The position numbers and the translations under genes are program-made. A stretch of 41,395 nt of DNA from Candidatus Saccharimonadales bacterium (lineage in GTDB: Bacteria > Patescibacteriota > Saccharimonadia > Saccharimonadales > JBGTET01), in NCBI GenBank assembly GCA_041747695.1, contig JBGTET010000012.1:1-41395 (forward strand), written 5' to 3'. Within the stretch, counting starts at the first letter, position 1; the number at the start of each line of letters is the position of its first letter. Below the pieces are notes generated by a model. The model was not told the origin of the DNA, ran no database searches, and was given only the letters and a program-made list of their open reading frames with translations. Shown in pieces: positions 1-41,395 of the stretch.

Positions 1-165
1 CTGTGACGAAAAGTCGTTTGAACTACTTGCATCAGACGAAGGCTCAACAATACCCCCTGGAGTTGGGTCATCGACTGACTGTGAGTTGGAGTCTGAGTCT
101 GACTGGGGCACAAATTGTTGTCCCGGCTGATGTGGATCCGGTTGCTGATTATCTTCTGGCGGCAT
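1..165 (-). CDS. hypothetical protein, 5' part only (continues past left edge)
   Basis: ATG at 165 (minus) opens an unbroken 55-codon frame to base 1 (MPPEDNQQPDPHQPGQQFVPQSDSDSNSQSVDD...). Ser/Asp/Pro-rich low complexity. Hand-translated; absent from the ORF track because it is truncated. Confidence 0.3.
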   Translation of the reverse strand, partial: MPPEDNQQPDPHQPGQQFVPQSDSDSNSQSVDDPTPGGIVEPSSDASSSNDFSSQ

Positions 166-255
166 TTTAAGAATTCCTATCTATTTTTATAGAATTATTT
201 ATCTAGAAGGATTTTAACATAAGCGGGTTTATCTGTCGTCCTCAAGAAGAAATTA

Positions 256-801
256 TTAGTCTAGCTGATACTCCCATCCGGGTTGCCAAGCGTGAGTTTT
301 GCGCCAATCGGTCGCAAAAGCTTCTTCCCATGTCATATCTCTGAGTAAGACATCTAGAGCAATTTGCGGTGCCTTGTGTGCAACTATTGCTACATGCTGT
401 CCATCATAGTTTTCTGTCAGATACTTTAGAAATTCGGCAATTCGCTTTTTGACATGCTCGTAGCTCTCACCATTTTCGAAAGCGTTATTTATTGATTCTT
501 CCTGAAGTGGCTCTACAACACTAGATGGTTTGCCGTTAAAGTCGCCGTAGTTACATTCACGGAGTCTTTTGTCGTGGATAATTTTGTACTTATTGCCCCA
601 TGTAATTTTAGCGGAGTCTACTGCCCGTTTTTGATCAGATGCAAATACAATATCGAAAGTTTGGTGTTGAGTTTGTTGCCTTAATTCTTCGGCCTGTTTA
701 ATCCCAAGCGCAGAAAGTCCGCAATCAGACCATCCAGAAGAAATCTCATTTTCATTGTCGACCGTGGTTCCATGCACAAAATAAGTGATCTTTACTGTCA
801 T
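256..801 (-). CDS. histidine phosphatase superfamily protein (phosphoglycerate-mutase-like)
   Basis: Family landmarks occur in order: FVHGTT (RHG position, Arg replaced by Val), SDQKRAVDSA, LRECNYGDFNG, ENGESYEHVKKR, AIVAHKAP (second His). Divergent from the 848-5154 operon across 46 bp. Confidence 0.8.
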   Translation of the reverse strand: MTVKITYFVHGTTVDNENEISSGWSDCGLSALGIKQAEELRQQTQHQTFDIVFASDQKRAVDSAKITWGNKYKIIHDKRLRECNYGDFNGKPSSVVEPLQEESINNAFENGESYEHVKKRIAEFLKYLTENYDGQHVAIVAHKAPQIALDVLLRDMTWEEAFATDWRKTHAWQPGWEYQLD

Positions 802-807
802 GCATAA

Positions 808-816
808 AGTATAGCA
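808..816 (-). promoter_or_regulatory. extended -10 element (TGCTATACT) 6 nt upstream of the ATG at 801; implies a leaderless mRNA
   Basis: The minus strand reads TGCTATACT-TTATGC-ATG. There is no room for a Shine-Dalgarno sequence. Confidence 0.5.
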
Positions 817-832
817 AGCAACCCTATAACGA

Positions 833-841
833 TGTTACTAT
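833..841 (+). promoter_or_regulatory. extended -10 element (TGTTACTAT) 6 nt upstream of the ATG at 848; implies a leaderless mRNA
   Basis: The plus strand reads TGTTACTAT-TTACGC-ATG. It is back-to-back with the 808-816 element. Confidence 0.45.
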
Positions 842-847
842 TTACGC

Positions 848-2113
848 ATGAATGAAGAAACAAAATACATAGATATTACCCCTCACAGAAGTATACTCAC
901 AAAAATCAGTCAGACAGGATACTCGATACAAGAAGCTTTATCGGAACTGATCGATAACGCTATTGACGCCAGAATAAGCGAAACTGTTTTAAACGTTTCA
1001 GTAGACATTTCTGCAGACTCGATAGTCGTGACTGACGATGGAACCGGCATGACGGAGGAACTGGCCAGTAAATCAATCCGACTGGGATTTTCAGAAAAAA
1101 AACAGCAACTCGGCGAGTTTGGGCTTGGATTAAAAACATCGACCTCATTTCTGGGACAGGGCTTCACTCTAACCACTTCGCCTAAAGGATCTGACGAAGA
1201 GTACGAGATAAATTATGACGCAGATGATTGGCTGGAAAATGGTGATTGGTACAAATATCCGTTTGTAGTCAGAAAAGGCATAGACACTAACAAGAGTGGA
1301 ACTAAAGTCGAAGTCCACAAGCTGAGAGTCCATATTACAGATAAGTTATTAGCGAGCATTAGGGAGGAATTTGGTCTACGATTTGGTCCATTCATTCAAA
1401 ACAAGGAACTTAATCTAATATTTAATGGCGAGCCATGTCCGCCATTTGTTCCATCTATACTTGATGACAAGAAAAACGAATTCTCATTTGATTTCCCAGG
1501 CGGTAAAGCTTGGGGGTGGTGGGGTTATCAATTAAGCGGACTAAACAAAAGCTATTATGGTTTTCACACGTATAGGCGCGGTCGATTAGTCACTACATAC
1601 GATAAAGTTGGGCTTACTCCAAACCAAGACATTAAACAAATAATCGGTGACTTGCATATCGAAGGCATCCCAATTAATCATGATAAAAAGAACTTTGCTA
1701 AAACTTCAGAGGGCTACCGAAGTATGGAAGATCAAATGCGGGTGTACTTTAAGCCATTTGAGAAAAAACCAAAACGAATACTGAGTGGATACGCAGCATC
1801 GGCAGGACGTGTCAGAGGTACGGTAAAAATGATCCGAACAACCGCACACAACACAGACATCCAAAAAGTGCTAGAAAACGTCAAGCATGGCGACATTATT
1901 GTTACAGAAATGACTAGACCTCAGTATCTGCTAGCCATAAGACGATCGGCCGGAATAATAACTAACCTAGGCGGAAATTTGTGTCACGCTGCAATTGTGT
2001 CACGTGAATTTAACATCCCTTGCGTGGTTGGAACCCAAAATGCTACCGACTTGCTGGTTGAAGGTAAAAAAGTAATCCTAGACGGAAATGACGGTTATAT
2101 TTATGAAGATTGA
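848..2113 (+). CDS. fusion protein: N-terminal GHKL (Bergerat-fold, MORC/MutL/Hsp90-type) ATPase plus C-terminal PEP-utilizer swivel phosphohistidine domain
   Basis: GHKL motifs are present: ELIDNAIDA (N box), DDGTGM (G1), GEFGLGLK (G2). The C-terminal ~110 aa carries the near-canonical swivel motif GGNLCHAAIVSREFNIPCVVG (His codon CAC at 1985-1987, residue 380) and ends ...ILDGNDGYIYED. Confidence 0.8.
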   Translation: MNEETKYIDITPHRSILTKISQTGYSIQEALSELIDNAIDARISETVLNVSVDISADSIVVTDDGTGMTEELASKSIRLGFSEKKQQLGEFGLGLKTSTSFLGQGFTLTTSPKGSDEEYEINYDADDWLENGDWYKYPFVVRKGIDTNKSGTKVEVHKLRVHITDKLLASIREEFGLRFGPFIQNKELNLIFNGEPCPPFVPSILDDKKNEFSFDFPGGKAWGWWGYQLSGLNKSYYGFHTYRRGRLVTTYDKVGLTPNQDIKQIIGDLHIEGIPINHDKKNFAKTSEGYRSMEDQMRVYFKPFEKKPKRILSGYAASAGRVRGTVKMIRTTAHNTDIQKVLENVKHGDIIVTEMTRPQYLLAIRRSAGIITNLGGNLCHAAIVSREFNIPCVVGTQNATDLLVEGKKVILDGNDGYIYED

Positions 2114-3260
2114 TGACCATGTACTAAAATTCCCAAAGTCGTTACCAAACGATGAGCAGGAATTCATGATCTACTATCCGTATAAGTTCCCTGCAGTAAT
2201 TGATTTTTACGAACAAAAGGCTCAAGAGTTATATGCAAATCCAGAAGGCTACGCTCAATTTGTTCAAGATGAATTTAAAGAACTCGAGGCTGCTGTAGAA
2301 AAGGTACGAGACGAGTTCGAGAATGGCAACAAAGATGACTTGGCATTTCTTGTTACGATAGATCAGAAATTCAATAAAATATTCTGTTTCAAATTTTGGG
2401 TTATAAACTATGTTTTCGCAGACGGTTTGATACATGAGTTTTATGTCGACCAGCTCAAAGCCTTTGCCAGAAAAATGGTAGATGTTGGTGACGACATCGA
2501 AGAATATGAACGTCGAATAATCCAGATCCAACGAGATTTGCTACAAACAGATTACGCCGACATATATTTGGTCCAAGCGCTTCATGGCGTTACCGTCATG
2601 AATTTTCTAGAGCAAGATGAATTTTCTAGAGATATAGTTAAAGAAATTGTTGCCCTAATTGATGAACACGACGACAAGAATAACGAAAAGATTATAGAGT
2701 TATGGAAACCAATCGTTGATAAAATTCTAGACCCTAACGACAACCACTACGGTCCACTCACTGACTACCCAGATGATTACGAGTTTAAGAATCTACTTGG
2801 CTTGCCACCTCTAGAGCTTCCGATTAATCAGGTTAGGATGCGCAAAATTCCTTTCCCACTGTATAGCTTCCTGAGTCACACTGTAGAGTTTCGTGAGCAG
2901 AACGTTGCGCTAACCGAGCGTCATAAGAATATGAAGGACACGATTGAGGAAATATTTGTCGAAGCCAAGGGTAAGATGGAGGAAGAGGAGTACTCAGACT
3001 TTAGGCTAGCGTACGAAATGGCCAAAAACTTTTCTATGTCCAAAGATCTTATGGGCAACGTAGATCCAATCTTGGTCCCAGTTTGGGAGGGTGACGTCCA
3101 TAAACGCATATACGAAATTTTATCCAAGGATAATAAAGTAAGGTATCCATCGGTAAGCCATGCGTCAATGTTTGGAAGCTTTGCATGGTACCTACCTGCG
3201 GATTTAAAAGCCCAGGTTATGTCGCCAGACAATACATCATTTAACTTTGAGGAGATTTAG
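2088..3260 (+). CDS. hypothetical acidic, probably helical protein (orphan member of the operon)
   Basis: 390-aa ORF overlapping the upstream stop. An alternative ATG at 2103 (MKIDDHVL...) gives an 11-nt overlap. I recognise no motif. It occupies the slot that a substrate-binding module would fill. Confidence 0.6.
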   Translation: MTVIFMKIDDHVLKFPKSLPNDEQEFMIYYPYKFPAVIDFYEQKAQELYANPEGYAQFVQDEFKELEAAVEKVRDEFENGNKDDLAFLVTIDQKFNKIFCFKFWVINYVFADGLIHEFYVDQLKAFARKMVDVGDDIEEYERRIIQIQRDLLQTDYADIYLVQALHGVTVMNFLEQDEFSRDIVKEIVALIDEHDDKNNEKIIELWKPIVDKILDPNDNHYGPLTDYPDDYEFKNLLGLPPLELPINQVRMRKIPFPLYSFLSHTVEFREQNVALTERHKNMKDTIEEIFVEAKGKMEEEEYSDFRLAYEMAKNFSMSKDLMGNVDPILVPVWEGDVHKRIYEILSKDNKVRYPSVSHASMFGSFAWYLPADLKAQVMSPDNTSFNFEEI

Positions 3261-3262
3261 CA

Positions 3263-4054
3263 ATGAGCGGAGAACAACAATTAGCACCTATGTCGGGCGG
3301 CAGAATGGAAATGCGAGTCCAGCGTCACGATGATCATGTCGAGGGACACTTAACACCTGAAGGACACGAACATGCAAAGCAGGTAGCAACCGAAGTAGTT
3401 AATGAATACTTGGATGCGAATTCTGATACTCATTTTATGGTTATTTGTTCAGACCAAATTTGGGATGAAAATGAACCAGACTTGGGCGGAGTGCGTGCAA
3501 AAGAAACAGCTAAAGATATCACCGAGACGATAAAAGATGCGCTTTTCGAAAGAGGTTTGCCAGCTGATCAATTATTTGGAAGCACCGGTGACGATGCAGA
3601 TGAAGGTGATGTAACAGTTAGCCCAGTCTTACGCGAAGCAAATATTTTCTCAAATAAGTTCATGCAACATCTTAGGGAGACGTACCCCGATGACAATGCT
3701 TGGAGTTTGTATTATCAAGACCAAGATGCCGACACTAGGAGAGAGAAGCACGCCGAGAGTCCTCATGATTTGGCGAGGCGCATGGACTATATGATCAAAA
3801 CTGCCGAAATGGTTGGAGCTTCTTTACACAGAACACCAGGCAAAGAGGACTCGCCACTGCTTGTGTGGGTAGTTGGTCATGGTGGCGGATTAGATTCGTA
3901 CTTGCATCATTATGCCGATGTCCCATTAGAAGAACTTGGTTTCGAACTTAGCGGAGGCTTTACCCTAAAAGCATCGTCAGAACATGGAGTTGTGGCAGAC
4001 GTTAAGGGCAAAGAATATCCTATTAGATCAGATGAGACAATGAGCCTTCCGTAA
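3263..4054 (+). CDS. histidine phosphatase superfamily-like protein (divergent, with acidic insertion)
   Basis: VQRHDDHVEGHLTPEGHEHAKQVA (RHG-like RHD), ICSDQ...VRAKETA, and VWVVGHGGGLDSYL (second His). GAGGAG Shine-Dalgarno sequence 8-13 nt upstream, inside the preceding gene. Starts 2 nt after the upstream stop. Confidence 0.6.
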   Translation: MSGEQQLAPMSGGRMEMRVQRHDDHVEGHLTPEGHEHAKQVATEVVNEYLDANSDTHFMVICSDQIWDENEPDLGGVRAKETAKDITETIKDALFERGLPADQLFGSTGDDADEGDVTVSPVLREANIFSNKFMQHLRETYPDDNAWSLYYQDQDADTRREKHAESPHDLARRMDYMIKTAEMVGASLHRTPGKEDSPLLVWVVGHGGGLDSYLHHYADVPLEELGFELSGGFTLKASSEHGVVADVKGKEYPIRSDETMSLP

Positions 4055-4881
4055 TGAGCTTTGTAAAGTTCTTCGAAGACGTTAACGTAGACGACCTTAG
4101 TCTCGTTGGAGGTAAGGGTCTTTCGCTAGGTAGAATGATCAACGCCGGAATTCCTGTACCGTCAGGTTTTGTCATTACAACAAAGTTACATGAGGAATTT
4201 AAGAATAATGGCGAAATTACTGAGCAGACTATTGTTGAGCTAAACGATGCATTTGATAAATTGGGTGCTGAACGTGTTGCGGTACGCTCATCGGCTATAT
4301 CCGAGGATTCAGAAACTGCATCATGGGCTGGACAGTTTGAAAGTTACCTAAATGTTGGCAGAAACGACTTAATTGCCAGATTAAAGGATTGTTGGGATTC
4401 TGTTAAGGCAGCGAGCGACTATGCACAGACACAGGGCATGAAGCAAGAAGATCTTGTCTTGGGAGTAGTTGTACAGAAAATGGTAGACAGTGATGTTTCT
4501 GGTGTCGCGTTTAGCGTGAATCCGATCAGCCACAATTCTGATGAAATAATGATAGAAGCAACCTATGGGCTCGGAGAACTGCTAGTCCAAGGTATGGTTA
4601 CGCCTGACAACTATGTAACGTCAAAAAGTGGGGGCAACACAATAAACAAAAATATTGCAGTAAAAAAAACTAGGCTAATTTATAAAGACAGCGACACCGT
4701 GGAAGCACCTGTAGATGCGAGTATGCAAGAAGAAGCCTGCTTATCAGAAAAACAACTTGTCGAACTAAGCCTGCTAATTTGTCGAATCGAAGATTATTAC
4801 GGCAGTCCGCAAGACATTGAGTGGGCTCTACAAGATAATGAATTCCATATAGTACAATCTAGGCCAATAACGACATCTTAA
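4054..4881 (+). CDS. stand-alone PPDK_N-type ATP-grasp (PEP/pyruvate-binding-family nucleotide-binding) domain protein
   Basis: VGGKGLSLGRM, GIPVPSGFVIT, VAVRSSAISEDSETASWAGQFESYLNV, VVVQKMV, GVAFSVNP and QDIEWA..IVQSRPIT. The protein stops where the swivel and substrate domains would follow in PpsA/PPDK/RPH. The start overlaps the upstream stop (TAATG). Confidence 0.85.
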   Translation: MSFVKFFEDVNVDDLSLVGGKGLSLGRMINAGIPVPSGFVITTKLHEEFKNNGEITEQTIVELNDAFDKLGAERVAVRSSAISEDSETASWAGQFESYLNVGRNDLIARLKDCWDSVKAASDYAQTQGMKQEDLVLGVVVQKMVDSDVSGVAFSVNPISHNSDEIMIEATYGLGELLVQGMVTPDNYVTSKSGGNTINKNIAVKKTRLIYKDSDTVEAPVDASMQEEACLSEKQLVELSLLICRIEDYYGSPQDIEWALQDNEFHIVQSRPITTS

Positions 4882-4887
4882 ACATGT

Positions 4888-5154
4888 ATGAAGCATCTAA
4901 GCATAACTCTGACCGGTAAAGTTCAACGCATAGGAATGCGATACAAAATAATGGAATACGCCGAATTGAATAACCTTCGCGGCTATACGCGAAATCTACG
5001 GGACGGTAATGTTTACATTGAAGTCGAAGGAGATGGCCCAGTTATTGATAAATTTCTGGAATGGCTAAAATCTAGTCCCGGTCTTTCGGAGGTTAAAAAT
5101 TTAGAAACAACTGAAGGGACTATCCGGCACTTCAGAGATTTTCAGGTATTTTAG
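4888..5154 (+). CDS. acylphosphatase
   Basis: 88 aa. LTGKVQRIGMRYK...LRGYTRNLRDGNVYIEVEGDG matches the V.G.VQGVGFR / G.V.N..DG.VE pattern, with the catalytic Arg and Asn retained. Confidence 0.8.
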   Translation: MKHLSITLTGKVQRIGMRYKIMEYAELNNLRGYTRNLRDGNVYIEVEGDGPVIDKFLEWLKSSPGLSEVKNLETTEGTIRHFRDFQVF

Positions 5155-5569
5155 AAGGTAGTGCTTTAAAATCTATATCTGAAATTTTAGCCTTCAGGTC
5201 ATTTATGTCTGCGAATCTAAAAGAGAAGTCGGCCATATCTGGCACATATGTGTATCCGACCAAATCATGAGTTGCCACGACAACGGGGATTTTCTTTGCT
5301 ATCGCTAAACCAATCTCCATTAACATGCCTTCGCTTTTGTTGTCTGATATTTGGACAACAAATAACAAGTCTCTAGCAGAAATTAATTCGAACGCATGAT
5401 CCATTATTTGTCTTGGACCCATTTTTTTATTCTGAAATTCTGCTTCATCAAAAAATGTGCAGTACACCTCAACATCTGCATTCTTCAACGCATCTCTAAT
5501 GCCAGCAAGTAGTTCGCTTAAAACTTCTTCGCTTTCGCCGGTATGCCTGTAGGATACAAATGCTTGCAT
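5132..5569 (-). CDS. nucleoside 2-deoxyribosyltransferase-like (Rossmann/TIR-like fold) protein
   Basis: ELISARDLLFVVQISDNKSEGMLMEIGLAIAKKIPVVV matches the ..aD.vva.......s.G...E.G.A.a.gkPv. core of the NDT family. Its 3' end overlaps the acylphosphatase 3' end by 23 nt (convergent). Confidence 0.55.
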   Translation of the reverse strand: MQAFVSYRHTGESEEVLSELLAGIRDALKNADVEVYCTFFDEAEFQNKKMGPRQIMDHAFELISARDLLFVVQISDNKSEGMLMEIGLAIAKKIPVVVATHDLVGYTYVPDMADFSFRFADINDLKAKISDIDFKALPSKIPENL

Positions 5570-5570
5570 C

Positions 5571-5879
5571 CTATTTGACCTTAAACCGATTCTTGTCTCT
5601 TACTTTTGCTTTAACAAGAACTTTTTCAATTTCTTCGTTCAAGTTTATCTTGTGTCTGTTTGCTATGCAGACTAGCGCAAATATCACATCTGCGAGTTCT
5701 TCTCCAAGTTCCTGGCGCGCTTCTTCGACCTTTTTTGGTTTGGAACCATACATGTGATTTAGCAACCTGCCGACCTCTCCAACTTCTTCGGCAACACGAG
5801 CAAATTGACTCAGTGGCGGCCAATACGGTTCTTCTAAGGTTTGCGCCCAATCATCTATCGCTTTTTGTATCTCATCCAT
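5571..5879 (-). CDS. MazG-like nucleotide pyrophosphohydrolase (small single-domain type)
   Basis: EEVGEVGRLLN...ELGEELADVIFALVCIANRHKINLNEEIEKV gives the EExxE...ExxD helix pattern of all-alpha NTP pyrophosphatases. Its stop lies 1 nt before the downstream NDT-like start. Confidence 0.8.
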   Translation of the reverse strand: MDEIQKAIDDWAQTLEEPYWPPLSQFARVAEEVGEVGRLLNHMYGSKPKKVEEARQELGEELADVIFALVCIANRHKINLNEEIEKVLVKAKVRDKNRFKVK

Positions 5880-5885
5880 GCGTTA

Positions 5886-5894
5886 ATTATATCA
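5886..5894 (-). promoter_or_regulatory. extended -10 (TGATATAAT) 6 nt upstream of the ATG at 5879; leaderless
   Basis: The minus strand reads GAGCTGATATAAT-TAACGC-ATG. Confidence 0.55.
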
Positions 5895-5950
5895 GCTCAA
5901 GATTCATATACTTGATAGGCAGACGAAATTTCCTTAAACCAACTAACTGT

Positions 5951-6520
5951 TTAGAACTTTACAGTATCGACTAATGTTTGTACTGCTTCTTCGTCTGGCA
6001 AAGTGCCTTCTTCTGTAGAATAGTATGTTACAGAAAGCTGGTTATCTCCAAAGAATTCATAGTTCACGCTTGGGCCACCGCCGTAATCTGCAGTCGACTT
6101 AATTACGTCGACACCATTGACTGAAACCACTTCACAATCATAGTCTTCGATAGGCTTAGACTCATTTATGCTAGCTACTTCGGCGTCTGTTAGGCAAGCT
6201 TCTGAGCTTGAATCAACGGTACTTTCCATTATTAGTACAGTGCTAGTGCGATCATCACAATCTACAGCTTTATCGCTGTCGGGGGATGCTAACACTCCTT
6301 TGGAATCTGCACTGTTACATTCTATTTCGCTCCAATTTTGAGGCAACAAATAGCTTGCGGACAAACCTTGTGCTGGCTCCTGAGCTTGTGTATTAGCATC
6401 GTCTTGAGTTTTATTGTCATTGCTTGTTCGCCAGTAGACAAATCCGCCCACTGCGAGCACTAAAACTAATACAATAACGAAAACGGGGTCAATTACGCCC
6501 TTTTGATTCTTTTTAAACAT
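5951..6520 (-). CDS. membrane-anchored extracytoplasmic protein (paralog A)
   Basis: The N-terminus MFKKNQKGVIDPVFVIVLVLVLAVGGFVYWRTS is near-identical to that of 8808-9416. The Cys-containing C-terminal domain is unrelated by eye. AAAGGAA Shine-Dalgarno sequence, with TGATATAAT further upstream. Confidence 0.65.
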   Translation of the reverse strand: MFKKNQKGVIDPVFVIVLVLVLAVGGFVYWRTSNDNKTQDDANTQAQEPAQGLSASYLLPQNWSEIECNSADSKGVLASPDSDKAVDCDDRTSTVLIMESTVDSSSEACLTDAEVASINESKPIEDYDCEVVSVNGVDVIKSTADYGGGPSVNYEFFGDNQLSVTYYSTEEGTLPDEEAVQTLVDTVKF

Positions 6521-6625
6521 AGAGTTTATTCCTTTTATATAGTTAGGAATAATTATATCAAAATATTTGAATTTCTATGCTTATTGAATCAGCTTGAATC
6601 GTTTAGAATCAACTCAAAGCTATGG

Positions 6626-7513
6626 CTACTTTACAGATACCCCAAGGCTCTGAGCCTGGGCTGCAAAAGATTCGATTGCCTGTTTATTATCTTTCATCCC
6701 GAAGCTATACTTTAATACCGTTCCATCCTTCAGGTTTATGAACACACCTGCGTTAAAAAAGCGTTGCTTCTTTTCAATACCAGCAATACTTGCAAATGGT
6801 ATCGCAAAGTTATAATGACTATCTGCTACATCTTTCAGTTTGTATTGTCTAAGGCCCTCTATTAAGTGCGGCCACTTACTAGCATTCATCATAAAAAGTT
6901 CATCATGCTCTTCACGCGCTGTGTCTTTTATCGTATCTAAACCAGCAAAAGCAGTAAGTACGTTGCCCCCTTCAGTCACGTTATTGAAATCAACTTGAGT
7001 AAAAGTCATACAGATTAGTCGCTTGTTTGTAAGCATCAATGTATTTTCTGCACCCGACACAAATTCCGTAACGCCTAAGCTTATTCCTTGGCCCTTCATG
7101 TCCCCTCGGGTTACAGGCCCTGCCCAAGCCAGTATAGTTTCGCCCTCTTCTATTCCAGCGCGGCTATAGGTTTGTTGAGTTTTGACTTCTGCCATTCCTA
7201 TTGCGTCGAAGGGCTTAGAAGGTGTTGGCTGTAAATCATGTTTTCGGAATAGAGATTTCTTAGACTGCCAAATAATTAACAAATAGATTAGGCCAAAAAG
7301 TATTGAAAAGGCTAATAAAGGCCACGTATTTGTATCTGCAGCAAACAGATATATTCCGAGGCTGATAAATCCTAGGACAAATAACCCCATAATAAAGCCT
7401 GAAATAACTGTGCGTATTTTTTGGTAAGTAGTAGCGACTTTATAAAGTTCTCTTTGTTGTTCGGTTGGCTGTGGAGGTATATAGTCTGTTTTTTGTTTTT
7501 CTTCAGGGTTCAT
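6626..7513 (-). CDS. membrane protein with C-terminal bacterial PH-like domain
   Basis: Two TM helices (VISGFIMGLFVLGFISLGIYLF, LLAFSILFGLIYLLII), then GETILAWAGPV...LMLTNKRLICMTF, typical of bPH/YokE-like domains. Confidence 0.55.
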   Translation of the reverse strand: MNPEEKQKTDYIPPQPTEQQRELYKVATTYQKIRTVISGFIMGLFVLGFISLGIYLFAADTNTWPLLAFSILFGLIYLLIIWQSKKSLFRKHDLQPTPSKPFDAIGMAEVKTQQTYSRAGIEEGETILAWAGPVTRGDMKGQGISLGVTEFVSGAENTLMLTNKRLICMTFTQVDFNNVTEGGNVLTAFAGLDTIKDTAREEHDELFMMNASKWPHLIEGLRQYKLKDVADSHYNFAIPFASIAGIEKKQRFFNAGVFINLKDGTVLKYSFGMKDNKQAIESFAAQAQSLGVSVK

Positions 7514-7519
7514 ATGTAG

Positions 7520-7528
7520 AGTATATCA
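7520..7528 (-). promoter_or_regulatory. extended -10 (TGATATACT) 6 nt upstream of the ATG at 7513; leaderless
   Basis: The minus strand reads GAGCTGATATACT-CTACAT-ATG. Confidence 0.55.
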
Positions 7529-7535
7529 GCTCAGA

Positions 7536-7880
7536 CTACTTACGTTGTAGGTATTCAATCTTGTTGCCGTCAGGATCTAAAATGCTGAATTCTGTACCCC
7601 ATGATTGCTCTGTCAGTTCCTTTAGAATATTGAGACCTTTATCTTTGGCTGTCGCATACTCCTTCTGAGCATCAACCACGCCAATAAAAAGTGTCTGTGC
7701 CCCTGGTTTTTCTCGTTCTTCTACAGCTTTTTTAATTCCAAGTCTCACGTCATTACCAAATTTAAAGGACACATACTTTTCCTCTTGTTGGTACTCAAGC
7801 TCGAGACCAATTTTGTTTGCATAAAAATCAACAATTGTAGGAATGTCATTGGTGTAAAAAACTACGCTATCTAGATTCAT
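7536..7880 (-). CDS. VOC/glyoxalase-bleomycin resistance family protein
   Basis: 114 aa. FYTNDIPTIVDFYANKIGLEL...FSILDPDGNKIE is the typical paired beta-alpha-beta-beta-beta VOC signature. Confidence 0.75.
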   Translation of the reverse strand: MNLDSVVFYTNDIPTIVDFYANKIGLELEYQQEEKYVSFKFGNDVRLGIKKAVEEREKPGAQTLFIGVVDAQKEYATAKDKGLNILKELTEQSWGTEFSILDPDGNKIEYLQRK

Positions 7881-7887
7881 GTCTGAA

Positions 7888-7896
7888 ATTATAACA
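7888..7896 (-). promoter_or_regulatory. extended -10 (TGTTATAAT) 7 nt upstream of the ATG at 7880; leaderless
   Basis: The minus strand reads TGTTATAAT-TTCAGAC-ATG. Confidence 0.5.
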
Positions 7897-7903
7897 TTTA
7901 GTA

Positions 7904-7943
7904 ATGCTTACGCTTGCTGGACCACACTGGATCGTTTTGGAGC
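7904..7943. repeat. 40-nt intergenic repeat, copy A (resembles a tRNA 3' end plus flank)
   Basis: ATGCTTACGCTTGCTGGACCACACTGGATCGTTTTGGAGC matches copy B (8761-8800) at 36/40 positions. Its first 17 nt match 9470-9486 (flank plus 3' end of the tRNA at 9481-9556) at 15/17. Confidence 0.7.
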
Positions 7944-7949
7944 TATCTC

Positions 7950-8738
7950 TTAATTTTTGCGCAACACCCAAATCATAAAGGCTGGCACCCTTGAAAGCTG
8001 TCTATAACGTCCCTCGTTAGTGGATTTCATTTCTTCTACGGGTTGTGGTTCAACAACTTTAACAACCTCGAAACCTGACTCAAGAATCTGCTGGATCATA
8101 ACAGAAAATGTATGATGGAAAACAGTAACTTCAACTTCTCCAAGGACGCCTTTCACAGGTTTCGTGCCCTTGCCATCCTTAGCCAAGTAGTCTCCAAATA
8201 TTATTCTTTCACCAGTATTATCATTAACTCGTCTGCCAATTCTGGCAAACCTATACTTACCCTCTTTGTCGTACTGCATAGCGCTGTCGATCGGGTGTCC
8301 ACATGAAAATACGTACAATGAACCAGGTTTAATAACTCGATGTGCTTCCTTTAGGGATTGCGTCCAGTCGTCAACGTAATGAATAGCCAAACTGGAGTAT
8401 GCCAGATCGAAACTATTATCAGGAAAATCTAGTTTTTCCATGTCCATTACGTGAACTTCAATGTTCGGAAATTTAGATTCCGCAATCTTAATTAGCCCTT
8501 CAGATATATCAACACCAACTACGGAACTAGCTCCATTTTGCAAAAGCCAGTTTGCGTCGTGTCCGCTACCGCAGCCTATAGAAATAACACTTAGTCCGTC
8601 AAGCTTAGGTAATTCAGCTCTGATTGCAGGTTTTTCATATAGTGCATGAAATGTGTTTTTTGATGAATCTACTAGGTGCTCGTCATAATCTTTTGCATTC
8701 TGATTGTAACTGTTTATCGTACCCTGATCCGTTGCCAT
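7950..8738 (-). CDS. class I SAM-dependent methyltransferase
   Basis: VISIGCGSGHD (motif I), VVGVDIS, and LAYSSLAIHYV. I prefer the ATG at 8738 over the TTG at 8741 because TATACT lies 6 nt upstream. Confidence 0.85.
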   Translation of the reverse strand: MATDQGTINSYNQNAKDYDEHLVDSSKNTFHALYEKPAIRAELPKLDGLSVISIGCGSGHDANWLLQNGASSVVGVDISEGLIKIAESKFPNIEVHVMDMEKLDFPDNSFDLAYSSLAIHYVDDWTQSLKEAHRVIKPGSLYVFSCGHPIDSAMQYDKEGKYRFARIGRRVNDNTGERIIFGDYLAKDGKGTKPVKGVLGEVEVTVFHHTFSVMIQQILESGFEVVKVVEPQPVEEMKSTNEGRYRQLSRVPAFMIWVLRKN

Positions 8739-8744
8739 CAAACA

Positions 8745-8753
8745 AGTATATCA
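8745..8753 (-). promoter_or_regulatory. extended -10 (TGATATACT) 6 nt upstream of the ATG at 8738; leaderless
   Basis: The minus strand reads AAGCTGATATACT-TGTTTG-ATG. Confidence 0.55.
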
Positions 8754-8760
8754 GCTTATT

Positions 8761-8800
8761 ATGTTTACGCTTGGTGGACCACACTGGATCATTTTGGAAC
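8761..8800. repeat. 40-nt intergenic repeat, copy B (resembles a tRNA 3' end plus flank)
   Basis: ATGTTTACGCTTGGTGGACCACACTGGATCATTTTGGAAC. See copy A. Confidence 0.7.
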
Positions 8801-8807
8801 CAGCTAA

Positions 8808-9416
8808 CTAACTTGAAAGTTTTATACTTTCAACGATAGATTCAAAGTCATCGAGTAGAGCATCGTTTATACTTGCCGAGGCTGAATTTGTGTAATAGAA
8901 GTTATATCTATAGCCATCAACTGTTTCTTTCTCTTGATTGTCATCTTGTTTCAGAAATGCTCGGAATTCCTGGTTGTCCAAATCGCAAAATCCTTCATCC
9001 TCGCTACAAACAGTTTTGTTTGACGATGTAACTGTAAATGCATCTCCTTGATTATTAACCTGATACCGCCAAGAAATATCGGACATCACACCCCTGCCTC
9101 CTCCTGGTTCAACTTGCACCTCAACTGTATGTGTGCCGTTTTCATAAACATAGTACTTACCAGTGGCTTGACCAATTTCTCCTTTTACCTCCTTTAACAA
9201 CCAGCCATCAGGTAGATCGACTGTGAACAGTTCTTCATCACTGTTTTCTTCTTCAACAACTTCCTCGTTTTGGACTTGTGTTGTTTGTGTCACTGGCTGT
9301 GGAGTTTCTTCTTTTTGAGTTGTTCGCCAATATATAAAGCCGCCTACAGCCAACACTAAAACTAATACAATAATGAATATCGGGTCGATTACGCCCTTTT
9401 GATTTCTTTTGAACAT
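8808..9416 (-). CDS. membrane-anchored extracytoplasmic protein (paralog B)
   Basis: The N-terminus MFKRNQKGVIDPIFIIVLVLVLAVGGFIYWRTT and the upstream leader are near-identical to those of 5951-6520. The C-terminal domain differs. Confidence 0.65.
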   Translation of the reverse strand: MFKRNQKGVIDPIFIIVLVLVLAVGGFIYWRTTQKEETPQPVTQTTQVQNEEVVEEENSDEELFTVDLPDGWLLKEVKGEIGQATGKYYVYENGTHTVEVQVEPGGGRGVMSDISWRYQVNNQGDAFTVTSSNKTVCSEDEGFCDLDNQEFRAFLKQDDNQEKETVDGYRYNFYYTNSASASINDALLDDFESIVESIKLSS

Positions 9417-9480
9417 AGAGATTATTCCTTTTATATATGTTAGTAGTAATTGTATCAGATAGTTTTGAAATGCTTATGCT

Positions 9481-9556
9481 TGGTGGGGCAGGTTGGATTT
9501 GAACCAACGGCCAATCAGTTATGAGCCGACTGCTCTAACCACTGAGCTACTGCCCC
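9481..9556 (-). tRNA. tRNA with CAT anticodon (elongator Met, or Ile2 if lysidine-modified)
   Basis: Hand-folded 76-nt cloverleaf: GGGGCAG-TA-GCTC-AGTGGTTA-GAGC-A-GTCGG-CTCATAA-CTGAT-TGGCC-GTTGG-TTCAAAT-CCAAC-CTGCCCC-A-CCA. It lacks the three G:C pairs of initiator tRNAs. Confidence 0.85.
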
Positions 9557-9600
9557 ATGTCCACCAATGGTATAATAAAGGTATAACTTAAGAAACAAAA

Positions 9601-9993
9601 ATGAATTTAAACCCTCGTAAAATACTCGAATCCGCGCAACTCAGTACAATTATCGCTGGCGTTATCGCTTTGTCGCTAATTTGGAGCACGATAAAGACTA
9701 TTCAGAAAAATTATCAGTTGCAAGGTCAAGTTGATTCCCTCGAGGAAGAAATATCAATTCTGGAGCTAGAAAACGAGAATCTTAAGCTTGGTATTGAGTA
9801 CTACAAAACCGACACATACTTAGAATTAGAGGCTCGTCAGAAGTTTAACAAGGCAGGCGCCAACGAAAGTGTCTTACTTTTGCCAAAAGATGGGGACGGA
9901 CCTGACGCAAATCAGAATGGTCAAGAAGAAGACTCTGAACCCTCCAATTTTCAGCAATGGAAGTACTTCCTTTTTGGCAATAGCGCCGATTGA
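9601..9993 (+). CDS. septum formation initiator family protein (FtsB/DivIC-like)
   Basis: An N-terminal TM helix, then the coiled coil LQGQVDSLEEEISILELENENLKLGIEYYKTDTYLELEARQKFN. Confidence 0.7.
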   Translation: MNLNPRKILESAQLSTIIAGVIALSLIWSTIKTIQKNYQLQGQVDSLEEEISILELENENLKLGIEYYKTDTYLELEARQKFNKAGANESVLLLPKDGDGPDANQNGQEEDSEPSNFQQWKYFLFGNSAD

Positions 9994-10046
9994 CAAGGGG
10001 TCGCTCATCTGGTAAGGTACTGGTTCAGCACCTTCCATCACATCGT

Positions 10047-10121
10047 CGCGGGGTGGAGCAGTGGCAGCTCGTTGGGCTCATAACCCAAAGGTCGTAGGTT
10101 CGAATCCTACCCCCGCTACCA
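10047..10121 (+). tRNA. initiator tRNA-fMet (CAT)
   Basis: CGCGGGG-TG-GAGC-AGTGGCA-GCTC-G-TTGGG-CTCATAA-CCCAA-AGGTC-GTAGG-TTCGAAT-CCTAC-CCCCGCT-A-CCA. It has three consecutive G:C pairs closing the anticodon stem and an unpaired 1:72 position (C:U). Confidence 0.9.
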
Positions 10122-10130
10122 AGAAAAGAG

Positions 10131-10153
10131 TCTCACTTAGGTGGGATTTTTTA
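10131..10153 (+). terminator. rho-independent terminator after tRNA-fMet
   Basis: TCTCAC-ttag-GTGGGA hairpin (one G:U pair) followed by TTTTTTATT. Confidence 0.6.
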
Positions 10154-10906
10154 TTAAGCTTGTAGTGCCTGCTGTAAGGCGTTATTTATGAATTCTAACT
10201 GTGCTAGCTCTAACTTCCTAACGCCTGCTGCACGTTCTGCCTCAATAACTGCTCTTTCGCGGTATTCATTTCCTGATAGGCCAACTACTTTGCCGCTATC
10301 GTCCCTAGTAACATCTTCATCATTGGCATATGCAGCCATTCTTTCCATTGTATCTGCTAATTGAATATGACTTTCCTGAAGTCCTTCCTGAGATTGCTCG
10401 AATACAGTGCGCATTGGGTCATTATCTGGAGTTACTGCGATGAACAAACGAGGCCTGTCGGTTTCGTCTTGCCATAAATGTTCGACCGGTCCACTAAAAA
10501 ATGTTCCTGAGACCCAAACACTAAACTGGCCTTCGACTTTAAGTGTTTTTTGCTTGAATATAAAGGTTCCACCTTGATCAACTAGATAAAAGTATAGTTG
10601 TCCTAGTTCTGCTAACTCCTCATCGCTCACGCATCCTTCTTCATCATGCTTTTGTACCATTCTAAGTATCTCTAGAAGTATTGCTTTTTCTTGTGTTTGG
10701 TCAGGTAGGGCGGACTCCGCTGCGCTAGCTAAGTGATATAGGTCCGTCACTTTGCCTTGTAATTCCTGCTCGTTTTTGAGGCTATTGAGGTCAAGTGAAA
10801 ATACTACACCACGACAAACATCTGTATGTTGGTTGACATATAGATAGCGAGTGGCAGGCCTATCTGGACCGCGCTGTCCCGTAGCCCCTTGAACACGCAG
10901 CTCCAA
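10154..10906 (-). CDS. hypothetical protein
   Basis: 250-aa ORF with a TTG start as listed; the first in-frame ATG is far downstream, so the start is uncertain. I recognise no motif. Its codons look more G+C-rich than those of its neighbours. Confidence 0.5.
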   Translation of the reverse strand: MELRVQGATGQRGPDRPATRYLYVNQHTDVCRGVVFSLDLNSLKNEQELQGKVTDLYHLASAAESALPDQTQEKAILLEILRMVQKHDEEGCVSDEELAELGQLYFYLVDQGGTFIFKQKTLKVEGQFSVWVSGTFFSGPVEHLWQDETDRPRLFIAVTPDNDPMRTVFEQSQEGLQESHIQLADTMERMAAYANDEDVTRDDSGKVVGLSGNEYRERAVIEAERAAGVRKLELAQLEFINNALQQALQA

Positions 10907-10929
10907 GTAGTAGCCATCCCCAAGACTAC

Positions 10930-11043
10930 TTACGTAACGTTTTGGATAAGCTGGATATTATTTGCATCTTCTAATACAGCGTCAACTTTTACAGCAATCT
11001 CATTTGCTAGCACCTCTTCTGGTGTCGCTTGATTACGCTCCAT
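10930..11043 (-). CDS. possible small acidic protein (37 aa)
   Basis: Hand-translated as MERNQATPEEVLANEIAVKVDAVLEDANNIQLIQNVT*. It lies just upstream of 10154-10906 on the same strand and is below the ORF-track size cutoff. Confidence 0.25.
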   Translation of the reverse strand: MERNQATPEEVLANEIAVKVDAVLEDANNIQLIQNVT

Positions 11044-11163
11044 ATAATTATCATGTCACTACTGAACTGTATGTCAAAGCGTAAGCGTAGTAGTTTATTC
11101 CGCTTAAGCTTGTCATTTTTTACCAGAGGCGTATAAGTATACCCAACTAATTGAGCCATTTTA

Positions 11164-11703
11164 ATGGGCGAATATGTTGATCAGTTTCATCTAGAGCGGT
11201 TATTGCCGAACCCTGAGTTTGGGCAGTTTGATGATGCCTTAAATCGAGGAGCAAAAGTAACCATCCGCAAAACCCCTACACAATTAAGGACTGTGCTAAT
11301 CACTGGTCCGTATGATGAAACCTGGGCCTACGGCGAGCATCCTCATGTTGATCAAGCTCTAGCGCATGCCGCAATAGATTATAGAATGGGTCACATCGAA
11401 GACGCGTACCGTATTGGAGGCATCCATTATCCTTTTTTGTTTGGAAGTACTGGGGCTACATCAGTCTTAGACTCGTATTTACTTAGAGATTGCGCAGTAA
11501 GCGCGAGTGCCGAAGACGACGGGGTAGTCACATGCGAACTAGCGGGTTACATGCCAGCCCCAGGCGAAGACCTAGATGCTGGCATTAGATTTATTCAAAC
11601 AGCGGAAGCTGAGTGTTTTGCTGATGCAGTTGCCGCTGTGCTGATAGCTCCTAAGCAATTCGACCTCAACGACGACGATTTGCTTGTTGCGAGCAATGCC
11701 TAA
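11164..11703 (+). CDS. hypothetical protein
   Basis: 179-aa ORF with no recognisable motif. Divergent from 10154-10906. Confidence 0.5.
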   Translation: MGEYVDQFHLERLLPNPEFGQFDDALNRGAKVTIRKTPTQLRTVLITGPYDETWAYGEHPHVDQALAHAAIDYRMGHIEDAYRIGGIHYPFLFGSTGATSVLDSYLLRDCAVSASAEDDGVVTCELAGYMPAPGEDLDAGIRFIQTAEAECFADAVAAVLIAPKQFDLNDDDLLVASNA

Positions 11704-11730
11704 ATCTACTTAGTTTGATATGATATTTAC

Positions 11731-11786
11731 ATGAAAACATACTTAGTAACCGGAGTTTCTGGGGGCTTGGGCAATGCAGTTGCCAA
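11731..11786 (+). pseudogene. short-chain dehydrogenase/reductase (SDR), N-terminal fragment cut by a transposon
   Basis: MKTYLVTGVSGGLGNAVAK carries the TGxxxGxG dinucleotide-binding motif. The frame then runs into IR-L and stops at 11809-11811. Confidence 0.85.
11779..11786. repeat. 8-bp target-site duplication, left copy (GTTGCCAA)
   Basis: Identical to 17316-17323 and directly abuts IR-L. Confidence 0.85.
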
Positions 11787-11811
11787 AGAACTAATATACT
11801 TGACTAATCAA
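11787..11811. repeat. terminal inverted repeat IR-L
   Basis: AGAACTAATATACTTGACTAATCAA. Its reverse complement, TTGATTAGTCAAGTATATTAGTTCT, matches IR-R at 23/25. Confidence 0.85.
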
Positions 11812-11819
11812 TAACAGAG

Positions 11820-12731
11820 ATGTACACTGTATATATGAGGTATCCAACCACCCTTATTGAAGCAGTCCGTTACTTCTCTAAAACAGAGGTATGTATTGAA
11901 TACATGGCATCTCTACGGTGGCCAAACGGTGCTATTTGCCCAACCTGTGGTCGTATAGACGTTAGTTATCTCAAAAGCCAGCAACGCTACCAATGCAAGT
12001 CTCGCCACCCCAAAAGGCAGTTCTCAGTTAAAGTCGGCACAATCTTTGAAGATAGCCCACTCGGTCTAGATAAATGGCTACCTGCCGTCTGGATGATCAT
12101 AAACGCTAAGAATGGCGTCAGCTCCTACGAGATAGCCCGTGCATTAGGCGTAACCCAAAAGACAGCTTGGTTCATGGATCACCGTATCCGTGCTGCTATG
12201 GCTTACGGTGGCTTTGACAAGCTAGATGACCCAGTAGAGGCTGACGAAACCTACATAGGTGGTAAATCTAATCCTGATGAACGTTGGAAGAATAAATCAG
12301 CAGTTGTTGGCATAGTTGAGAAGAAAAAGGAAGTCGGTCAAATCAGAGCCTTTGCTACTAAACATGCTGACGCGACAAATACCATGCCGTTCCTCAAAGC
12401 TACGCTAAACGAAGGTGCTGTATTGCACACGGACGAAAGCCGAATTTACACACGTGCTAAATGGCTGTTTATCCATGATTCGGTAAATCATAGCCAGGGT
12501 GAATATGCTCGTGGCTTAGTGTCCACTACAACCATAGATGGCTTCTGGAACTTAATGAAACGGTCAATTAAAGGCACTTACACGCATGTTTCAGGTAATC
12601 ATTTAGGCAGATATGTAGACGAGCACACCTACCGCTACAATACCCGCATGCTCAAGGACGGTGAGAGGTTTAATCAGTGGTTTGGGAACTGTAACAGGCG
12701 GCTTATGTATAAGACTTTGGTTAATAAATAG
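11820..12731 (+). CDS. IS1595-family transposase (N-terminal zinc ribbon plus ISXO2-like DDE domain)
   Basis: LRWPNGAICPTCG...YQCKSRHPKRQFSVKVGTIFEDSPL, KWLPAVWMIINAKNGVSSYEIARALGVTQKTAWFMDHRIR, ADETYIGG, and LHTDESRIY. Confidence 0.85.
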   Translation: MYTVYMRYPTTLIEAVRYFSKTEVCIEYMASLRWPNGAICPTCGRIDVSYLKSQQRYQCKSRHPKRQFSVKVGTIFEDSPLGLDKWLPAVWMIINAKNGVSSYEIARALGVTQKTAWFMDHRIRAAMAYGGFDKLDDPVEADETYIGGKSNPDERWKNKSAVVGIVEKKKEVGQIRAFATKHADATNTMPFLKATLNEGAVLHTDESRIYTRAKWLFIHDSVNHSQGEYARGLVSTTTIDGFWNLMKRSIKGTYTHVSGNHLGRYVDEHTYRYNTRMLKDGERFNQWFGNCNRRLMYKTLVNK

Positions 12732-12851
12732 ACAGTTTTAATTTATACCCCCACGAGCGGAGGTCTAAATACTGCTTGTGTCTATCTGTTAGCGTTCGGA
12801 TATAGTGGTACCTACCTTTATACATATAGGGAGTAGGAGGGTTTGGCTTAA

Positions 12852-13700
12852 ATGAAGACACTAGATCTACCGAAAATAACCTACAGACAAAAAGAGATTA
12901 TTGATCTTATATATAAACATAGATACTTAACTAGAATACAGTTGCAAGCATTCCTAAAACATAAAGACAAAAAGAATACCTACCTATGGCTTAAAGACTT
13001 GAGAAGCAAAGGCTATATAGATTGGATATATAACAAAGCTAGCTTTATAGATAAAAGTACACCAGCTATTTATTACCTTTCCAAGAACGCCATAAACCGT
13101 TATCGCTACTGGGGCGTGCATGATGAAGCAGAGCTGCATAAACGCTACAAAGACAAGGATCGTAGCCGTAGCTTTGTTGATCGCTGTTTGCTCCTAGCTG
13201 ACATTGGTGTAACCTTACACAGCTTTGATGAAACAAAAGATCATATACGTACCTGCTACTACTATGAAACAGAAGCAGATTATCTTGGAGCTGGTATGTA
13301 CCACTTCCTTGTCGAAAGTGAATACATTCGTCCTAATCTCTGTTTCACCAAATTACATGACGATGGCTTGAATGAAATGGAAGTTATTGAAAGCTATCTA
13401 CTGGAAATCTTTGACAGCGAACTGCCACAGTACCGTATGCGCTACCGACTTAAACAATATGTCACCTACATGGATGAAGAGCTTGGTATCTGGGAAGACG
13501 AAACATTTAACGATCCAAAACCCATTATCTTATTTGTTTGCACAAAACTTACTGATTTGATCTACGCCAAACGACGAACACGAGGACTGATAGCAGACAT
13601 CTGGGAAAAGGATGATGAGGAACGACCGCATATACGCTTTACTACTGCTGAGAAGCTCAAGGAGCATGGTGTTATGGGGAAGATTTGGGAGGAAGCGTAG
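12852..13700 (+). CDS. replication-relaxation family-like protein (winged-helix N-terminus)
   Basis: ITYRQKEIIDLIYKHRYLTRIQLQAFL resembles the N-terminal signature of Replic_Relax proteins from plasmids and ICEs. GGAGG Shine-Dalgarno sequence upstream. Assigned from memory of the family only. Confidence 0.45.
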   Translation: MKTLDLPKITYRQKEIIDLIYKHRYLTRIQLQAFLKHKDKKNTYLWLKDLRSKGYIDWIYNKASFIDKSTPAIYYLSKNAINRYRYWGVHDEAELHKRYKDKDRSRSFVDRCLLLADIGVTLHSFDETKDHIRTCYYYETEADYLGAGMYHFLVESEYIRPNLCFTKLHDDGLNEMEVIESYLLEIFDSELPQYRMRYRLKQYVTYMDEELGIWEDETFNDPKPIILFVCTKLTDLIYAKRRTRGLIADIWEKDDEERPHIRFTTAEKLKEHGVMGKIWEEA

Positions 13701-13876
13701 TACATATTTTAGTTCGTCTCCCTTATGGCCCTCCATTCCTGTAATGCCTTGACTGTGGGTTACTTTGCGACAACGAAGAGCTAACAAAAAAGAGCGATGA
13801 TTTCTGCAGAGAGTATAATACGTGTGGTTCGGATATCTCAAAGCATTCTCTTGAAGCTAATAAAGCAACAACGAGT

Positions 13877-14935
13877 TTAATGCTTAAAGTGCAAATAAGC
13901 TTTGACTATAAGAACAGAAACTATTATAGACGCAAATACGGCAGCTAAAACTTTGTAGAGCGTTGTTTTTGAATTTTTGTTTGTGGCAACTTCAGACTGC
14001 TGTTCAGGGTCGCTAGTGGTATTTGTGTTTTGGCTTGATGGTAGTTGTGAATTAGATTTTGGCGATACATCAGTTGGATTAGAATCCGCAGGGTTATTAT
14101 TCGTTGATGGAGTCGATGAATTTGTATTTGATGTTGTAGTTGATGGCGTGCTTGAATTTGTATTTGATGAAGCCACTCCGAGGCTTCCCCCGCTCCAGTT
14201 TTCAAAAACTGCGGTTGGGTATGTAGTTGTTGTACCAACACCAAGCCGCATGGTTAGGCCTGGAGTGCCGTTAGATATAGAAGAGGCAGCACTATCTGTT
14301 GCCGATAATACTAAAGCTCCATTTCGGTAGCCTTTTAATTCGACTGGGTTTGTGGCTCTAACCTCAAGGCGCAATACATCACCATTTTGTGGTCCTGAAA
14401 CTGTATTATTAGAGGCAAGAATTCGTACTTGTGCTGTTGGTACACCGTCATACTTTAATTGCCATTCATCTACAAGACCATCATTGGGATCGGCGTCATA
14501 ATGGAATGCATATCGTGCTGAATCACTCGAACGTCTTCGAACAAATACCTGAGTAAGCATGGAGCTGACTTTATTGGGTGAAATAGTTGCTTCAGAAAAT
14601 TGATCGGCATTTAAGGTTGAGCCAACCCAACTTACAATGCCCGCACCGCTAAGTGCTGTTAGGCCAACATCACTCTGATTGACAATACCAACGTTTCCGA
14701 AGTTTACAGTCCACGAAGATCCTAAACTTTGTCTTTCAAAGTTATCAGAAACAACGTCGTAATCGCCAGACGCAGCCTGGGTGTATTTCAATGTACTGTA
14801 CCCAGCTGATGCAAACCCAATTAACAGGATAACTACTAGGTATCGTCGTACTTTACTTTGCTTAAAGTTGCTGAGCTTGCATAACCAAGCGTTGTATTTC
14901 TTGGCAATAAGCTTTTGCTTGGCAGGTGTAGTCAT
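13877..14935 (-). CDS. cell-surface protein: N-terminal signal anchor, globular (possibly lectin/LamG-like) domain, Ser/Thr-rich repeat stalk, C-terminal TM anchor
   Basis: I prefer the internal ATG at 14935 (MTTPAKQ), which leaves a 4-nt gap to the upstream stop rather than the 80-nt overlap of the 15019 start. TM YLVVILLIGFASAGY; repeat SSNTNSSTPST x2; C-terminal LAAVFASIIVSVLIV. Confidence 0.6.
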   Translation of the reverse strand: MTTPAKQKLIAKKYNAWLCKLSNFKQSKVRRYLVVILLIGFASAGYSTLKYTQAASGDYDVVSDNFERQSLGSSWTVNFGNVGIVNQSDVGLTALSGAGIVSWVGSTLNADQFSEATISPNKVSSMLTQVFVRRRSSDSARYAFHYDADPNDGLVDEWQLKYDGVPTAQVRILASNNTVSGPQNGDVLRLEVRATNPVELKGYRNGALVLSATDSAASSISNGTPGLTMRLGVGTTTTYPTAVFENWSGGSLGVASSNTNSSTPSTTTSNTNSSTPSTNNNPADSNPTDVSPKSNSQLPSSQNTNTTSDPEQQSEVATNKNSKTTLYKVLAAVFASIIVSVLIVKAYLHFKH

Positions 14936-14939
14936 AATG

Positions 14940-16949
14940 TCAATCTGGTTTTGTTGGCTTAATAATAGATGGTTCAACAGGTGTTGATTTTGAATGACCC
15001 CATTGCTTCTTTGAGGCACGATGAGCTATATGACGCCTTACAGTAAGGACTGACAAGAAGGAGGCCCCGACTACTGCAATTATTCCAACAAGCAATTTCG
15101 GCCAACTTTTCGAAGATCGCTTAGTGATTGTCGAATTTGCTTTTGCTGTATCAACTATTTCAGGAACTGAGTCAGTTGCTAGTGGTGATGAATCAGTAGT
15201 CGTATTTTGATCGACGCTTTCTGTTGTAGTTGTGGGACTTGCGACGGCGGCGGCTTTGTTGGCCGCCGTTTGGGCTGTTTTAACCTCAGTTTGTATACTA
15301 GCTTCTTCTATTTCCGGTGAAACGTTAGTCGCAGGCGGTGGTCCAGAAGGGGTAGGTGGTGGCGGTGCGACCACGGTTTGACCTGAAAGGACCGTACCCG
15401 TTGGTATTACAACAAATGCAGCGAATTCTGGTGCTGTGTGCACATTGTTTATAGTAGTGACATCACCCGTCAGAGGAGCGACCTGGGACAAATTCATGGG
15501 GATGTTGATGCTACCTCCTTGGTATGTACCACTTGCAACTGGTGTACCATAGAAGTTCTGGGCGTCACGAACTTCATAAGGCACACCAACAGCTAAAACA
15601 CCACCCAGGTTCACCGTAACAGACGGTAGTTTCTCCCAATTGTATATTGTAATATTGCCTCGATTGTCTTCATATGCATTCTTGCGCACAAAAACCTTAT
15701 TTTGTGTGGGCATGGCTTTGACGAATTGACTTTGAGTATCATAGCCCCGAGTATTCCACTGCGCGAAGGTCATCATCTGGGGTGGGCTACCAGGTGCCGT
15801 CTGCCTAAAGTTATCTAAAGGTCCGTATAGCGTGTTCTGATTGCTTTGATAGGTGCTGAGGGTGGAGTTGGAACGGAACCAGACTACCGGCCATTCGCCG
15901 ATCAGGGTGTTACCGCTCAATGTAGATGACCGCCAGTTCTCAATATCAATAGGTGTTGATTCACCATTAGTATACCTCCTGCCTATGGCATAGTTTCCAG
16001 TCACCGTTGCTTGTCCCTGCAAGCTTCCGAAGTACCCCAGTTTGATGCCACCTCCGGATTCCTGCGCCCGCTCATATAGGTAGTTATTGGTGATATTTAC
16101 GAAATTGATGGGATTGGTATCGGCTGCTACAAAAATACCACGTTCCACGGCGTCGAAAACTATGTTTCCCTCAAACGTAAACCCGTTAGCATAGCCACCT
16201 TGGGTGTAGGCTTTCATGCCAGACGTAAAATTCCTAAAAGTAAAATTCTCTTTTATGTAGCGATTACCTACTTGGTTCTGGGCATAGATAGGAGATCCGC
16301 GGGTCCAGCCATTTGGGAATCGCGGATCCCCCATATCATAAAGCCCATTTCCCCACAGCAAGGTGCCATAGATTTCGCCACCATCACCGACATTGTTCCA
16401 AAAACCGATGCCTGGGTGGCCAACGTCATGGATGACCATGTTTATCGCTTTTGTTCCTGGGCCAAACATATTAATTCCTGGAGGACGTAGGTTGTTCGTT
16501 ACACGGCGATTTGGGCTAGTGTTTGTAATCTCAAAGCCCCAAAACCAGGTGTATGCTCCGTTAGCCACGATTCCACCATCCACAGTCGCGCGTTCATTTG
16601 GATATTGACGTACTTTTATTGGTGCTGCGGCAGTGCCAACAATATTACTTGTAAATACCGTACCTGACCCCGTGCCGTATTTGCCCCCTCGCAACCAAAT
16701 AGTATCACCTGGTTTAACGCTTGTTGGAAATTTAAATGCTGTCGTAAGATCCCATGGGTTTTCTTTGGAACCATTTCCAGTAGCTGTGCCGGAAGGCGAG
16801 ACATACCAGCCTGTGCTTGGCACTGGCAGTGCGGCATAGCTAGGAATAAGTAACTTGACTCCTACAACACCAAAAAGTATAAAAAATACGACTAAGACTA
16901 ATTGTTGAGCAAGGTGATTTTGCTTAATTTTATTGATGCGCTGTTTCAT
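14940..16949 (-). CDS. cell-surface right-handed beta-helix (pectate-lyase-fold) repeat protein with Pro-rich stalk and C-terminal TM anchor
   Basis: I prefer the start at MKQRINK (16949) over 17021. Signal anchor LVLVVFFILFGVVGV..SYA; NPWDLTTAF...GDTIWLRGGKY and repeated G/N-rich strands typical of beta-helix proteins; APPPPTPSGPPPA; C-terminal LLVGIIAVVGASFLSVLTV. Confidence 0.6.
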   Translation of the reverse strand: MKQRINKIKQNHLAQQLVLVVFFILFGVVGVKLLIPSYAALPVPSTGWYVSPSGTATGNGSKENPWDLTTAFKFPTSVKPGDTIWLRGGKYGTGSGTVFTSNIVGTAAAPIKVRQYPNERATVDGGIVANGAYTWFWGFEITNTSPNRRVTNNLRPPGINMFGPGTKAINMVIHDVGHPGIGFWNNVGDGGEIYGTLLWGNGLYDMGDPRFPNGWTRGSPIYAQNQVGNRYIKENFTFRNFTSGMKAYTQGGYANGFTFEGNIVFDAVERGIFVAADTNPINFVNITNNYLYERAQESGGGIKLGYFGSLQGQATVTGNYAIGRRYTNGESTPIDIENWRSSTLSGNTLIGEWPVVWFRSNSTLSTYQSNQNTLYGPLDNFRQTAPGSPPQMMTFAQWNTRGYDTQSQFVKAMPTQNKVFVRKNAYEDNRGNITIYNWEKLPSVTVNLGGVLAVGVPYEVRDAQNFYGTPVASGTYQGGSINIPMNLSQVAPLTGDVTTINNVHTAPEFAAFVVIPTGTVLSGQTVVAPPPPTPSGPPPATNVSPEIEEASIQTEVKTAQTAANKAAAVASPTTTTESVDQNTTTDSSPLATDSVPEIVDTAKANSTITKRSSKSWPKLLVGIIAVVGASFLSVLTVRRHIAHRASKKQWGHSKSTPVEPSIIKPTKPD

Positions 16950-17120
16950 AGTACTACCGTCATCGCATACATAATAATTATGAATACGAAACCTAAAAGT
17001 AAGTATAAACCATAGGATCAAATTTGTTAGTTGTTGAAGGCGGTACGCTATATATTCTAATTACTAGGAAAAATTAGGCCAGCATCTACGATGGCCCTCC
17101 AAAAGTGATAAACTAAAAAC

Positions 17121-17258
17121 ATGGATTCACAAAGCAAGAAAGAGAAAAAAGCAAAGAAAGCTAAAAAAGAATTAGTAAAAGATAGCCCCATGGATAGGTT
17201 TGATAAAGCTATGAAAAAAATCGTTTCAGTCCCTAAAGAAAAGCTAAAAAAGAATTAG
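17121..17258 (+). CDS. possible small Lys-rich protein (45 aa)
   Basis: Hand-translated as MDSQSKKEKKAKKAKKELVKDSPMDRFDKAMKKIVSVPKEKLKKN*. It lies inside the transposon next to IR-R and is below the ORF-track cutoff. Confidence 0.25.
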   Translation: MDSQSKKEKKAKKAKKELVKDSPMDRFDKAMKKIVSVPKEKLKKN

Positions 17259-17290
17259 AATAACCCCATACCGCTAGATTGAAAGAAGAG

Positions 17291-17315
17291 TTGATTAGCC
17301 AAGTATGTTAGTTCT
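17291..17315. repeat. terminal inverted repeat IR-R
   Basis: TTGATTAGCCAAGTATGTTAGTTCT. Confidence 0.85.
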
Positions 17316-18005
17316 GTTGCCAAGCTCTTGCTCGAACAAGGCGATTCTGTCATTGGAACTTACAACTCAAATGAAGGTTCCGCTAAAGAACTTAGTGAAA
17401 AATACGAAAAACTGGATATCAAACAGGTAGACCTAACAGATTCCGAAAGTTTGAGTTCATTTATTAGCTCTCACAACGAAGTAAAGCTTGATGGAATAGT
17501 TAATAACGCTGGAATATTTGAAGAAATTGATTTTACCAACTTCGACAAAAAAGCATTCGAAAAGACTTTCATGATAAATACCTTTGCTCCACTCTATTTA
17601 GTCCAAGGACTTAGCCAGAATTTAAAAAGCGGGGCTTCGATTGTTAACATTGCCAGTACAGACGCTATGGTTGGCTCAATTGTTGGGATTGCATATTCTG
17701 CAAGCAAGGCAGCTTTAATCAACATCACACAAAGCATGACAAATATTCTCGCTGATCGAAAAATTAGAGCAAACTCTTTGTCTCTTGGGTGGATGGGCAC
17801 TGGCATGGAAGCCCCAGCCGAACTGCTAGAAATTGCCAGAGACTACAATCCTCTCAAGAAAATTGGCAGCTACGAAGAAGTTGCCAAATCTGTGCTATTT
17901 CTACTTTCTGAAGATTCAAGCTTTGTGAATGGCACTAACATCACAGTCGATGGTGGCGACATGGCTACAAATTATATCCTTCAAAAAGAAGCAGAACTAA
18001 CCTAG
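17316..18005 (+). pseudogene. SDR, C-terminal fragment (the first 8 nt are the right copy of the target-site duplication)
   Basis: The frame is continuous with the listed ORF 17328-18005 (LEQGDSVIGTYNS..), which contains NNAG (VNNAGIF) and the catalytic YSASK (YxxxK). Confidence 0.85.
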
Positions 18006-18095
18006 ACTGCAAGTTCAACTAAGCACGAGCATCATAAACTGTGTAAAATTACAAATTTTGGGTATATAATGTCTTTATTAACATTAGGAGAGGTC

Positions 18096-18644
18096 ATGTC
18101 TAGATTTAAAAAGTTTGTATTAATTGTAATGGGAGCTGTTTTGGTCAGTGGTTCTGCCGCATACGCAACTGCTAAGCCAGACTTCTACCCAGAGGCGGCA
18201 GCTTGGTCATACCAGTTCTGTCGAACAGTATCGCCAACAAACAGAGAACAAAACACGATTTGTTTCTTGCTAGCAATGCAAGCACAGAATCAAATTCGAT
18301 GGGCGCTTCAGAATAACAATAACGCCACTCAACAAGCAGAAATCGATGCACTTGAAAGCAATGTTTCAAATATCGCCCTAAATAAGACTAACGTTTACAC
18401 AACGACTGGAGACGAGCTCTTAAGTACTACTGAAACTCAGTATTCAGAGGCGTTTTGCGATGATGACAATGACATCGTCCTCTCTGGTGGCTACACAAGT
18501 TTCCCGGACAAAAAAATGCACGTGGTCAGCAGTCAACAAGGTGATGAGTCTACCGGAACATCAAGCTGGGTTGTCGGCGCATTCGGCGAGAACCCTAACG
18601 ACTTCGCTTTTCAAGCTTACGCAAGTTGTTACAGCGTAGAATAG
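18096..18644 (+). CDS. secreted Cys-containing protein, function unknown
   Basis: AGGAGAGG Shine-Dalgarno sequence 6 nt before the ATG at 18096. Signal peptide MSRFKKFVLIVMGAVLVSGSAAYA. Confidence 0.6.
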   Translation: MSRFKKFVLIVMGAVLVSGSAAYATAKPDFYPEAAAWSYQFCRTVSPTNREQNTICFLLAMQAQNQIRWALQNNNNATQQAEIDALESNVSNIALNKTNVYTTTGDELLSTTETQYSEAFCDDDNDIVLSGGYTSFPDKKMHVVSSQQGDESTGTSSWVVGAFGENPNDFAFQAYASCYSVE

Positions 18645-18654
18645 TTAAAAGTCG

Positions 18655-18978
18655 CTAGTCTTTTAGGTGCTTTTTGATTAGCTCTTCGTAGTGTGGTTTT
18701 GGGGCTAGCCCAACGATGTCTTCGACGACTTTGCCATTCTGAAAAAACTTAACGTTCGGAATACCAGTAATTCCGTATTCCATTGCTATTGCTTGATTTT
18801 CGTCGACATTTAACTTGGCTACAGTAACTTTGTCTCCATGGTCGGCATCTAACTGCTCTAGGATTGGAGATAGTGCTCGACATGGCGCACACCAGGCTGC
18901 CCAGAAATCGACCATAATAAGACCGTCGGCTTCTAATACTTCTTGTTTAAAATTGTCATTTGTAACTACTTTTGGCAT
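18655..18978 (-). CDS. trxA: thioredoxin
   Basis: 107 aa with the WCAPC active site (FWAAWCAPCR) and the GIPNVKFF region. AGAGG Shine-Dalgarno sequence. Confidence 0.9.
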   Translation of the reverse strand: MPKVVTNDNFKQEVLEADGLIMVDFWAAWCAPCRALSPILEQLDADHGDKVTVAKLNVDENQAIAMEYGITGIPNVKFFQNGKVVEDIVGLAPKPHYEELIKKHLKD

Positions 18979-19054
18979 ATAACCTCTAAAATCATAAATA
19001 ATGTTTAAGTGATTACTTAATCATAACAAACTTGTTTAGTTTGCGCAAACAGCG

Positions 19055-19522
19055 TTAACCAGTTTTTTGATATCGTTGTCGCTTATTTCTTTCCTTTAAG
19101 CTTCTTCGTTGCGCGTCGAACATGCGTGCTTCTTTAGGTGTTGCAAGTCGTGGAGCAGGTCGCTTGAAAGATCTTGTTTTTTCTCTTGGCTCAAAAGTAG
19201 CAAGCAAGGCTCGTTGTTCTTCGAACCACTCGGAAGTACCTTCCGGGGCTCCTGTAGCCGATTCTCCTGGGATTGGCTCCCCGGCAGTTTGATCACCCGC
19301 TTCATGGGGAACCGTTCTTAGTACATAGGCAGTCAGTCTGCTGTCTGGATCAGAAATAAACTCAGCCTTGGCTCCAAGTGCCGTCGCCCTGGCAGTAGCT
19401 TCGTGGATAGCCTTGATTCTATTAAGATCACTTGGATCGGGAATTCCCCCGATTTCATTGTCGCGGGCTGATTCTTCGTGCTCATCTGAGCCAGGTAATA
19501 GATCGTGGACATTTTCTGCCAT
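19055..19522 (-). CDS. hypothetical protein
   Basis: I prefer the start at MAENVHDL (19522), because TGGTATAAT (19532-19540, minus) lies 9 nt upstream. No motif recognised. Confidence 0.5.
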   Translation of the reverse strand: MAENVHDLLPGSDEHEESARDNEIGGIPDPSDLNRIKAIHEATARATALGAKAEFISDPDSRLTAYVLRTVPHEAGDQTAGEPIPGESATGAPEGTSEWFEEQRALLATFEPREKTRSFKRPAPRLATPKEARMFDAQRRSLKERNKRQRYQKTG

Positions 19523-19647
19523 AACTTGACTATTATACCACATCTGTCAATAATAATCAATAGATTTTTGCTTATGGTTGTCCACAGCTCCACAAATACA
19601 AAAACCGAGGCTTTTGGCCCCGGTCTTAGCGTTTCTAAAGTTCTAAA

Positions 19648-19851
19648 CTACTTGTTTGAGCGCTTTAGAGTTAGGAAACCGTTTCGTGGGTTTTCTACAA
19701 CTTCGTAGCCGTCAGGCAAAGCGTCAATAGCTTCTGGACGTGTGTCCTTAGCAAAGTAGTAAATTGTTTGCAACTTACCGCCACGGAGTGTTACGTCCTT
19801 GCTGTGTAGGAAATAAGTTACCCCTTTAGAGTTAGTGTGAGAATACGCCAT
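19648..19851 (-). CDS. small conserved-looking protein (67 aa), function unknown
   Basis: Strong AAGGAGGTGAA Shine-Dalgarno sequence directly upstream of the ATG. Confidence 0.6.
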   Translation of the reverse strand: MAYSHTNSKGVTYFLHSKDVTLRGGKLQTIYYFAKDTRPEAIDALPDGYEVVENPRNGFLTLKRSNK

Positions 19852-20113
19852 TTCACCTCCTTAGTTATCTTGCGTACCCCTAAAATACGCTTGAGGTGTT
19901 ATTTTTGTCAATAAGTAGTCATTACAAATACATGTTGTTGAGGTCAACAGATGAGATTAGCTTAACAGATATGACCCCTGTTATTTCTTACAGTTTGACC
20001 ACTGTCATACCCTTAAAATTTAAGTGTTGTGATTTATATCTCTTATCACCCTTGCCTGCGTAACTGCTTTTGGTTAAACTAAGGTCTAGCTTAAGAAGGA
20101 GGGTTAAAAACCT

Positions 20114-20683
20114 ATGGAGCGATTTTCAAATCCACAACGCTCAAATGATGTAAGACCAACTCAGCAAGCTCAGAACGAGAGCTTCACAGAGATGGCAGAC
20201 GCCACAGCCAAGAAATCAGGCTTAGTTGGCAAACTATTAATAATTTCATTAATTGTAGTTTCTATTGCAGTCACCGCTTTTGTTGGTACGGCAATTTTTA
20301 ACAGCGAAAAAGGCGAAGCCAGTTTAGTCAAGAAAGATCAGTACCAGGCAGTATTTTTGTCTGATGGGCAGATCTACTTCGGTAAAGTTACAGATGTACA
20401 GGCAGAGTATCTAGTACTTGAGGACATTTACTACCTACAAGTTGAGCAACAAGTTCAGCCAGAGAGAGAAGGCGCAGCAGATGAGACAGCGGAACCTAAA
20501 GTCTCACTAGCTAAGCTAGGGAATGAGCTTCACGGACCTGAAGACCAGATGTTCATCAGTCGACTACAAGTTCTGTTTTGGGAAAACCTAAAGACAGAAG
20601 GCCAAGTGACGACCGCTATCACTGAGTACGTTAAGAGCGGTGGTGCAACAGCACAACCTGCAGAAGAGGACAAAACTCCTTAG
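20114..20683 (+). CDS. membrane-anchored protein
   Basis: AAGGAGG Shine-Dalgarno sequence. Single TM helix LVGKLLIISLIVVSIAVTAFVGTAIF. Confidence 0.6.
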   Translation: MERFSNPQRSNDVRPTQQAQNESFTEMADATAKKSGLVGKLLIISLIVVSIAVTAFVGTAIFNSEKGEASLVKKDQYQAVFLSDGQIYFGKVTDVQAEYLVLEDIYYLQVEQQVQPEREGAADETAEPKVSLAKLGNELHGPEDQMFISRLQVLFWENLKTEGQVTTAITEYVKSGGATAQPAEEDKTP

Positions 20684-20702
20684 CGAGGATTTAGTTTTAC
20701 TC

Positions 20703-20732
20703 AAAAACCGGGCATTTGTCCCGGTTTTTTTG
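20703..20732. terminator. bidirectional rho-independent terminator between convergent genes
   Basis: AAAAA-CCGGG-catttgt-CCCGG-TTTTTTT. Confidence 0.75.
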
Positions 20733-20740
20733 TTGCTAAA

Positions 20741-21346
20741 TTATTCTAGAGGCTGTTCGGTGATGTAATTGGTCAGTTTAGGTATAACGAAATCTAGTAC
20801 AAAGCGCACGATTGTCGCTGTTAAAAGTAGGCTGCTGACAACAACGGCCAGCCCTGCAAGGTCGAACGACCAAGTGGGTGAGACAAAGTTATAAACAAAT
20901 TGCTCCTTTGGTGGCAAATCGAGTTGTTGGGCATCTGTACCAGGCTTAGCGTTGGCAATAACGTAGTTCTGGATACATTCTGCACGTACAGACAACGGAA
21001 TTTCAACTCGCTCACATTCTGCCTGAGCTTTCTTATATACACTGCTGTTAGCACTGCCTGACTGTTCAGCTTTTTTTCTGGCCTGTTCGACGCTAACATT
21101 AAAACTGCCAGGCAGCTCAAGAGGTGCAGGTAGGCTGGCGTTCATATGAGTAAAAACGTAGTCGCGCAGTTCAGTCAGTGCGGGTTCAATTTTCTTAATA
21201 TTGCCAGTGTCTTGATCTATCTTGACTACTTTGTCTCGTAGTTCGAGCATATTTAGGTTATTCTGTCGCAAGAAAAATCCAGAAATTGGCAAGCTTATAA
21301 GAAAGATCAGACCATATTGCCACCATTTATATTTAGTTAATTTCAT
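20741..21346 (-). CDS. membrane protein (N- and C-terminal TM helices)
   Basis: WWQYGLIFLISLPISGFFL and LAGLAVVVSSLLLTATIV. No other motif recognised. Confidence 0.55.
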   Translation of the reverse strand: MKLTKYKWWQYGLIFLISLPISGFFLRQNNLNMLELRDKVVKIDQDTGNIKKIEPALTELRDYVFTHMNASLPAPLELPGSFNVSVEQARKKAEQSGSANSSVYKKAQAECERVEIPLSVRAECIQNYVIANAKPGTDAQQLDLPPKEQFVYNFVSPTWSFDLAGLAVVVSSLLLTATIVRFVLDFVIPKLTNYITEQPLE

Positions 21347-21445
21347 TTCTGTTATCCTGATTTAAAATTATCATAAGCAGTATAGCATTTATGTTTTTAC
21401 AAGATCGACTTCCTAGATTGGCCACAAAAAAGTAAACTGAGTGCT

Positions 21446-22711
21446 ATGCACATCTATTTTTCTGGAATTGGTGGGGTCGCAATTGGTCCTTTGGCTCGAA
21501 TTGCTCGAGATCTTGGGCACGACGTTACAGGTTCTGACAAAGAACAAAGCCGTTATTCCGATTCTGTCGTTGCTGATGGCATTAGTGTAGAGATTGGTCA
21601 GACCACAGAAAATATCGCTAAGGTACATCAGGAAAAGCCGATTGATTGGTTTGTTTACACTTCTGGCTTGCCAGCTGACCATCCTGAACTTAAGTTTGCG
21701 CAAGAGAATGGTATAAAAGCCACCAAACGTGATGTGTTTATAAATGACTTCCTTGTCGAAAAGAATCTTAAGTTATTGGCAGTGGCTGGGACGCACGGCA
21801 AAACCAACACGACAGGCATGTTAGTTTGGATGTTTCAGCAACTTAATATTCCAGTCAGCTACTCTGTTGGCACCAATATTACTTTTGGACCAAATGGTAA
21901 ATACGATGCGAATAGCCAGTATTTTGTTTATGAAGCCGATGAGTTTGATAGGAATTTTCTAAAGTTCAAGCCTTTTGCCAGCGTTTTTACCGCAGTCGAC
22001 TATGACCACCCAGAAACTTACCCGACAGTTGAGGATTACAAAAAAGCTTTTGTGGAGTTTGCAGACCAATCAGAAAGCTTAACTACTTGGCAGTCGATAG
22101 CTGATTATTTGAGTCTTGAGCACACCCAGACGCGACACATAATATCCGATAGTGAACAGTCAACAACGGAAATAACATTGATCGGCAGACATACTCGTAG
22201 TAACGCATTCTTGGCGGTCTCTATGATGGAATCGATTTTGCCTGACACATCACGCGACCAACTACTTGAAGTTGTAAATACTTTCCCTGGAACTGAGCGT
22301 CGTATGGAAAAACTGGCACCCGGTTTGTATAGCGACTACGCACATCACCCAGTTGAAATTAAAGCTGCAATCGAGGCAGCCACTGAATTTGGTCAACCCG
22401 TAGTAGCTGTCTACCAACCGCATCAGAATAATCGTCAGCACGAAGTCCAAGATGCATATTCGGATGTCTTTGAAAAGGCTGCAAAAGTTTATTGGTTGCC
22501 AACATATTTAAGCCGCGAACGCCTTGAATTACCAGTTCTGACACCAGAAGACCTGATTGCTAAGCTTAACAACCCAAGGCTTGCCGAACCGGCGAACATG
22601 GACGAAGGACTAAAAGTGAACATTGCGGAGCACAGAAAGAATGGTCGTACTGTCTTGCTACTTTGCGCCGGCGATTTAGATGCATGGGCAAGGCAAGATC
22701 TGTTTAGCTAA
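21446..22711 (+). CDS. Mur ligase family protein, MurC/Mpl-like
   Basis: FSGIGGVAIGPLARIARDLGHDVTGSD (N-terminal Rossmann), GTHGKTNTTGML (P-loop), and YEADEFDRNF. Confidence 0.7.
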   Translation: MHIYFSGIGGVAIGPLARIARDLGHDVTGSDKEQSRYSDSVVADGISVEIGQTTENIAKVHQEKPIDWFVYTSGLPADHPELKFAQENGIKATKRDVFINDFLVEKNLKLLAVAGTHGKTNTTGMLVWMFQQLNIPVSYSVGTNITFGPNGKYDANSQYFVYEADEFDRNFLKFKPFASVFTAVDYDHPETYPTVEDYKKAFVEFADQSESLTTWQSIADYLSLEHTQTRHIISDSEQSTTEITLIGRHTRSNAFLAVSMMESILPDTSRDQLLEVVNTFPGTERRMEKLAPGLYSDYAHHPVEIKAAIEAATEFGQPVVAVYQPHQNNRQHEVQDAYSDVFEKAAKVYWLPTYLSRERLELPVLTPEDLIAKLNNPRLAEPANMDEGLKVNIAEHRKNGRTVLLLCAGDLDAWARQDLFS

Positions 22712-23366
22712 ATTTGAGTTCGACAAAATTTATCTTCCGTCCCATTTCGATCCATTTTGTTTCGTAAGTAGTTAGGATTTTATAGTCTTCGTTTAAGTTT
22801 GATTCGTGCAAGTCACGAGTCTCGGCAATTATTTTTATATCTTTTCGTTTTGTTATAACTTCATCCTGAAAGAATTCGAACAAATCATTATCGTCGGTTT
22901 TGAAACGAATTACCCCATCGTCTTTGAGTAACTTTTTATAGGTATCCATAAACCTTTGATTAATTAGTCGATTCTTTACATGTTTGCCGCGCGGATAAGG
23001 GTCAGGAAATGTTATCCAAATTGTATCGACAGAATTTTCTGGTATGAACTCTTCGATTTTCCGAAAGTCTGTTTGTATAAATGCTATGTTTTTTAGCTTC
23101 TCTTCTATCGCCGTCTTGGCTGGCCGCCACATGCGATCGCTTTTTTTGTCGATGCCAATAAAATTTTGCTTTGGATAAAGCCGAGCTAACTCTAGCGCTA
23201 GTTCGGCGCGTCCACAACCGACTTCTAGCGTTAGATTCTTATTATAAGCAGGCAGATAGTCGTTCCACTTTCCGTCGTGGGCCTGTCTTTCGCCAAAGCT
23301 ATTTGGCGAGCTATTAAAGCTCTGATGTTTTGGGGTTTTTGCCTTTCTGGCCATATGTTTAACCAT
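22704..23366 (-). CDS. trmB: tRNA (guanine46-N7)-methyltransferase
   Basis: LEVGCGRAELALELARLYPKQNFIGID and IWITFPDPYPRGKHVKNRL. The start is uncertain (ATG at 23366 or 23354); the listed 23429 start adds an implausible hydrophobic extension. Confidence 0.8.
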   Translation of the reverse strand: MVKHMARKAKTPKHQSFNSSPNSFGERQAHDGKWNDYLPAYNKNLTLEVGCGRAELALELARLYPKQNFIGIDKKSDRMWRPAKTAIEEKLKNIAFIQTDFRKIEEFIPENSVDTIWITFPDPYPRGKHVKNRLINQRFMDTYKKLLKDDGVIRFKTDDNDLFEFFQDEVITKRKDIKIIAETRDLHESNLNEDYKILTTYETKWIEMGRKINFVELKFS

Positions 23367-23396
23367 GTTACACTGGAAGCTGACTAAAACAATAAT

Positions 23397-24266
23397 GTGG
23401 GCACCAAATTGGATATCGATTACGATCAAATACTTAATAGCGTACTAGACTGGATCTCTACAAAAGGTCTAACAATCGCTGTCGTATTTTTGATTGCAGA
23501 AGTTGCCAATCACTTTACCAAGAAGATAATTTCACGAGCAGTAGACCGACTACTAGCTAAGCGGCACTATCCGACCGAACAAGATCGTCGTCAGCGAGCA
23601 CGAACCCTAAAGGGCATGTTTAGTGCCGGTGCACGGATTGGCATATGGGCAGTTGCGATCTTTATTATCATGGTCCAGCTCGGTGCTAATATCGGAGCCA
23701 TAGTTGCAGGTGCAGGTTTTCTTGGGTTAGCTTTTGGGATAGGTGCGCAATCCTTAATCAAAGATGTGCTAACTGGCATATTTATAATCATAGAGAATCA
23801 GTATCGTGTTGGCGATATAGTTGAGCTAAATGGGCAGGGTGGCCAAGTTGTCGATATAACTATGCGAATTACTCAGTTGCGAGATCTTGATGGCAATGCG
23901 CACTTTATTCCAAACGGTGAAATTAAACATTCAATAAACAAATCGCTGGGTTACTCAAAGATTAACCTCACCATTGGCGTGGCCTATGATACCGATGTCG
24001 ACAAGGTCGAAAAAGTTATTAACGATACCGGTCTAGATCTGATGAAAGATTCCAAATTCAACAAACTCATAGAAGAACAGCCAAAGTTTGCCCGTGTTGA
24101 TAGCTTTGATGGCCTTGGCCTAAACATTAAAGTCTTTGGTAAGGTTAAACCAGGCAAGCAATGGGAAGTTGCTGGTGAATTCCGTCGAAGACTAAAGAAA
24201 GCTTTCGAAAAATCTAAGATAGATGTTACTTACAGTGAAATTGTCGCACACAACAAAAAGCGTTAG
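23397..24266 (+). CDS. mechanosensitive ion channel (MscS family)
   Basis: TM helices followed by GAQSLIKDVLTGIFIIIENQYRVGDIVEL. GTG start as listed. Confidence 0.8.
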   Translation: MGTKLDIDYDQILNSVLDWISTKGLTIAVVFLIAEVANHFTKKIISRAVDRLLAKRHYPTEQDRRQRARTLKGMFSAGARIGIWAVAIFIIMVQLGANIGAIVAGAGFLGLAFGIGAQSLIKDVLTGIFIIIENQYRVGDIVELNGQGGQVVDITMRITQLRDLDGNAHFIPNGEIKHSINKSLGYSKINLTIGVAYDTDVDKVEKVINDTGLDLMKDSKFNKLIEEQPKFARVDSFDGLGLNIKVFGKVKPGKQWEVAGEFRRRLKKAFEKSKIDVTYSEIVAHNKKR

Positions 24267-24556
24267 CTAACTTCGACCCCACGCCAAAAGGCAACGTAGT
24301 TGGTGAAGTCCTTGCCGACACGTTCGACTGATCCTTCTTTAGGTTCTGGGTAAAACCATGCTGCACCTGCATTTGTTTGGTCGCCAACAACTACGTCGTA
24401 GTAACTAGCAGTCCCCTTCCAGGGGCAAACTGTGTGTTCGTCATTTTCTTTAAAGAATTCTTTTTTGATGGAATCGGCAGGAAAATACTGATTTCCTTCG
24501 ATTACAATCGTTGCGTCACTTTCTGCCAAAACTTGTCCATTCCATACTGCTTTCAT
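24263..24556 (-). CDS. DUF427 domain protein
   Basis: WNGQVLAESD...IEGNQYFP...CPWKGTASYYDV pattern. Confidence 0.7.
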   Translation of the reverse strand: MKAVWNGQVLAESDATIVIEGNQYFPADSIKKEFFKENDEHTVCPWKGTASYYDVVVGDQTNAGAAWFYPEPKEGSVERVGKDFTNYVAFWRGVEVS

Positions 24557-24574
24557 AATTTACTCTCCGTTAAC

Positions 24575-24901
24575 TTATATACTTGGATTAAGGTTATTCA
24601 TACTGTCTGTTGGTTGGGTATCTAAAGCACGATTATCAGTTTCGGTCGGAATGTTGTCTTCGTCCTGCATAAACGCCGTGTAGGCAGCCCCAATGAGTAC
24701 ACCGGCTACCACTAGGGCCAAAATAATAGTAACTGCTAGCTTTAGATTGGAACGATCTTTAACTGCAGTTGGGCCGACTTGTTGTTTGGCCTCGGCGACA
24801 GGTTCCTCAGTCTTTTGGACATTTTGCGGTTGAGGTTCCGTGTTAGCGGGGCGTGGTCGAGCAACATCAGAAATTACAGGCTTTGTATTCTTATCATCCA
24901 T
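24575..24901 (-). CDS. membrane-anchored protein
   Basis: Pro/Gln-rich N-terminus and a single TM helix LAVTIILALVVAGVLIGAAY. Confidence 0.5.
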   Translation of the reverse strand: MDDKNTKPVISDVARPRPANTEPQPQNVQKTEEPVAEAKQQVGPTAVKDRSNLKLAVTIILALVVAGVLIGAAYTAFMQDEDNIPTETDNRALDTQPTDSMNNLNPSI

Positions 24902-24991
24902 CTAGTTTGCCCCTTTATATGACCTAGCATTGTGTCTAAATTTTGCTTAAACACTAGCATTAATTCTAACACGTTGGCGTAAAATGATGTT

Positions 24992-25216
24992 ATGAAGAAA
25001 CAGGCAGGTTTTGGTATAATCTCAATGATTATTGTACTGGCAATCACGGCAATTATTGGCTGGGTTGTTATATCTAGGGCGGTAAACACAGGTTCCGAGG
25101 AAACCCCAGCGGAAACAATCGACCGAGCTAAAGAAAATATCGACAAAGCTAACGAAGCCAGCGACAAAGCCAAAGATGCCATTGAGGGCACAGAAGAAAT
25201 ATTGAACAGTTTATAA
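24992..25216 (+). CDS. small membrane-anchored protein with a Lys/Glu/Asp-rich (charged) tail
   Basis: MKKQAGFGIISMIIVLAITAIIGWVV followed by a charged tail. Confidence 0.5.
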   Translation: MKKQAGFGIISMIIVLAITAIIGWVVISRAVNTGSEETPAETIDRAKENIDKANEASDKAKDAIEGTEEILNSL

Positions 25217-25238
25217 ATAAGCACTTTTCTTAACCATA

Positions 25239-25262
25239 AATCTGTTATATAATCTGTTATAT
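25239..25262 (+). promoter_or_regulatory. tandem 12-bp repeat (AATCTGTTATAT x2, plus a partial third copy) overlapping -10-like TATAAT boxes; candidate operator
   Basis: aatctgttatat-aatctgttatat-aatcagGAGctagcATG, directly upstream of the AbrB-like gene. Confidence 0.5.
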
Positions 25263-25276
25263 AATCAGGAGCTAGC

Positions 25277-25471
25277 ATGGCAAGACAGAGTCACGAAGAT
25301 AAGAACGTTCGAAAACTCGGTAAGACAGGAAATGTTAATAGCCCATCGTACTATGTAACTATCCCCGTAGATCTCGTGAGAGGCCTAAACTGGAAAGAAG
25401 GCCAAAAGGTTGTCGTTAAGCGCTCGAGACAGAAAATTGTAATTGAAGGCTTAGAAGACCAAGCTAGTTAA
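25277..25471 (+). CDS. AbrB/MazE/SpoVT-family DNA-binding protein
   Basis: YYVTIPVDLVRGLNWKEGQKVVVK gives the swapped-hairpin beta-barrel signature. AGGAG Shine-Dalgarno sequence. Confidence 0.6.
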   Translation: MARQSHEDKNVRKLGKTGNVNSPSYYVTIPVDLVRGLNWKEGQKVVVKRSRQKIVIEGLEDQAS

Positions 25472-26501
25472 TCAGTAACTGCACAGCTAAGGGTCTATGG
25501 TCGGAACCGAAGCCTGAGCCTCTGAATCTTTCTCCCTGTATGAATTCATTTGAAACGAAAATATGATCAATTCGTGCGCAAGTCAAATCGCCATAGCCAA
25601 ACCAACTGCACTTTGGCCAAGCTGTTTCGGAACTGTTATTCATTTTGTAGGAAGTGTCGTCAACAAATTGCTGCATAGCTGGAGAGAATATAGTTGTATT
25701 AAAGTCCCCCATGACCACTGTATCTAAACTGTCGGTTTTTAGAACAGTCTTTAACTGGTCAATAAAATCATCTCTAAGCTGAAATGAAACATTGCTCACT
25801 GGCGGAGGAATATGTACCGCATAAACTGCAATCGTTGTGTCGTCATCTATCTTTACTTCTGTCCTAAGGATCGCTCCATTCTGGCTTTGTGCAATTATTG
25901 TAGTGTTCGACAATGGGAACTTTGAAATGATCGCGATTTCTGTATCTTCTGCGCTGCAATCGCAAGTAGTTATTTCAGAATATTTATACTCCAAAATGGC
26001 TTTAGCTTCCTCCACGAATTCTGGCTTTGTTTCTTGCAACGTAATTATATCGGCATCATTACTGTCAAAAAAGTATGCTGCATGAAAAATTTCTGGATTG
26101 GTATAGAGCATATTGTAAGTCCCGACAGTTAAGTTGGGTTTAATCGCATCTACTGGATCGGGATTAATAATCAGAAGCGAGCTAACGACAATATATAGCG
26201 TCATCATCGAGGCCACGCCAAACATTGCGGCATCTTTAATGCCTATCGATGCCCAACAAACAGTCCAACCGTCACGAATTATATGGCGTCCGTAAAGTGT
26301 GAAGATCAGGATGAATAAAGTGAAAATGAATATGAATATTTGCGGTATATAACTGACGTAGATATCGAGAAGCCAAAATTCATAATTCAAGGCTGTAACA
26401 GTGAGGAGGATAATAAAAAGTAGCAGCCATCGGACAAAATGTATAAAAAACAGTAACTTTGACCCAAACATGTTTTTAAATTTTCTGCGTTTTACTTTCA
26501 T
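25464..26501 (-). CDS. membrane-anchored endonuclease/exonuclease/phosphatase (EEP) family protein
   Basis: N-terminal TM helices, then VGTYNMLY, ITLQE, GDFN, and SDHRPL. Confidence 0.8.
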   Translation of the reverse strand: MKVKRRKFKNMFGSKLLFFIHFVRWLLLFIILLTVTALNYEFWLLDIYVSYIPQIFIFIFTLFILIFTLYGRHIIRDGWTVCWASIGIKDAAMFGVASMMTLYIVVSSLLIINPDPVDAIKPNLTVGTYNMLYTNPEIFHAAYFFDSNDADIITLQETKPEFVEEAKAILEYKYSEITTCDCSAEDTEIAIISKFPLSNTTIIAQSQNGAILRTEVKIDDDTTIAVYAVHIPPPVSNVSFQLRDDFIDQLKTVLKTDSLDTVVMGDFNTTIFSPAMQQFVDDTSYKMNNSSETAWPKCSWFGYGDLTCARIDHIFVSNEFIQGERFRGSGFGSDHRPLAVQLLIN

Positions 26502-26512
26502 CTATCTTGTAT

Positions 26513-26797
26513 CTATTTAAGTTTGTCGATTTTGTCCGCCAAGCTAAAATCCTTGTCTGTTAGACCACCTTCGCTGTGCGTAGAAATGTGCAGCTCAACT
26601 TTGCCCCACTCCAGCATTATTTGCGGGTGGTGGTTCATTTGCTCGGCAATTGCGCCTACTTTATCGGTAAAGCGTAAGGCACTTTTAAAATCTTCGAATT
26701 CGTAGACTCGAGTCAAAGTTGTGCCAGCAATAACTCCCCACTCAACATGTAATTTTTTTAGTGCGCTTTCGATTCCGCTTTCGCTTAATAATCCCAT
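26513..26797 (-). CDS. pterin-4-alpha-carbinolamine dehydratase
   Basis: FEDFKSALRFTDKVGAIAEQMNHHPQIMLEWGKVELHISTHSEGGLTDKDFSLA. I prefer the ATG at 26797 because TATACT (26805-26810) lies 7 nt upstream. Confidence 0.8.
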   Translation of the reverse strand: MGLLSESGIESALKKLHVEWGVIAGTTLTRVYEFEDFKSALRFTDKVGAIAEQMNHHPQIMLEWGKVELHISTHSEGGLTDKDFSLADKIDKLK

Positions 26798-26864
26798 AAG
26801 CATAAGTATACTAGATAATGACTTGTGGCTTATATATACTTATAAATGAAGTTAATTGACAATA

Positions 26865-27134
26865 ATGGCTAATAAGCAAACTAAAGTAAAAGTTATTGAT
26901 GAATCCTCAGCCGAGGTAGATATAAACCGCCCCCACAAGAACACTCCATTTGACGGGCCGATGGCAACAAAACTTGATGATTTAACAGATGCAGCAATTA
27001 GCGAAATTACACGTTCTGAATCTGAAGCTGCAGTACCTTCTTATGACGAAAAAGTATTGGCCCCAATCGACAAAAAGACAACTCTAAGGGATAAGCTGAG
27101 CAACTGGTTTCATCGTGGCAGTACTGAACGTTAG
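26865..27134 (+). CDS. hypothetical protein
   Basis: The listed ORF starts at TTG 26856; the ATG at 26865 (MANKQTK) is more likely. Confidence 0.45.
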   Translation: MANKQTKVKVIDESSAEVDINRPHKNTPFDGPMATKLDDLTDAAISEITRSESEAAVPSYDEKVLAPIDKKTTLRDKLSNWFHRGSTER

Positions 27135-27139
27135 TGTTA

Positions 27140-28462
27140 CTACGGAGTGAGCCGATTGATATCGCGGGGGAAAAGTGTAGCTTCTTTGATGTTATTGAGC
27201 CCAAGCATCACCTGCACTGTTCTTTCTAGTCCCCAGCCCCAACCGCCGTGCGGCGGCATACCATATTTGTAAGCACTCAATAATGGAGCGTAGCCAGGAT
27301 TTTCTGGTTCGCCACCATTAGCCTTCAGTTGTTCTACTAAAACGTCATATCGGTTTTCGCGCATACTTAAGGTAGTTATTTCGACACCTTTAAATAGCAA
27401 GTCTGCTCTTTCGGCAATTGCAGGATCTTCGTTATTTTTGCGGTGGTAAAACTTGAAAGTCTTGCTTTGCGATGGCCAGCCAACAACAAACACGGCTTCT
27501 GAGCCTAAGTTTTCTTTGGCGTATTCACAAACCCAACGTTCTTCTGCTGGGGCAAGGTCGTCTTCGCCGGTATGATCTTCTTTTGTAGCTTCCAAAAACT
27601 TTTCGTGGATTTCGGTAATTGTTAGTCGTGGAATTTTATCTGGCGAGTCTGGCAAAAGCGTTGGTTGAATATTCCAAAGTGCAAGTTCAGCCTGGCAGTC
27701 TTTAGTTACTTTGTTAGCAATGCTAATTAGACACGAGCCGGCAACATTGATTAGTTCTTCAAAATTTATAAAACCCATCTCTGCATCGATAGTAATGTAT
27801 TCGGTCATATGCCTAGTCGTTGCGCTTGGTTCTGCACGATAGGTTGGGTTAGTTTCGAACACTCGTTCGAAAACCCCAACCATCATTTGCTTATAGAATT
27901 GTGCGCTTTGCGCCAAAGTAGCAGTTTTACCAAAATAGTCTAGTTTAAATGTTTCGGCTCCGCCTTCTGTGGCTTCGGCCAATAATTTTGGTGAGTTCAT
28001 TTCTGTAAACTCATTCTCTGCAAAAAATTCACGAAAAGCTTCTAAAGTTTTTGCCTGCACTTTAAAGATTGCCTGTTCTTGGGTATTGCGCAATGTCAAA
28101 GGTCGATTGTCGAGCAATGTATCTAAATTATCTGACCGGTGGCTAATCGGCTTGTCGATTTCTATCGGCGGTACATCTGTTACTGGCACTAATACTTCTA
28201 ATTTAGGCTCATGAATCTCAACTCCGCCCGGTGCACGTTCGTCTTTAGTGACTTCGCCACTAACTTTTAAGACTGTGCCAATTTGCATGCCACGAAGTAA
28301 TTCGGCCTGACCTTTGTCTTGTATCAAAACTTGAGCAATGCCAGAACGATCACGAACATTAATAAAATTCAAACCACCCAACTTACGTTGTTTATGTAGC
28401 CAACCGGAAATTTCTGCTACTTGGCCAATGCTAGCAGGTAAATCTTTTACTAGAATTCTCAT
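27140..28462 (-). CDS. aspS: aspartate--tRNA ligase, archaeal/eukaryotic-type class IIb
   Basis: 440 aa. N-terminal OB fold (VAEISGWLHKQRKLGGLNFINVRDRSG) and C-terminal GGWGWGLERTVQVMLGLNNIKEATLFPRDINRLTP. TACAAT lies 7 nt upstream of the ATG. Confidence 0.8.
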   Translation of the reverse strand: MRILVKDLPASIGQVAEISGWLHKQRKLGGLNFINVRDRSGIAQVLIQDKGQAELLRGMQIGTVLKVSGEVTKDERAPGGVEIHEPKLEVLVPVTDVPPIEIDKPISHRSDNLDTLLDNRPLTLRNTQEQAIFKVQAKTLEAFREFFAENEFTEMNSPKLLAEATEGGAETFKLDYFGKTATLAQSAQFYKQMMVGVFERVFETNPTYRAEPSATTRHMTEYITIDAEMGFINFEELINVAGSCLISIANKVTKDCQAELALWNIQPTLLPDSPDKIPRLTITEIHEKFLEATKEDHTGEDDLAPAEERWVCEYAKENLGSEAVFVVGWPSQSKTFKFYHRKNNEDPAIAERADLLFKGVEITTLSMRENRYDVLVEQLKANGGEPENPGYAPLLSAYKYGMPPHGGWGWGLERTVQVMLGLNNIKEATLFPRDINRLTP

Positions 28463-28511
28463 TGCATGTATTGTAGCCGAAAACTAGTGACAGTTCTAGT
28501 TGTCGGGGGTC

Positions 28512-28814
28512 CTATAGAGTATCTGGACCTTCGACTGGGCCGCTTGGAATGACTTCATTTTGTAGCTGTTCGACGTTGGCGTCAGTTTTGCTACCATCCG
28601 ATGCTTTGGCGATTAGATAAATAAATGCGATGAGGGCAATACCAAAACAGATTATGATTGATATAAACAGGACCTTCTTTCTGGTGGTTGTGTCCTTGAT
28701 TTGGCTATATTCCTCTACAACTTGCTTAACTTGCTCGGGTTGGACGGCCGCTGAAGGTTCAGCTTCTGGCTGTGGTCCCGCATCCTGCGACTGTTTGTTG
28801 TTTTCGAAATCCAT
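28512..28814 (-). CDS. small membrane-anchored protein
   Basis: TM helix VLFISIIICFGIALIAFIYLI. Starts 1 nt after the upstream stop. Confidence 0.5.
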   Translation of the reverse strand: MDFENNKQSQDAGPQPEAEPSAAVQPEQVKQVVEEYSQIKDTTTRKKVLFISIIICFGIALIAFIYLIAKASDGSKTDANVEQLQNEVIPSGPVEGPDTL

Positions 28815-28815
28815 A

Positions 28816-29871
28816 CTATTTTATTTCTCCCGTTATTATTCTTCGCTTACGCTTCTGAGCTTTAAGTCTTGCAACTTCTCTTAAGTCATCAAACTGATCA
28901 AATTCATCAACAATTTCGCGCCCAATAATTTCTTCAAGAATATCCTCGATCGTTATCAAACCAACTGTTTCTTCAAATTCATTTATAACGACGAATAGGT
29001 GCGTTTTGGTTTTTATGAATGCATTCAGCACATGATCAAGCAATTGTTTTTCATTCACGAAATTTACGTTTCGATCAGCAGCTTTGCCTGCTGTTAAATT
29101 CTGATTGTTATTGGCAATCAAGTTTCTGAGATATAGAATTCCTATAATGTTGCCCTTATCGCCTTCGTAAACTGGGAATCGACTGTGGCCAGTCTCTTGT
29201 AGCTCTTTTAGAACTCCCAAAGTAAAAACAGTGTCCGCCGAGATAGCTTTAATAACAGATTCTGGCGTCATAACATCTCTAACCAGCTTGTCGCCAAATG
29301 TCAGCGCATTTTTTACTATCGCCAGTTCGTCAGTTTCTATATCTAATTCACCACTAGTTTGATGTTCTTCAAGAATCATCATAATTTCTTCAGAGCTATA
29401 TATATCTGGAGTGTCTATTCCCACTGCCTTGTCGACGAAACGAGCTAACGGCTTAGAGATCGGGCTCATTATTTCTAAAACCATTGTTATGTAGGGAGCA
29501 AATCTTGCGCCAACACTAAGTCCATGCTTTTTAAAAAATGCCTGCGGTATAATTTCTCCGAAAAATGTTATCAGAACTGTAATAATCAACAGAACGACCA
29601 GGCTCGCAGTAAATGATGAGCCTGGGATCAAGTCATCCAAAACAAGAGCAATACCGGCATTAACAAATACATTGTAAATAACAAGAGTTATCAAGAGTTC
29701 ATTGCCACGAGCACGGATCGGAAACACCAGCTTTGCTGCTGCGTCATTTAGTTCAGCTTTTCGCTTTAACTCAAATATATTTAGAGATAATAATCCTAAC
29801 GTTAGTCCCGAAAATGTTGCCGAGAGGGCAAGCAAAAATATTAGCAAAAGAATTAGAGCAAAAGTGTCCAT
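28816..29871 (-). CDS. CNNM/HlyC-CorC family transporter (DUF21 plus CBS pair)
   Basis: TM DUF21 region with GEIIPQ, a CBS pair (VRDVMTP..., HSRFPVY), and FVVINEFEETVGLITIEDILEEIIG. Confidence 0.8.
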   Translation of the reverse strand: MDTFALILLLIFLLALSATFSGLTLGLLSLNIFELKRKAELNDAAAKLVFPIRARGNELLITLVIYNVFVNAGIALVLDDLIPGSSFTASLVVLLIITVLITFFGEIIPQAFFKKHGLSVGARFAPYITMVLEIMSPISKPLARFVDKAVGIDTPDIYSSEEIMMILEEHQTSGELDIETDELAIVKNALTFGDKLVRDVMTPESVIKAISADTVFTLGVLKELQETGHSRFPVYEGDKGNIIGILYLRNLIANNNQNLTAGKAADRNVNFVNEKQLLDHVLNAFIKTKTHLFVVINEFEETVGLITIEDILEEIIGREIVDEFDQFDDLREVARLKAQKRKRRIITGEIK

Positions 29872-29922
29872 TTTGTGGTCTCAGAATACTACTTTTGCTT
29901 TGTTTTATCTACTACTGATGGC

Positions 29923-30456
29923 CTAGTGAGCGTGCGGCTCAGCTTCTTCGGCTGAATGAGTATGGTCATCGCTTTTTGGCGAATCAACCGTTACTGTAGC
30001 TGACACTTCTTTGCCATCAACGACCAAAGTTGCGTGGTCATTGCCATTCAACTCTACTTTTATTACATGTTCGCCTTCTTCAAGTGCTGGCAAGTGATAC
30101 CAGGGGCCGTAAACACGTCCGACCTTTTTCCCGTCTACGTAAATGTGTGCGTGCCCTTGATTATCCACGTGACTTTCGCTGGCTTCGTTAGGTGTGAACG
30201 TAAAGTTTTCTGTCTCTATGTATATGTTATAGCCACCAACTACATCTTCTTGGACCGAAAGTAGTGTGATTACTGGCTCGCCTGAAGCTTCTGGAACATT
30301 TTCTTCAACATATACGCTGGTGCTGTTGGCAGTATTATTGCCAACCAGGAATCCGGCGATCCATCCGAGTAAGACGGCTACAATTAGCATGACTACAATC
30401 GCATCACCGCCCAGTGGTTTAGACTTTCTTGCTCTCGCATTTTTGGACTTTGCCAT
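29923..30456 (-). CDS. membrane-anchored His-rich protein (putative metal binding)
   Basis: TM helix AIVVMLIVAVLLGWIAGFLV; HVDNQGHAHIYVDG; C-terminal DDHTHSAEEAEPHAH. Confidence 0.5.
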   Translation of the reverse strand: MAKSKNARARKSKPLGGDAIVVMLIVAVLLGWIAGFLVGNNTANSTSVYVEENVPEASGEPVITLLSVQEDVVGGYNIYIETENFTFTPNEASESHVDNQGHAHIYVDGKKVGRVYGPWYHLPALEEGEHVIKVELNGNDHATLVVDGKEVSATVTVDSPKSDDHTHSAEEAEPHAH

Positions 30457-30544
30457 GAATCCTCCTTGATTGTTCGTGATTATAATACTAGTAAGTTACA
30501 GAAGCTTTGTTATCATATTGTTAACCAATAGGAGAAGGAAATCA

Positions 30545-31207
30545 ATGAACAAGTCATTTTGGATAATTTTAGTCGGGGCAGTAGTTGCTTTAGGTGGAAT
30601 ATTTATAGTATTAGGAGGCAAGGCAGAAGACACTGCATCTGGTGAATTTGCTTTTGTAGAACCACTGATCAACCAGCAGGAACATGACCATGCAACTGGC
30701 GAGGGCAAAAAGGCAACAATTGTCGAGTATGCGGACTTCCAGTGTCCATATTGTGGCACATACTTCCCTCTGCTAGATCAAGTTAAACAAACTTATGGCG
30801 ATGACGTAAAAGTAATCTTTAGGAACTTTCCTATACCTTCATCGCACCCGCAAGCATTGGCTGCACATCGAGCTGCCGAAGCGGCATCACGACAAGACAA
30901 ATTTTGGGAAATGCATGACCTGATATTCAGTAATCAAGAAGCGTGGAGCGGCAACGATGGCGCAGCAACACTCTTTGAGACGTTTGCCGAACAGCTAGGC
31001 CTAAACATGGAGACCTACAGAGCTGACGTGGAATCAGAATCTGTATTAGCCAAAATTACAGCAGATACTAACAGCGGGAAATCATTGAACGTCAAAGCTA
31101 CACCGACAATATTCTTGAATGGGGAAGTTCTAGAAACACCACCAACCTCACTCGAAGAATGGGACAAGTTGATAAACGGTGGCGGTGAAGAACAAGGGCA
31201 AGAATAG
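30545..31207 (+). CDS. DsbA-family thiol:disulfide oxidoreductase
   Basis: GGAGAAGGAA Shine-Dalgarno sequence before the ATG at 30545; signal anchor; CPYC active site (FQCPYCG); TPTIFLNG. Confidence 0.8.
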   Translation: MNKSFWIILVGAVVALGGIFIVLGGKAEDTASGEFAFVEPLINQQEHDHATGEGKKATIVEYADFQCPYCGTYFPLLDQVKQTYGDDVKVIFRNFPIPSSHPQALAAHRAAEAASRQDKFWEMHDLIFSNQEAWSGNDGAATLFETFAEQLGLNMETYRADVESESVLAKITADTNSGKSLNVKATPTIFLNGEVLETPPTSLEEWDKLINGGGEEQGQE

Positions 31208-31213
31208 GTTTAG

Positions 31214-32149
31214 CTAGAGCCAGCGCTGTTTGCGGAAATAGTAAAGCATGGCAAAGGTTAGCGTGAGCATAAATGCCATAATTCCTATGAAGGCTTGTGG
31301 CGACCGTTCGAACGGCAACTCTACGTTCATTCCGAAAATTCCAGATACTAATGTTGCTACAGAAATCACTGCTGTTAAGACTGTCAGAACCCTAATGATT
31401 CGGTTCAAGTTGTTGGTCATAATTGTGGTGTAGGCTTCTCGTATGCTGATCATTGACTTGAGGCTAGAGCGACAACCTTCGATTGTTTGTTCGTTGTTGA
31501 GCAGTAAATCTTCGACGATATCTTCGTCCTCGTCATACAGTTTTATGTGATTACCCAAAAGTAAACGTCGCAAAATTGAGTTGGTTGGCGTCAAAGCTGA
31601 CAAAAATTCATTCAGCTCATCTTCGATTTCTACAAAGGCTACAAAGTCTTTGTTATGGATTTCTTCGACACGCAAGCGCGACCTAATAACTTTAATTTGC
31701 CGTGAAATGCTGTTAAGAAAGACCTCGTACTGATCTACGGTTTGGTCCAAAATCTGCAAAAGCAGTTTTGTTCTCTGCGTGGTATTGAACTTGATTTTTT
31801 CGTCTGTAAATCTTTCTATTCGCGGGATTGGACGAGCAGATATCGAAATAAATAAATGTTCAGAAATAATAATCAGCAGCGGCGTGGTTGTAATATGTAA
31901 ATTTTCGCCAGCGTAAGCAAAACGAGTGAAAAAATAGTTGGTGTCATTGTCTTTTTCTAGCCGAGGCATTTCGTCTTCGTCTAAAACGTCGCGAACGTGG
32001 CCTGGGTCTAGGTCGTGTTCGTCGATCAACTTTTTTAACTCATCCCGCGTCGGGTTTTCTACATACACCCAAGCGCCTGGCTTATATTTAGTCAGATTTT
32101 CTAGAGTTTTACTGCGAATATTCTTGTAGTAGTAATTGATCATAAACAA
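31214..32149 (-). CDS. corA: CorA-family magnesium transporter
   Basis: GMN motif (GIFGMNVELPF) before the last TM helix. Length is typical. Confidence 0.8.
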   Translation of the reverse strand: MFMINYYYKNIRSKTLENLTKYKPGAWVYVENPTRDELKKLIDEHDLDPGHVRDVLDEDEMPRLEKDNDTNYFFTRFAYAGENLHITTTPLLIIISEHLFISISARPIPRIERFTDEKIKFNTTQRTKLLLQILDQTVDQYEVFLNSISRQIKVIRSRLRVEEIHNKDFVAFVEIEDELNEFLSALTPTNSILRRLLLGNHIKLYDEDEDIVEDLLLNNEQTIEGCRSSLKSMISIREAYTTIMTNNLNRIIRVLTVLTAVISVATLVSGIFGMNVELPFERSPQAFIGIMAFMLTLTFAMLYYFRKQRWL

Positions 32150-32199
32150 ACCGCTTATAGTTATTGCTTAGTGTAATCAAATTATGTCCTGCGGTCTAC

Positions 32200-32781
32200 C
32201 TATAGATACAGTTGGTTGTCGCGTATATATTGCAGAACTTCTGCGTTTATGTCTTTAATGTTATCGGCATCTTGAGCTACAGCTTCTCGAATCTTGCTAG
32301 ATGCTACTGTCGCTTGATCAGTTACGATTTTTGTAACTTTAGCCTCTGGGATTTCTTGAAGTTTGTAAATTAACTCCTCACCGTCGTCTTCTGTGCGCAA
32401 AGCAACTGCGAATTCGACTTCTTGAATTAGTTTTTTGTAATCTTTCCATTTGTCTATGTTTAAAAATACGTCAGCTCCCATTAGTAAAACGACGGAATCT
32501 TTAGGATGAGCCCCAGTAAAAGCCTTCATAGAGGATACAACGTCATGTTGGTCTGACATGCCTTTTAAACTTGTTTTAATAACTCGGCTGTCAGCAACTG
32601 CAAGGTCTAACATGGCTTGTCTATTTTTCACAGGTGTTACATTTGTCTTACGCCACGGAGTTTCTTCGGCAAGCATATAAAGAGTGTCTATTTTTAATTC
32701 GGCAATCGCAGTTTCGGCAAATGCAATATGCCCAGTGTGGACTGGATCGAAAGTTCCGGAGTATATTCCGATCTTTGCCAA
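32200..32781 (-). CDS. nadD: nicotinate-nucleotide adenylyltransferase
   Basis: GIYSGTFDPVHTGHIAF (HxGH motif). TTG start as listed. Confidence 0.8.
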   Translation of the reverse strand: MAKIGIYSGTFDPVHTGHIAFAETAIAELKIDTLYMLAEETPWRKTNVTPVKNRQAMLDLAVADSRVIKTSLKGMSDQHDVVSSMKAFTGAHPKDSVVLLMGADVFLNIDKWKDYKKLIQEVEFAVALRTEDDGEELIYKLQEIPEAKVTKIVTDQATVASSKIREAVAQDADNIKDINAEVLQYIRDNQLYL

Positions 32782-32799
32782 GACTTAAGCTTTCATATC

Positions 32800-33345
32800 T
32801 TATTCGTCGATTTTAGCAGCCTTCAAAGCTTTGGCGAACCAAATTAGTTCGTCATAACCTTTATTAATCCTATCAATGACTCCTTCGTCGGCAATAGTTT
32901 CATCTTTGTTGATTAGATCATTAATGTGCGGATGTGGAAGGTATGTCTGAATGGGAACCATACCTATGTTCCTAAGCACAGGCACTAAGGAATTTATTGC
33001 ACGCACTCCGCCAAATTGTCCGCTTGATACACCAGCCAACACAACTGGCTTTTTTACATAGTTATCAAGTTCACTGTCGAGAACTCGCTTCAAGCTACCT
33101 GGAAAAGAGTGGTTATATTCTGGGGTAACGATAAAAAAAGCATCAGCTTCGGCAGTAACTTTGCTGTAAGTTGGATCTTTATCATCATCACCATCGTTGG
33201 GCAGAGTAAGAGTCTTTGGATCAACATAGACAATCTCTAGTTCTGGTCGCTGTTCGCCAATCTGTTTAACCAATTTAGCAACAACTTCTGCGCGTGCTCC
33301 AACCCTTGTTGTTCCTAGCAATACTGCAATATTTATCTTGTCCAT
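32800..33345 (-). CDS. NADPH-dependent FMN reductase family protein
   Basis: GGAG Shine-Dalgarno sequence before the ATG at 33345 (MDKINIAVLLGTTR); IVTPEYNHSFPGSLK. Confidence 0.75.
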   Translation of the reverse strand: MDKINIAVLLGTTRVGARAEVVAKLVKQIGEQRPELEIVYVDPKTLTLPNDGDDDKDPTYSKVTAEADAFFIVTPEYNHSFPGSLKRVLDSELDNYVKKPVVLAGVSSGQFGGVRAINSLVPVLRNIGMVPIQTYLPHPHINDLINKDETIADEGVIDRINKGYDELIWFAKALKAAKIDE

Positions 33346-33458
33346 GTAAACTCCATTTAGATGTTTAAGTATATGCTTAATGTTCGCATTGGTCAAACAA
33401 AATGAATTCAAACCAAATAAATAGCCGACAAAAATCAGCCGGCTATTTACGCTATATT

Positions 33459-33767
33459 CTATCTTTTAGATTTTGAAGTCCGAGCAACAAATCCCAAGGC
33501 AACTACGCCAACGACTGCATATGCAGCCATGGCAAATAGCACAGGCAGCTCAAGAACGTGTGCATCTGAACCTGCGTATTCAGAAAATACGTTTCTGAAT
33601 GGAGACATTAGTGGTTCTGAGGTTGAGTACACCCATCGCACTAGTGAATTTGTGGTGTCGGCATCTAGCAAACTAAAGACTACTCTCAAGCCCAAGACTG
33701 CTAGAGTCAAGGTGACAAATGCGTTTATTAAATTTGTTCCTGCGTTTTTAGAATCTATGTATTTCAT
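33459..33767 (-). CDS. small membrane protein (YggT-like?)
   Basis: Two hydrophobic helices. The family assignment is tentative. Confidence 0.4.
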   Translation of the reverse strand: MKYIDSKNAGTNLINAFVTLTLAVLGLRVVFSLLDADTTNSLVRWVYSTSEPLMSPFRNVFSEYAGSDAHVLELPVLFAMAAYAVVGVVALGFVARTSKSKR

Positions 33768-33882
33768 AGAAATCCTTTCGTTAGATTAACTGTTGGATAG
33801 TATAGCAAATTTATGTATTAGTAGGCTACTAGATACTATGCTGGAGCCTTCTTCAACCTAAAGGCGTGCTACACTAGTAGTA

Positions 33883-34569
33883 ATGAAAAAATGGTTCCAA
33901 AATTACGTTGCTGAAATTGTCTATGGTTCTGTTGATGGCGTTGTCACAACGTTTGCTATCGTGGCTGCCAGTGCTGGAGCTAATTTATCGTCGCCAGTTA
34001 TTTTTGTACTTGGCTTTGCTAACTTGTTTGCCGATGGTTTTTCTATGGGTGTCAGTGCCTATTTGGCTAAACGCGCCGAACAAGACGAGCTAGAAAAGAA
34101 AAGACGCCATTTAGACGAGGCCATGCAAGATGACACAATTCGATCTAAAGAAATAAAGTCGTATCTAAATGGCTATGGTATCAAGGGCGTGTTGTTGACG
34201 CAGGTAATGGACAGGATTAGCCGTTCAAAGCCTGCCTCTAAAGCTTTCTTGCAAAGACATAACAATGTTTCGGAAGACCCAGACAGCCCATTATTGATTG
34301 GCTTATTTACATTTGCAGCCTTTATTGTTGTCGGTTCATTACCGGTTCTGGTTTATGCGGTCGAAGTTGCAGTCGATGCCGATAGTTCAAGCGCATTTTT
34401 AATCTCATCACTATCGGCACTATTAGCCTTTGGAATTGTTGGTTACTTTAAGGGGCGAGTCACACGCTCCAGCAAAATTATTGCTGTTGTAGAGACAGTT
34501 TTACTCGGAACAATTGCCGCTACAATTGCTTACGGCGTTGGTTATTGCCTAGATAAATTGGTTAGCTAA
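33883..34569 (+). CDS. VIT1/CCC1-family iron/manganese transporter
   Basis: VYGSVDGVVTTFAIVAASAGANLS, with C-terminal TM helices. Confidence 0.75.
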   Translation: MKKWFQNYVAEIVYGSVDGVVTTFAIVAASAGANLSSPVIFVLGFANLFADGFSMGVSAYLAKRAEQDELEKKRRHLDEAMQDDTIRSKEIKSYLNGYGIKGVLLTQVMDRISRSKPASKAFLQRHNNVSEDPDSPLLIGLFTFAAFIVVGSLPVLVYAVEVAVDADSSSAFLISSLSALLAFGIVGYFKGRVTRSSKIIAVVETVLLGTIAATIAYGVGYCLDKLVS

Positions 34570-35095
34570 CAGTTAAATGTTCGTGAACTTCTGGTTCGTC
34601 TGATTTGTGAAAATTTTTGAAGTCTGTCATGCGCAGTTCAGAAATCTCAACACGCATAACCACGAGCTTACCGGCTTTGATTTGAGAAACAGGAGGCATC
34701 CAAGCATCGCCGTGACCATCGCGGACTTTTGCTAGTTTATTCATAACTTCGACTTGCTCTTCCTCTTCCTTAACTTCGTGTACGCGCCCACTGGCTTGCA
34801 CCGTCAACCGAGCATCTTCGTCGTAAACACATAGCGAAACATGAGGATTGGTTAAAATATTCAAGTATTTAACCGTGTTGCTTTTGGTTATAAAGTACAT
34901 CTTAGAATCACGTTGAATGTAGTAATAAATAACAGATGTGTTTGGGCGACCCTCAACATTAACCGTGGCAATTACAGCGGTGTTTTGTTTGCTTAAAAAT
35001 GTGAAGGCTTTACTAGTAGCTGCCTGTTCCTTGGTATGTTGCTTGGCTCCCATAACCCATGTGCTCCTGAATGTTTCTAACTTGGCTTCTGGCAT
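34562..35095 (-). CDS. pyridoxamine 5'-phosphate oxidase-family (general stress protein 26-like) protein
   Basis: FLSKQNTAVIATVNVEGRPNTSVIYY. The start is uncertain (35095 or M15 at 35053); either overlaps the upstream gene by at least 41 nt. Confidence 0.65.
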   Translation of the reverse strand: MPEAKLETFRSTWVMGAKQHTKEQAATSKAFTFLSKQNTAVIATVNVEGRPNTSVIYYYIQRDSKMYFITKSNTVKYLNILTNPHVSLCVYDEDARLTVQASGRVHEVKEEEEQVEVMNKLAKVRDGHGDAWMPPVSQIKAGKLVVMRVEISELRMTDFKNFHKSDEPEVHEHLTVS

Positions 35096-35477
35096 CCATC
35101 ATACGCTGTTCCAAGTATTGCGCAAACTGCTTAACTGGAGCTGCGTTATAGGCCTTGAATTCAATTTTCTTAGAACGCGCAAATACTATCAGCTTTGATG
35201 CAAATGGCATTCGAATGTATTCGACTTCGGCAAGCATGTCGTAAGGGATGTCCTCAAAAACTAAACCGAAACCTAACTTTTTATCGATAATTAGTATTCT
35301 AAAGTTAGTTGCCACAATTATGGCGTAGCTGGCATTGTATCTGCCCGCCATTATCTGCTCGACTTCTTCGCCAGGTATCATTAAGTTTGGTAATTCTTTT
35401 AGTTCTGCGCGACAGAAAGGAAATGTACCCACCCCCAGTTTATCGAGCTGTTGTCTAAGTATCTGTGGGTGTATCAT
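35013..35477 (-). CDS. bacterial PH domain (YokE-like) protein
   Basis: IPGEEVEQIMAGRYNASYAIIVATNFRILIIDKK. Confidence 0.6.
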   Translation of the reverse strand: MIHPQILRQQLDKLGVGTFPFCRAELKELPNLMIPGEEVEQIMAGRYNASYAIIVATNFRILIIDKKLGFGLVFEDIPYDMLAEVEYIRMPFASKLIVFARSKKIEFKAYNAAPVKQFAQYLEQRMMDARSQVRNIQEHMGYGSQATYQGTGSY

Positions 35478-35562
35478 GGCATTCTCCTTTCATATTCCTT
35501 ATATAGCATATTCTTCTGATTGTGCGGTGTCAGTGAGTTTTGTCACTGCTATACTTACATTG

Positions 35563-36180
35563 ATGACTAAAAATACTGATGCTGTGCACGAACTGTTTAC
35601 GAATAGGTTGATACAAAAATTCAACAAAGATGATGTGATTGTTAATGCCTTCGAAGAACCTGCAGGAATTTATCTTGTAGAAAAGGGTTTTGTAAAATCT
35701 TACAGTGTTACCGACAAAGGCGATGTAAACATTCAACTGATTCGATCTGTTGGTGATGTCTTTCCATTGCTTTGGGCAATTGGTAAAAACAAACGCGATG
35801 TCTTTTTTGCAGCTATGGATGACGTCATCGTTAGGCGAATTTCTGTTAACGAGTTTAATAACAAGTTAGACAGTGATGAATCCTTACAGAAAGAAATGAT
35901 AGAAAGATTAGCTGCGATGTATTTATTGATGGCAGAACGTGTACGCAATTTAGAACAACGTCGCGCCAAAGACCGCGTTATTTATTGTTTGGAAAGTTTG
36001 GCAGGCAGATTTGGTAAAAAGGTTGGCAATAAAGTTATTATTCTGGCCCCAATTCATCACCATGATATTGCCGATATGATCAACACTTCGCGAGAAACCA
36101 CCTCTCGAGAGTTTGCTTCGCTAGAAAAGCAAGGCTTAGTTGGCTACCACGGCAACAACATCTTCTTGCGAAAAAGTTGA
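35563..36180 (+). CDS. Crp/Fnr-family transcriptional regulator
   Basis: cNMP-binding-like N-terminus (IYLVEKGFVKSY). C-terminal HTH (HHDIADMINTSRETTSREFASLEKQGLV). I prefer the ATG at 35563 because the listed 35335 start overlaps the divergent gene. Confidence 0.8.
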   Translation: MTKNTDAVHELFTNRLIQKFNKDDVIVNAFEEPAGIYLVEKGFVKSYSVTDKGDVNIQLIRSVGDVFPLLWAIGKNKRDVFFAAMDDVIVRRISVNEFNNKLDSDESLQKEMIERLAAMYLLMAERVRNLEQRRAKDRVIYCLESLAGRFGKKVGNKVIILAPIHHHDIADMINTSRETTSREFASLEKQGLVGYHGNNIFLRKS

Positions 36181-36222
36181 CCCGATCTAGTGCCACCCCT
36201 ATAATTGCCTGAGTTATCGCAT

Positions 36223-36297
36223 TCCGGAGTAGCTCAATGGTAGAGCACATCGCTGTTAACGATGGGGTTGCCGGTTCGAGCCCGGCCTCCGGAGCCA
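36223..36297 (+). tRNA. tRNA-Asn (GTT)
   Basis: TCCGGAG-TA-GCTC-AATGGTA-GAGC-A-CATCG-CTGTTAA-CGATG-GGGTT-GCCGG-TTCGAGC-CCGGC-CTCCGGA-G-CCA. Confidence 0.9.
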
Positions 36298-37788
36298 TAT
36301 AGAACTATCAAGACATGAGGCGAGAGCATCAAAGGGTTTGTAAAGGGTTATTTGCACGGTTTTACCGTCCAAAAGTAGGTTCTGACCGAGCAAACCAATT
36401 AGCTCTCGTTTTTCATTGGGTTCAGCAGCTTTAAATAGTTCGCTACCACGTGATGCAATTTCTAACAGATATGCGACCGTAACATAGAACTGTTCATCGA
36501 CTACTGATAGCCTAGACAGCTTACGCTCATGGAGCTTCTGCTGCTGTCGCCATTTAGAACGCTTTTTGTCATATTCTGACTGGGTAATACTACCGTCGCA
36601 CTTATCTTCATAGGCAACTTCAATGCGATTCTGGAGCTTTGATATTTCAGTATTATGATATTTGACCTGTTCTTTATTGAACAATGCCTTACCGCCATGA
36701 GCTTCTTTGAGCGTCTGCTCAAGCCTCGGCAACTCGTCGTCTGGTATTTTACAGTCATCAAACAACTGAGCCAAAATGCCATCAAGTTCTTTTTCTTCTA
36801 GCCATTCAGTATCTTTATGTTTGCCATACTGCTTGCTCTTGCCCGTGCAGTGGTAATAGGCATAATTATGTTCATTACCGTTCTTCTGCTTCTTGTGTTT
36901 GGCTTCTGGCGTTATTGCACAACCACACTTTTTACAGTGAATTAACCCACGGTAAGTAAATGCTATGCCTTTGAACTTAATTTTATCTTTACCGTGACCC
37001 GCAATTACATCCTGGACCTGCCAAAACAGCTCATAGGGAATAAATTGCTCATAGTGATGCTGGAAATAGTTATCGGTGGCTTTGTCGTAAATCTCACCAA
37101 TATAGAACCTGTTTTTAAGTATCGTGCCAAAGCTGCTCCATGGAATATCAACGCCATAGTCAGTTTTAATGCGTTTTGACAGCGACTTATAGGAAAAAGT
37201 TCCAGTAGCGTAAAGCTCAAAGATTTTTAAAACAATGTTTGCCCTAAAGGGTATCGGCACAACAGTCTTATTCCGCTTATCAATAGTTTCATTCTTGTAG
37301 CCAAAAGGGGCAATGCCAGGTAATTCGCCATCACGGAGCTTGGCGTACCGTGAATTATGAGCATCTTCTTTAAGGCGATTGATGATTTGCTTAGCCAAGT
37401 AAACCTTAGTGTCCCAATCGGTTATGTCTCGTCCGACTGATTGTTTTGTAATGACAAGACGGTCATGTACAAAATGTAGCTCTTTGTTGTATTCCGACCG
37501 AAGGGTGTCCATCGCTACATGGTCGGCAAAGTTACGGGTTGCCCTATCGACTCGAAAAGCAATCAATGCCTCGACATCTTTATGCTTTCTAAGAAAGTCC
37601 ATCATCTCGTTGAATTTTTTACGTATGCCCGTGTCGGCACTTTCGCTAAAAACATATTCATGAACTATCTCAAAATCGTGCAGTTCAGCGTATTCACGCA
37701 TTGCTGGCAATTGTATTTCTTCCAGCGACAAACCTTCATTTTCTTGTTTTTTTGTTGAAACTCTTGCTAGTATTACGGCTTTTCTCAT
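36256..37788 (-). CDS. large serine recombinase (integrase)
   Basis: Resolvase-type N-terminus AVILARVSTKKQ (catalytic Ser); recombinase domain; Cys-rich zinc ribbon CKKCGCAITP...YYHCTG; coiled-coil tail. AGGAG Shine-Dalgarno sequence. The last ~14 codons are antisense to tRNA-Asn. Confidence 0.85.
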   Translation of the reverse strand: MRKAVILARVSTKKQENEGLSLEEIQLPAMREYAELHDFEIVHEYVFSESADTGIRKKFNEMMDFLRKHKDVEALIAFRVDRATRNFADHVAMDTLRSEYNKELHFVHDRLVITKQSVGRDITDWDTKVYLAKQIINRLKEDAHNSRYAKLRDGELPGIAPFGYKNETIDKRNKTVVPIPFRANIVLKIFELYATGTFSYKSLSKRIKTDYGVDIPWSSFGTILKNRFYIGEIYDKATDNYFQHHYEQFIPYELFWQVQDVIAGHGKDKIKFKGIAFTYRGLIHCKKCGCAITPEAKHKKQKNGNEHNYAYYHCTGKSKQYGKHKDTEWLEEKELDGILAQLFDDCKIPDDELPRLEQTLKEAHGGKALFNKEQVKYHNTEISKLQNRIEVAYEDKCDGSITQSEYDKKRSKWRQQQKLHERKLSRLSVVDEQFYVTVAYLLEIASRGSELFKAAEPNEKRELIGLLGQNLLLDGKTVQITLYKPFDALASCLDSSIWLRRPGSNRQPHR

Positions 37789-37821
37789 AGTATTTACTCC
37801 TATTATAGCTTACATTTGTCA

Positions 37822-38976
37822 TCAACTTAAGAAGTTATCGACCTGAACAGGCTCGAACCTGTCTAGTTGCTCGTTAAGGAGCTGAAAAACTTCTGGTTGT
37901 TCAAATCTGTAAGCAAGTTCTTGATTGATTTTTTTAGCTTGACGAAGCAATGCTGGACTGCCACGTGGACCGACTATGTCCTTAAGCCTACGTGTGCCAT
38001 CTTCTTGATTTAAGGCTCTTAGACCAATCGCCGCTAACAAAGTTGTGATGTTACGATTAGGATTCTGGACATAAAGCTCGCTAAATAAAGCATGAAAGTC
38101 AGGTGCTTTTGCATCACTAATTTTTGGGTAGCGTGAATATAGGTCAGATAGCTGCTGCTTCAATACAGCCTGAGACACATCTTTACTGCATAATGCTGAC
38201 AGAGTAACTGCTGAGCCATCAAAACCAGCCTTTTGAAGCACAGACTTTATGTTTTTTGGGTTGTTGAGTCTGGCTTCCATCCGCAAAACTTCAAACGGCT
38301 GTGTGATGACTTTGTCGCCAAACAAGTCCATCTGTAACTGCAAATCTCTATCAAACACAGGTTGGTTACGTTTGCCTTTGTTGTATTCCGCATTCTTGTC
38401 ATAAAAAGCTAGCTCATAGTATTTAGAGTGCGACTTAAATCCATGTCCATTATTTTCATAGTCACTTTGGCTTACATCACGCCATGAAGTAATGTCGCAC
38501 TTTTGTATTTCCATAATCGCTTCACGAGCAGTCATGTAATTATTTAGTGGGAAGTTTTTGGCAAAGTGAATTGTGGCAACTTTGGCATTTTTGACAGCAT
38601 CTATGCCATCAAAAAATCGCACGCCATAAAACTTTAAGCCCGCATACAGCCGTTGGTAGACCTGTTCTAGGTCAGCTTCAAACAGTTCATCAAAATTATT
38701 ACCATATATCAGCTTAGGGACAGATAATTGCACCTTCAAACCTGTTGTAACACCGCCAGCTCTTATGCCTTTGAAGAAGGTTAAATATGGTAAGTAGCCC
38801 ATCTGAGCTGTCTCTTGCTTGGTGGGATTACGGACAGCCGTCATATATCTTCCTTTACCCATATCCTTTGGCTCGGTAGATGTAATGCGGTTTACGTTGG
38901 GAGTAAAATCCCAGGGTCGCAATATGGCATATTCATTGGGATAAAAGTTAAGCACTACTGTGTCTATTCCAAGCAT
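37822..38976 (-). CDS. putative replication initiation protein (phage gpII/CRI- or Rep_trans-like), tentative
   Basis: The MLGIDTVVLNF N-terminus and YELAFYDKNAEY resemble rolling-circle Rep families. Motif-level impression only. Confidence 0.35.
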   Translation of the reverse strand: MLGIDTVVLNFYPNEYAILRPWDFTPNVNRITSTEPKDMGKGRYMTAVRNPTKQETAQMGYLPYLTFFKGIRAGGVTTGLKVQLSVPKLIYGNNFDELFEADLEQVYQRLYAGLKFYGVRFFDGIDAVKNAKVATIHFAKNFPLNNYMTAREAIMEIQKCDITSWRDVSQSDYENNGHGFKSHSKYYELAFYDKNAEYNKGKRNQPVFDRDLQLQMDLFGDKVITQPFEVLRMEARLNNPKNIKSVLQKAGFDGSAVTLSALCSKDVSQAVLKQQLSDLYSRYPKISDAKAPDFHALFSELYVQNPNRNITTLLAAIGLRALNQEDGTRRLKDIVGPRGSPALLRQAKKINQELAYRFEQPEVFQLLNEQLDRFEPVQVDNFLS

Positions 38977-39229
38977 TATTCATTACTTCTTCATATTTAG
39001 TTATTACAGCTTCTTCAATCTGGCTACCAACAGCACCTGATATTGGGTGATAAACATCTAGTTGACGACCTGCAACTAGCTTTGTTGGGTAAACGAGCCT
39101 AAAGCCGCCATTAGGTCGGCTAAAGATGCCGACAGAGCCGCAATACAAAGCATCAGCAAAAACAAAGCTGGCAAAGCCAACTAGCCCGTTATTTGGCTTA
39201 ACGGGCGTTATCTGTATTTCGCTGACCAT
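38948..39229 (-). CDS. SpoVG-family protein
   Basis: ITPVKPNNGLVGFASFVFADALYCGSVGIFSRPNGGFRLVYPTK...DVYHPISGAVGSQIEEAVITKYEE follows the SpoVG pattern. Confidence 0.7.
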   Translation of the reverse strand: MVSEIQITPVKPNNGLVGFASFVFADALYCGSVGIFSRPNGGFRLVYPTKLVAGRQLDVYHPISGAVGSQIEEAVITKYEEVMNNAWNRHSSA

Positions 39230-39412
39230 CGTTTGAGCGACCTTTCTGACGCTTATCTATTCGTATGAGCAACTCAAACACACGTGTAGCACGTCGCAAT
39301 TCAGCATCAGACCAAGGTTTTGCCTGGCTCTTTTGCGATTTGTTACTTTGTGGTTGCTTGTCCATGCTTCAATGGTAATGAAGCTATGGTTGTGCAACGT
39401 TGCACAGAGGTG

Positions 39413-40234
39413 CTAAACGTACTTTGGATTAAAACGAATGCTTTTGTCTTCTATTTCAAACAGGTCATTAACTTGAACTTTCTTTGCAATCGTTATGTTT
39501 AAATTAGCTTTTGCATAATGGACACGCTTATTTCCTTTAATCTGCTCGATGGCAACACCCATCTTCATAAGTGCATCGCCGATACCGACAGGCTTAGACA
39601 CTGGCTTGCCAGCACGAAACATAATCTTACAAATAAGTTCTTGGTCGCCAATCGGAATATCAATAATCGTATTAGCAAAAATGAGTTTATGGTCTTTTGC
39701 AATATAACTTGGTTTTAATAGCTTCTGCGTGTGAGCGTTCAGTTCTGTGTTTTGTGCTTCAAATGCTTCTGCCATTCGCTCTAAAATAGCCGTCTGTTTA
39801 GCCTGTTCTTCTGATGAGGCAGGTGGAGTAATACTATCTATCCAACTTGTATCTTCAAACAACTCGGAGTGCTTAGGTACGGCAGCGGGTATAGTCGGTA
39901 TAGTTGAACTGATTTTCGGAATCTTTGAACCAAGGTCAACTTTACCAATTGATTTGCTCATTTTTGCAAGCTCAGACAGGCGTGGTCTAACACGTTCCAT
40001 CATTTGCTTAACGTTAGCATCGGCTGACTCAAGTGCTTTCTTTTGGCTTGGTGTGAGTGTCGCAGAGTCTTGTTTTTTAAGTTTAGTCCATTCATCAACA
40101 GACAACCCAGCTCTGTATTTTGAGGTGTCAATAACAGCTATCGGTTCTTCAGCCCTGCCGATAGCACTAGCGTCCAAATCGTCTTTGGGCTTCTTGTTGG
40201 GTTCGTTACTAGCCTGTTTGTCATCTTTTTTCAT
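39413..40234 (-). CDS. hypothetical protein (element-encoded)
   Basis: 273 aa with a Lys/Asp-rich N-terminus. No motif recognised. Confidence 0.5.
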   Translation of the reverse strand: MKKDDKQASNEPNKKPKDDLDASAIGRAEEPIAVIDTSKYRAGLSVDEWTKLKKQDSATLTPSQKKALESADANVKQMMERVRPRLSELAKMSKSIGKVDLGSKIPKISSTIPTIPAAVPKHSELFEDTSWIDSITPPASSEEQAKQTAILERMAEAFEAQNTELNAHTQKLLKPSYIAKDHKLIFANTIIDIPIGDQELICKIMFRAGKPVSKPVGIGDALMKMGVAIEQIKGNKRVHYAKANLNITIAKKVQVNDLFEIEDKSIRFNPKYV

Positions 40235-40247
40235 TACATCTTCCCAA

Positions 40248-40282
40248 AACAGCTACCGCAAGCTGTTACTCATCTGTATAAT
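40248..40282 (+). promoter_or_regulatory. palindromic operator-like site (AACAGCT-N6-AGCTGTT) next to an extended -10 (TGTATAAT, 40275-40282)
   Basis: Perfect 7-bp arms at 40248-40254 and 40261-40267, in the 71-bp divergent intergenic region between 40234 and 40306. Confidence 0.45.
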
Positions 40283-40305
40283 AATGTTATCAAGAGTGAG
40301 TAAAT

Positions 40306-40488
40306 ATGTCACAGGAATTACCAGAGCGACTAACCCTAAAACAAGCAAGTGAGCTACTTCAGGTTCATGCTAATACTTTGCGTGCTTGGGACAAAAAAGG
40401 CATTCTTAAAGCAATTCGGATTGGCGAACGAAAATTAAGGCGTTACAGAAAGGAAGATTTAATGAAGTTCACGGAGCATAAAAAATGA
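40306..40488 (+). CDS. MerR-type helix-turn-helix protein (excisionase/regulator-like)
   Basis: LTLKQASELLQVHANTLRAWDKKGILKAIRIGERKLRRYRKEDL is the typical excisionase-family HTH. Confidence 0.65.
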   Translation: MSQELPERLTLKQASELLQVHANTLRAWDKKGILKAIRIGERKLRRYRKEDLMKFTEHKK

Positions 40489-41395
40489 GAGTACAAATTG
40501 ACGACCTAAAAGTTAAAGTTGCAGCATTTTTAGTTGGCAGTGGTTTTACGAATCAAGACGCTGACACCTTTACGGAACTTGTGGTTGAGCAAGAGCTAGT
40601 TGGCAATCAGTTTAGTGCTGTTGGCGAGCTGCCAGGCAAACATTCACGTTTAATGGAAAATGCTGGTGACAATAAGGCTGAAGCTGTAGTCACGAAGCCA
40701 GCCGTAAAGCTCATTAAAGGAAATGGTCGCCTAGCACCTCTTATTACTGCCGACTACCTAGACGAGGTTGTTGCCAAATCTAAAGAGCAAGGTATTTATG
40801 CACTCGGCATCTACGACAGCACCTATAATGACTTTTTTGATGTTTTTTGTCGTCGTGTTGCAGCCCAAGACTGCATAGCCATCATAGTTGAAAATGGTGG
40901 ACCGCAAGGAGTAACACCCTTTGGCGGCAAAACAGACGTTACTGGCACTAACCCAATCGCTTACGGAATACCGACAGACAAATATCCAATTGTTTTTGAT
41001 GCTGCTACCGCAATGCATGCATATGGTCGAATTAACCAGGCTAAAGAAAGTGATGAAAAATTACCTGACAATGCCTATGTTGATAAGCAAGGCAACATAA
41101 CCACAGACCCAAATGTTGCCTATGCTGTCTTACCTTTTGGTGGGTTTAAAGGCTTTGGCATCAACCTGCTGATAGATGTATTGAGCGGCAGTTTAGTAAG
41201 GGGAAAAAGTGGACTTGACCAGCCTCTTGATAGCCAACGCTATATCGGAACACTAATCATAGCAATTGACCCTGCGGCTTTCGGCGATATTGCCGCCTTT
41301 AAGGCATCAACTACAAAACTTGCTGACGATATTTTAGCCGTAGAGCCAGTTGACCCAAGTCAGCCAGTGCGTGTTCCTGGCTATCGTGGAGCAAA
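40485..41395 (+). CDS. Ldh_2-family (malate/L-lactate/sulfolactate-type) dehydrogenase, 3' end beyond the window
   Basis: Hand-translated open frame from the ATG at 40485 (ATGA overlap with the upstream stop) to the window end. Contains GTNPIAYGIP and LPFGGFKGFGINLLIDVLSG. Absent from the ORF track because it has no stop. Confidence 0.7.
   Translation, partial: MRVQIDDLKVKVAAFLVGSGFTNQDADTFTELVVEQELVGNQFSAVGELPGKHSRLMENAGDNKAEAVVTKPAVKLIKGNGRLAPLITADYLDEVVAKSKEQGIYALGIYDSTYNDFFDVFCRRVAAQDCIAIIVENGGPQGVTPFGGKTDVTGTNPIAYGIPTDKYPIVFDAATAMHAYGRINQAKESDEKLPDNAYVDKQGNITTDPNVAYAVLPFGGFKGFGINLLIDVLSGSLVRGKSGLDQPLDSQRYIGTLIIAIDPAAFGDIAAFKASTTKLADDILAVEPVDPSQPVRVPGYRGA

What the first reader, a model, noticed from the sequence alone, without database searches (positions are those of the whole stretch)
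256..5154. Coupled operon: a disassembled PpsA/PPDK/rifampin-phosphotransferase-type His phosphorelay wired to a GHKL ATPase, with three phosphatases
Seen in sequence: five plus-strand genes (848-5154) are packed with junctions of -26 (or -11), +2, -1 (TAATG) and +6 nt. A sixth gene is divergent across only 46 bp.

Gene content:
- a GHKL ATPase fused to a PEP-utilizer swivel phospho-His domain
- a 390-aa orphan
- a divergent histidine-phosphatase-like protein
- a stand-alone PPDK_N ATP-grasp domain
- an acylphosphatase with its catalytic Arg and Asn intact
- a second histidine-phosphatase-family protein, on the divergent gene

Established knowledge: in PEP synthase, PPDK and rifampin phosphotransferase, the ATP-grasp domain charges the swivel His, and the swivel His delivers phosphate to a third, substrate-binding domain. 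All three domains sit on one polypeptide. The histidine phosphatase superfamily includes the phospho-His phosphatase SixA.

Inference: here the relay is split across separate genes. I could not recognise a PEP/pyruvate TIM-barrel domain. The swivel is instead tethered to a MORC/MutL/Hsp90-type ATPase. Three hydrolases that could reset phospho-His or acyl-phosphate intermediates are co-encoded.

I do not know of a described system with this composition. It could be a phosphotransferase acting on a small molecule or antibiotic. It could also be a conflict or defence-type module in which GHKL activity is gated by phospho-His.
Basis: partly seen in the sequence, partly recalled or inferred. Interest (0 to 1): 0.85.

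Follow-up and report, generated by a model that had tools for sequence, protein, structure and literature searches.

The report
MORC-type ATPase with phospho-histidine swivel
A conserved four-gene cassette in ultra-small (CPR) bacteria and some gut Clostridia joins a MORC-like molecular-clamp ATPase to the phosphate-carrying "swivel" domain of PEP synthase-type enzymes, and pairs it with a separate charging enzyme, a phosphatase and a protein of unknown fold; I found no published description of this combination.

Summary
The six ORFs, their junctions and all domain calls are confirmed. Across 37 loci carrying the GHKL-S5-swivel fusion (Patescibacteria/CPR and gut Clostridia), the all-helical orphan follows in 37/37, typically with a conserved 11-nt overlap. 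A catalytically intact histidine-phosphatase-family gene is present in 36/37, and a stand-alone PPDK_N ATP-grasp in 32/37. The acylphosphatase and the divergent His_Phos_1 gene occur only in this window, so they are local neighbours. The orphan is not a PEP/pyruvate TIM barrel and not an Rph-type rifampin-binding domain. It has no structural match, and its family is found only next to swivel genes. Split dikinases with a stand-alone ATP-grasp are already known (PpsAB, CreHI, HpeHI). Tethering the swivel to a MORC-type ATPase, plus a dedicated phosphatase, appears undescribed. Best reading: the ATP-grasp charges His380, the phosphatase resets the system, and the phospho-swivel acts on or through the GHKL-S5/orphan complex. 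The target and the biological role (conflict system, DNA-related housekeeping, or small-molecule phosphorylation) remain open. I found no link to a defence island, phage or plasmid.

The parts
848..2113 (+). Core gene 1: MORC-type GHKL (Bergerat) ATPase plus S5-fold transducer plus a C-terminal PEP-utilizer swivel phospho-His domain, 421 aa. GHKL is about aa 25-125 (nt 920-1222), S5 about aa 227-297 (nt 1526-1738), swivel about aa 346-416 (nt 1883-2095).
   Evidence: Pfam hits to HATPase_c_3, Morc6_S5 and PEP-utilizers. Invariant E33/N37/D40, D63xGxG67, G89EFGLG94, H278DKK281 and C379-H380 in 22 diverse homologues. AF2 model with pLDDT 79; the best Foldseek hits are MORC3/4/2, then GyrB, TRAP1/Hsp90, SMCHD1 and TopoVI-B.
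1985..1987 (+). Codon CAC for His380, the predicted phospho-carrier histidine in the motif GGNLCHAAIVSR.
   Evidence: Read from the sequence. Invariant in alignment A1. The motif matches GGxT(S/C)HAA(I/V)(I/V)(A/S)R as described for PEP synthase, Rph and HpeH (PMC12167813), except that Leu replaces the regulatory Thr.
2103..3260 (+). Core gene 2: all-alpha partner protein of unknown fold, 385 aa (an alternative ATG at 2088 gives 390 aa). It overlaps gene 1 by 11 nt.
   Evidence: Present directly downstream in 37/37 fusion loci. The 11-nt overlap is conserved in CPR and Clostridia, and even for the most divergent family members. AF2 pLDDT 87, entirely helical. No significant PDB or BFVD match. 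No Pfam, NCBIfam, PADLOC or PHROG hit. Only 44 clusters among 1.84 billion representatives, none fused to another domain.
3263..4054 (+). Core gene 3: divergent member of the histidine phosphatase superfamily (branch 1), 263 aa, with the catalytic residues intact.
   Evidence: His_Phos_1 at 29 bits against a cut-off of 21.7. The family is present in 36/37 fusion loci; the one miss is a contig end. R21-H22 and H206-G207 are invariant in 29/29, R78 in 27/29 and E125 in 26/29. Some sources name homologues 'histidine phosphatase family protein' or 'PhoE'.
4054..4881 (+). Core gene 4: stand-alone PpsA/Rph-type ATP-grasp nucleotide-binding subunit (PPDK_N only), 275 aa.
   Evidence: PPDK_N at 6e-75. 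The best solved relatives are the ATP-grasp parts of PEP synthase 8a8e and Rph 5hv6/5fbs, plus a 387-aa chain deposited as 'Phosphoenolpyruvate synthase' (9goj). Found within 8-10 kb in 32/37 fusion loci.
4888..5154 (+). Acylphosphatase, 88 aa. It is a local downstream neighbour, not a conserved part of the system.
   Evidence: Pfam Acylphosphatase at 2e-18. Found next to the cassette in 1/37 loci, the window only. It overlaps the convergent gene 5132-5569 by 23 nt.
256..801 (-). Canonical His_Phos_1 phosphatase, 181 aa, divergent across 46 bp. It is a local neighbour, not a conserved part of the system.
   Evidence: His_Phos_1 at 4e-30; the best NCBIfam resemblance, to alpha-ribazole phosphatase, is far below that model's cut-off. 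Found next to the cassette in 1/37 loci, the window only.

Best explanation
Window 848-4881 is a conserved, self-contained four-gene module. It is built on the chemistry of two-component PpsA/Rph-type dikinases, but with a different second site.

Step 1 (inferred from family chemistry). The stand-alone ATP-grasp protein (4054-4881) binds ATP and transfers the beta-phosphate, through a pyrophosphoryl intermediate, to His380 on the C-terminal swivel domain of the GHKL-S5 protein (848-2113). PpsB, CreI and HpeI do the same for their partner subunits.

Step 2 (inferred). The phospho-swivel, on its flexible tether, docks on the module it is bound to: the MORC-type GHKL-S5 ATPase together with its obligate, translationally coupled all-alpha partner (2103-3260). 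There it either gates the ATP-driven clamp cycle or hands the phosphate to a substrate held by that complex.

Step 3 (inferred). The catalytically intact histidine-phosphatase-family protein (3263-4054) removes the phosphate, from phospho-His380 (as SixA does for its targets) or from the phosphorylated target. This makes the mark reversible.

In short, the module looks like a phospho-His writer/eraser circuit wired to a MORC-like ATPase engine and a dedicated partner. The acylphosphatase and the divergent His_Phos_1 gene are not part of it. The biological role is unresolved. I lean slightly towards a DNA- or conflict-related function carried on a horizontally mobile accessory cassette.
For: Shown:
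- Domain identities.
- Invariance of all GHKL ATP-binding and catalytic motifs, the S5 HDKK motif and the carrier His380 in homologues of 53-84% identity.
- The full catalytic tetrad in the phosphatase family.
- Synteny: orphan 37/37, phosphatase family 36/37, ATP-grasp 32/37, across Patescibacteria classes and Clostridia.
- A conserved 11-nt overlap between the swivel gene and the orphan, even for orphan relatives at 20-23% identity. This argues for coupled translation and a stoichiometric complex.
- The orphan family exists only in this context.

From established knowledge:
- Stand-alone ATP-grasp subunits charge a swivel His on a separate polypeptide in PpsAB, CreHI and HpeHI (PMC12167813).
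- A PPDK-derived protein can act as an autophosphorylating regulatory kinase (VadK, PMC13400623).
- In all characterised relatives the swivel is covalently tethered to its second (acceptor) site.

Also, nine of the 37 loci add further swivel-carrying proteins next to the ATP-grasp gene. This is consistent with one charger serving several swivel clients.
Against: - No biochemical evidence exists for any step.
- Four fusion loci with at least 5 kb of downstream sequence (L030, L032, L064, L065) have no ATP-grasp gene nearby. The charger may be unlinked, or dispensable.
- No GHKL ATPase is known to be regulated by, or to accept phosphate from, a swivel domain.
- The C-terminal swivel-like domain of Geobacillus pyruvate kinase (2e28, matched) shows that such domains can be fused to enzymes outside the dikinase family (its role: own knowledge).
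- The phosphatase might act on a small-molecule product rather than on phospho-His.
- The promoter and terminator scans say nothing about operon structure.
- No complex of the four proteins could be modelled here.
Confidence: 0.55

Rival explanations
1. It is a small-molecule (antibiotic, xenobiotic or metabolite) dikinase of the Rph/HpeHI type. The acceptor binds in the Bergerat pocket of the GHKL domain, or in an aromatic-lined pocket of the all-alpha orphan, and is phosphorylated by phospho-His380. The phosphatase-family protein processes the product or acts as a mutase. The GHKL fold is the target of natural products such as novobiocin and radicicol, so it could serve here as the drug-binding domain of a resistance enzyme.
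For: - Every biochemically characterised system with a stand-alone PpsA-type ATP-grasp subunit phosphorylates a small molecule, as does Rph (PMC12167813).
- The best full-length family resemblances for the ATP-grasp and swivel include Rph, PigC and RedH.
- The orphan's invariant positions are dominated by aromatic residues (W99, Y103, Y155, Y304, W328, W362), with no evident catalytic constellation, as expected for a binding pocket.
- Regulators with GyrI-like, drug-sensor-type domains sit next to the cassette in the Clostridia loci (an AraC-type regulator directly upstream) and 4 kb away in L065 (a MerR-type regulator).
- The window flank carries a glyoxalase/bleomycin-resistance-family gene and a methyltransferase.
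Against: - The orphan shows no sequence-profile or structural similarity to the Rph/HpeH substrate-binding domain.
- The GHKL general base E33, the Mg-binding N37, the ATP lid and the S5 lysine motif are all invariant. A mere ligand-binding decoy would not need them.
- A co-conserved phosphatase would undo a resistance phosphorylation.
- The 53-92% identity across phyla is unusual for a xenobiotic-specific enzyme.
Confidence: 0.22
2. It is an anti-phage or other conflict system. A MORC/paraMORC-like DNA clamp is armed or disarmed by His380 phosphorylation, and the orphan is the effector or sensor.
For: - Prokaryotic MORC and paraMORC GHKL-S5 proteins are predominantly components of restriction-modification-type systems (PMC2292703).
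- The only defence-library and NCBIfam resemblances of the GHKL part are to MzaB, BbrUII/HgiDII restriction enzymes and TmtA.
- The cassette is patchily distributed, yet highly similar between Patescibacteria and Clostridia.
- Its flanks differ even between 84-94% identical copies.
- The window carries an IS1595 transposase and a Replic_Relax gene within 12 kb.
Against: - No nuclease, helicase, methylase or other recognised effector is linked to it in any of the 37 loci.
- No PADLOC system matches.
- It is not found as a fusion in the phage, plasmid or IMG/VR collections.
- The neighbours are mostly housekeeping or miscellaneous genes.
- Its sequence conservation is far higher than is typical for defence genes.
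- Its GC content equals that of the contig.
Confidence: 0.25
3. The nucleotide chemistry is coupled in one of two ways. In the first, the swivel re-phosphorylates the nucleotide held in the GHKL site. In the second, the GHKL domain acts like a histidine-kinase catalytic domain and phosphorylates His380, with the ATP-grasp running in the PPDK-like ATP-forming direction. Either way the module would be an energy- or nucleotide-handling device for metabolically reduced cells.
For: - In histidine kinases, GHKL domains transfer the gamma-phosphate to a histidine, and the PPDK reaction is reversible (established knowledge).
- The hosts are reduced-genome Patescibacteria and small-genome Clostridia.
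- In this window the neighbours are nucleotide-related: MazG, and a protein resembling nucleoside 2-deoxyribosyltransferase.
Against: - The GHKL module is of the MORC/MutL/GyrB type, with an S5 transducer, not the histidine-kinase type.
- There is no precedent.
- The nucleotide-related neighbours are not conserved.
- It explains neither the orphan nor the phosphatase.
Confidence: 0.06
4. The six genes are merely adjacent, and the packing reflects a compact CPR genome rather than a shared function.
For: - CPR genomes are gene-dense (own knowledge).
- Two of the six genes (the acylphosphatase and the divergent His_Phos_1) do turn out to be unrelated neighbours.
Against: - The four core genes keep their order and orientation across phyla, in 32-37 of 37 loci.
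- The orphan family occurs nowhere else.
- The 11-nt overlap is conserved.
Confidence: 0.02

Closest known systems
Two-component small-molecule dikinases: phenylphosphate synthase PpsAB, CreHI, HpeHI (PMC12167813)
   Same: An ATP-grasp (PPDK_N-type) subunit encoded as a separate gene. A partner protein ends in a PEP-utilizer swivel domain with the conserved C/S-H-A-A motif near its C-terminus. The predicted chemistry is the same: beta-phosphate of ATP to the swivel His, then on to a second site.
   Different: In those enzymes the swivel is fused to an Rph-type helical domain that binds a phenolic substrate. Here it is fused to a MORC-type GHKL-S5 ATPase. The extra all-alpha protein is unrelated to the Rph domain. 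A histidine-phosphatase-family gene is co-conserved, and none is mentioned in the HpeHI paper. The acceptor is unknown.
Rifampin phosphotransferase (Rph; 5fbs, 5hv1), PEP synthase (8a8e) and PPDK
   Same: These are the closest solved relatives of both the ATP-grasp protein and the swivel domain. They use a three-site relay logic.
   Different: They are single polypeptides. Their acceptor domain is a TIM barrel (PpsA, PPDK) or a rifampin-binding helical domain (Rph), and neither is present here. They have no GHKL domain and no phosphatase.
MORC and prokaryotic MORC/paraMORC GHKL-S5 ATPases (PMC2292703); MORC2/3/4 structures
   Same: A Bergerat-fold ATPase plus an S5 transducer, with all motifs intact. 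The top sequence and structure matches are MORC3, MORC4 and MORC2. Pfam Morc6_S5 hit.
   Different: Prokaryotic MORCs and paraMORCs are linked to helicases, methylases and endonucleases. This family is not. Its C-terminus is a phospho-His swivel, not a nuclease, TIR, coiled-coil or dimerisation region. The 2008 survey describes no swivel fusion.
SixA and other protein phosphatases of the histidine phosphatase superfamily
   Same: The core phosphatase (3263-4054) has the RH...R...E...HG catalytic set of branch 1. It is encoded beside a phospho-His carrier, the situation in which SixA-type phospho-His phosphatases act (established knowledge).
   Different: It has only weak similarity to His_Phos_1 (29 bits) and no NCBIfam match. 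It carries long family-specific insertions. Its substrate is untested.
VadK (Rv1127c), a PPDK-derived autophosphorylating regulatory kinase of Mycobacterium tuberculosis (PMC13400623)
   Same: It is a precedent for PPDK-type ATP-grasp/swivel machinery being repurposed from metabolism to phospho-His-based regulation.
   Different: VadK, as described in that paper, is encoded by a single gene (rv1127c) and interacts with methylcitrate-cycle enzymes. The abstract mentions no GHKL, orphan or phosphatase partner.
Swivel-less GHKL-S5 paralogues (487-592 aa) of DPANN archaea, CPR, Acidobacteria and Actinobacteria (L033-L062)
   Same: These are the closest sequence relatives of the GHKL-S5 part (34-46% identity over aa 1-310), with the same Pfam domains.
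   Different: They carry an uncharacterised C-terminal region of about 200 aa instead of the swivel. They are solo genes with no conserved neighbours. They lack the orphan, phosphatase and ATP-grasp partners.

Membership tests
PpsA/PPDK/Rph-type (PEP-utilizer) dikinases, including the two-component subfamily | ATP-grasp nucleotide-binding domain (PPDK_N) | tested here: met
   PF01326 at E 6e-75, 253 bits, for 4054-4881. PDB relatives are PEP synthase and the Rph ATP-grasp.
PpsA/PPDK/Rph-type (PEP-utilizer) dikinases, including the two-component subfamily | Swivel (mobile) domain with the conserved carrier histidine motif GGxx(S/C)HAA | tested here: met
   PF00391 at E 3e-24 for aa 346-416. GGNLCH380AAIVSR is present, with G375, G376, L378, H380, A381, A382 and I383 invariant and C379 nearly so.
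PpsA/PPDK/Rph-type (PEP-utilizer) dikinases, including the two-component subfamily | Acceptor-binding domain of a known type (PEP/pyruvate TIM barrel, or Rph/HpeH-type helical domain) tethered to the swivel | tested here: not met
   No PEP-utilizers_C hit in any of the six proteins. The domain tethered to the swivel is GHKL-S5. The orphan has no Foldseek match to Rph or to any PDB entry, and hhalign against Rph-like proteins is negative.
PpsA/PPDK/Rph-type (PEP-utilizer) dikinases, including the two-component subfamily | ATP-dependent phosphorylation of the swivel His and onward transfer | not testable with these tools
   Needs 32P-ATP labelling of the wild type and an H380A mutant.
MORC / paraMORC GHKL-S5 ATPases | Bergerat-fold motifs (ExxxN, DxGxG, GxxGxG lid) and an S5 transducer with a conserved lysine | tested here: met
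   E33, N37, D40, D63, G67, G89-G94 and H278-D279-K280-K281 are invariant. HATPase_c_3 and Morc6_S5 hits. Top structural matches are MORC3/4/2.
MORC / paraMORC GHKL-S5 ATPases | Gene-neighbourhood link to helicase, methylase or endonuclease genes, as in restriction-modification systems (the prokaryotic members, PMC2292703) | tested here: not met
   No such conserved neighbour in the 37 loci. The conserved partners are the orphan, the phosphatase and the ATP-grasp.
MORC / paraMORC GHKL-S5 ATPases | Assignment to a named clade (MORC proper or paraMORC1-5) by family-specific motifs | not tested
   No reference alignments of the paraMORC families were available, and no phylogeny was made.
Histidine phosphatase superfamily, branch 1 (gene 3263-4054) | Catalytic RHG-type His nucleophile, two Arg, an acid (Glu) and a second His | tested here: met
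   R21-H22 and H206-G207 in 29/29, R78 in 27/29, E125 in 26/29. PF00300 at 29 bits against a cut-off of 21.7.
Histidine phosphatase superfamily, branch 1 (gene 3263-4054) | Phospho-His protein phosphatase activity (SixA-like) | not testable with these tools
   Inference from context only. No NCBIfam model matches.
Known anti-phage defence systems (PADLOC-DB v2; e.g. MZA) | Matches to the component proteins of a described system | tested here: not met
   Only the first ~115 residues of the GHKL protein match MzaB (30 bits), with weaker matches to REase_II and TmtA. The other core proteins have no hits.
Acylphosphatase (gene 4888-5154), as part of the system | Co-conservation with the cassette | tested here: not met
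   The Pfam Acylphosphatase hit is real, but the gene accompanies the cassette in 1/37 loci.

The most novel reading that the evidence does not exclude
The module is a new kind of phospho-histidine machine. A MORC-like GHKL-S5 clamp has its ATPase cycle written on and off by a dikinase-type ATP-grasp 'writer' and a dedicated histidine-phosphatase 'eraser'. Alternatively, the clamp uses the tethered phospho-swivel to phosphorylate a macromolecule (DNA, RNA, protein or a cell-envelope polymer) that it holds together with the orphan partner. The nearest analogy for the second case is glucan-water dikinase working with phosphoglucan phosphatases on starch. Related loci add several other swivel-carrying proteins, including an HTH-swivel protein. 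This could be the visible part of a broader signalling network in Patescibacteria, in which an ATP-grasp charges swivel domains, separate from two-component systems and the PTS.
Probability: 0.35. Interest if true: 0.9.

Novelty: new variant of a known kind. Interest (0 to 1): 0.72.

Why it matters
GHKL ATPases (gyrase, MutL, Hsp90, MORC) and PEP-utilizer swivel relays (PpsA, PPDK, PTS enzyme I, Rph) are two of the best-studied molecular machines, and I know of no description of them in one polypeptide. A conserved fusion, with its own charger, its own phosphatase and an exclusive partner of unknown fold, implies one of two things. It is either a new way of controlling a GHKL clamp, by covalent phospho-His, or a new class of acceptor for dikinase chemistry. 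The cassette is highly conserved in the Candidate Phyla Radiation, where most conserved genes of unknown function remain unexplained. It also occurs in widespread human-gut Clostridia, in one 90%-identity cluster with 613 sequences on 244 contigs. That offers a route to experiments in more tractable relatives. The four proteins are small and soluble-looking, so the central predictions can be tested directly in vitro.

Tried and rejected
1. The orphan as a PEP/pyruvate TIM barrel (a simple split PpsA). Rejected: the confident AF2 model is entirely helical.
2. The orphan as an Rph/HpeH-type substrate-binding domain. Rejected: no Foldseek hit to Rph or anything else (best E 0.9, TM < 0.25), and hhalign against Rph-like proteins from related loci is negative.
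3. The orphan as a split-off version of the C-terminal region of the swivel-less GHKL paralogues (gene fission). Rejected by hhalign.
4. The orphan with remote relatives or fusions elsewhere. An exhaustive profile search found only 44 clusters, all in the same stand-alone form. There are no PDB sequence hits, no viral fold hits, and no PHROG, PADLOC or NCBIfam hits.
5. The acylphosphatase and the divergent His_Phos_1 as system components. Rejected by synteny, 1/37 each.
6. A phage, plasmid or prophage origin. No fusion appears in the INPHARED phage, PLSDB plasmid or IMG/VR collections; only single-domain matches do.
7. Conserved partners of the swivel-less paralogues, which might have hinted at the function of the GHKL part. 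None were found.
8. Promoter and terminator scans to delimit the operon. The counts are at or below the shuffled expectation, so they are uninformative.
9. Literature. Six searches combining MORC, GHKL, MutL, swivel, PEP-utilizing, dikinase, PPDK, histidine phosphatase, anti-phage and Patescibacteria found no description of this architecture. Two candidate papers were checked and are unrelated or silent on it. The library lacks most subscription-journal papers, so absence is not proof.

Full report
OBSERVATION

The junctions were read directly from the sequence.
- The GHKL-swivel gene ends with TGA at 2111-2113.
- The next gene can start at ATG 2088 (26-nt overlap) or ATG 2103 (11-nt overlap).
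- Two nucleotides separate 3260 from 3263.
- TAATG gives a 1-nt overlap at 4054.
- Six nucleotides separate 4881 from 4888.
- 46 bp separate the divergent gene (256-801, minus strand) from 848.

Profile searches support every domain call.
- 848-2113: HATPase_c_3, HATPase_c, Morc6_S5 and PEP-utilizers.
- 4054-4881: PPDK_N only.
- 4888-5154: Acylphosphatase.
- 256-801: a canonical His_Phos_1.
- 3263-4054: a weak but above-threshold His_Phos_1.
- 2088-3260: nothing significant.

The carrier histidine is His380 (CAC, 1985-1987) in GGNLCHAAIVSR. This is the motif described for PEP synthase, Rph and HpeH, except that Leu replaces the regulatory Thr (PMC12167813).

WHAT THE UNIT REALLY IS

The GHKL-swivel protein has hundreds of close homologues (549 hits). 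The best 120 are nearly all full-length proteins with the same four Pfam domains, at 53-100% identity. Those that carry a name come from many Patescibacteria (CPR) lineages and from Clostridia. One 90%-identity cluster, whose named members are labelled Clostridium sp., holds 613 sequences on 244 contigs.

A scan of one genome per species returned 57 loci. I mapped homologues of all window proteins onto these loci and onto the loci fetched by exact-protein look-up. Counting the window, 37 loci carry the fusion.

| Gene | Loci | Note |
|---|---|---|
| All-helical orphan | 37/37 | directly downstream |
| Third-gene (histidine phosphatase) family | 36/37 | the one miss is a contig that ends 1.1 kb after the fusion gene |
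| Stand-alone PPDK_N | 32/37 | within the fetched flank |
| Acylphosphatase | 1/37 | the window itself |
| Divergent His_Phos_1 | 1/37 | the window itself |

The last two are absent even from cassettes 94% (L006) and 84% (L007) identical to the window's, and the flanks of those cassettes differ completely. The functional unit is therefore four genes, 848-4881. The count of 'three phosphatases' reduces to one.

The overlap between the swivel gene and the orphan is 11 nt in called genes from Campbellbacteria, Clostridia and other CPR lineages. It holds even for the most divergent orphan relatives, which are 20-23% identical. This supports ATG 2103 as the start, and suggests translational coupling and a stoichiometric complex.

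THE FOUR PARTS

1. GHKL-S5-swivel protein. In 22 homologues of 53-84% identity, the GHKL general base and Mg ligand (E33, N37, D40), DxGxG (D63, G67), the lid (G89EFGLG94), an S5 HDKK motif (278-281) and the swivel His380 are invariant, and Cys379 nearly so. Profile search against PDB sequences finds MORC3, MORC4 and MORC2 for the N-terminal part, and PEP synthase and Rph for the C-terminal part. An AF2 model (pLDDT 79, with the low-confidence stretches in the N-terminal strap and the ATP lid) matches MORC3/4/2 best, followed by GyrB, TRAP1/Hsp90, SMCHD1 and TopoVI-B. It is a catalytically competent-looking MORC-type ATPase module.

2. The orphan. AF2 gives a confident (pLDDT 87, pTM 0.77) all-helical model.
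   - It has no significant match in the PDB (best E 0.9) or in BFVD, and no PDB sequence match.
   - It has no hit in Pfam, NCBIfam, PADLOC or PHROGs.
   - It is therefore neither the TIM barrel of PpsA/PPDK nor the rifampin-binding domain of Rph. hhalign against Rph-like proteins from related loci is also negative.
   - An exhaustive profile search of 1.84 billion representatives found just 44 clusters, all stand-alone proteins of 330-400 aa or fragments. The two divergent members I could place again sit directly after a gene ending in a swivel domain.
   - Across the whole family the invariant positions are mostly aromatic or structural: P11, P30, W99, Y103, Y155, Y304, G318, W328 and W362. 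That fits a binding or scaffold partner better than an enzyme.

3. The phosphatase-family protein. Although divergent, it keeps the complete branch-1 catalytic set in all lineages: R21-H22 and H206-G207 in 29/29, R78 in 27/29 and E125 in 26/29. It is predicted to be active.

4. The ATP-grasp protein. It is a stand-alone PpsA/Rph-type nucleotide-binding domain.

WIDER CONTEXT

Nine of the 37 loci add further swivel-carrying proteins.
- Several have unannotated helical N-terminal regions, some of which align with the end of the Rph/PigC central domain.
- There are full Rph-like proteins (PPDK_N, helical region, swivel).
- One protein has two swivel domains.
- One protein combines HTH_26 with a swivel.

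This is consistent with one ATP-grasp charger serving several swivel clients.

The closest relatives of the GHKL-S5 part are proteins of 487-592 aa without a swivel, in DPANN archaea, CPR, Acidobacteria and Actinobacteria. They are solo genes with no conserved neighbours.

The fusion is not found in the phage, plasmid or IMG/VR collections. No defence system in PADLOC matches beyond a weak GHKL resemblance to MzaB. Flanking genes are heterogeneous, including sporulation genes, ABC transporters, peptidases and regulators.

In the window, the cassette lies at the contig end.
- Nearby are MazG, a protein resembling nucleoside deoxyribosyltransferase, and glyoxalase-family and methyltransferase genes.
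- Within 12 kb are an IS1595 transposase and a Replic_Relax gene.
- The cassette's GC content (41.8%) equals that of the contig.

By its closest relative (94% identity), the window is probably from a Saccharimonadia genome.

MECHANISM

Shown: the parts list, the intact catalytic residues, the strict co-occurrence and the coupling.

Inferred from family chemistry: the ATP-grasp protein charges His380 with the beta-phosphate of ATP. PpsB, CreI and HpeI do this for a swivel on a separate polypeptide (PMC12167813).

Inferred from architecture: in every characterised relative, the swivel is tethered to its second site. Here that site must be the GHKL-S5 module with its obligate helical partner. Phospho-His380 then either gates the ATPase clamp cycle or passes the phosphate to something the complex holds.

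Inferred from context: the co-conserved phosphatase resets phospho-His380 or the phosphorylated target. VadK, a PPDK-derived regulatory histidine kinase (PMC13400623), shows that this machinery can be repurposed for regulation.

I put about 0.55 on this writer/eraser-on-a-GHKL-engine reading. The rivals and my confidence in each:
- A small-molecule or antibiotic dikinase that uses the GHKL pocket or the orphan as the binding site: 0.22. In its favour, all characterised two-component dikinases act on small molecules, and GyrI-like drug-sensor regulators lie nearby in two lineages. Against it, the GHKL catalytic residues are invariant and a phosphatase is co-conserved.
- A conflict or defence role: 0.25. 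This overlaps with the main mechanistic reading. It has family precedent (PMC2292703) but no direct support.
- Nucleotide-recharging schemes: 0.06.
- Chance adjacency is refuted for the four-gene core.

COMPARISON AND NOVELTY

The relay half is a member-like variant of the known two-component dikinases. Two defining features are met (ATP-grasp, swivel with carrier His). One is tested and not met (a known type of acceptor domain).

The GHKL half meets the structural definition of MORC-type ATPases, but not the restriction-modification neighbourhood that typifies the prokaryotic members.

Six literature searches and two targeted readings found no description of a GHKL-swivel fusion or of this gene set. 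The library is incomplete, so this is absence of evidence only.

I rate it a new variant of a known kind: dikinase chemistry with an unprecedented acceptor and regulatory module. I put about a one-in-three chance on it being something categorically new, either a phospho-His-gated MORC-like machine or a macromolecule dikinase.

VERDICT

The unit is four genes, not six, and splitting of the relay is not new in itself. The GHKL-swivel fusion, with its exclusive partner and dedicated phosphatase, is a conserved and apparently undescribed system that can be tested experimentally. Interest 0.72.

Noticed in passing
L033-L062 (e.g. L033:7983-9569, L041:7983-9635, L055:7974-9524): A widespread family of swivel-less GHKL-S5 proteins (487-592 aa, 34-46% identical to window aa 1-310) in DPANN archaea, CPR, Acidobacteria and Actinobacteria. 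They carry an unannotated C-terminal region of about 200 aa and are solo genes with no conserved neighbours.
   Followed up: partly
L013:7244-10183; L012:5336-6871; L029:7020-8309, 11834-12934, 12928-14034; L031:11437-12507; L063:12440-13843: Extra proteins made of an unannotated helical N-terminal region plus a PEP-utilizers swivel sit inside 9 of the 37 cassettes. One 980-aa protein has two swivel domains. Several ATP-grasp genes there are full Rph-like fusions (L013:4934-7240, L016, L017). This suggests one charger serving several swivel clients.
   Followed up: partly
L064:203-1891: A 562-aa protein combining an HTH_26 DNA-binding domain with a C-terminal PEP-utilizers swivel, about 10 kb from a GHKL-swivel/orphan pair. 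It may be a transcription factor controlled by phospho-His.
   Followed up: no
L003-L005, L018-L020, L023-L028, L056 (Clostridia loci): In at least a dozen Clostridia loci (independent records) the contig ends only about 150-230 bp after the PPDK_N gene. This suggests a repeat (an IS element or rRNA operon) right next to the cassette in these genomes.
   Followed up: no
L006:149-1534 (minus strand): In the 94%-identical cassette, the divergent upstream gene is a 462-aa protein with a serine-recombinase-like N-terminus (YARKSSEQD...), where the window has His_Phos_1. This hints at mobility. I judged it by eye and did not check it by profile search.
   Followed up: no
window 11820-12731 and 12852-13700: An IS1595-family transposase (DDE_Tnp_IS1595 plus zinc ribbon) and a Replic_Relax-domain protein lie 7-9 kb downstream of the cassette. 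The first ~13 kb of the contig may be a variable or mobile region.
   Followed up: partly
window 9481-9556 (-), 10047-10121 (+), 9601-9993 (+): Two tRNA-Met (CAT) genes in divergent orientation flank a small DivIC-like (septum formation initiator) gene.
   Followed up: no
window 5951-6520 (-) and 8808-9416 (-): Two paralogous proteins share a nearly identical hydrophobic N-terminus (MFK[KR]NQKGVIDP.F.IVLVLVLAVGGF.YWRT) but have different C-terminal parts. They are probably membrane-anchored or secreted CPR surface proteins. There is no Pfam match, apart from a sub-threshold PsbP_2 hit for the second.
   Followed up: no
window 5132-5569 (-) and 5571-5879 (-): A protein resembling nucleoside 2-deoxyribosyltransferase and a MazG-type NTP pyrophosphohydrolase are convergent with the cassette. 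The first overlaps the acylphosphatase gene by 23 nt. Neither is conserved next to the cassette elsewhere.
   Followed up: partly
L007, L011, L031, L046: Contigs carrying CPR-like cassettes (53-84% identical) are labelled Burkholderiaceae or Gammaproteobacteria in their MAG titles. These are probably mis-binned Patescibacteria contigs rather than real proteobacterial occurrences.
   Followed up: no

Follow-up and report, generated by a model that had tools for sequence, protein, structure and literature searches.

A MORC-type ATPase fused to a phosphohistidine swivel domain in a conserved gene cassette of Patescibacteria and gut Firmicutes

Architecture of the MORC-swivel protein

The window, a stretch of 41,395 nucleotides from a Candidatus Saccharimonadales bacterium, carries near its start a run of closely spaced genes (Table 1). 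The product of the leading gene (hereafter MORC-swivel) had been predicted to be an unusual fusion of a GHKL ATPase and a swivel domain, and this reading was borne out by the ORF, by Pfam and by AlphaFold2/Foldseek. A GHKL ATPase with an S5 transducer occupies residues 1‒305, and a PpsA-type swivel domain follows at residues ~306‒421. The motifs quoted in the original prediction were located in the translation, namely ELIDNAIDA (residues 33‒41), DDGTGM (62‒68), GEFGLGLK (89‒96) and GGNLCHAAIVSREFNIPCVVG (375‒395), and these matches are far beyond chance.

Table 1 Genes and domains of the cassette in the window.
Feature	Coordinates	Strand	Length and basis
MORC-swivel gene	848..2113	+	421 aa; ORF, Pfam, AlphaFold2, Foldseek
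Bergerat-fold nucleotide-binding core, residues 25‒125	920..1222	+	HATPase_c_3 6.1e-18 (Pfam)
S5-domain-2-like transducer, residues 227‒297	1526..1738	+	Morc6_S5 5.4e-7 (Pfam)
PEP-utilizers swivel domain, residues 346‒416	1883..2095	+	PF00391 2.7e-24 (Pfam)
His380 codon, predicted phosphocarrier His in GGNLCHAAIVSR	1985-1987	+	translation, invariance, PpsA alignment
Orphan all-alpha partner	2088..3260	+	390 aa from ATG 2088; 385 aa from ATG 2103
Histidine-phosphatase-superfamily protein, divergent	3263..4054	+	263 aa; His_Phos_1 1e-6
Stand-alone PPDK_N ATP-grasp protein	4054..4881	+	275 aa; PPDK_N 6.3e-75
Acylphosphatase	4888..5154	+	88 aa; Acylphosphatase 1.7e-18 (Pfam)

From sequence and modelling, residues 1‒305 are assigned as a complete MORC-type GHKL ATPase with its S5 transducer. 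The Bergerat core presents motif I (E33/N37), motif II (D63xGxG67) and an ATP lid (G80-x-S82-x-K84 ... G89EFGxG94), and Morc6_S5 reaches 30.2 bits (gathering cut-off 26.2). In the AlphaFold2 model (pLDDT 83.5, pTM 0.72), the ATP lid (residues 80‒93) is the sole low-confidence segment. The structure prediction and fold search proposed at the outset place the ATPase module closest to those of MORC3, MORC4 and MORC2 in the PDB (Foldseek E 4.6e-17 to 1e-14), followed by SMCHD1 and Hsp90/TRAP1. The MORC3/4/2 matches cover the S5 transducer region, and a MORC3 structure also aligns by sequence with residues 29‒104. The supposed beta-rich linker of ~200 residues (GWWGY...) instead completes the Bergerat fold and continues into the S5-like transducer, which contains an invariant HDKK at residues 278‒281.

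Homology to the PpsA/RPH models, comprising the linker and the swivel, begins at about residues 304‒312. The NCBIfam PpsA model matches residues 304‒421 (3.1e-31), and the PpsA structure 8a8e aligns with residues 309‒420 (E 5.8e-19), pairing its catalytic His with His380. Residues 300‒421 are modelled with a pLDDT of mostly 84‒92. The earlier assignment of residues 310‒421 to a swivel domain therefore stands, and on sequence/profile evidence and confident modelling the C-terminal domain is a predicted phosphohistidine swivel of the PpsA type.

Residue invariance was assessed in an alignment of 56 homologues, in which all ATPase motifs and His380, whose conservation the original prediction had relied on, are invariant (56/56). 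The invariant ATPase positions are E33/N37/D40, D63/G67, G80/S82/K84, G89‒G94 and G151, with T152 of the motif IV G-T conserved in at least 90% of the sequences. H278-D-K-K281 in the S5 transducer is likewise invariant, and the catalytic Lys is K280 or K281. In the swivel, the GGxLCHAAIxxREFxIP motif is invariant throughout, as are G375, G376, H380, A381, A382, I383 and R386 of GGNLCHAAIVSR, and position 378, two residues before His380, is an invariant Leu rather than the regulatory Thr. The swivel is the best conserved of the three domains (62‒65% identity) and carries the sole conserved candidate phospho-His of the protein. MORC-swivel as a whole is the slowest-evolving cassette component (61% mean pairwise identity vs 45‒46%) and fits the expectation for a hub in contact with all partners.

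Partner genes and distribution of the cassette

The original prediction had singled out the 4054-4881 product as a relevant partner, and the cassette contains two further conserved genes, encoding the all-alpha protein and the histidine-phosphatase-like (HP-like) protein. Among 30 loci whose sequence extends at least 4.5 kb downstream, the all-alpha partner is present in 30, the PPDK_N ATP-grasp gene in 29 and the HP-like gene in 27, the last count including loci with its distant relative fam 9/13 (94.7% probability by hhalign). The all-alpha gene lies immediately downstream of MORC-swivel in 28/28 genome loci. Neighbouring cassette genes overlap or are separated by gaps of 2‒6 nt, and they are translationally coupled. 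In the window, the all-alpha ORF overlaps the MORC-swivel stop codon (TGA 2111-2113), with ATG 2103 (‘MKID...’, 385 aa) as its more likely true start, and the ATP-grasp start overlaps the HP-like stop by 1 nt. The cassette genes co-diverge across 21 non-redundant loci (Spearman rho 0.67 and 0.59), and the ATP-grasp gene does so with MORC-swivel. All components are acidic except for the S5 and swivel domains.

The all-alpha partner is modelled as 19 helices (AlphaFold2 pLDDT 88.5, pTM 0.81), keeps a length of 385‒390 aa across the family, and has a pI of 4.6 and ~50 invariant residues, many of them polar, with D112, H116, R128/K129, R149/D150, H264/E267 and K319/D320 among them. Pfam, NCBIfam and PADLOC scans, a profile search against PDB sequences and a Foldseek search of viral structures all returned no match, and a Foldseek search of the PDB gave nothing better than E 1.2 and TM ≤0.19. 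An exhaustive profile search of 1.84 billion representatives retrieved 44 all-alpha partners, all of the same family and none (0/44) fused to another domain. The idea that this protein supplies an RPH rifampicin-binding domain in trans was rejected, since the PDB search included RPH structures (5fbs/5hv1) and found no fold match; hhalign comparisons with the other carrier families were negative, which also counts against such an equivalence.

The HP-like protein matches His_Phos_1 with 29 bits against a cut-off of 21.7, and its nearest solved relative is 3eoz (5.8e-9). R21-H22, R78 and H206-G207 are invariant in 17‒21 sequences, corresponding to an intact catalytic core, and E81, E125 and E165, each at least 85% conserved, are candidate proton donors. 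By these sequence features, the protein is assignable to branch 1 of the histidine phosphatase superfamily, and it is the fastest-evolving cassette component (21‒27% identity). The ATP-grasp protein matches the PpsA, RPH and RedH models by their N-terminal ~310 residues only; its invariant residues comprise GGK19-21, R78, D254/E256 and Q268/R270/T273, and it is the predicted charging subunit for His380. The acylphosphatase gene begins 6 nt past the ATP-grasp gene and recurs at the same position in L035, L036 and L046 (~50% identity) but in none of the remaining loci. It was thus rejected as a core component, being present in 4 related loci only, and is a sub-clade-specific accessory.

Some cassettes are expanded, with one ATP-grasp and extra swivel carriers that keep part of an RPH/PigC-type acceptor domain. 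Residues 133‒354 of the L024 carrier match PigC 657‒881, and residues 237‒497 of the L010 carrier match PRK06241 629‒867. Fused or split RPH-like proteins occur in L008, L011, L010 and L024. For the extra carriers (fam 8 and fam 15), paralogy with either the MORC module or the all-alpha partner was rejected, hhalign similarity being limited to the swivel; the N-termini of these carriers have no sequence relatives in the PDB.

A database survey of the architecture, also proposed originally, yielded more than 100 MORC-swivel clusters of 53‒100% identity with the same domain order in all. The 77 loci examined belong to Patescibacteria, which are ultra-small bacteria of the CPR, and to gut Firmicute MAGs. 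Occurrence is patchy (28/185,579 species representatives). A single 90% cluster holds 613 member sequences on 244 contigs of uncultured human-gut Firmicutes. No family member was found in viral contigs or in phage or plasmid collections. The GC content of the loci follows the host range (0.26‒0.47), and the cassette occupies varying chromosomal sites with variable, mainly housekeeping flanks. Occasional neighbours include a recombinase, a T4 coupling protein and RhuM/Fic; MazG, deoxyribosyltransferase-like, NUDIX-HAD, Ppx/GppA and PfkB genes are each restricted to one locus or lineage. A divergent AraC regulator with a GyrI-like/Cass2 small-molecule-binding domain is encoded directly upstream in 22 gut Firmicute loci, and a GyrI-like ORF is also upstream in L066, whose MORC-swivel is 57% identical to those of the 22 loci. 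Promoter and terminator consensus scans of positions 1-6200 were uninformative, with fewer matches than in shuffled sequences.

Relation to known ATPases and phosphotransfer systems

GHKL/MORC ATPases and phosphohistidine-swivel dikinases have each been well studied. A MORC and swivel fusion, or the cassette itself, was found described neither in the literature nor in Pfam/NCBIfam or PADLOC. NCBIfam gives only sub-threshold matches for MORC-swivel, and source annotations of the homologues are generic (‘ATP-binding protein’ or ‘PEP-utilizing enzyme’, in some cases PEP synthase), so that the architecture is assigned to no characterised family.

The G-x-S-x-K lid is presumably a MORC-type signature, in line with S87 of MORC2. 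The title of PDB entry 9cdg reads ‘ATPase dead mutant - S87A’. Features common to MORC-swivel and the MORC/paraMORC ATPases (eukaryotic MORC2/3/4 and the prokaryotic MORCs of R-M and Mza systems; Iyer et al. 2008, PMC2292703) are the Bergerat motifs I‒IV, the G-x-S-x-K lid, an S5 transducer bearing a conserved Lys and a conserved segment N-terminal to motif I; the best fold matches of MORC-swivel are MORC3/4/2. It differs in having no coiled-coil, CW, helicase, nuclease or R-M partners, in ending with a phosphohistidine carrier, and in a sequence conservation much above typical. It also differs from the Mza system, since MzaB models score 44.7 bits on MORC-swivel against a cut-off of 850 (NCBIfam). 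Membership of a known defence system was rejected, PADLOC returning only weak MzaB, REase and TmtA matches to the ATPase core. No helicase, nuclease, methylase, Z1 or AIPR operon partner occurs in the 77 loci; such genes were seen only near plasmid relatives of ~24% identity.

The reaction of histidine kinases, ATP + His <-> ADP + His~P, is reversible. MORC-swivel resembles these enzymes in combining a Bergerat ATP site and a phosphorylatable His in one polypeptide. However, Pfam finds no HisKA/DHp or HPt domain, the His is on a PpsA-type swivel, and the ATPase, with its S5 Lys, belongs to the GHL/MORC and not the HK type, HATPase_c scoring below HATPase_c_3.

The published swivel motif, GGX(T)(S/C)HAA(I/V)(I/V)(A/S)R (PMC12167813), is fitted by GGNLCHAAIVSR except that Leu378 replaces the regulatory Thr. 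The claim of an unusual fusion holds for the fusion itself, for which no published report was found, but not for a swivel served in trans by a separate ATP-grasp protein, an arrangement known from HpeHI, CreHI and PpsAB (PMC12167813). Like HpeHI, CreHI and PpsAB(C), the cassette pairs a separate PPDK_N ATP-grasp subunit with a subunit bearing a C-terminal swivel with GGxx(S/C)HAA, without a PEP/pyruvate TIM barrel (PMC12167813), and the predicted chemistry, by analogy, would run from the ATP beta-phosphate to His and on to an acceptor. HpeH and PpsA combine their swivel with an RPH-type acceptor domain (rifampicin-binding-like), whereas its fusion partner in MORC-swivel is a MORC GHKL-S5 module that has an intact ATP site of its own. 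The orphan all-alpha and HP-like proteins of the present cassette have no counterparts in HpeHI, CreHI or PpsAB, and no aromatic-catabolism genes are linked to it.

RPH and PigC/RedH contain the same ATP-grasp and swivel modules (NCBIfam matches at both ends) in a single chain around a central domain, of which MORC-swivel shares only the linker and the swivel. An RPH-type acceptor domain is absent from it, the RPH, PRK06241 and PRK08296 models matching from ~residues 295‒312 onward, and the orphan partner is unlike the RPH central domain in the PDB fold search. The PEP-utilizers_C TIM barrel of PEP synthase, PPDK and Enzyme I is absent from every cassette gene scanned, and Leu378 stands in place of the Thr targeted by PSRP/PDRP in PEP synthase and PPDK. 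A true PEP synthase or PPDK was rejected, since there is no TIM-barrel domain and the NCBIfam PpsA/PPDK scores are far under their cut-offs (108 vs 598). PTS Enzyme I passes a phosphoryl group from a homologous swivel to a separate protein, HPr (EI sequence/profile matches), and so illustrates that swivels can work in relays between proteins, but it is charged by PEP at the TIM barrel rather than by an ATP-grasp, and no HPr/EII homologues are present here. The Bacillus-type pyruvate kinase (2e28, 3t05) also has a swivel-type domain appended C-terminally to an unrelated enzyme; it lacks a cognate ATP-grasp, for which the present operon has a dedicated gene.

Possible routes of phosphoryl transfer

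The coupling of a MORC ATPase to a phosphohistidine swivel is best seen as a real new variant of split dikinases, not as an isolated oddity. We consider the chances about even that MORC-swivel serves as the phosphocarrier in a multi-component split dikinase (PpsA/RPH/HpeHI type) whose usual acceptor-binding domain has given way to the MORC ATPase. In such a system, the ATP-grasp protein would bind ATP and place its beta-phosphate on His380 in trans via a pyrophosphoryl intermediate, with AMP and Pi as products, in parallel with the action of HpeI/PpsB on HpeH/PpsA. Given the homology and the operon conservation, and by analogy with those enzymes, this charging in trans is quite probable. The swivel, tethered by the linker at residues ~305‒320, would then deliver its phosphoryl group to an acceptor at a second site, which the GHKL-S5 module and the obligate all-alpha partner would build together, and this transfer would be gated or driven by the cycle of ATP hydrolysis in the MORC module. 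This second step is suggested by domain position: MORC-swivel matches RPH/PigC-type models from ~residue 305 only, so that the MORC module appears to sit where an acceptor domain would, an argument from position and not from structure. Finally, the HP-family protein may strip phosphate from His380 or from the product, which would render the system reversible; in the sub-clade of the window, an acylphosphatase would be added. A reverse flow, from the Bergerat site via His380 to ATP made at the ATP-grasp, was rejected on thermodynamic reasoning, because it would amount to net AMP + Pi -> ADP without energy input.

The carrier role in a split dikinase is consistent with the invariance of both modules in architecture and catalytic residues, with the co-occurrence (30/30, 29/30, 27/30), close spacing and co-divergence of the partner genes, and with the lack of a PEP-utilizers_C TIM barrel in the cassette genes scanned. 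A separate ATP-grasp subunit and a swivel C-terminal to an acceptor domain are biochemically established in HpeHI, CreHI and PpsAB (PMC12167813), the expanded cassettes add carriers with a partial RPH/PigC-type acceptor domain, and the HP-like protein retains its R-H...R...H core. On the other hand, the intact Bergerat site (E33, N37, D63, S82/K84 lid, K281) argues against a passive ligand binder, and the ATP use of the MORC module itself goes beyond a simple carrier model. A dedicated phosphatase suits a regulatory switch at least equally, and the orphan partner offers no functional clue.

Phospho-regulation and phosphate delivery, the two options raised in the original prediction, are both leading models, with delivery weakly favoured; we put the chances of onward transfer at the MORC/partner module, as opposed to His380~P being an end-state switch, at about even. 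Among acceptors, we would rank an adenine nucleotide in the Bergerat pocket before a hydroxyl-bearing small molecule and a clamp-held macromolecule, although any single one of them is rather unlikely. One speculative form of delivery, which we regard as unlikely, would connect two distinct nucleotide sites through the swivel His: once charged by the ATP-grasp subunit, His380~P would re-phosphorylate ADP retained in the closed Bergerat pocket, in the manner of a histidine-kinase half-reaction run backwards. The dikinase/phosphatase pair, and not nucleotide exchange, would in that case determine whether the MORC clamp is in its ATP or its ADP state, and with it the action of the clamp on the all-alpha partner or a client; this would represent a new control principle for GHKL ATPases and the first dikinase with a protein-bound nucleotide acceptor. 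A ‘polymer, water dikinase’ phosphorylating a clamp-held macromolecule is a close alternative. Any phosphoryl delivery at the MORC module would widen the range of dikinase acceptors past pyruvate, phenols, antibiotics and glucans. The conserved set of MORC, ATP-grasp, phosphatase and orphan proteins implies a phosphotransfer logic outside current models of either family. Conserved ‘dark matter’ genes, here those of Patescibacteria and abundant uncultured human-gut Firmicutes, seldom offer so concrete a biochemical entry point, and with four soluble acidic proteins and no membrane parts, reconstitution should be easy.

Should His380~P itself be the end state, which we hold possible but doubtful, the ATP-grasp and HP-like proteins would act as kinase and phosphatase of the swivel; the phosphorylated swivel would dock on or release the ATP lid or the dimer interface and so toggle the MORC clamp, with the all-alpha partner as effector or client. 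We know of no phosphohistidine-controlled GHL clamp so far, and this would be the first. The pyruvate kinase of B. subtilis is reportedly under allosteric regulation. A regulatory, non-catalytic swivel-like domain at the C-terminus of the Bacillus-type enzyme (2e28 and 3t05 matches) favours such a switch, as do a complete and conserved set of kinase, phosphatase, target and partner, an intact MORC ATPase site that gives the module its own energy source, and the fast evolution of the HP-like protein, a frequent trait of regulators. However, phosphohistidine is a transfer intermediate in every characterised system of ATP-grasp and swivel (PMC12167813), the RPH-like carriers of expanded cassettes are catalytic by homology, and the HP-like gene is absent in 3/30 complete loci. 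An anti-phage or anti-mobile-element system built on the MORC ATPase, like Mza or the paraMORC/R-M-linked systems, would be compatible with either mechanism, the phosphotransfer module sensing infection or modifying invader nucleic acid or nucleotides. The nearest swivel-less MORC relatives (~24% identity, plasmid) do occur in conflict contexts, adjoining Z1, PD-(D/E)XK and AIPR genes (Mza-type) beside Dcm/Vsr, or helicase-related genes, and the weak MzaB, type II REase and TmtA matches (NCBIfam, PADLOC), the patchy spread and the self-contained nature of a cassette at varying sites with an occasional recombinase, T4 coupling protein or RhuM/Fic neighbour point the same way. A defence role is nevertheless improbable in our view: nucleases, helicases, methylases and the other customary effectors or partners are missing from all 77 loci, no copy is found in viral contigs, phage or plasmid collections, housekeeping genes make up most of the flanks, the sequences are conserved to a degree unusual in a defence ATPase, GC content tracks the host, and the components are acidic save for the S5 and swivel domains (partner pI 4.6).

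A specific sub-case of the split dikinase is a small-molecule phosphotransferase, in which the Bergerat pocket or the orphan partner would bind a hydroxyl-bearing xenobiotic or antibiotic for phosphorylation by His380~P. The Bergerat pocket is a classic binding site of natural products. RPH phosphorylates rifampicin and HpeHI phenols, all characterised TIM-barrel-less ATP-grasp/swivel enzymes acting on small molecules (PMC12167813), RPH-like carriers share some of the cassettes, and the AraC regulator with its GyrI-like domain lies upstream in 22 gut Firmicute loci, as does a GyrI-like ORF in L066. We nonetheless judge this sub-case unlikely, since the invariant catalytic Glu, Mg-binding Asn and S5 Lys argue for nucleotide chemistry over mere ligand binding, the regulator association is restricted to Firmicute loci, and no transporter or catabolic genes are linked. 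A vestigial or structural swivel, encoded close to an ATP-grasp gene by coincidence, has nothing specific in its favour beyond the existence of swivel-like domains without a known transfer role, as at the pyruvate kinase C-terminus. This reading is already disfavoured and extremely improbable, since the complete GGxLCHAAIxxREFxIP motif, His380 included, is invariant, neither of the other two domains is as well conserved as the swivel, and the ATP-grasp accompanies MORC-swivel in 29/30 loci and co-diverges with it.

Domain organization and conservation of MORC-swivel

Pfam places HATPase_c_3 at residues 25-125 (6.1e-18), Morc6_S5 at residues 227-297 (5.4e-7, exceeding the gathering score), and PEP-utilizers at residues 346-416 (2.7e-24) of MORC-swivel. 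Against PDB sequences, residues 29-104 align with MORC3 and residues 309-420 with solved PpsA structures (8a8e, 5.8e-19), the latter alignment pairing GGNLCHAAIVSRE of MORC-swivel with GGRTSHAAIVSRE of PpsA. The AlphaFold2 model, built with 56 homologues as input, is confident (pLDDT 83.5, pTM 0.72), and its sole disordered segment is the ATP lid (residues 80-93). Its top PDB fold matches are the MORC3, MORC4, and MORC2 ATPase modules (E 4.6e-17 to 1e-14), followed by SMCHD1 and Hsp90/TRAP1. These domain hits, alignments, and fold matches bear out the original prediction of a GHKL ATPase-swivel fusion at 848-2113. However, the segment described there as a beta-rich linker is no linker; Morc6_S5 and the MORC fold matches identify it as the rest of the Bergerat fold and an S5-like transducer domain, the defining feature of GHL/MORC ATPases. 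The N-terminal two-thirds are a bona fide MORC-type ATPase, and the C-terminal part, predicted from residues 310-421 in the original reading, is by sequence a phosphohistidine swivel domain.

A homologue search over 5.8 billion proteins gave 549 matches, of which the best 120 clusters were examined. These share 53-100% identity with MORC-swivel and are about 420 residues long; a few entries, truncated or partial, have 326-404 residues. All contain the GHKL module, and the swivel domain is missing only from the two shortest, both truncated (326 and 331 residues, one labelled "partial"). In 56 aligned sequences, the invariant residues are E33, N37, and D40 of motif I, D63 and G67 of motif II, G80, S82, K84, and G89-E-F-G-x-G94 of the lid, H278-D-K-K281 of S5, and G375-G-x-L-x-H380-A-A-I...R386-E-F of the swivel, including the predicted catalytic His380. 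Since the motifs of all three parts are invariant, both the ATPase and swivel modules appear catalytically competent. Two residues before His380, where PpsA/PPDK have a regulatory Thr, Leu is invariant.

Source names of the best 120 clusters, where given, are only "ATP-binding protein", "PEP-utilizing enzyme", and "phosphohistidine swiveling domain-containing protein". We found no description of the architecture in the full-text literature (open-access papers and bioRxiv), including a prokaryotic survey of MORC proteins (PMC2292703) and a paper on paraMORC (PMC8011034), and no assignment of the fusion to an already characterized family. Within that literature, the MORC-swivel system is undescribed; it is real, conserved, and biochemically coherent.

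The cassette and its partner proteins

MORC-swivel is followed by four more same-strand genes, which overlap or are separated by 2-6 nt. We collected 28 loci from species-representative genomes and 50 from metagenomes (L numbers) using two conserved peptide patterns, which very divergent relatives may escape. Thirty loci extend at least 4.5 kb downstream; of these, the orphan partner occurs in all 30, the ATP-grasp gene in 29, and the histidine-phosphatase-like (HP-like) gene in 27, counting a remote sister family (hhalign probability 94.7%). The acylphosphatase gene is confined to four loci that form a sub-clade. MORC-swivel, the partner, and the ATP-grasp show correlated pairwise divergence (rho 0.67 and 0.59, the pairs not being independent). 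MORC-swivel is the slowest-evolving component (61% mean identity versus 45-46%), and the HP-like protein retains only 21-27% identity between clades.

Features of the window
Feature	Position	Strand	Remarks
Second, canonical His_Phos_1 gene	256-801	-	3.9e-30; divergent, 46 nt from MORC-swivel start
MORC-swivel ORF, 421 aa	848-2113	+	ORF call on window
Orphan partner, 385-390 aa	2088/2103-3260	+	No match in Pfam, NCBIfam, PADLOC
HP-like protein, 263 aa	3263-4054	+	Weak His_Phos_1 (Pfam)
ATP-grasp protein, 275 aa	4054-4881	+	PPDK_N only, 6.3e-75 (Pfam)
Acylphosphatase gene	4888-5154	+	Domain search
Nucleoside 2-deoxyribosyltransferase-like gene	5132-5569	-	Convergent with cassette end; overlaps acylphosphatase 3' end
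MazG-type NTP pyrophosphohydrolase gene	5571-5879	-	Convergent with cassette end
Small protein	5951-6520	-	Paralogue of 8808-9416
Small protein	8808-9416	-	Paralogue of 5951-6520
tRNA-Met (CAT)	9481-9556	-	Divergent from next, ~500 nt apart
tRNA-Met (CAT)	10047-10121	+	
IS1595-family transposase	11820-12731		
Replic_Relax-domain protein gene	12852-13700		Adjoins transposase
Large ORF, 380 aa	13877-15019		Strand opposite to 11820-13700 genes; no Pfam match
Large ORF, 693 aa	14940-17021		Strand opposite to 11820-13700 genes; no Pfam match
tRNA-Asn	36223-36297		Overlaps 3' end of serine recombinase gene
Large serine recombinase gene	36256-37788	-	
Phage_CRI-like replication protein gene	37822-38976	-	Follows serine recombinase gene

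The orphan partner is modelled confidently as a 19-helix all-alpha protein (pLDDT 88.5, pTM 0.81) that matches nothing significantly among PDB folds (best E 1.2), viral predicted structures, or PDB sequences in a profile search. When 1.84 billion representatives were searched exhaustively with its profile, just 44 proteins matched; each belongs to this family, and no fusion to another domain is among them. The partner is acidic (pI 4.6), and many of its approximately 50 invariant residues are polar, including D112, H116, R128, K129, R149, D150, H264, E267, K319, and D320. The HP-like protein keeps an invariant histidine phosphatase superfamily core (R21-H22, R78, H206-G207); its nearest solved relative is 3eoz, a Plasmodium "putative phosphoglycerate mutase" (5.8e-9). 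The ATP-grasp protein keeps GGK and the metal/nucleotide-binding residues. Outside the window, tblastn detected a homologue of the canonical His_Phos_1 gene in L039 only; the window thus holds two His_Phos_1 genes and an acylphosphatase gene around one phosphocarrier.

Phosphoryl transfer and alternative readings

In HpeHI, CreHI, PpsAB, and RPH, ATP presented by the ATP-grasp unit is attacked at its β-phosphate by the swivel His, the γ-phosphate is hydrolysed, and His~P takes the phosphoryl group to a second site, located on the subunit that bears the swivel (PMC12167813). Homology to the split dikinases and strict operon conservation make it highly probable that the cassette ATP-grasp protein would likewise charge His380 in trans. 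The cassette would work like these enzymes, but MORC-swivel lacks their RPH-type acceptor domain. It matches RPH, PigC, and PRK06241 models from about residue 305 only; thus, the MORC module holds the position of the acceptor-binding domain.

Some loci encode extra swivel-bearing proteins, still with one ATP-grasp: three (355-407 residues) in L024, giving four with MORC-swivel (L024:6089-13037), and one each in L025, L027, L007, L010, L033, L047, and L071. Since these carriers match the same models well upstream of the swivel (residues 133-354 to PigC 657-881 in L024, 237-497 to PRK06241.1-4 629-867 in L010), part of an RPH-type acceptor domain is retained, and such a carrier and the ATP-grasp together make up, by homology, an ordinary HpeHI-like split dikinase. 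L008 (4934-7243) and L011 (6675-8678) fuse the ATP-grasp, a middle region of about 230 residues, and its own swivel into proteins of 769 and 667 residues, an RPH-like architecture without the TIM barrel. In L012 (Parcubacteria MAG), the cassette is preceded at 3962-6681 by a gene for a RhuM/Fic-domain protein and by a PPDK_N...swivel ORF; the ATP-grasp portion of the latter is apparently divided over two ORFs, possibly by a frameshift.

For the second half-reaction, we favor, at about an even chance, transfer from His380~P at a site that the MORC module and its obligate partner would build together, because phosphohistidine is an intermediate in all characterized relatives, the MORC module holds the acceptor-domain position, and MORC-swivel acts as the system's constrained hub. 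The HP-like protein may reverse the modification or discharge His380. Transfer leaves unexplained why the Bergerat site retains all ATP-hydrolysis residues, the main argument for His380~P being instead a switch on the MORC ATPase, which we consider possible but rather unlikely. The same residues underlie the improbable reading that His380~P re-phosphorylates ADP in a closed Bergerat pocket. A reversed flow, in which the Bergerat site would feed the ATP-grasp, is untenable on thermodynamic reasoning. A role in defence, which is unlikely, or as a xenobiotic phosphotransferase, which is quite doubtful, concerns biological function and is compatible with transfer, switch, or ADP re-phosphorylation. 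PEP synthase, PPDK, and Enzyme I are ruled out since the regulatory Thr is lacking and Pfam scans of the cassette genes found no PEP/pyruvate TIM barrel in any cassette; a histidine kinase is ruled out since DHp and HPt domains are absent.

Hosts and genomic context

The window, with genes for a Mur ligase, a class II aaRS, and tRNAs, is a chromosomal contig of Patescibacteria (Saccharimonadia-like), and the nearest locus to its cassette (94% identical) is from a Saccharimonadia MAG. With MAG labels as given in the records, hosts include Saccharimonadia/Saccharibacteria and Nomura-, Buchanan-, Vogel-, Kuenen-, and Paceibacteria-type CPR, as well as gut "Clostridia/Clostridium sp." MAGs. Flanks vary by lineage and are mostly housekeeping genes, with SpoIID and M23 peptidase genes at gut loci; GC (0.26 to 0.47) follows the host. 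Searches of viral contigs, phage genomes, and plasmids yielded no family member. Four loci (L002, L006, L025, L027) come from MAGs titled Burkholderiaceae or Gammaproteobacteria; their cassettes are 52-84% identical to that of the CPR window and contig GC is 0.32-0.43, which suggests mis-binned or mislabelled contigs, or transfer.

The nearest relatives of the MORC module without a swivel (~24% identity) lie in conflict-type neighbourhoods, with either helicase-related genes or, beside Dcm/Vsr, a Mza-type system of Z1/PD-(D/E)XK/AIPR. The cassette shares a MORC-type ATPase with prokaryotic MORC conflict systems but lacks their defining partners. In gut Firmicute loci, the gene next upstream of the cassette is divergently oriented and encodes an AraC regulator with a GyrI-like/Cass2 small-molecule-binding domain (L013:6072-6890, minus strand, and 21 similar gut loci); the divergent locus L066 has a GyrI-like-only ORF ahead of its cassette (1971-2474, plus strand; 45% identical).

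Elsewhere in the window, the deoxyribosyltransferase-like and MazG-type genes are conserved beside the cassette in none of the other loci. The paralogous small proteins have near-identical N-terminal membrane anchors (MFKKNQKGVIDPVFVIVLVLVLAVGGFVYWR, MFKRNQKGVIDPIFIIVLVLVLAVGGFIYWR) and differing acidic C-terminal regions. The genes at 36223-38976 resemble a small element integrated at a tRNA gene.
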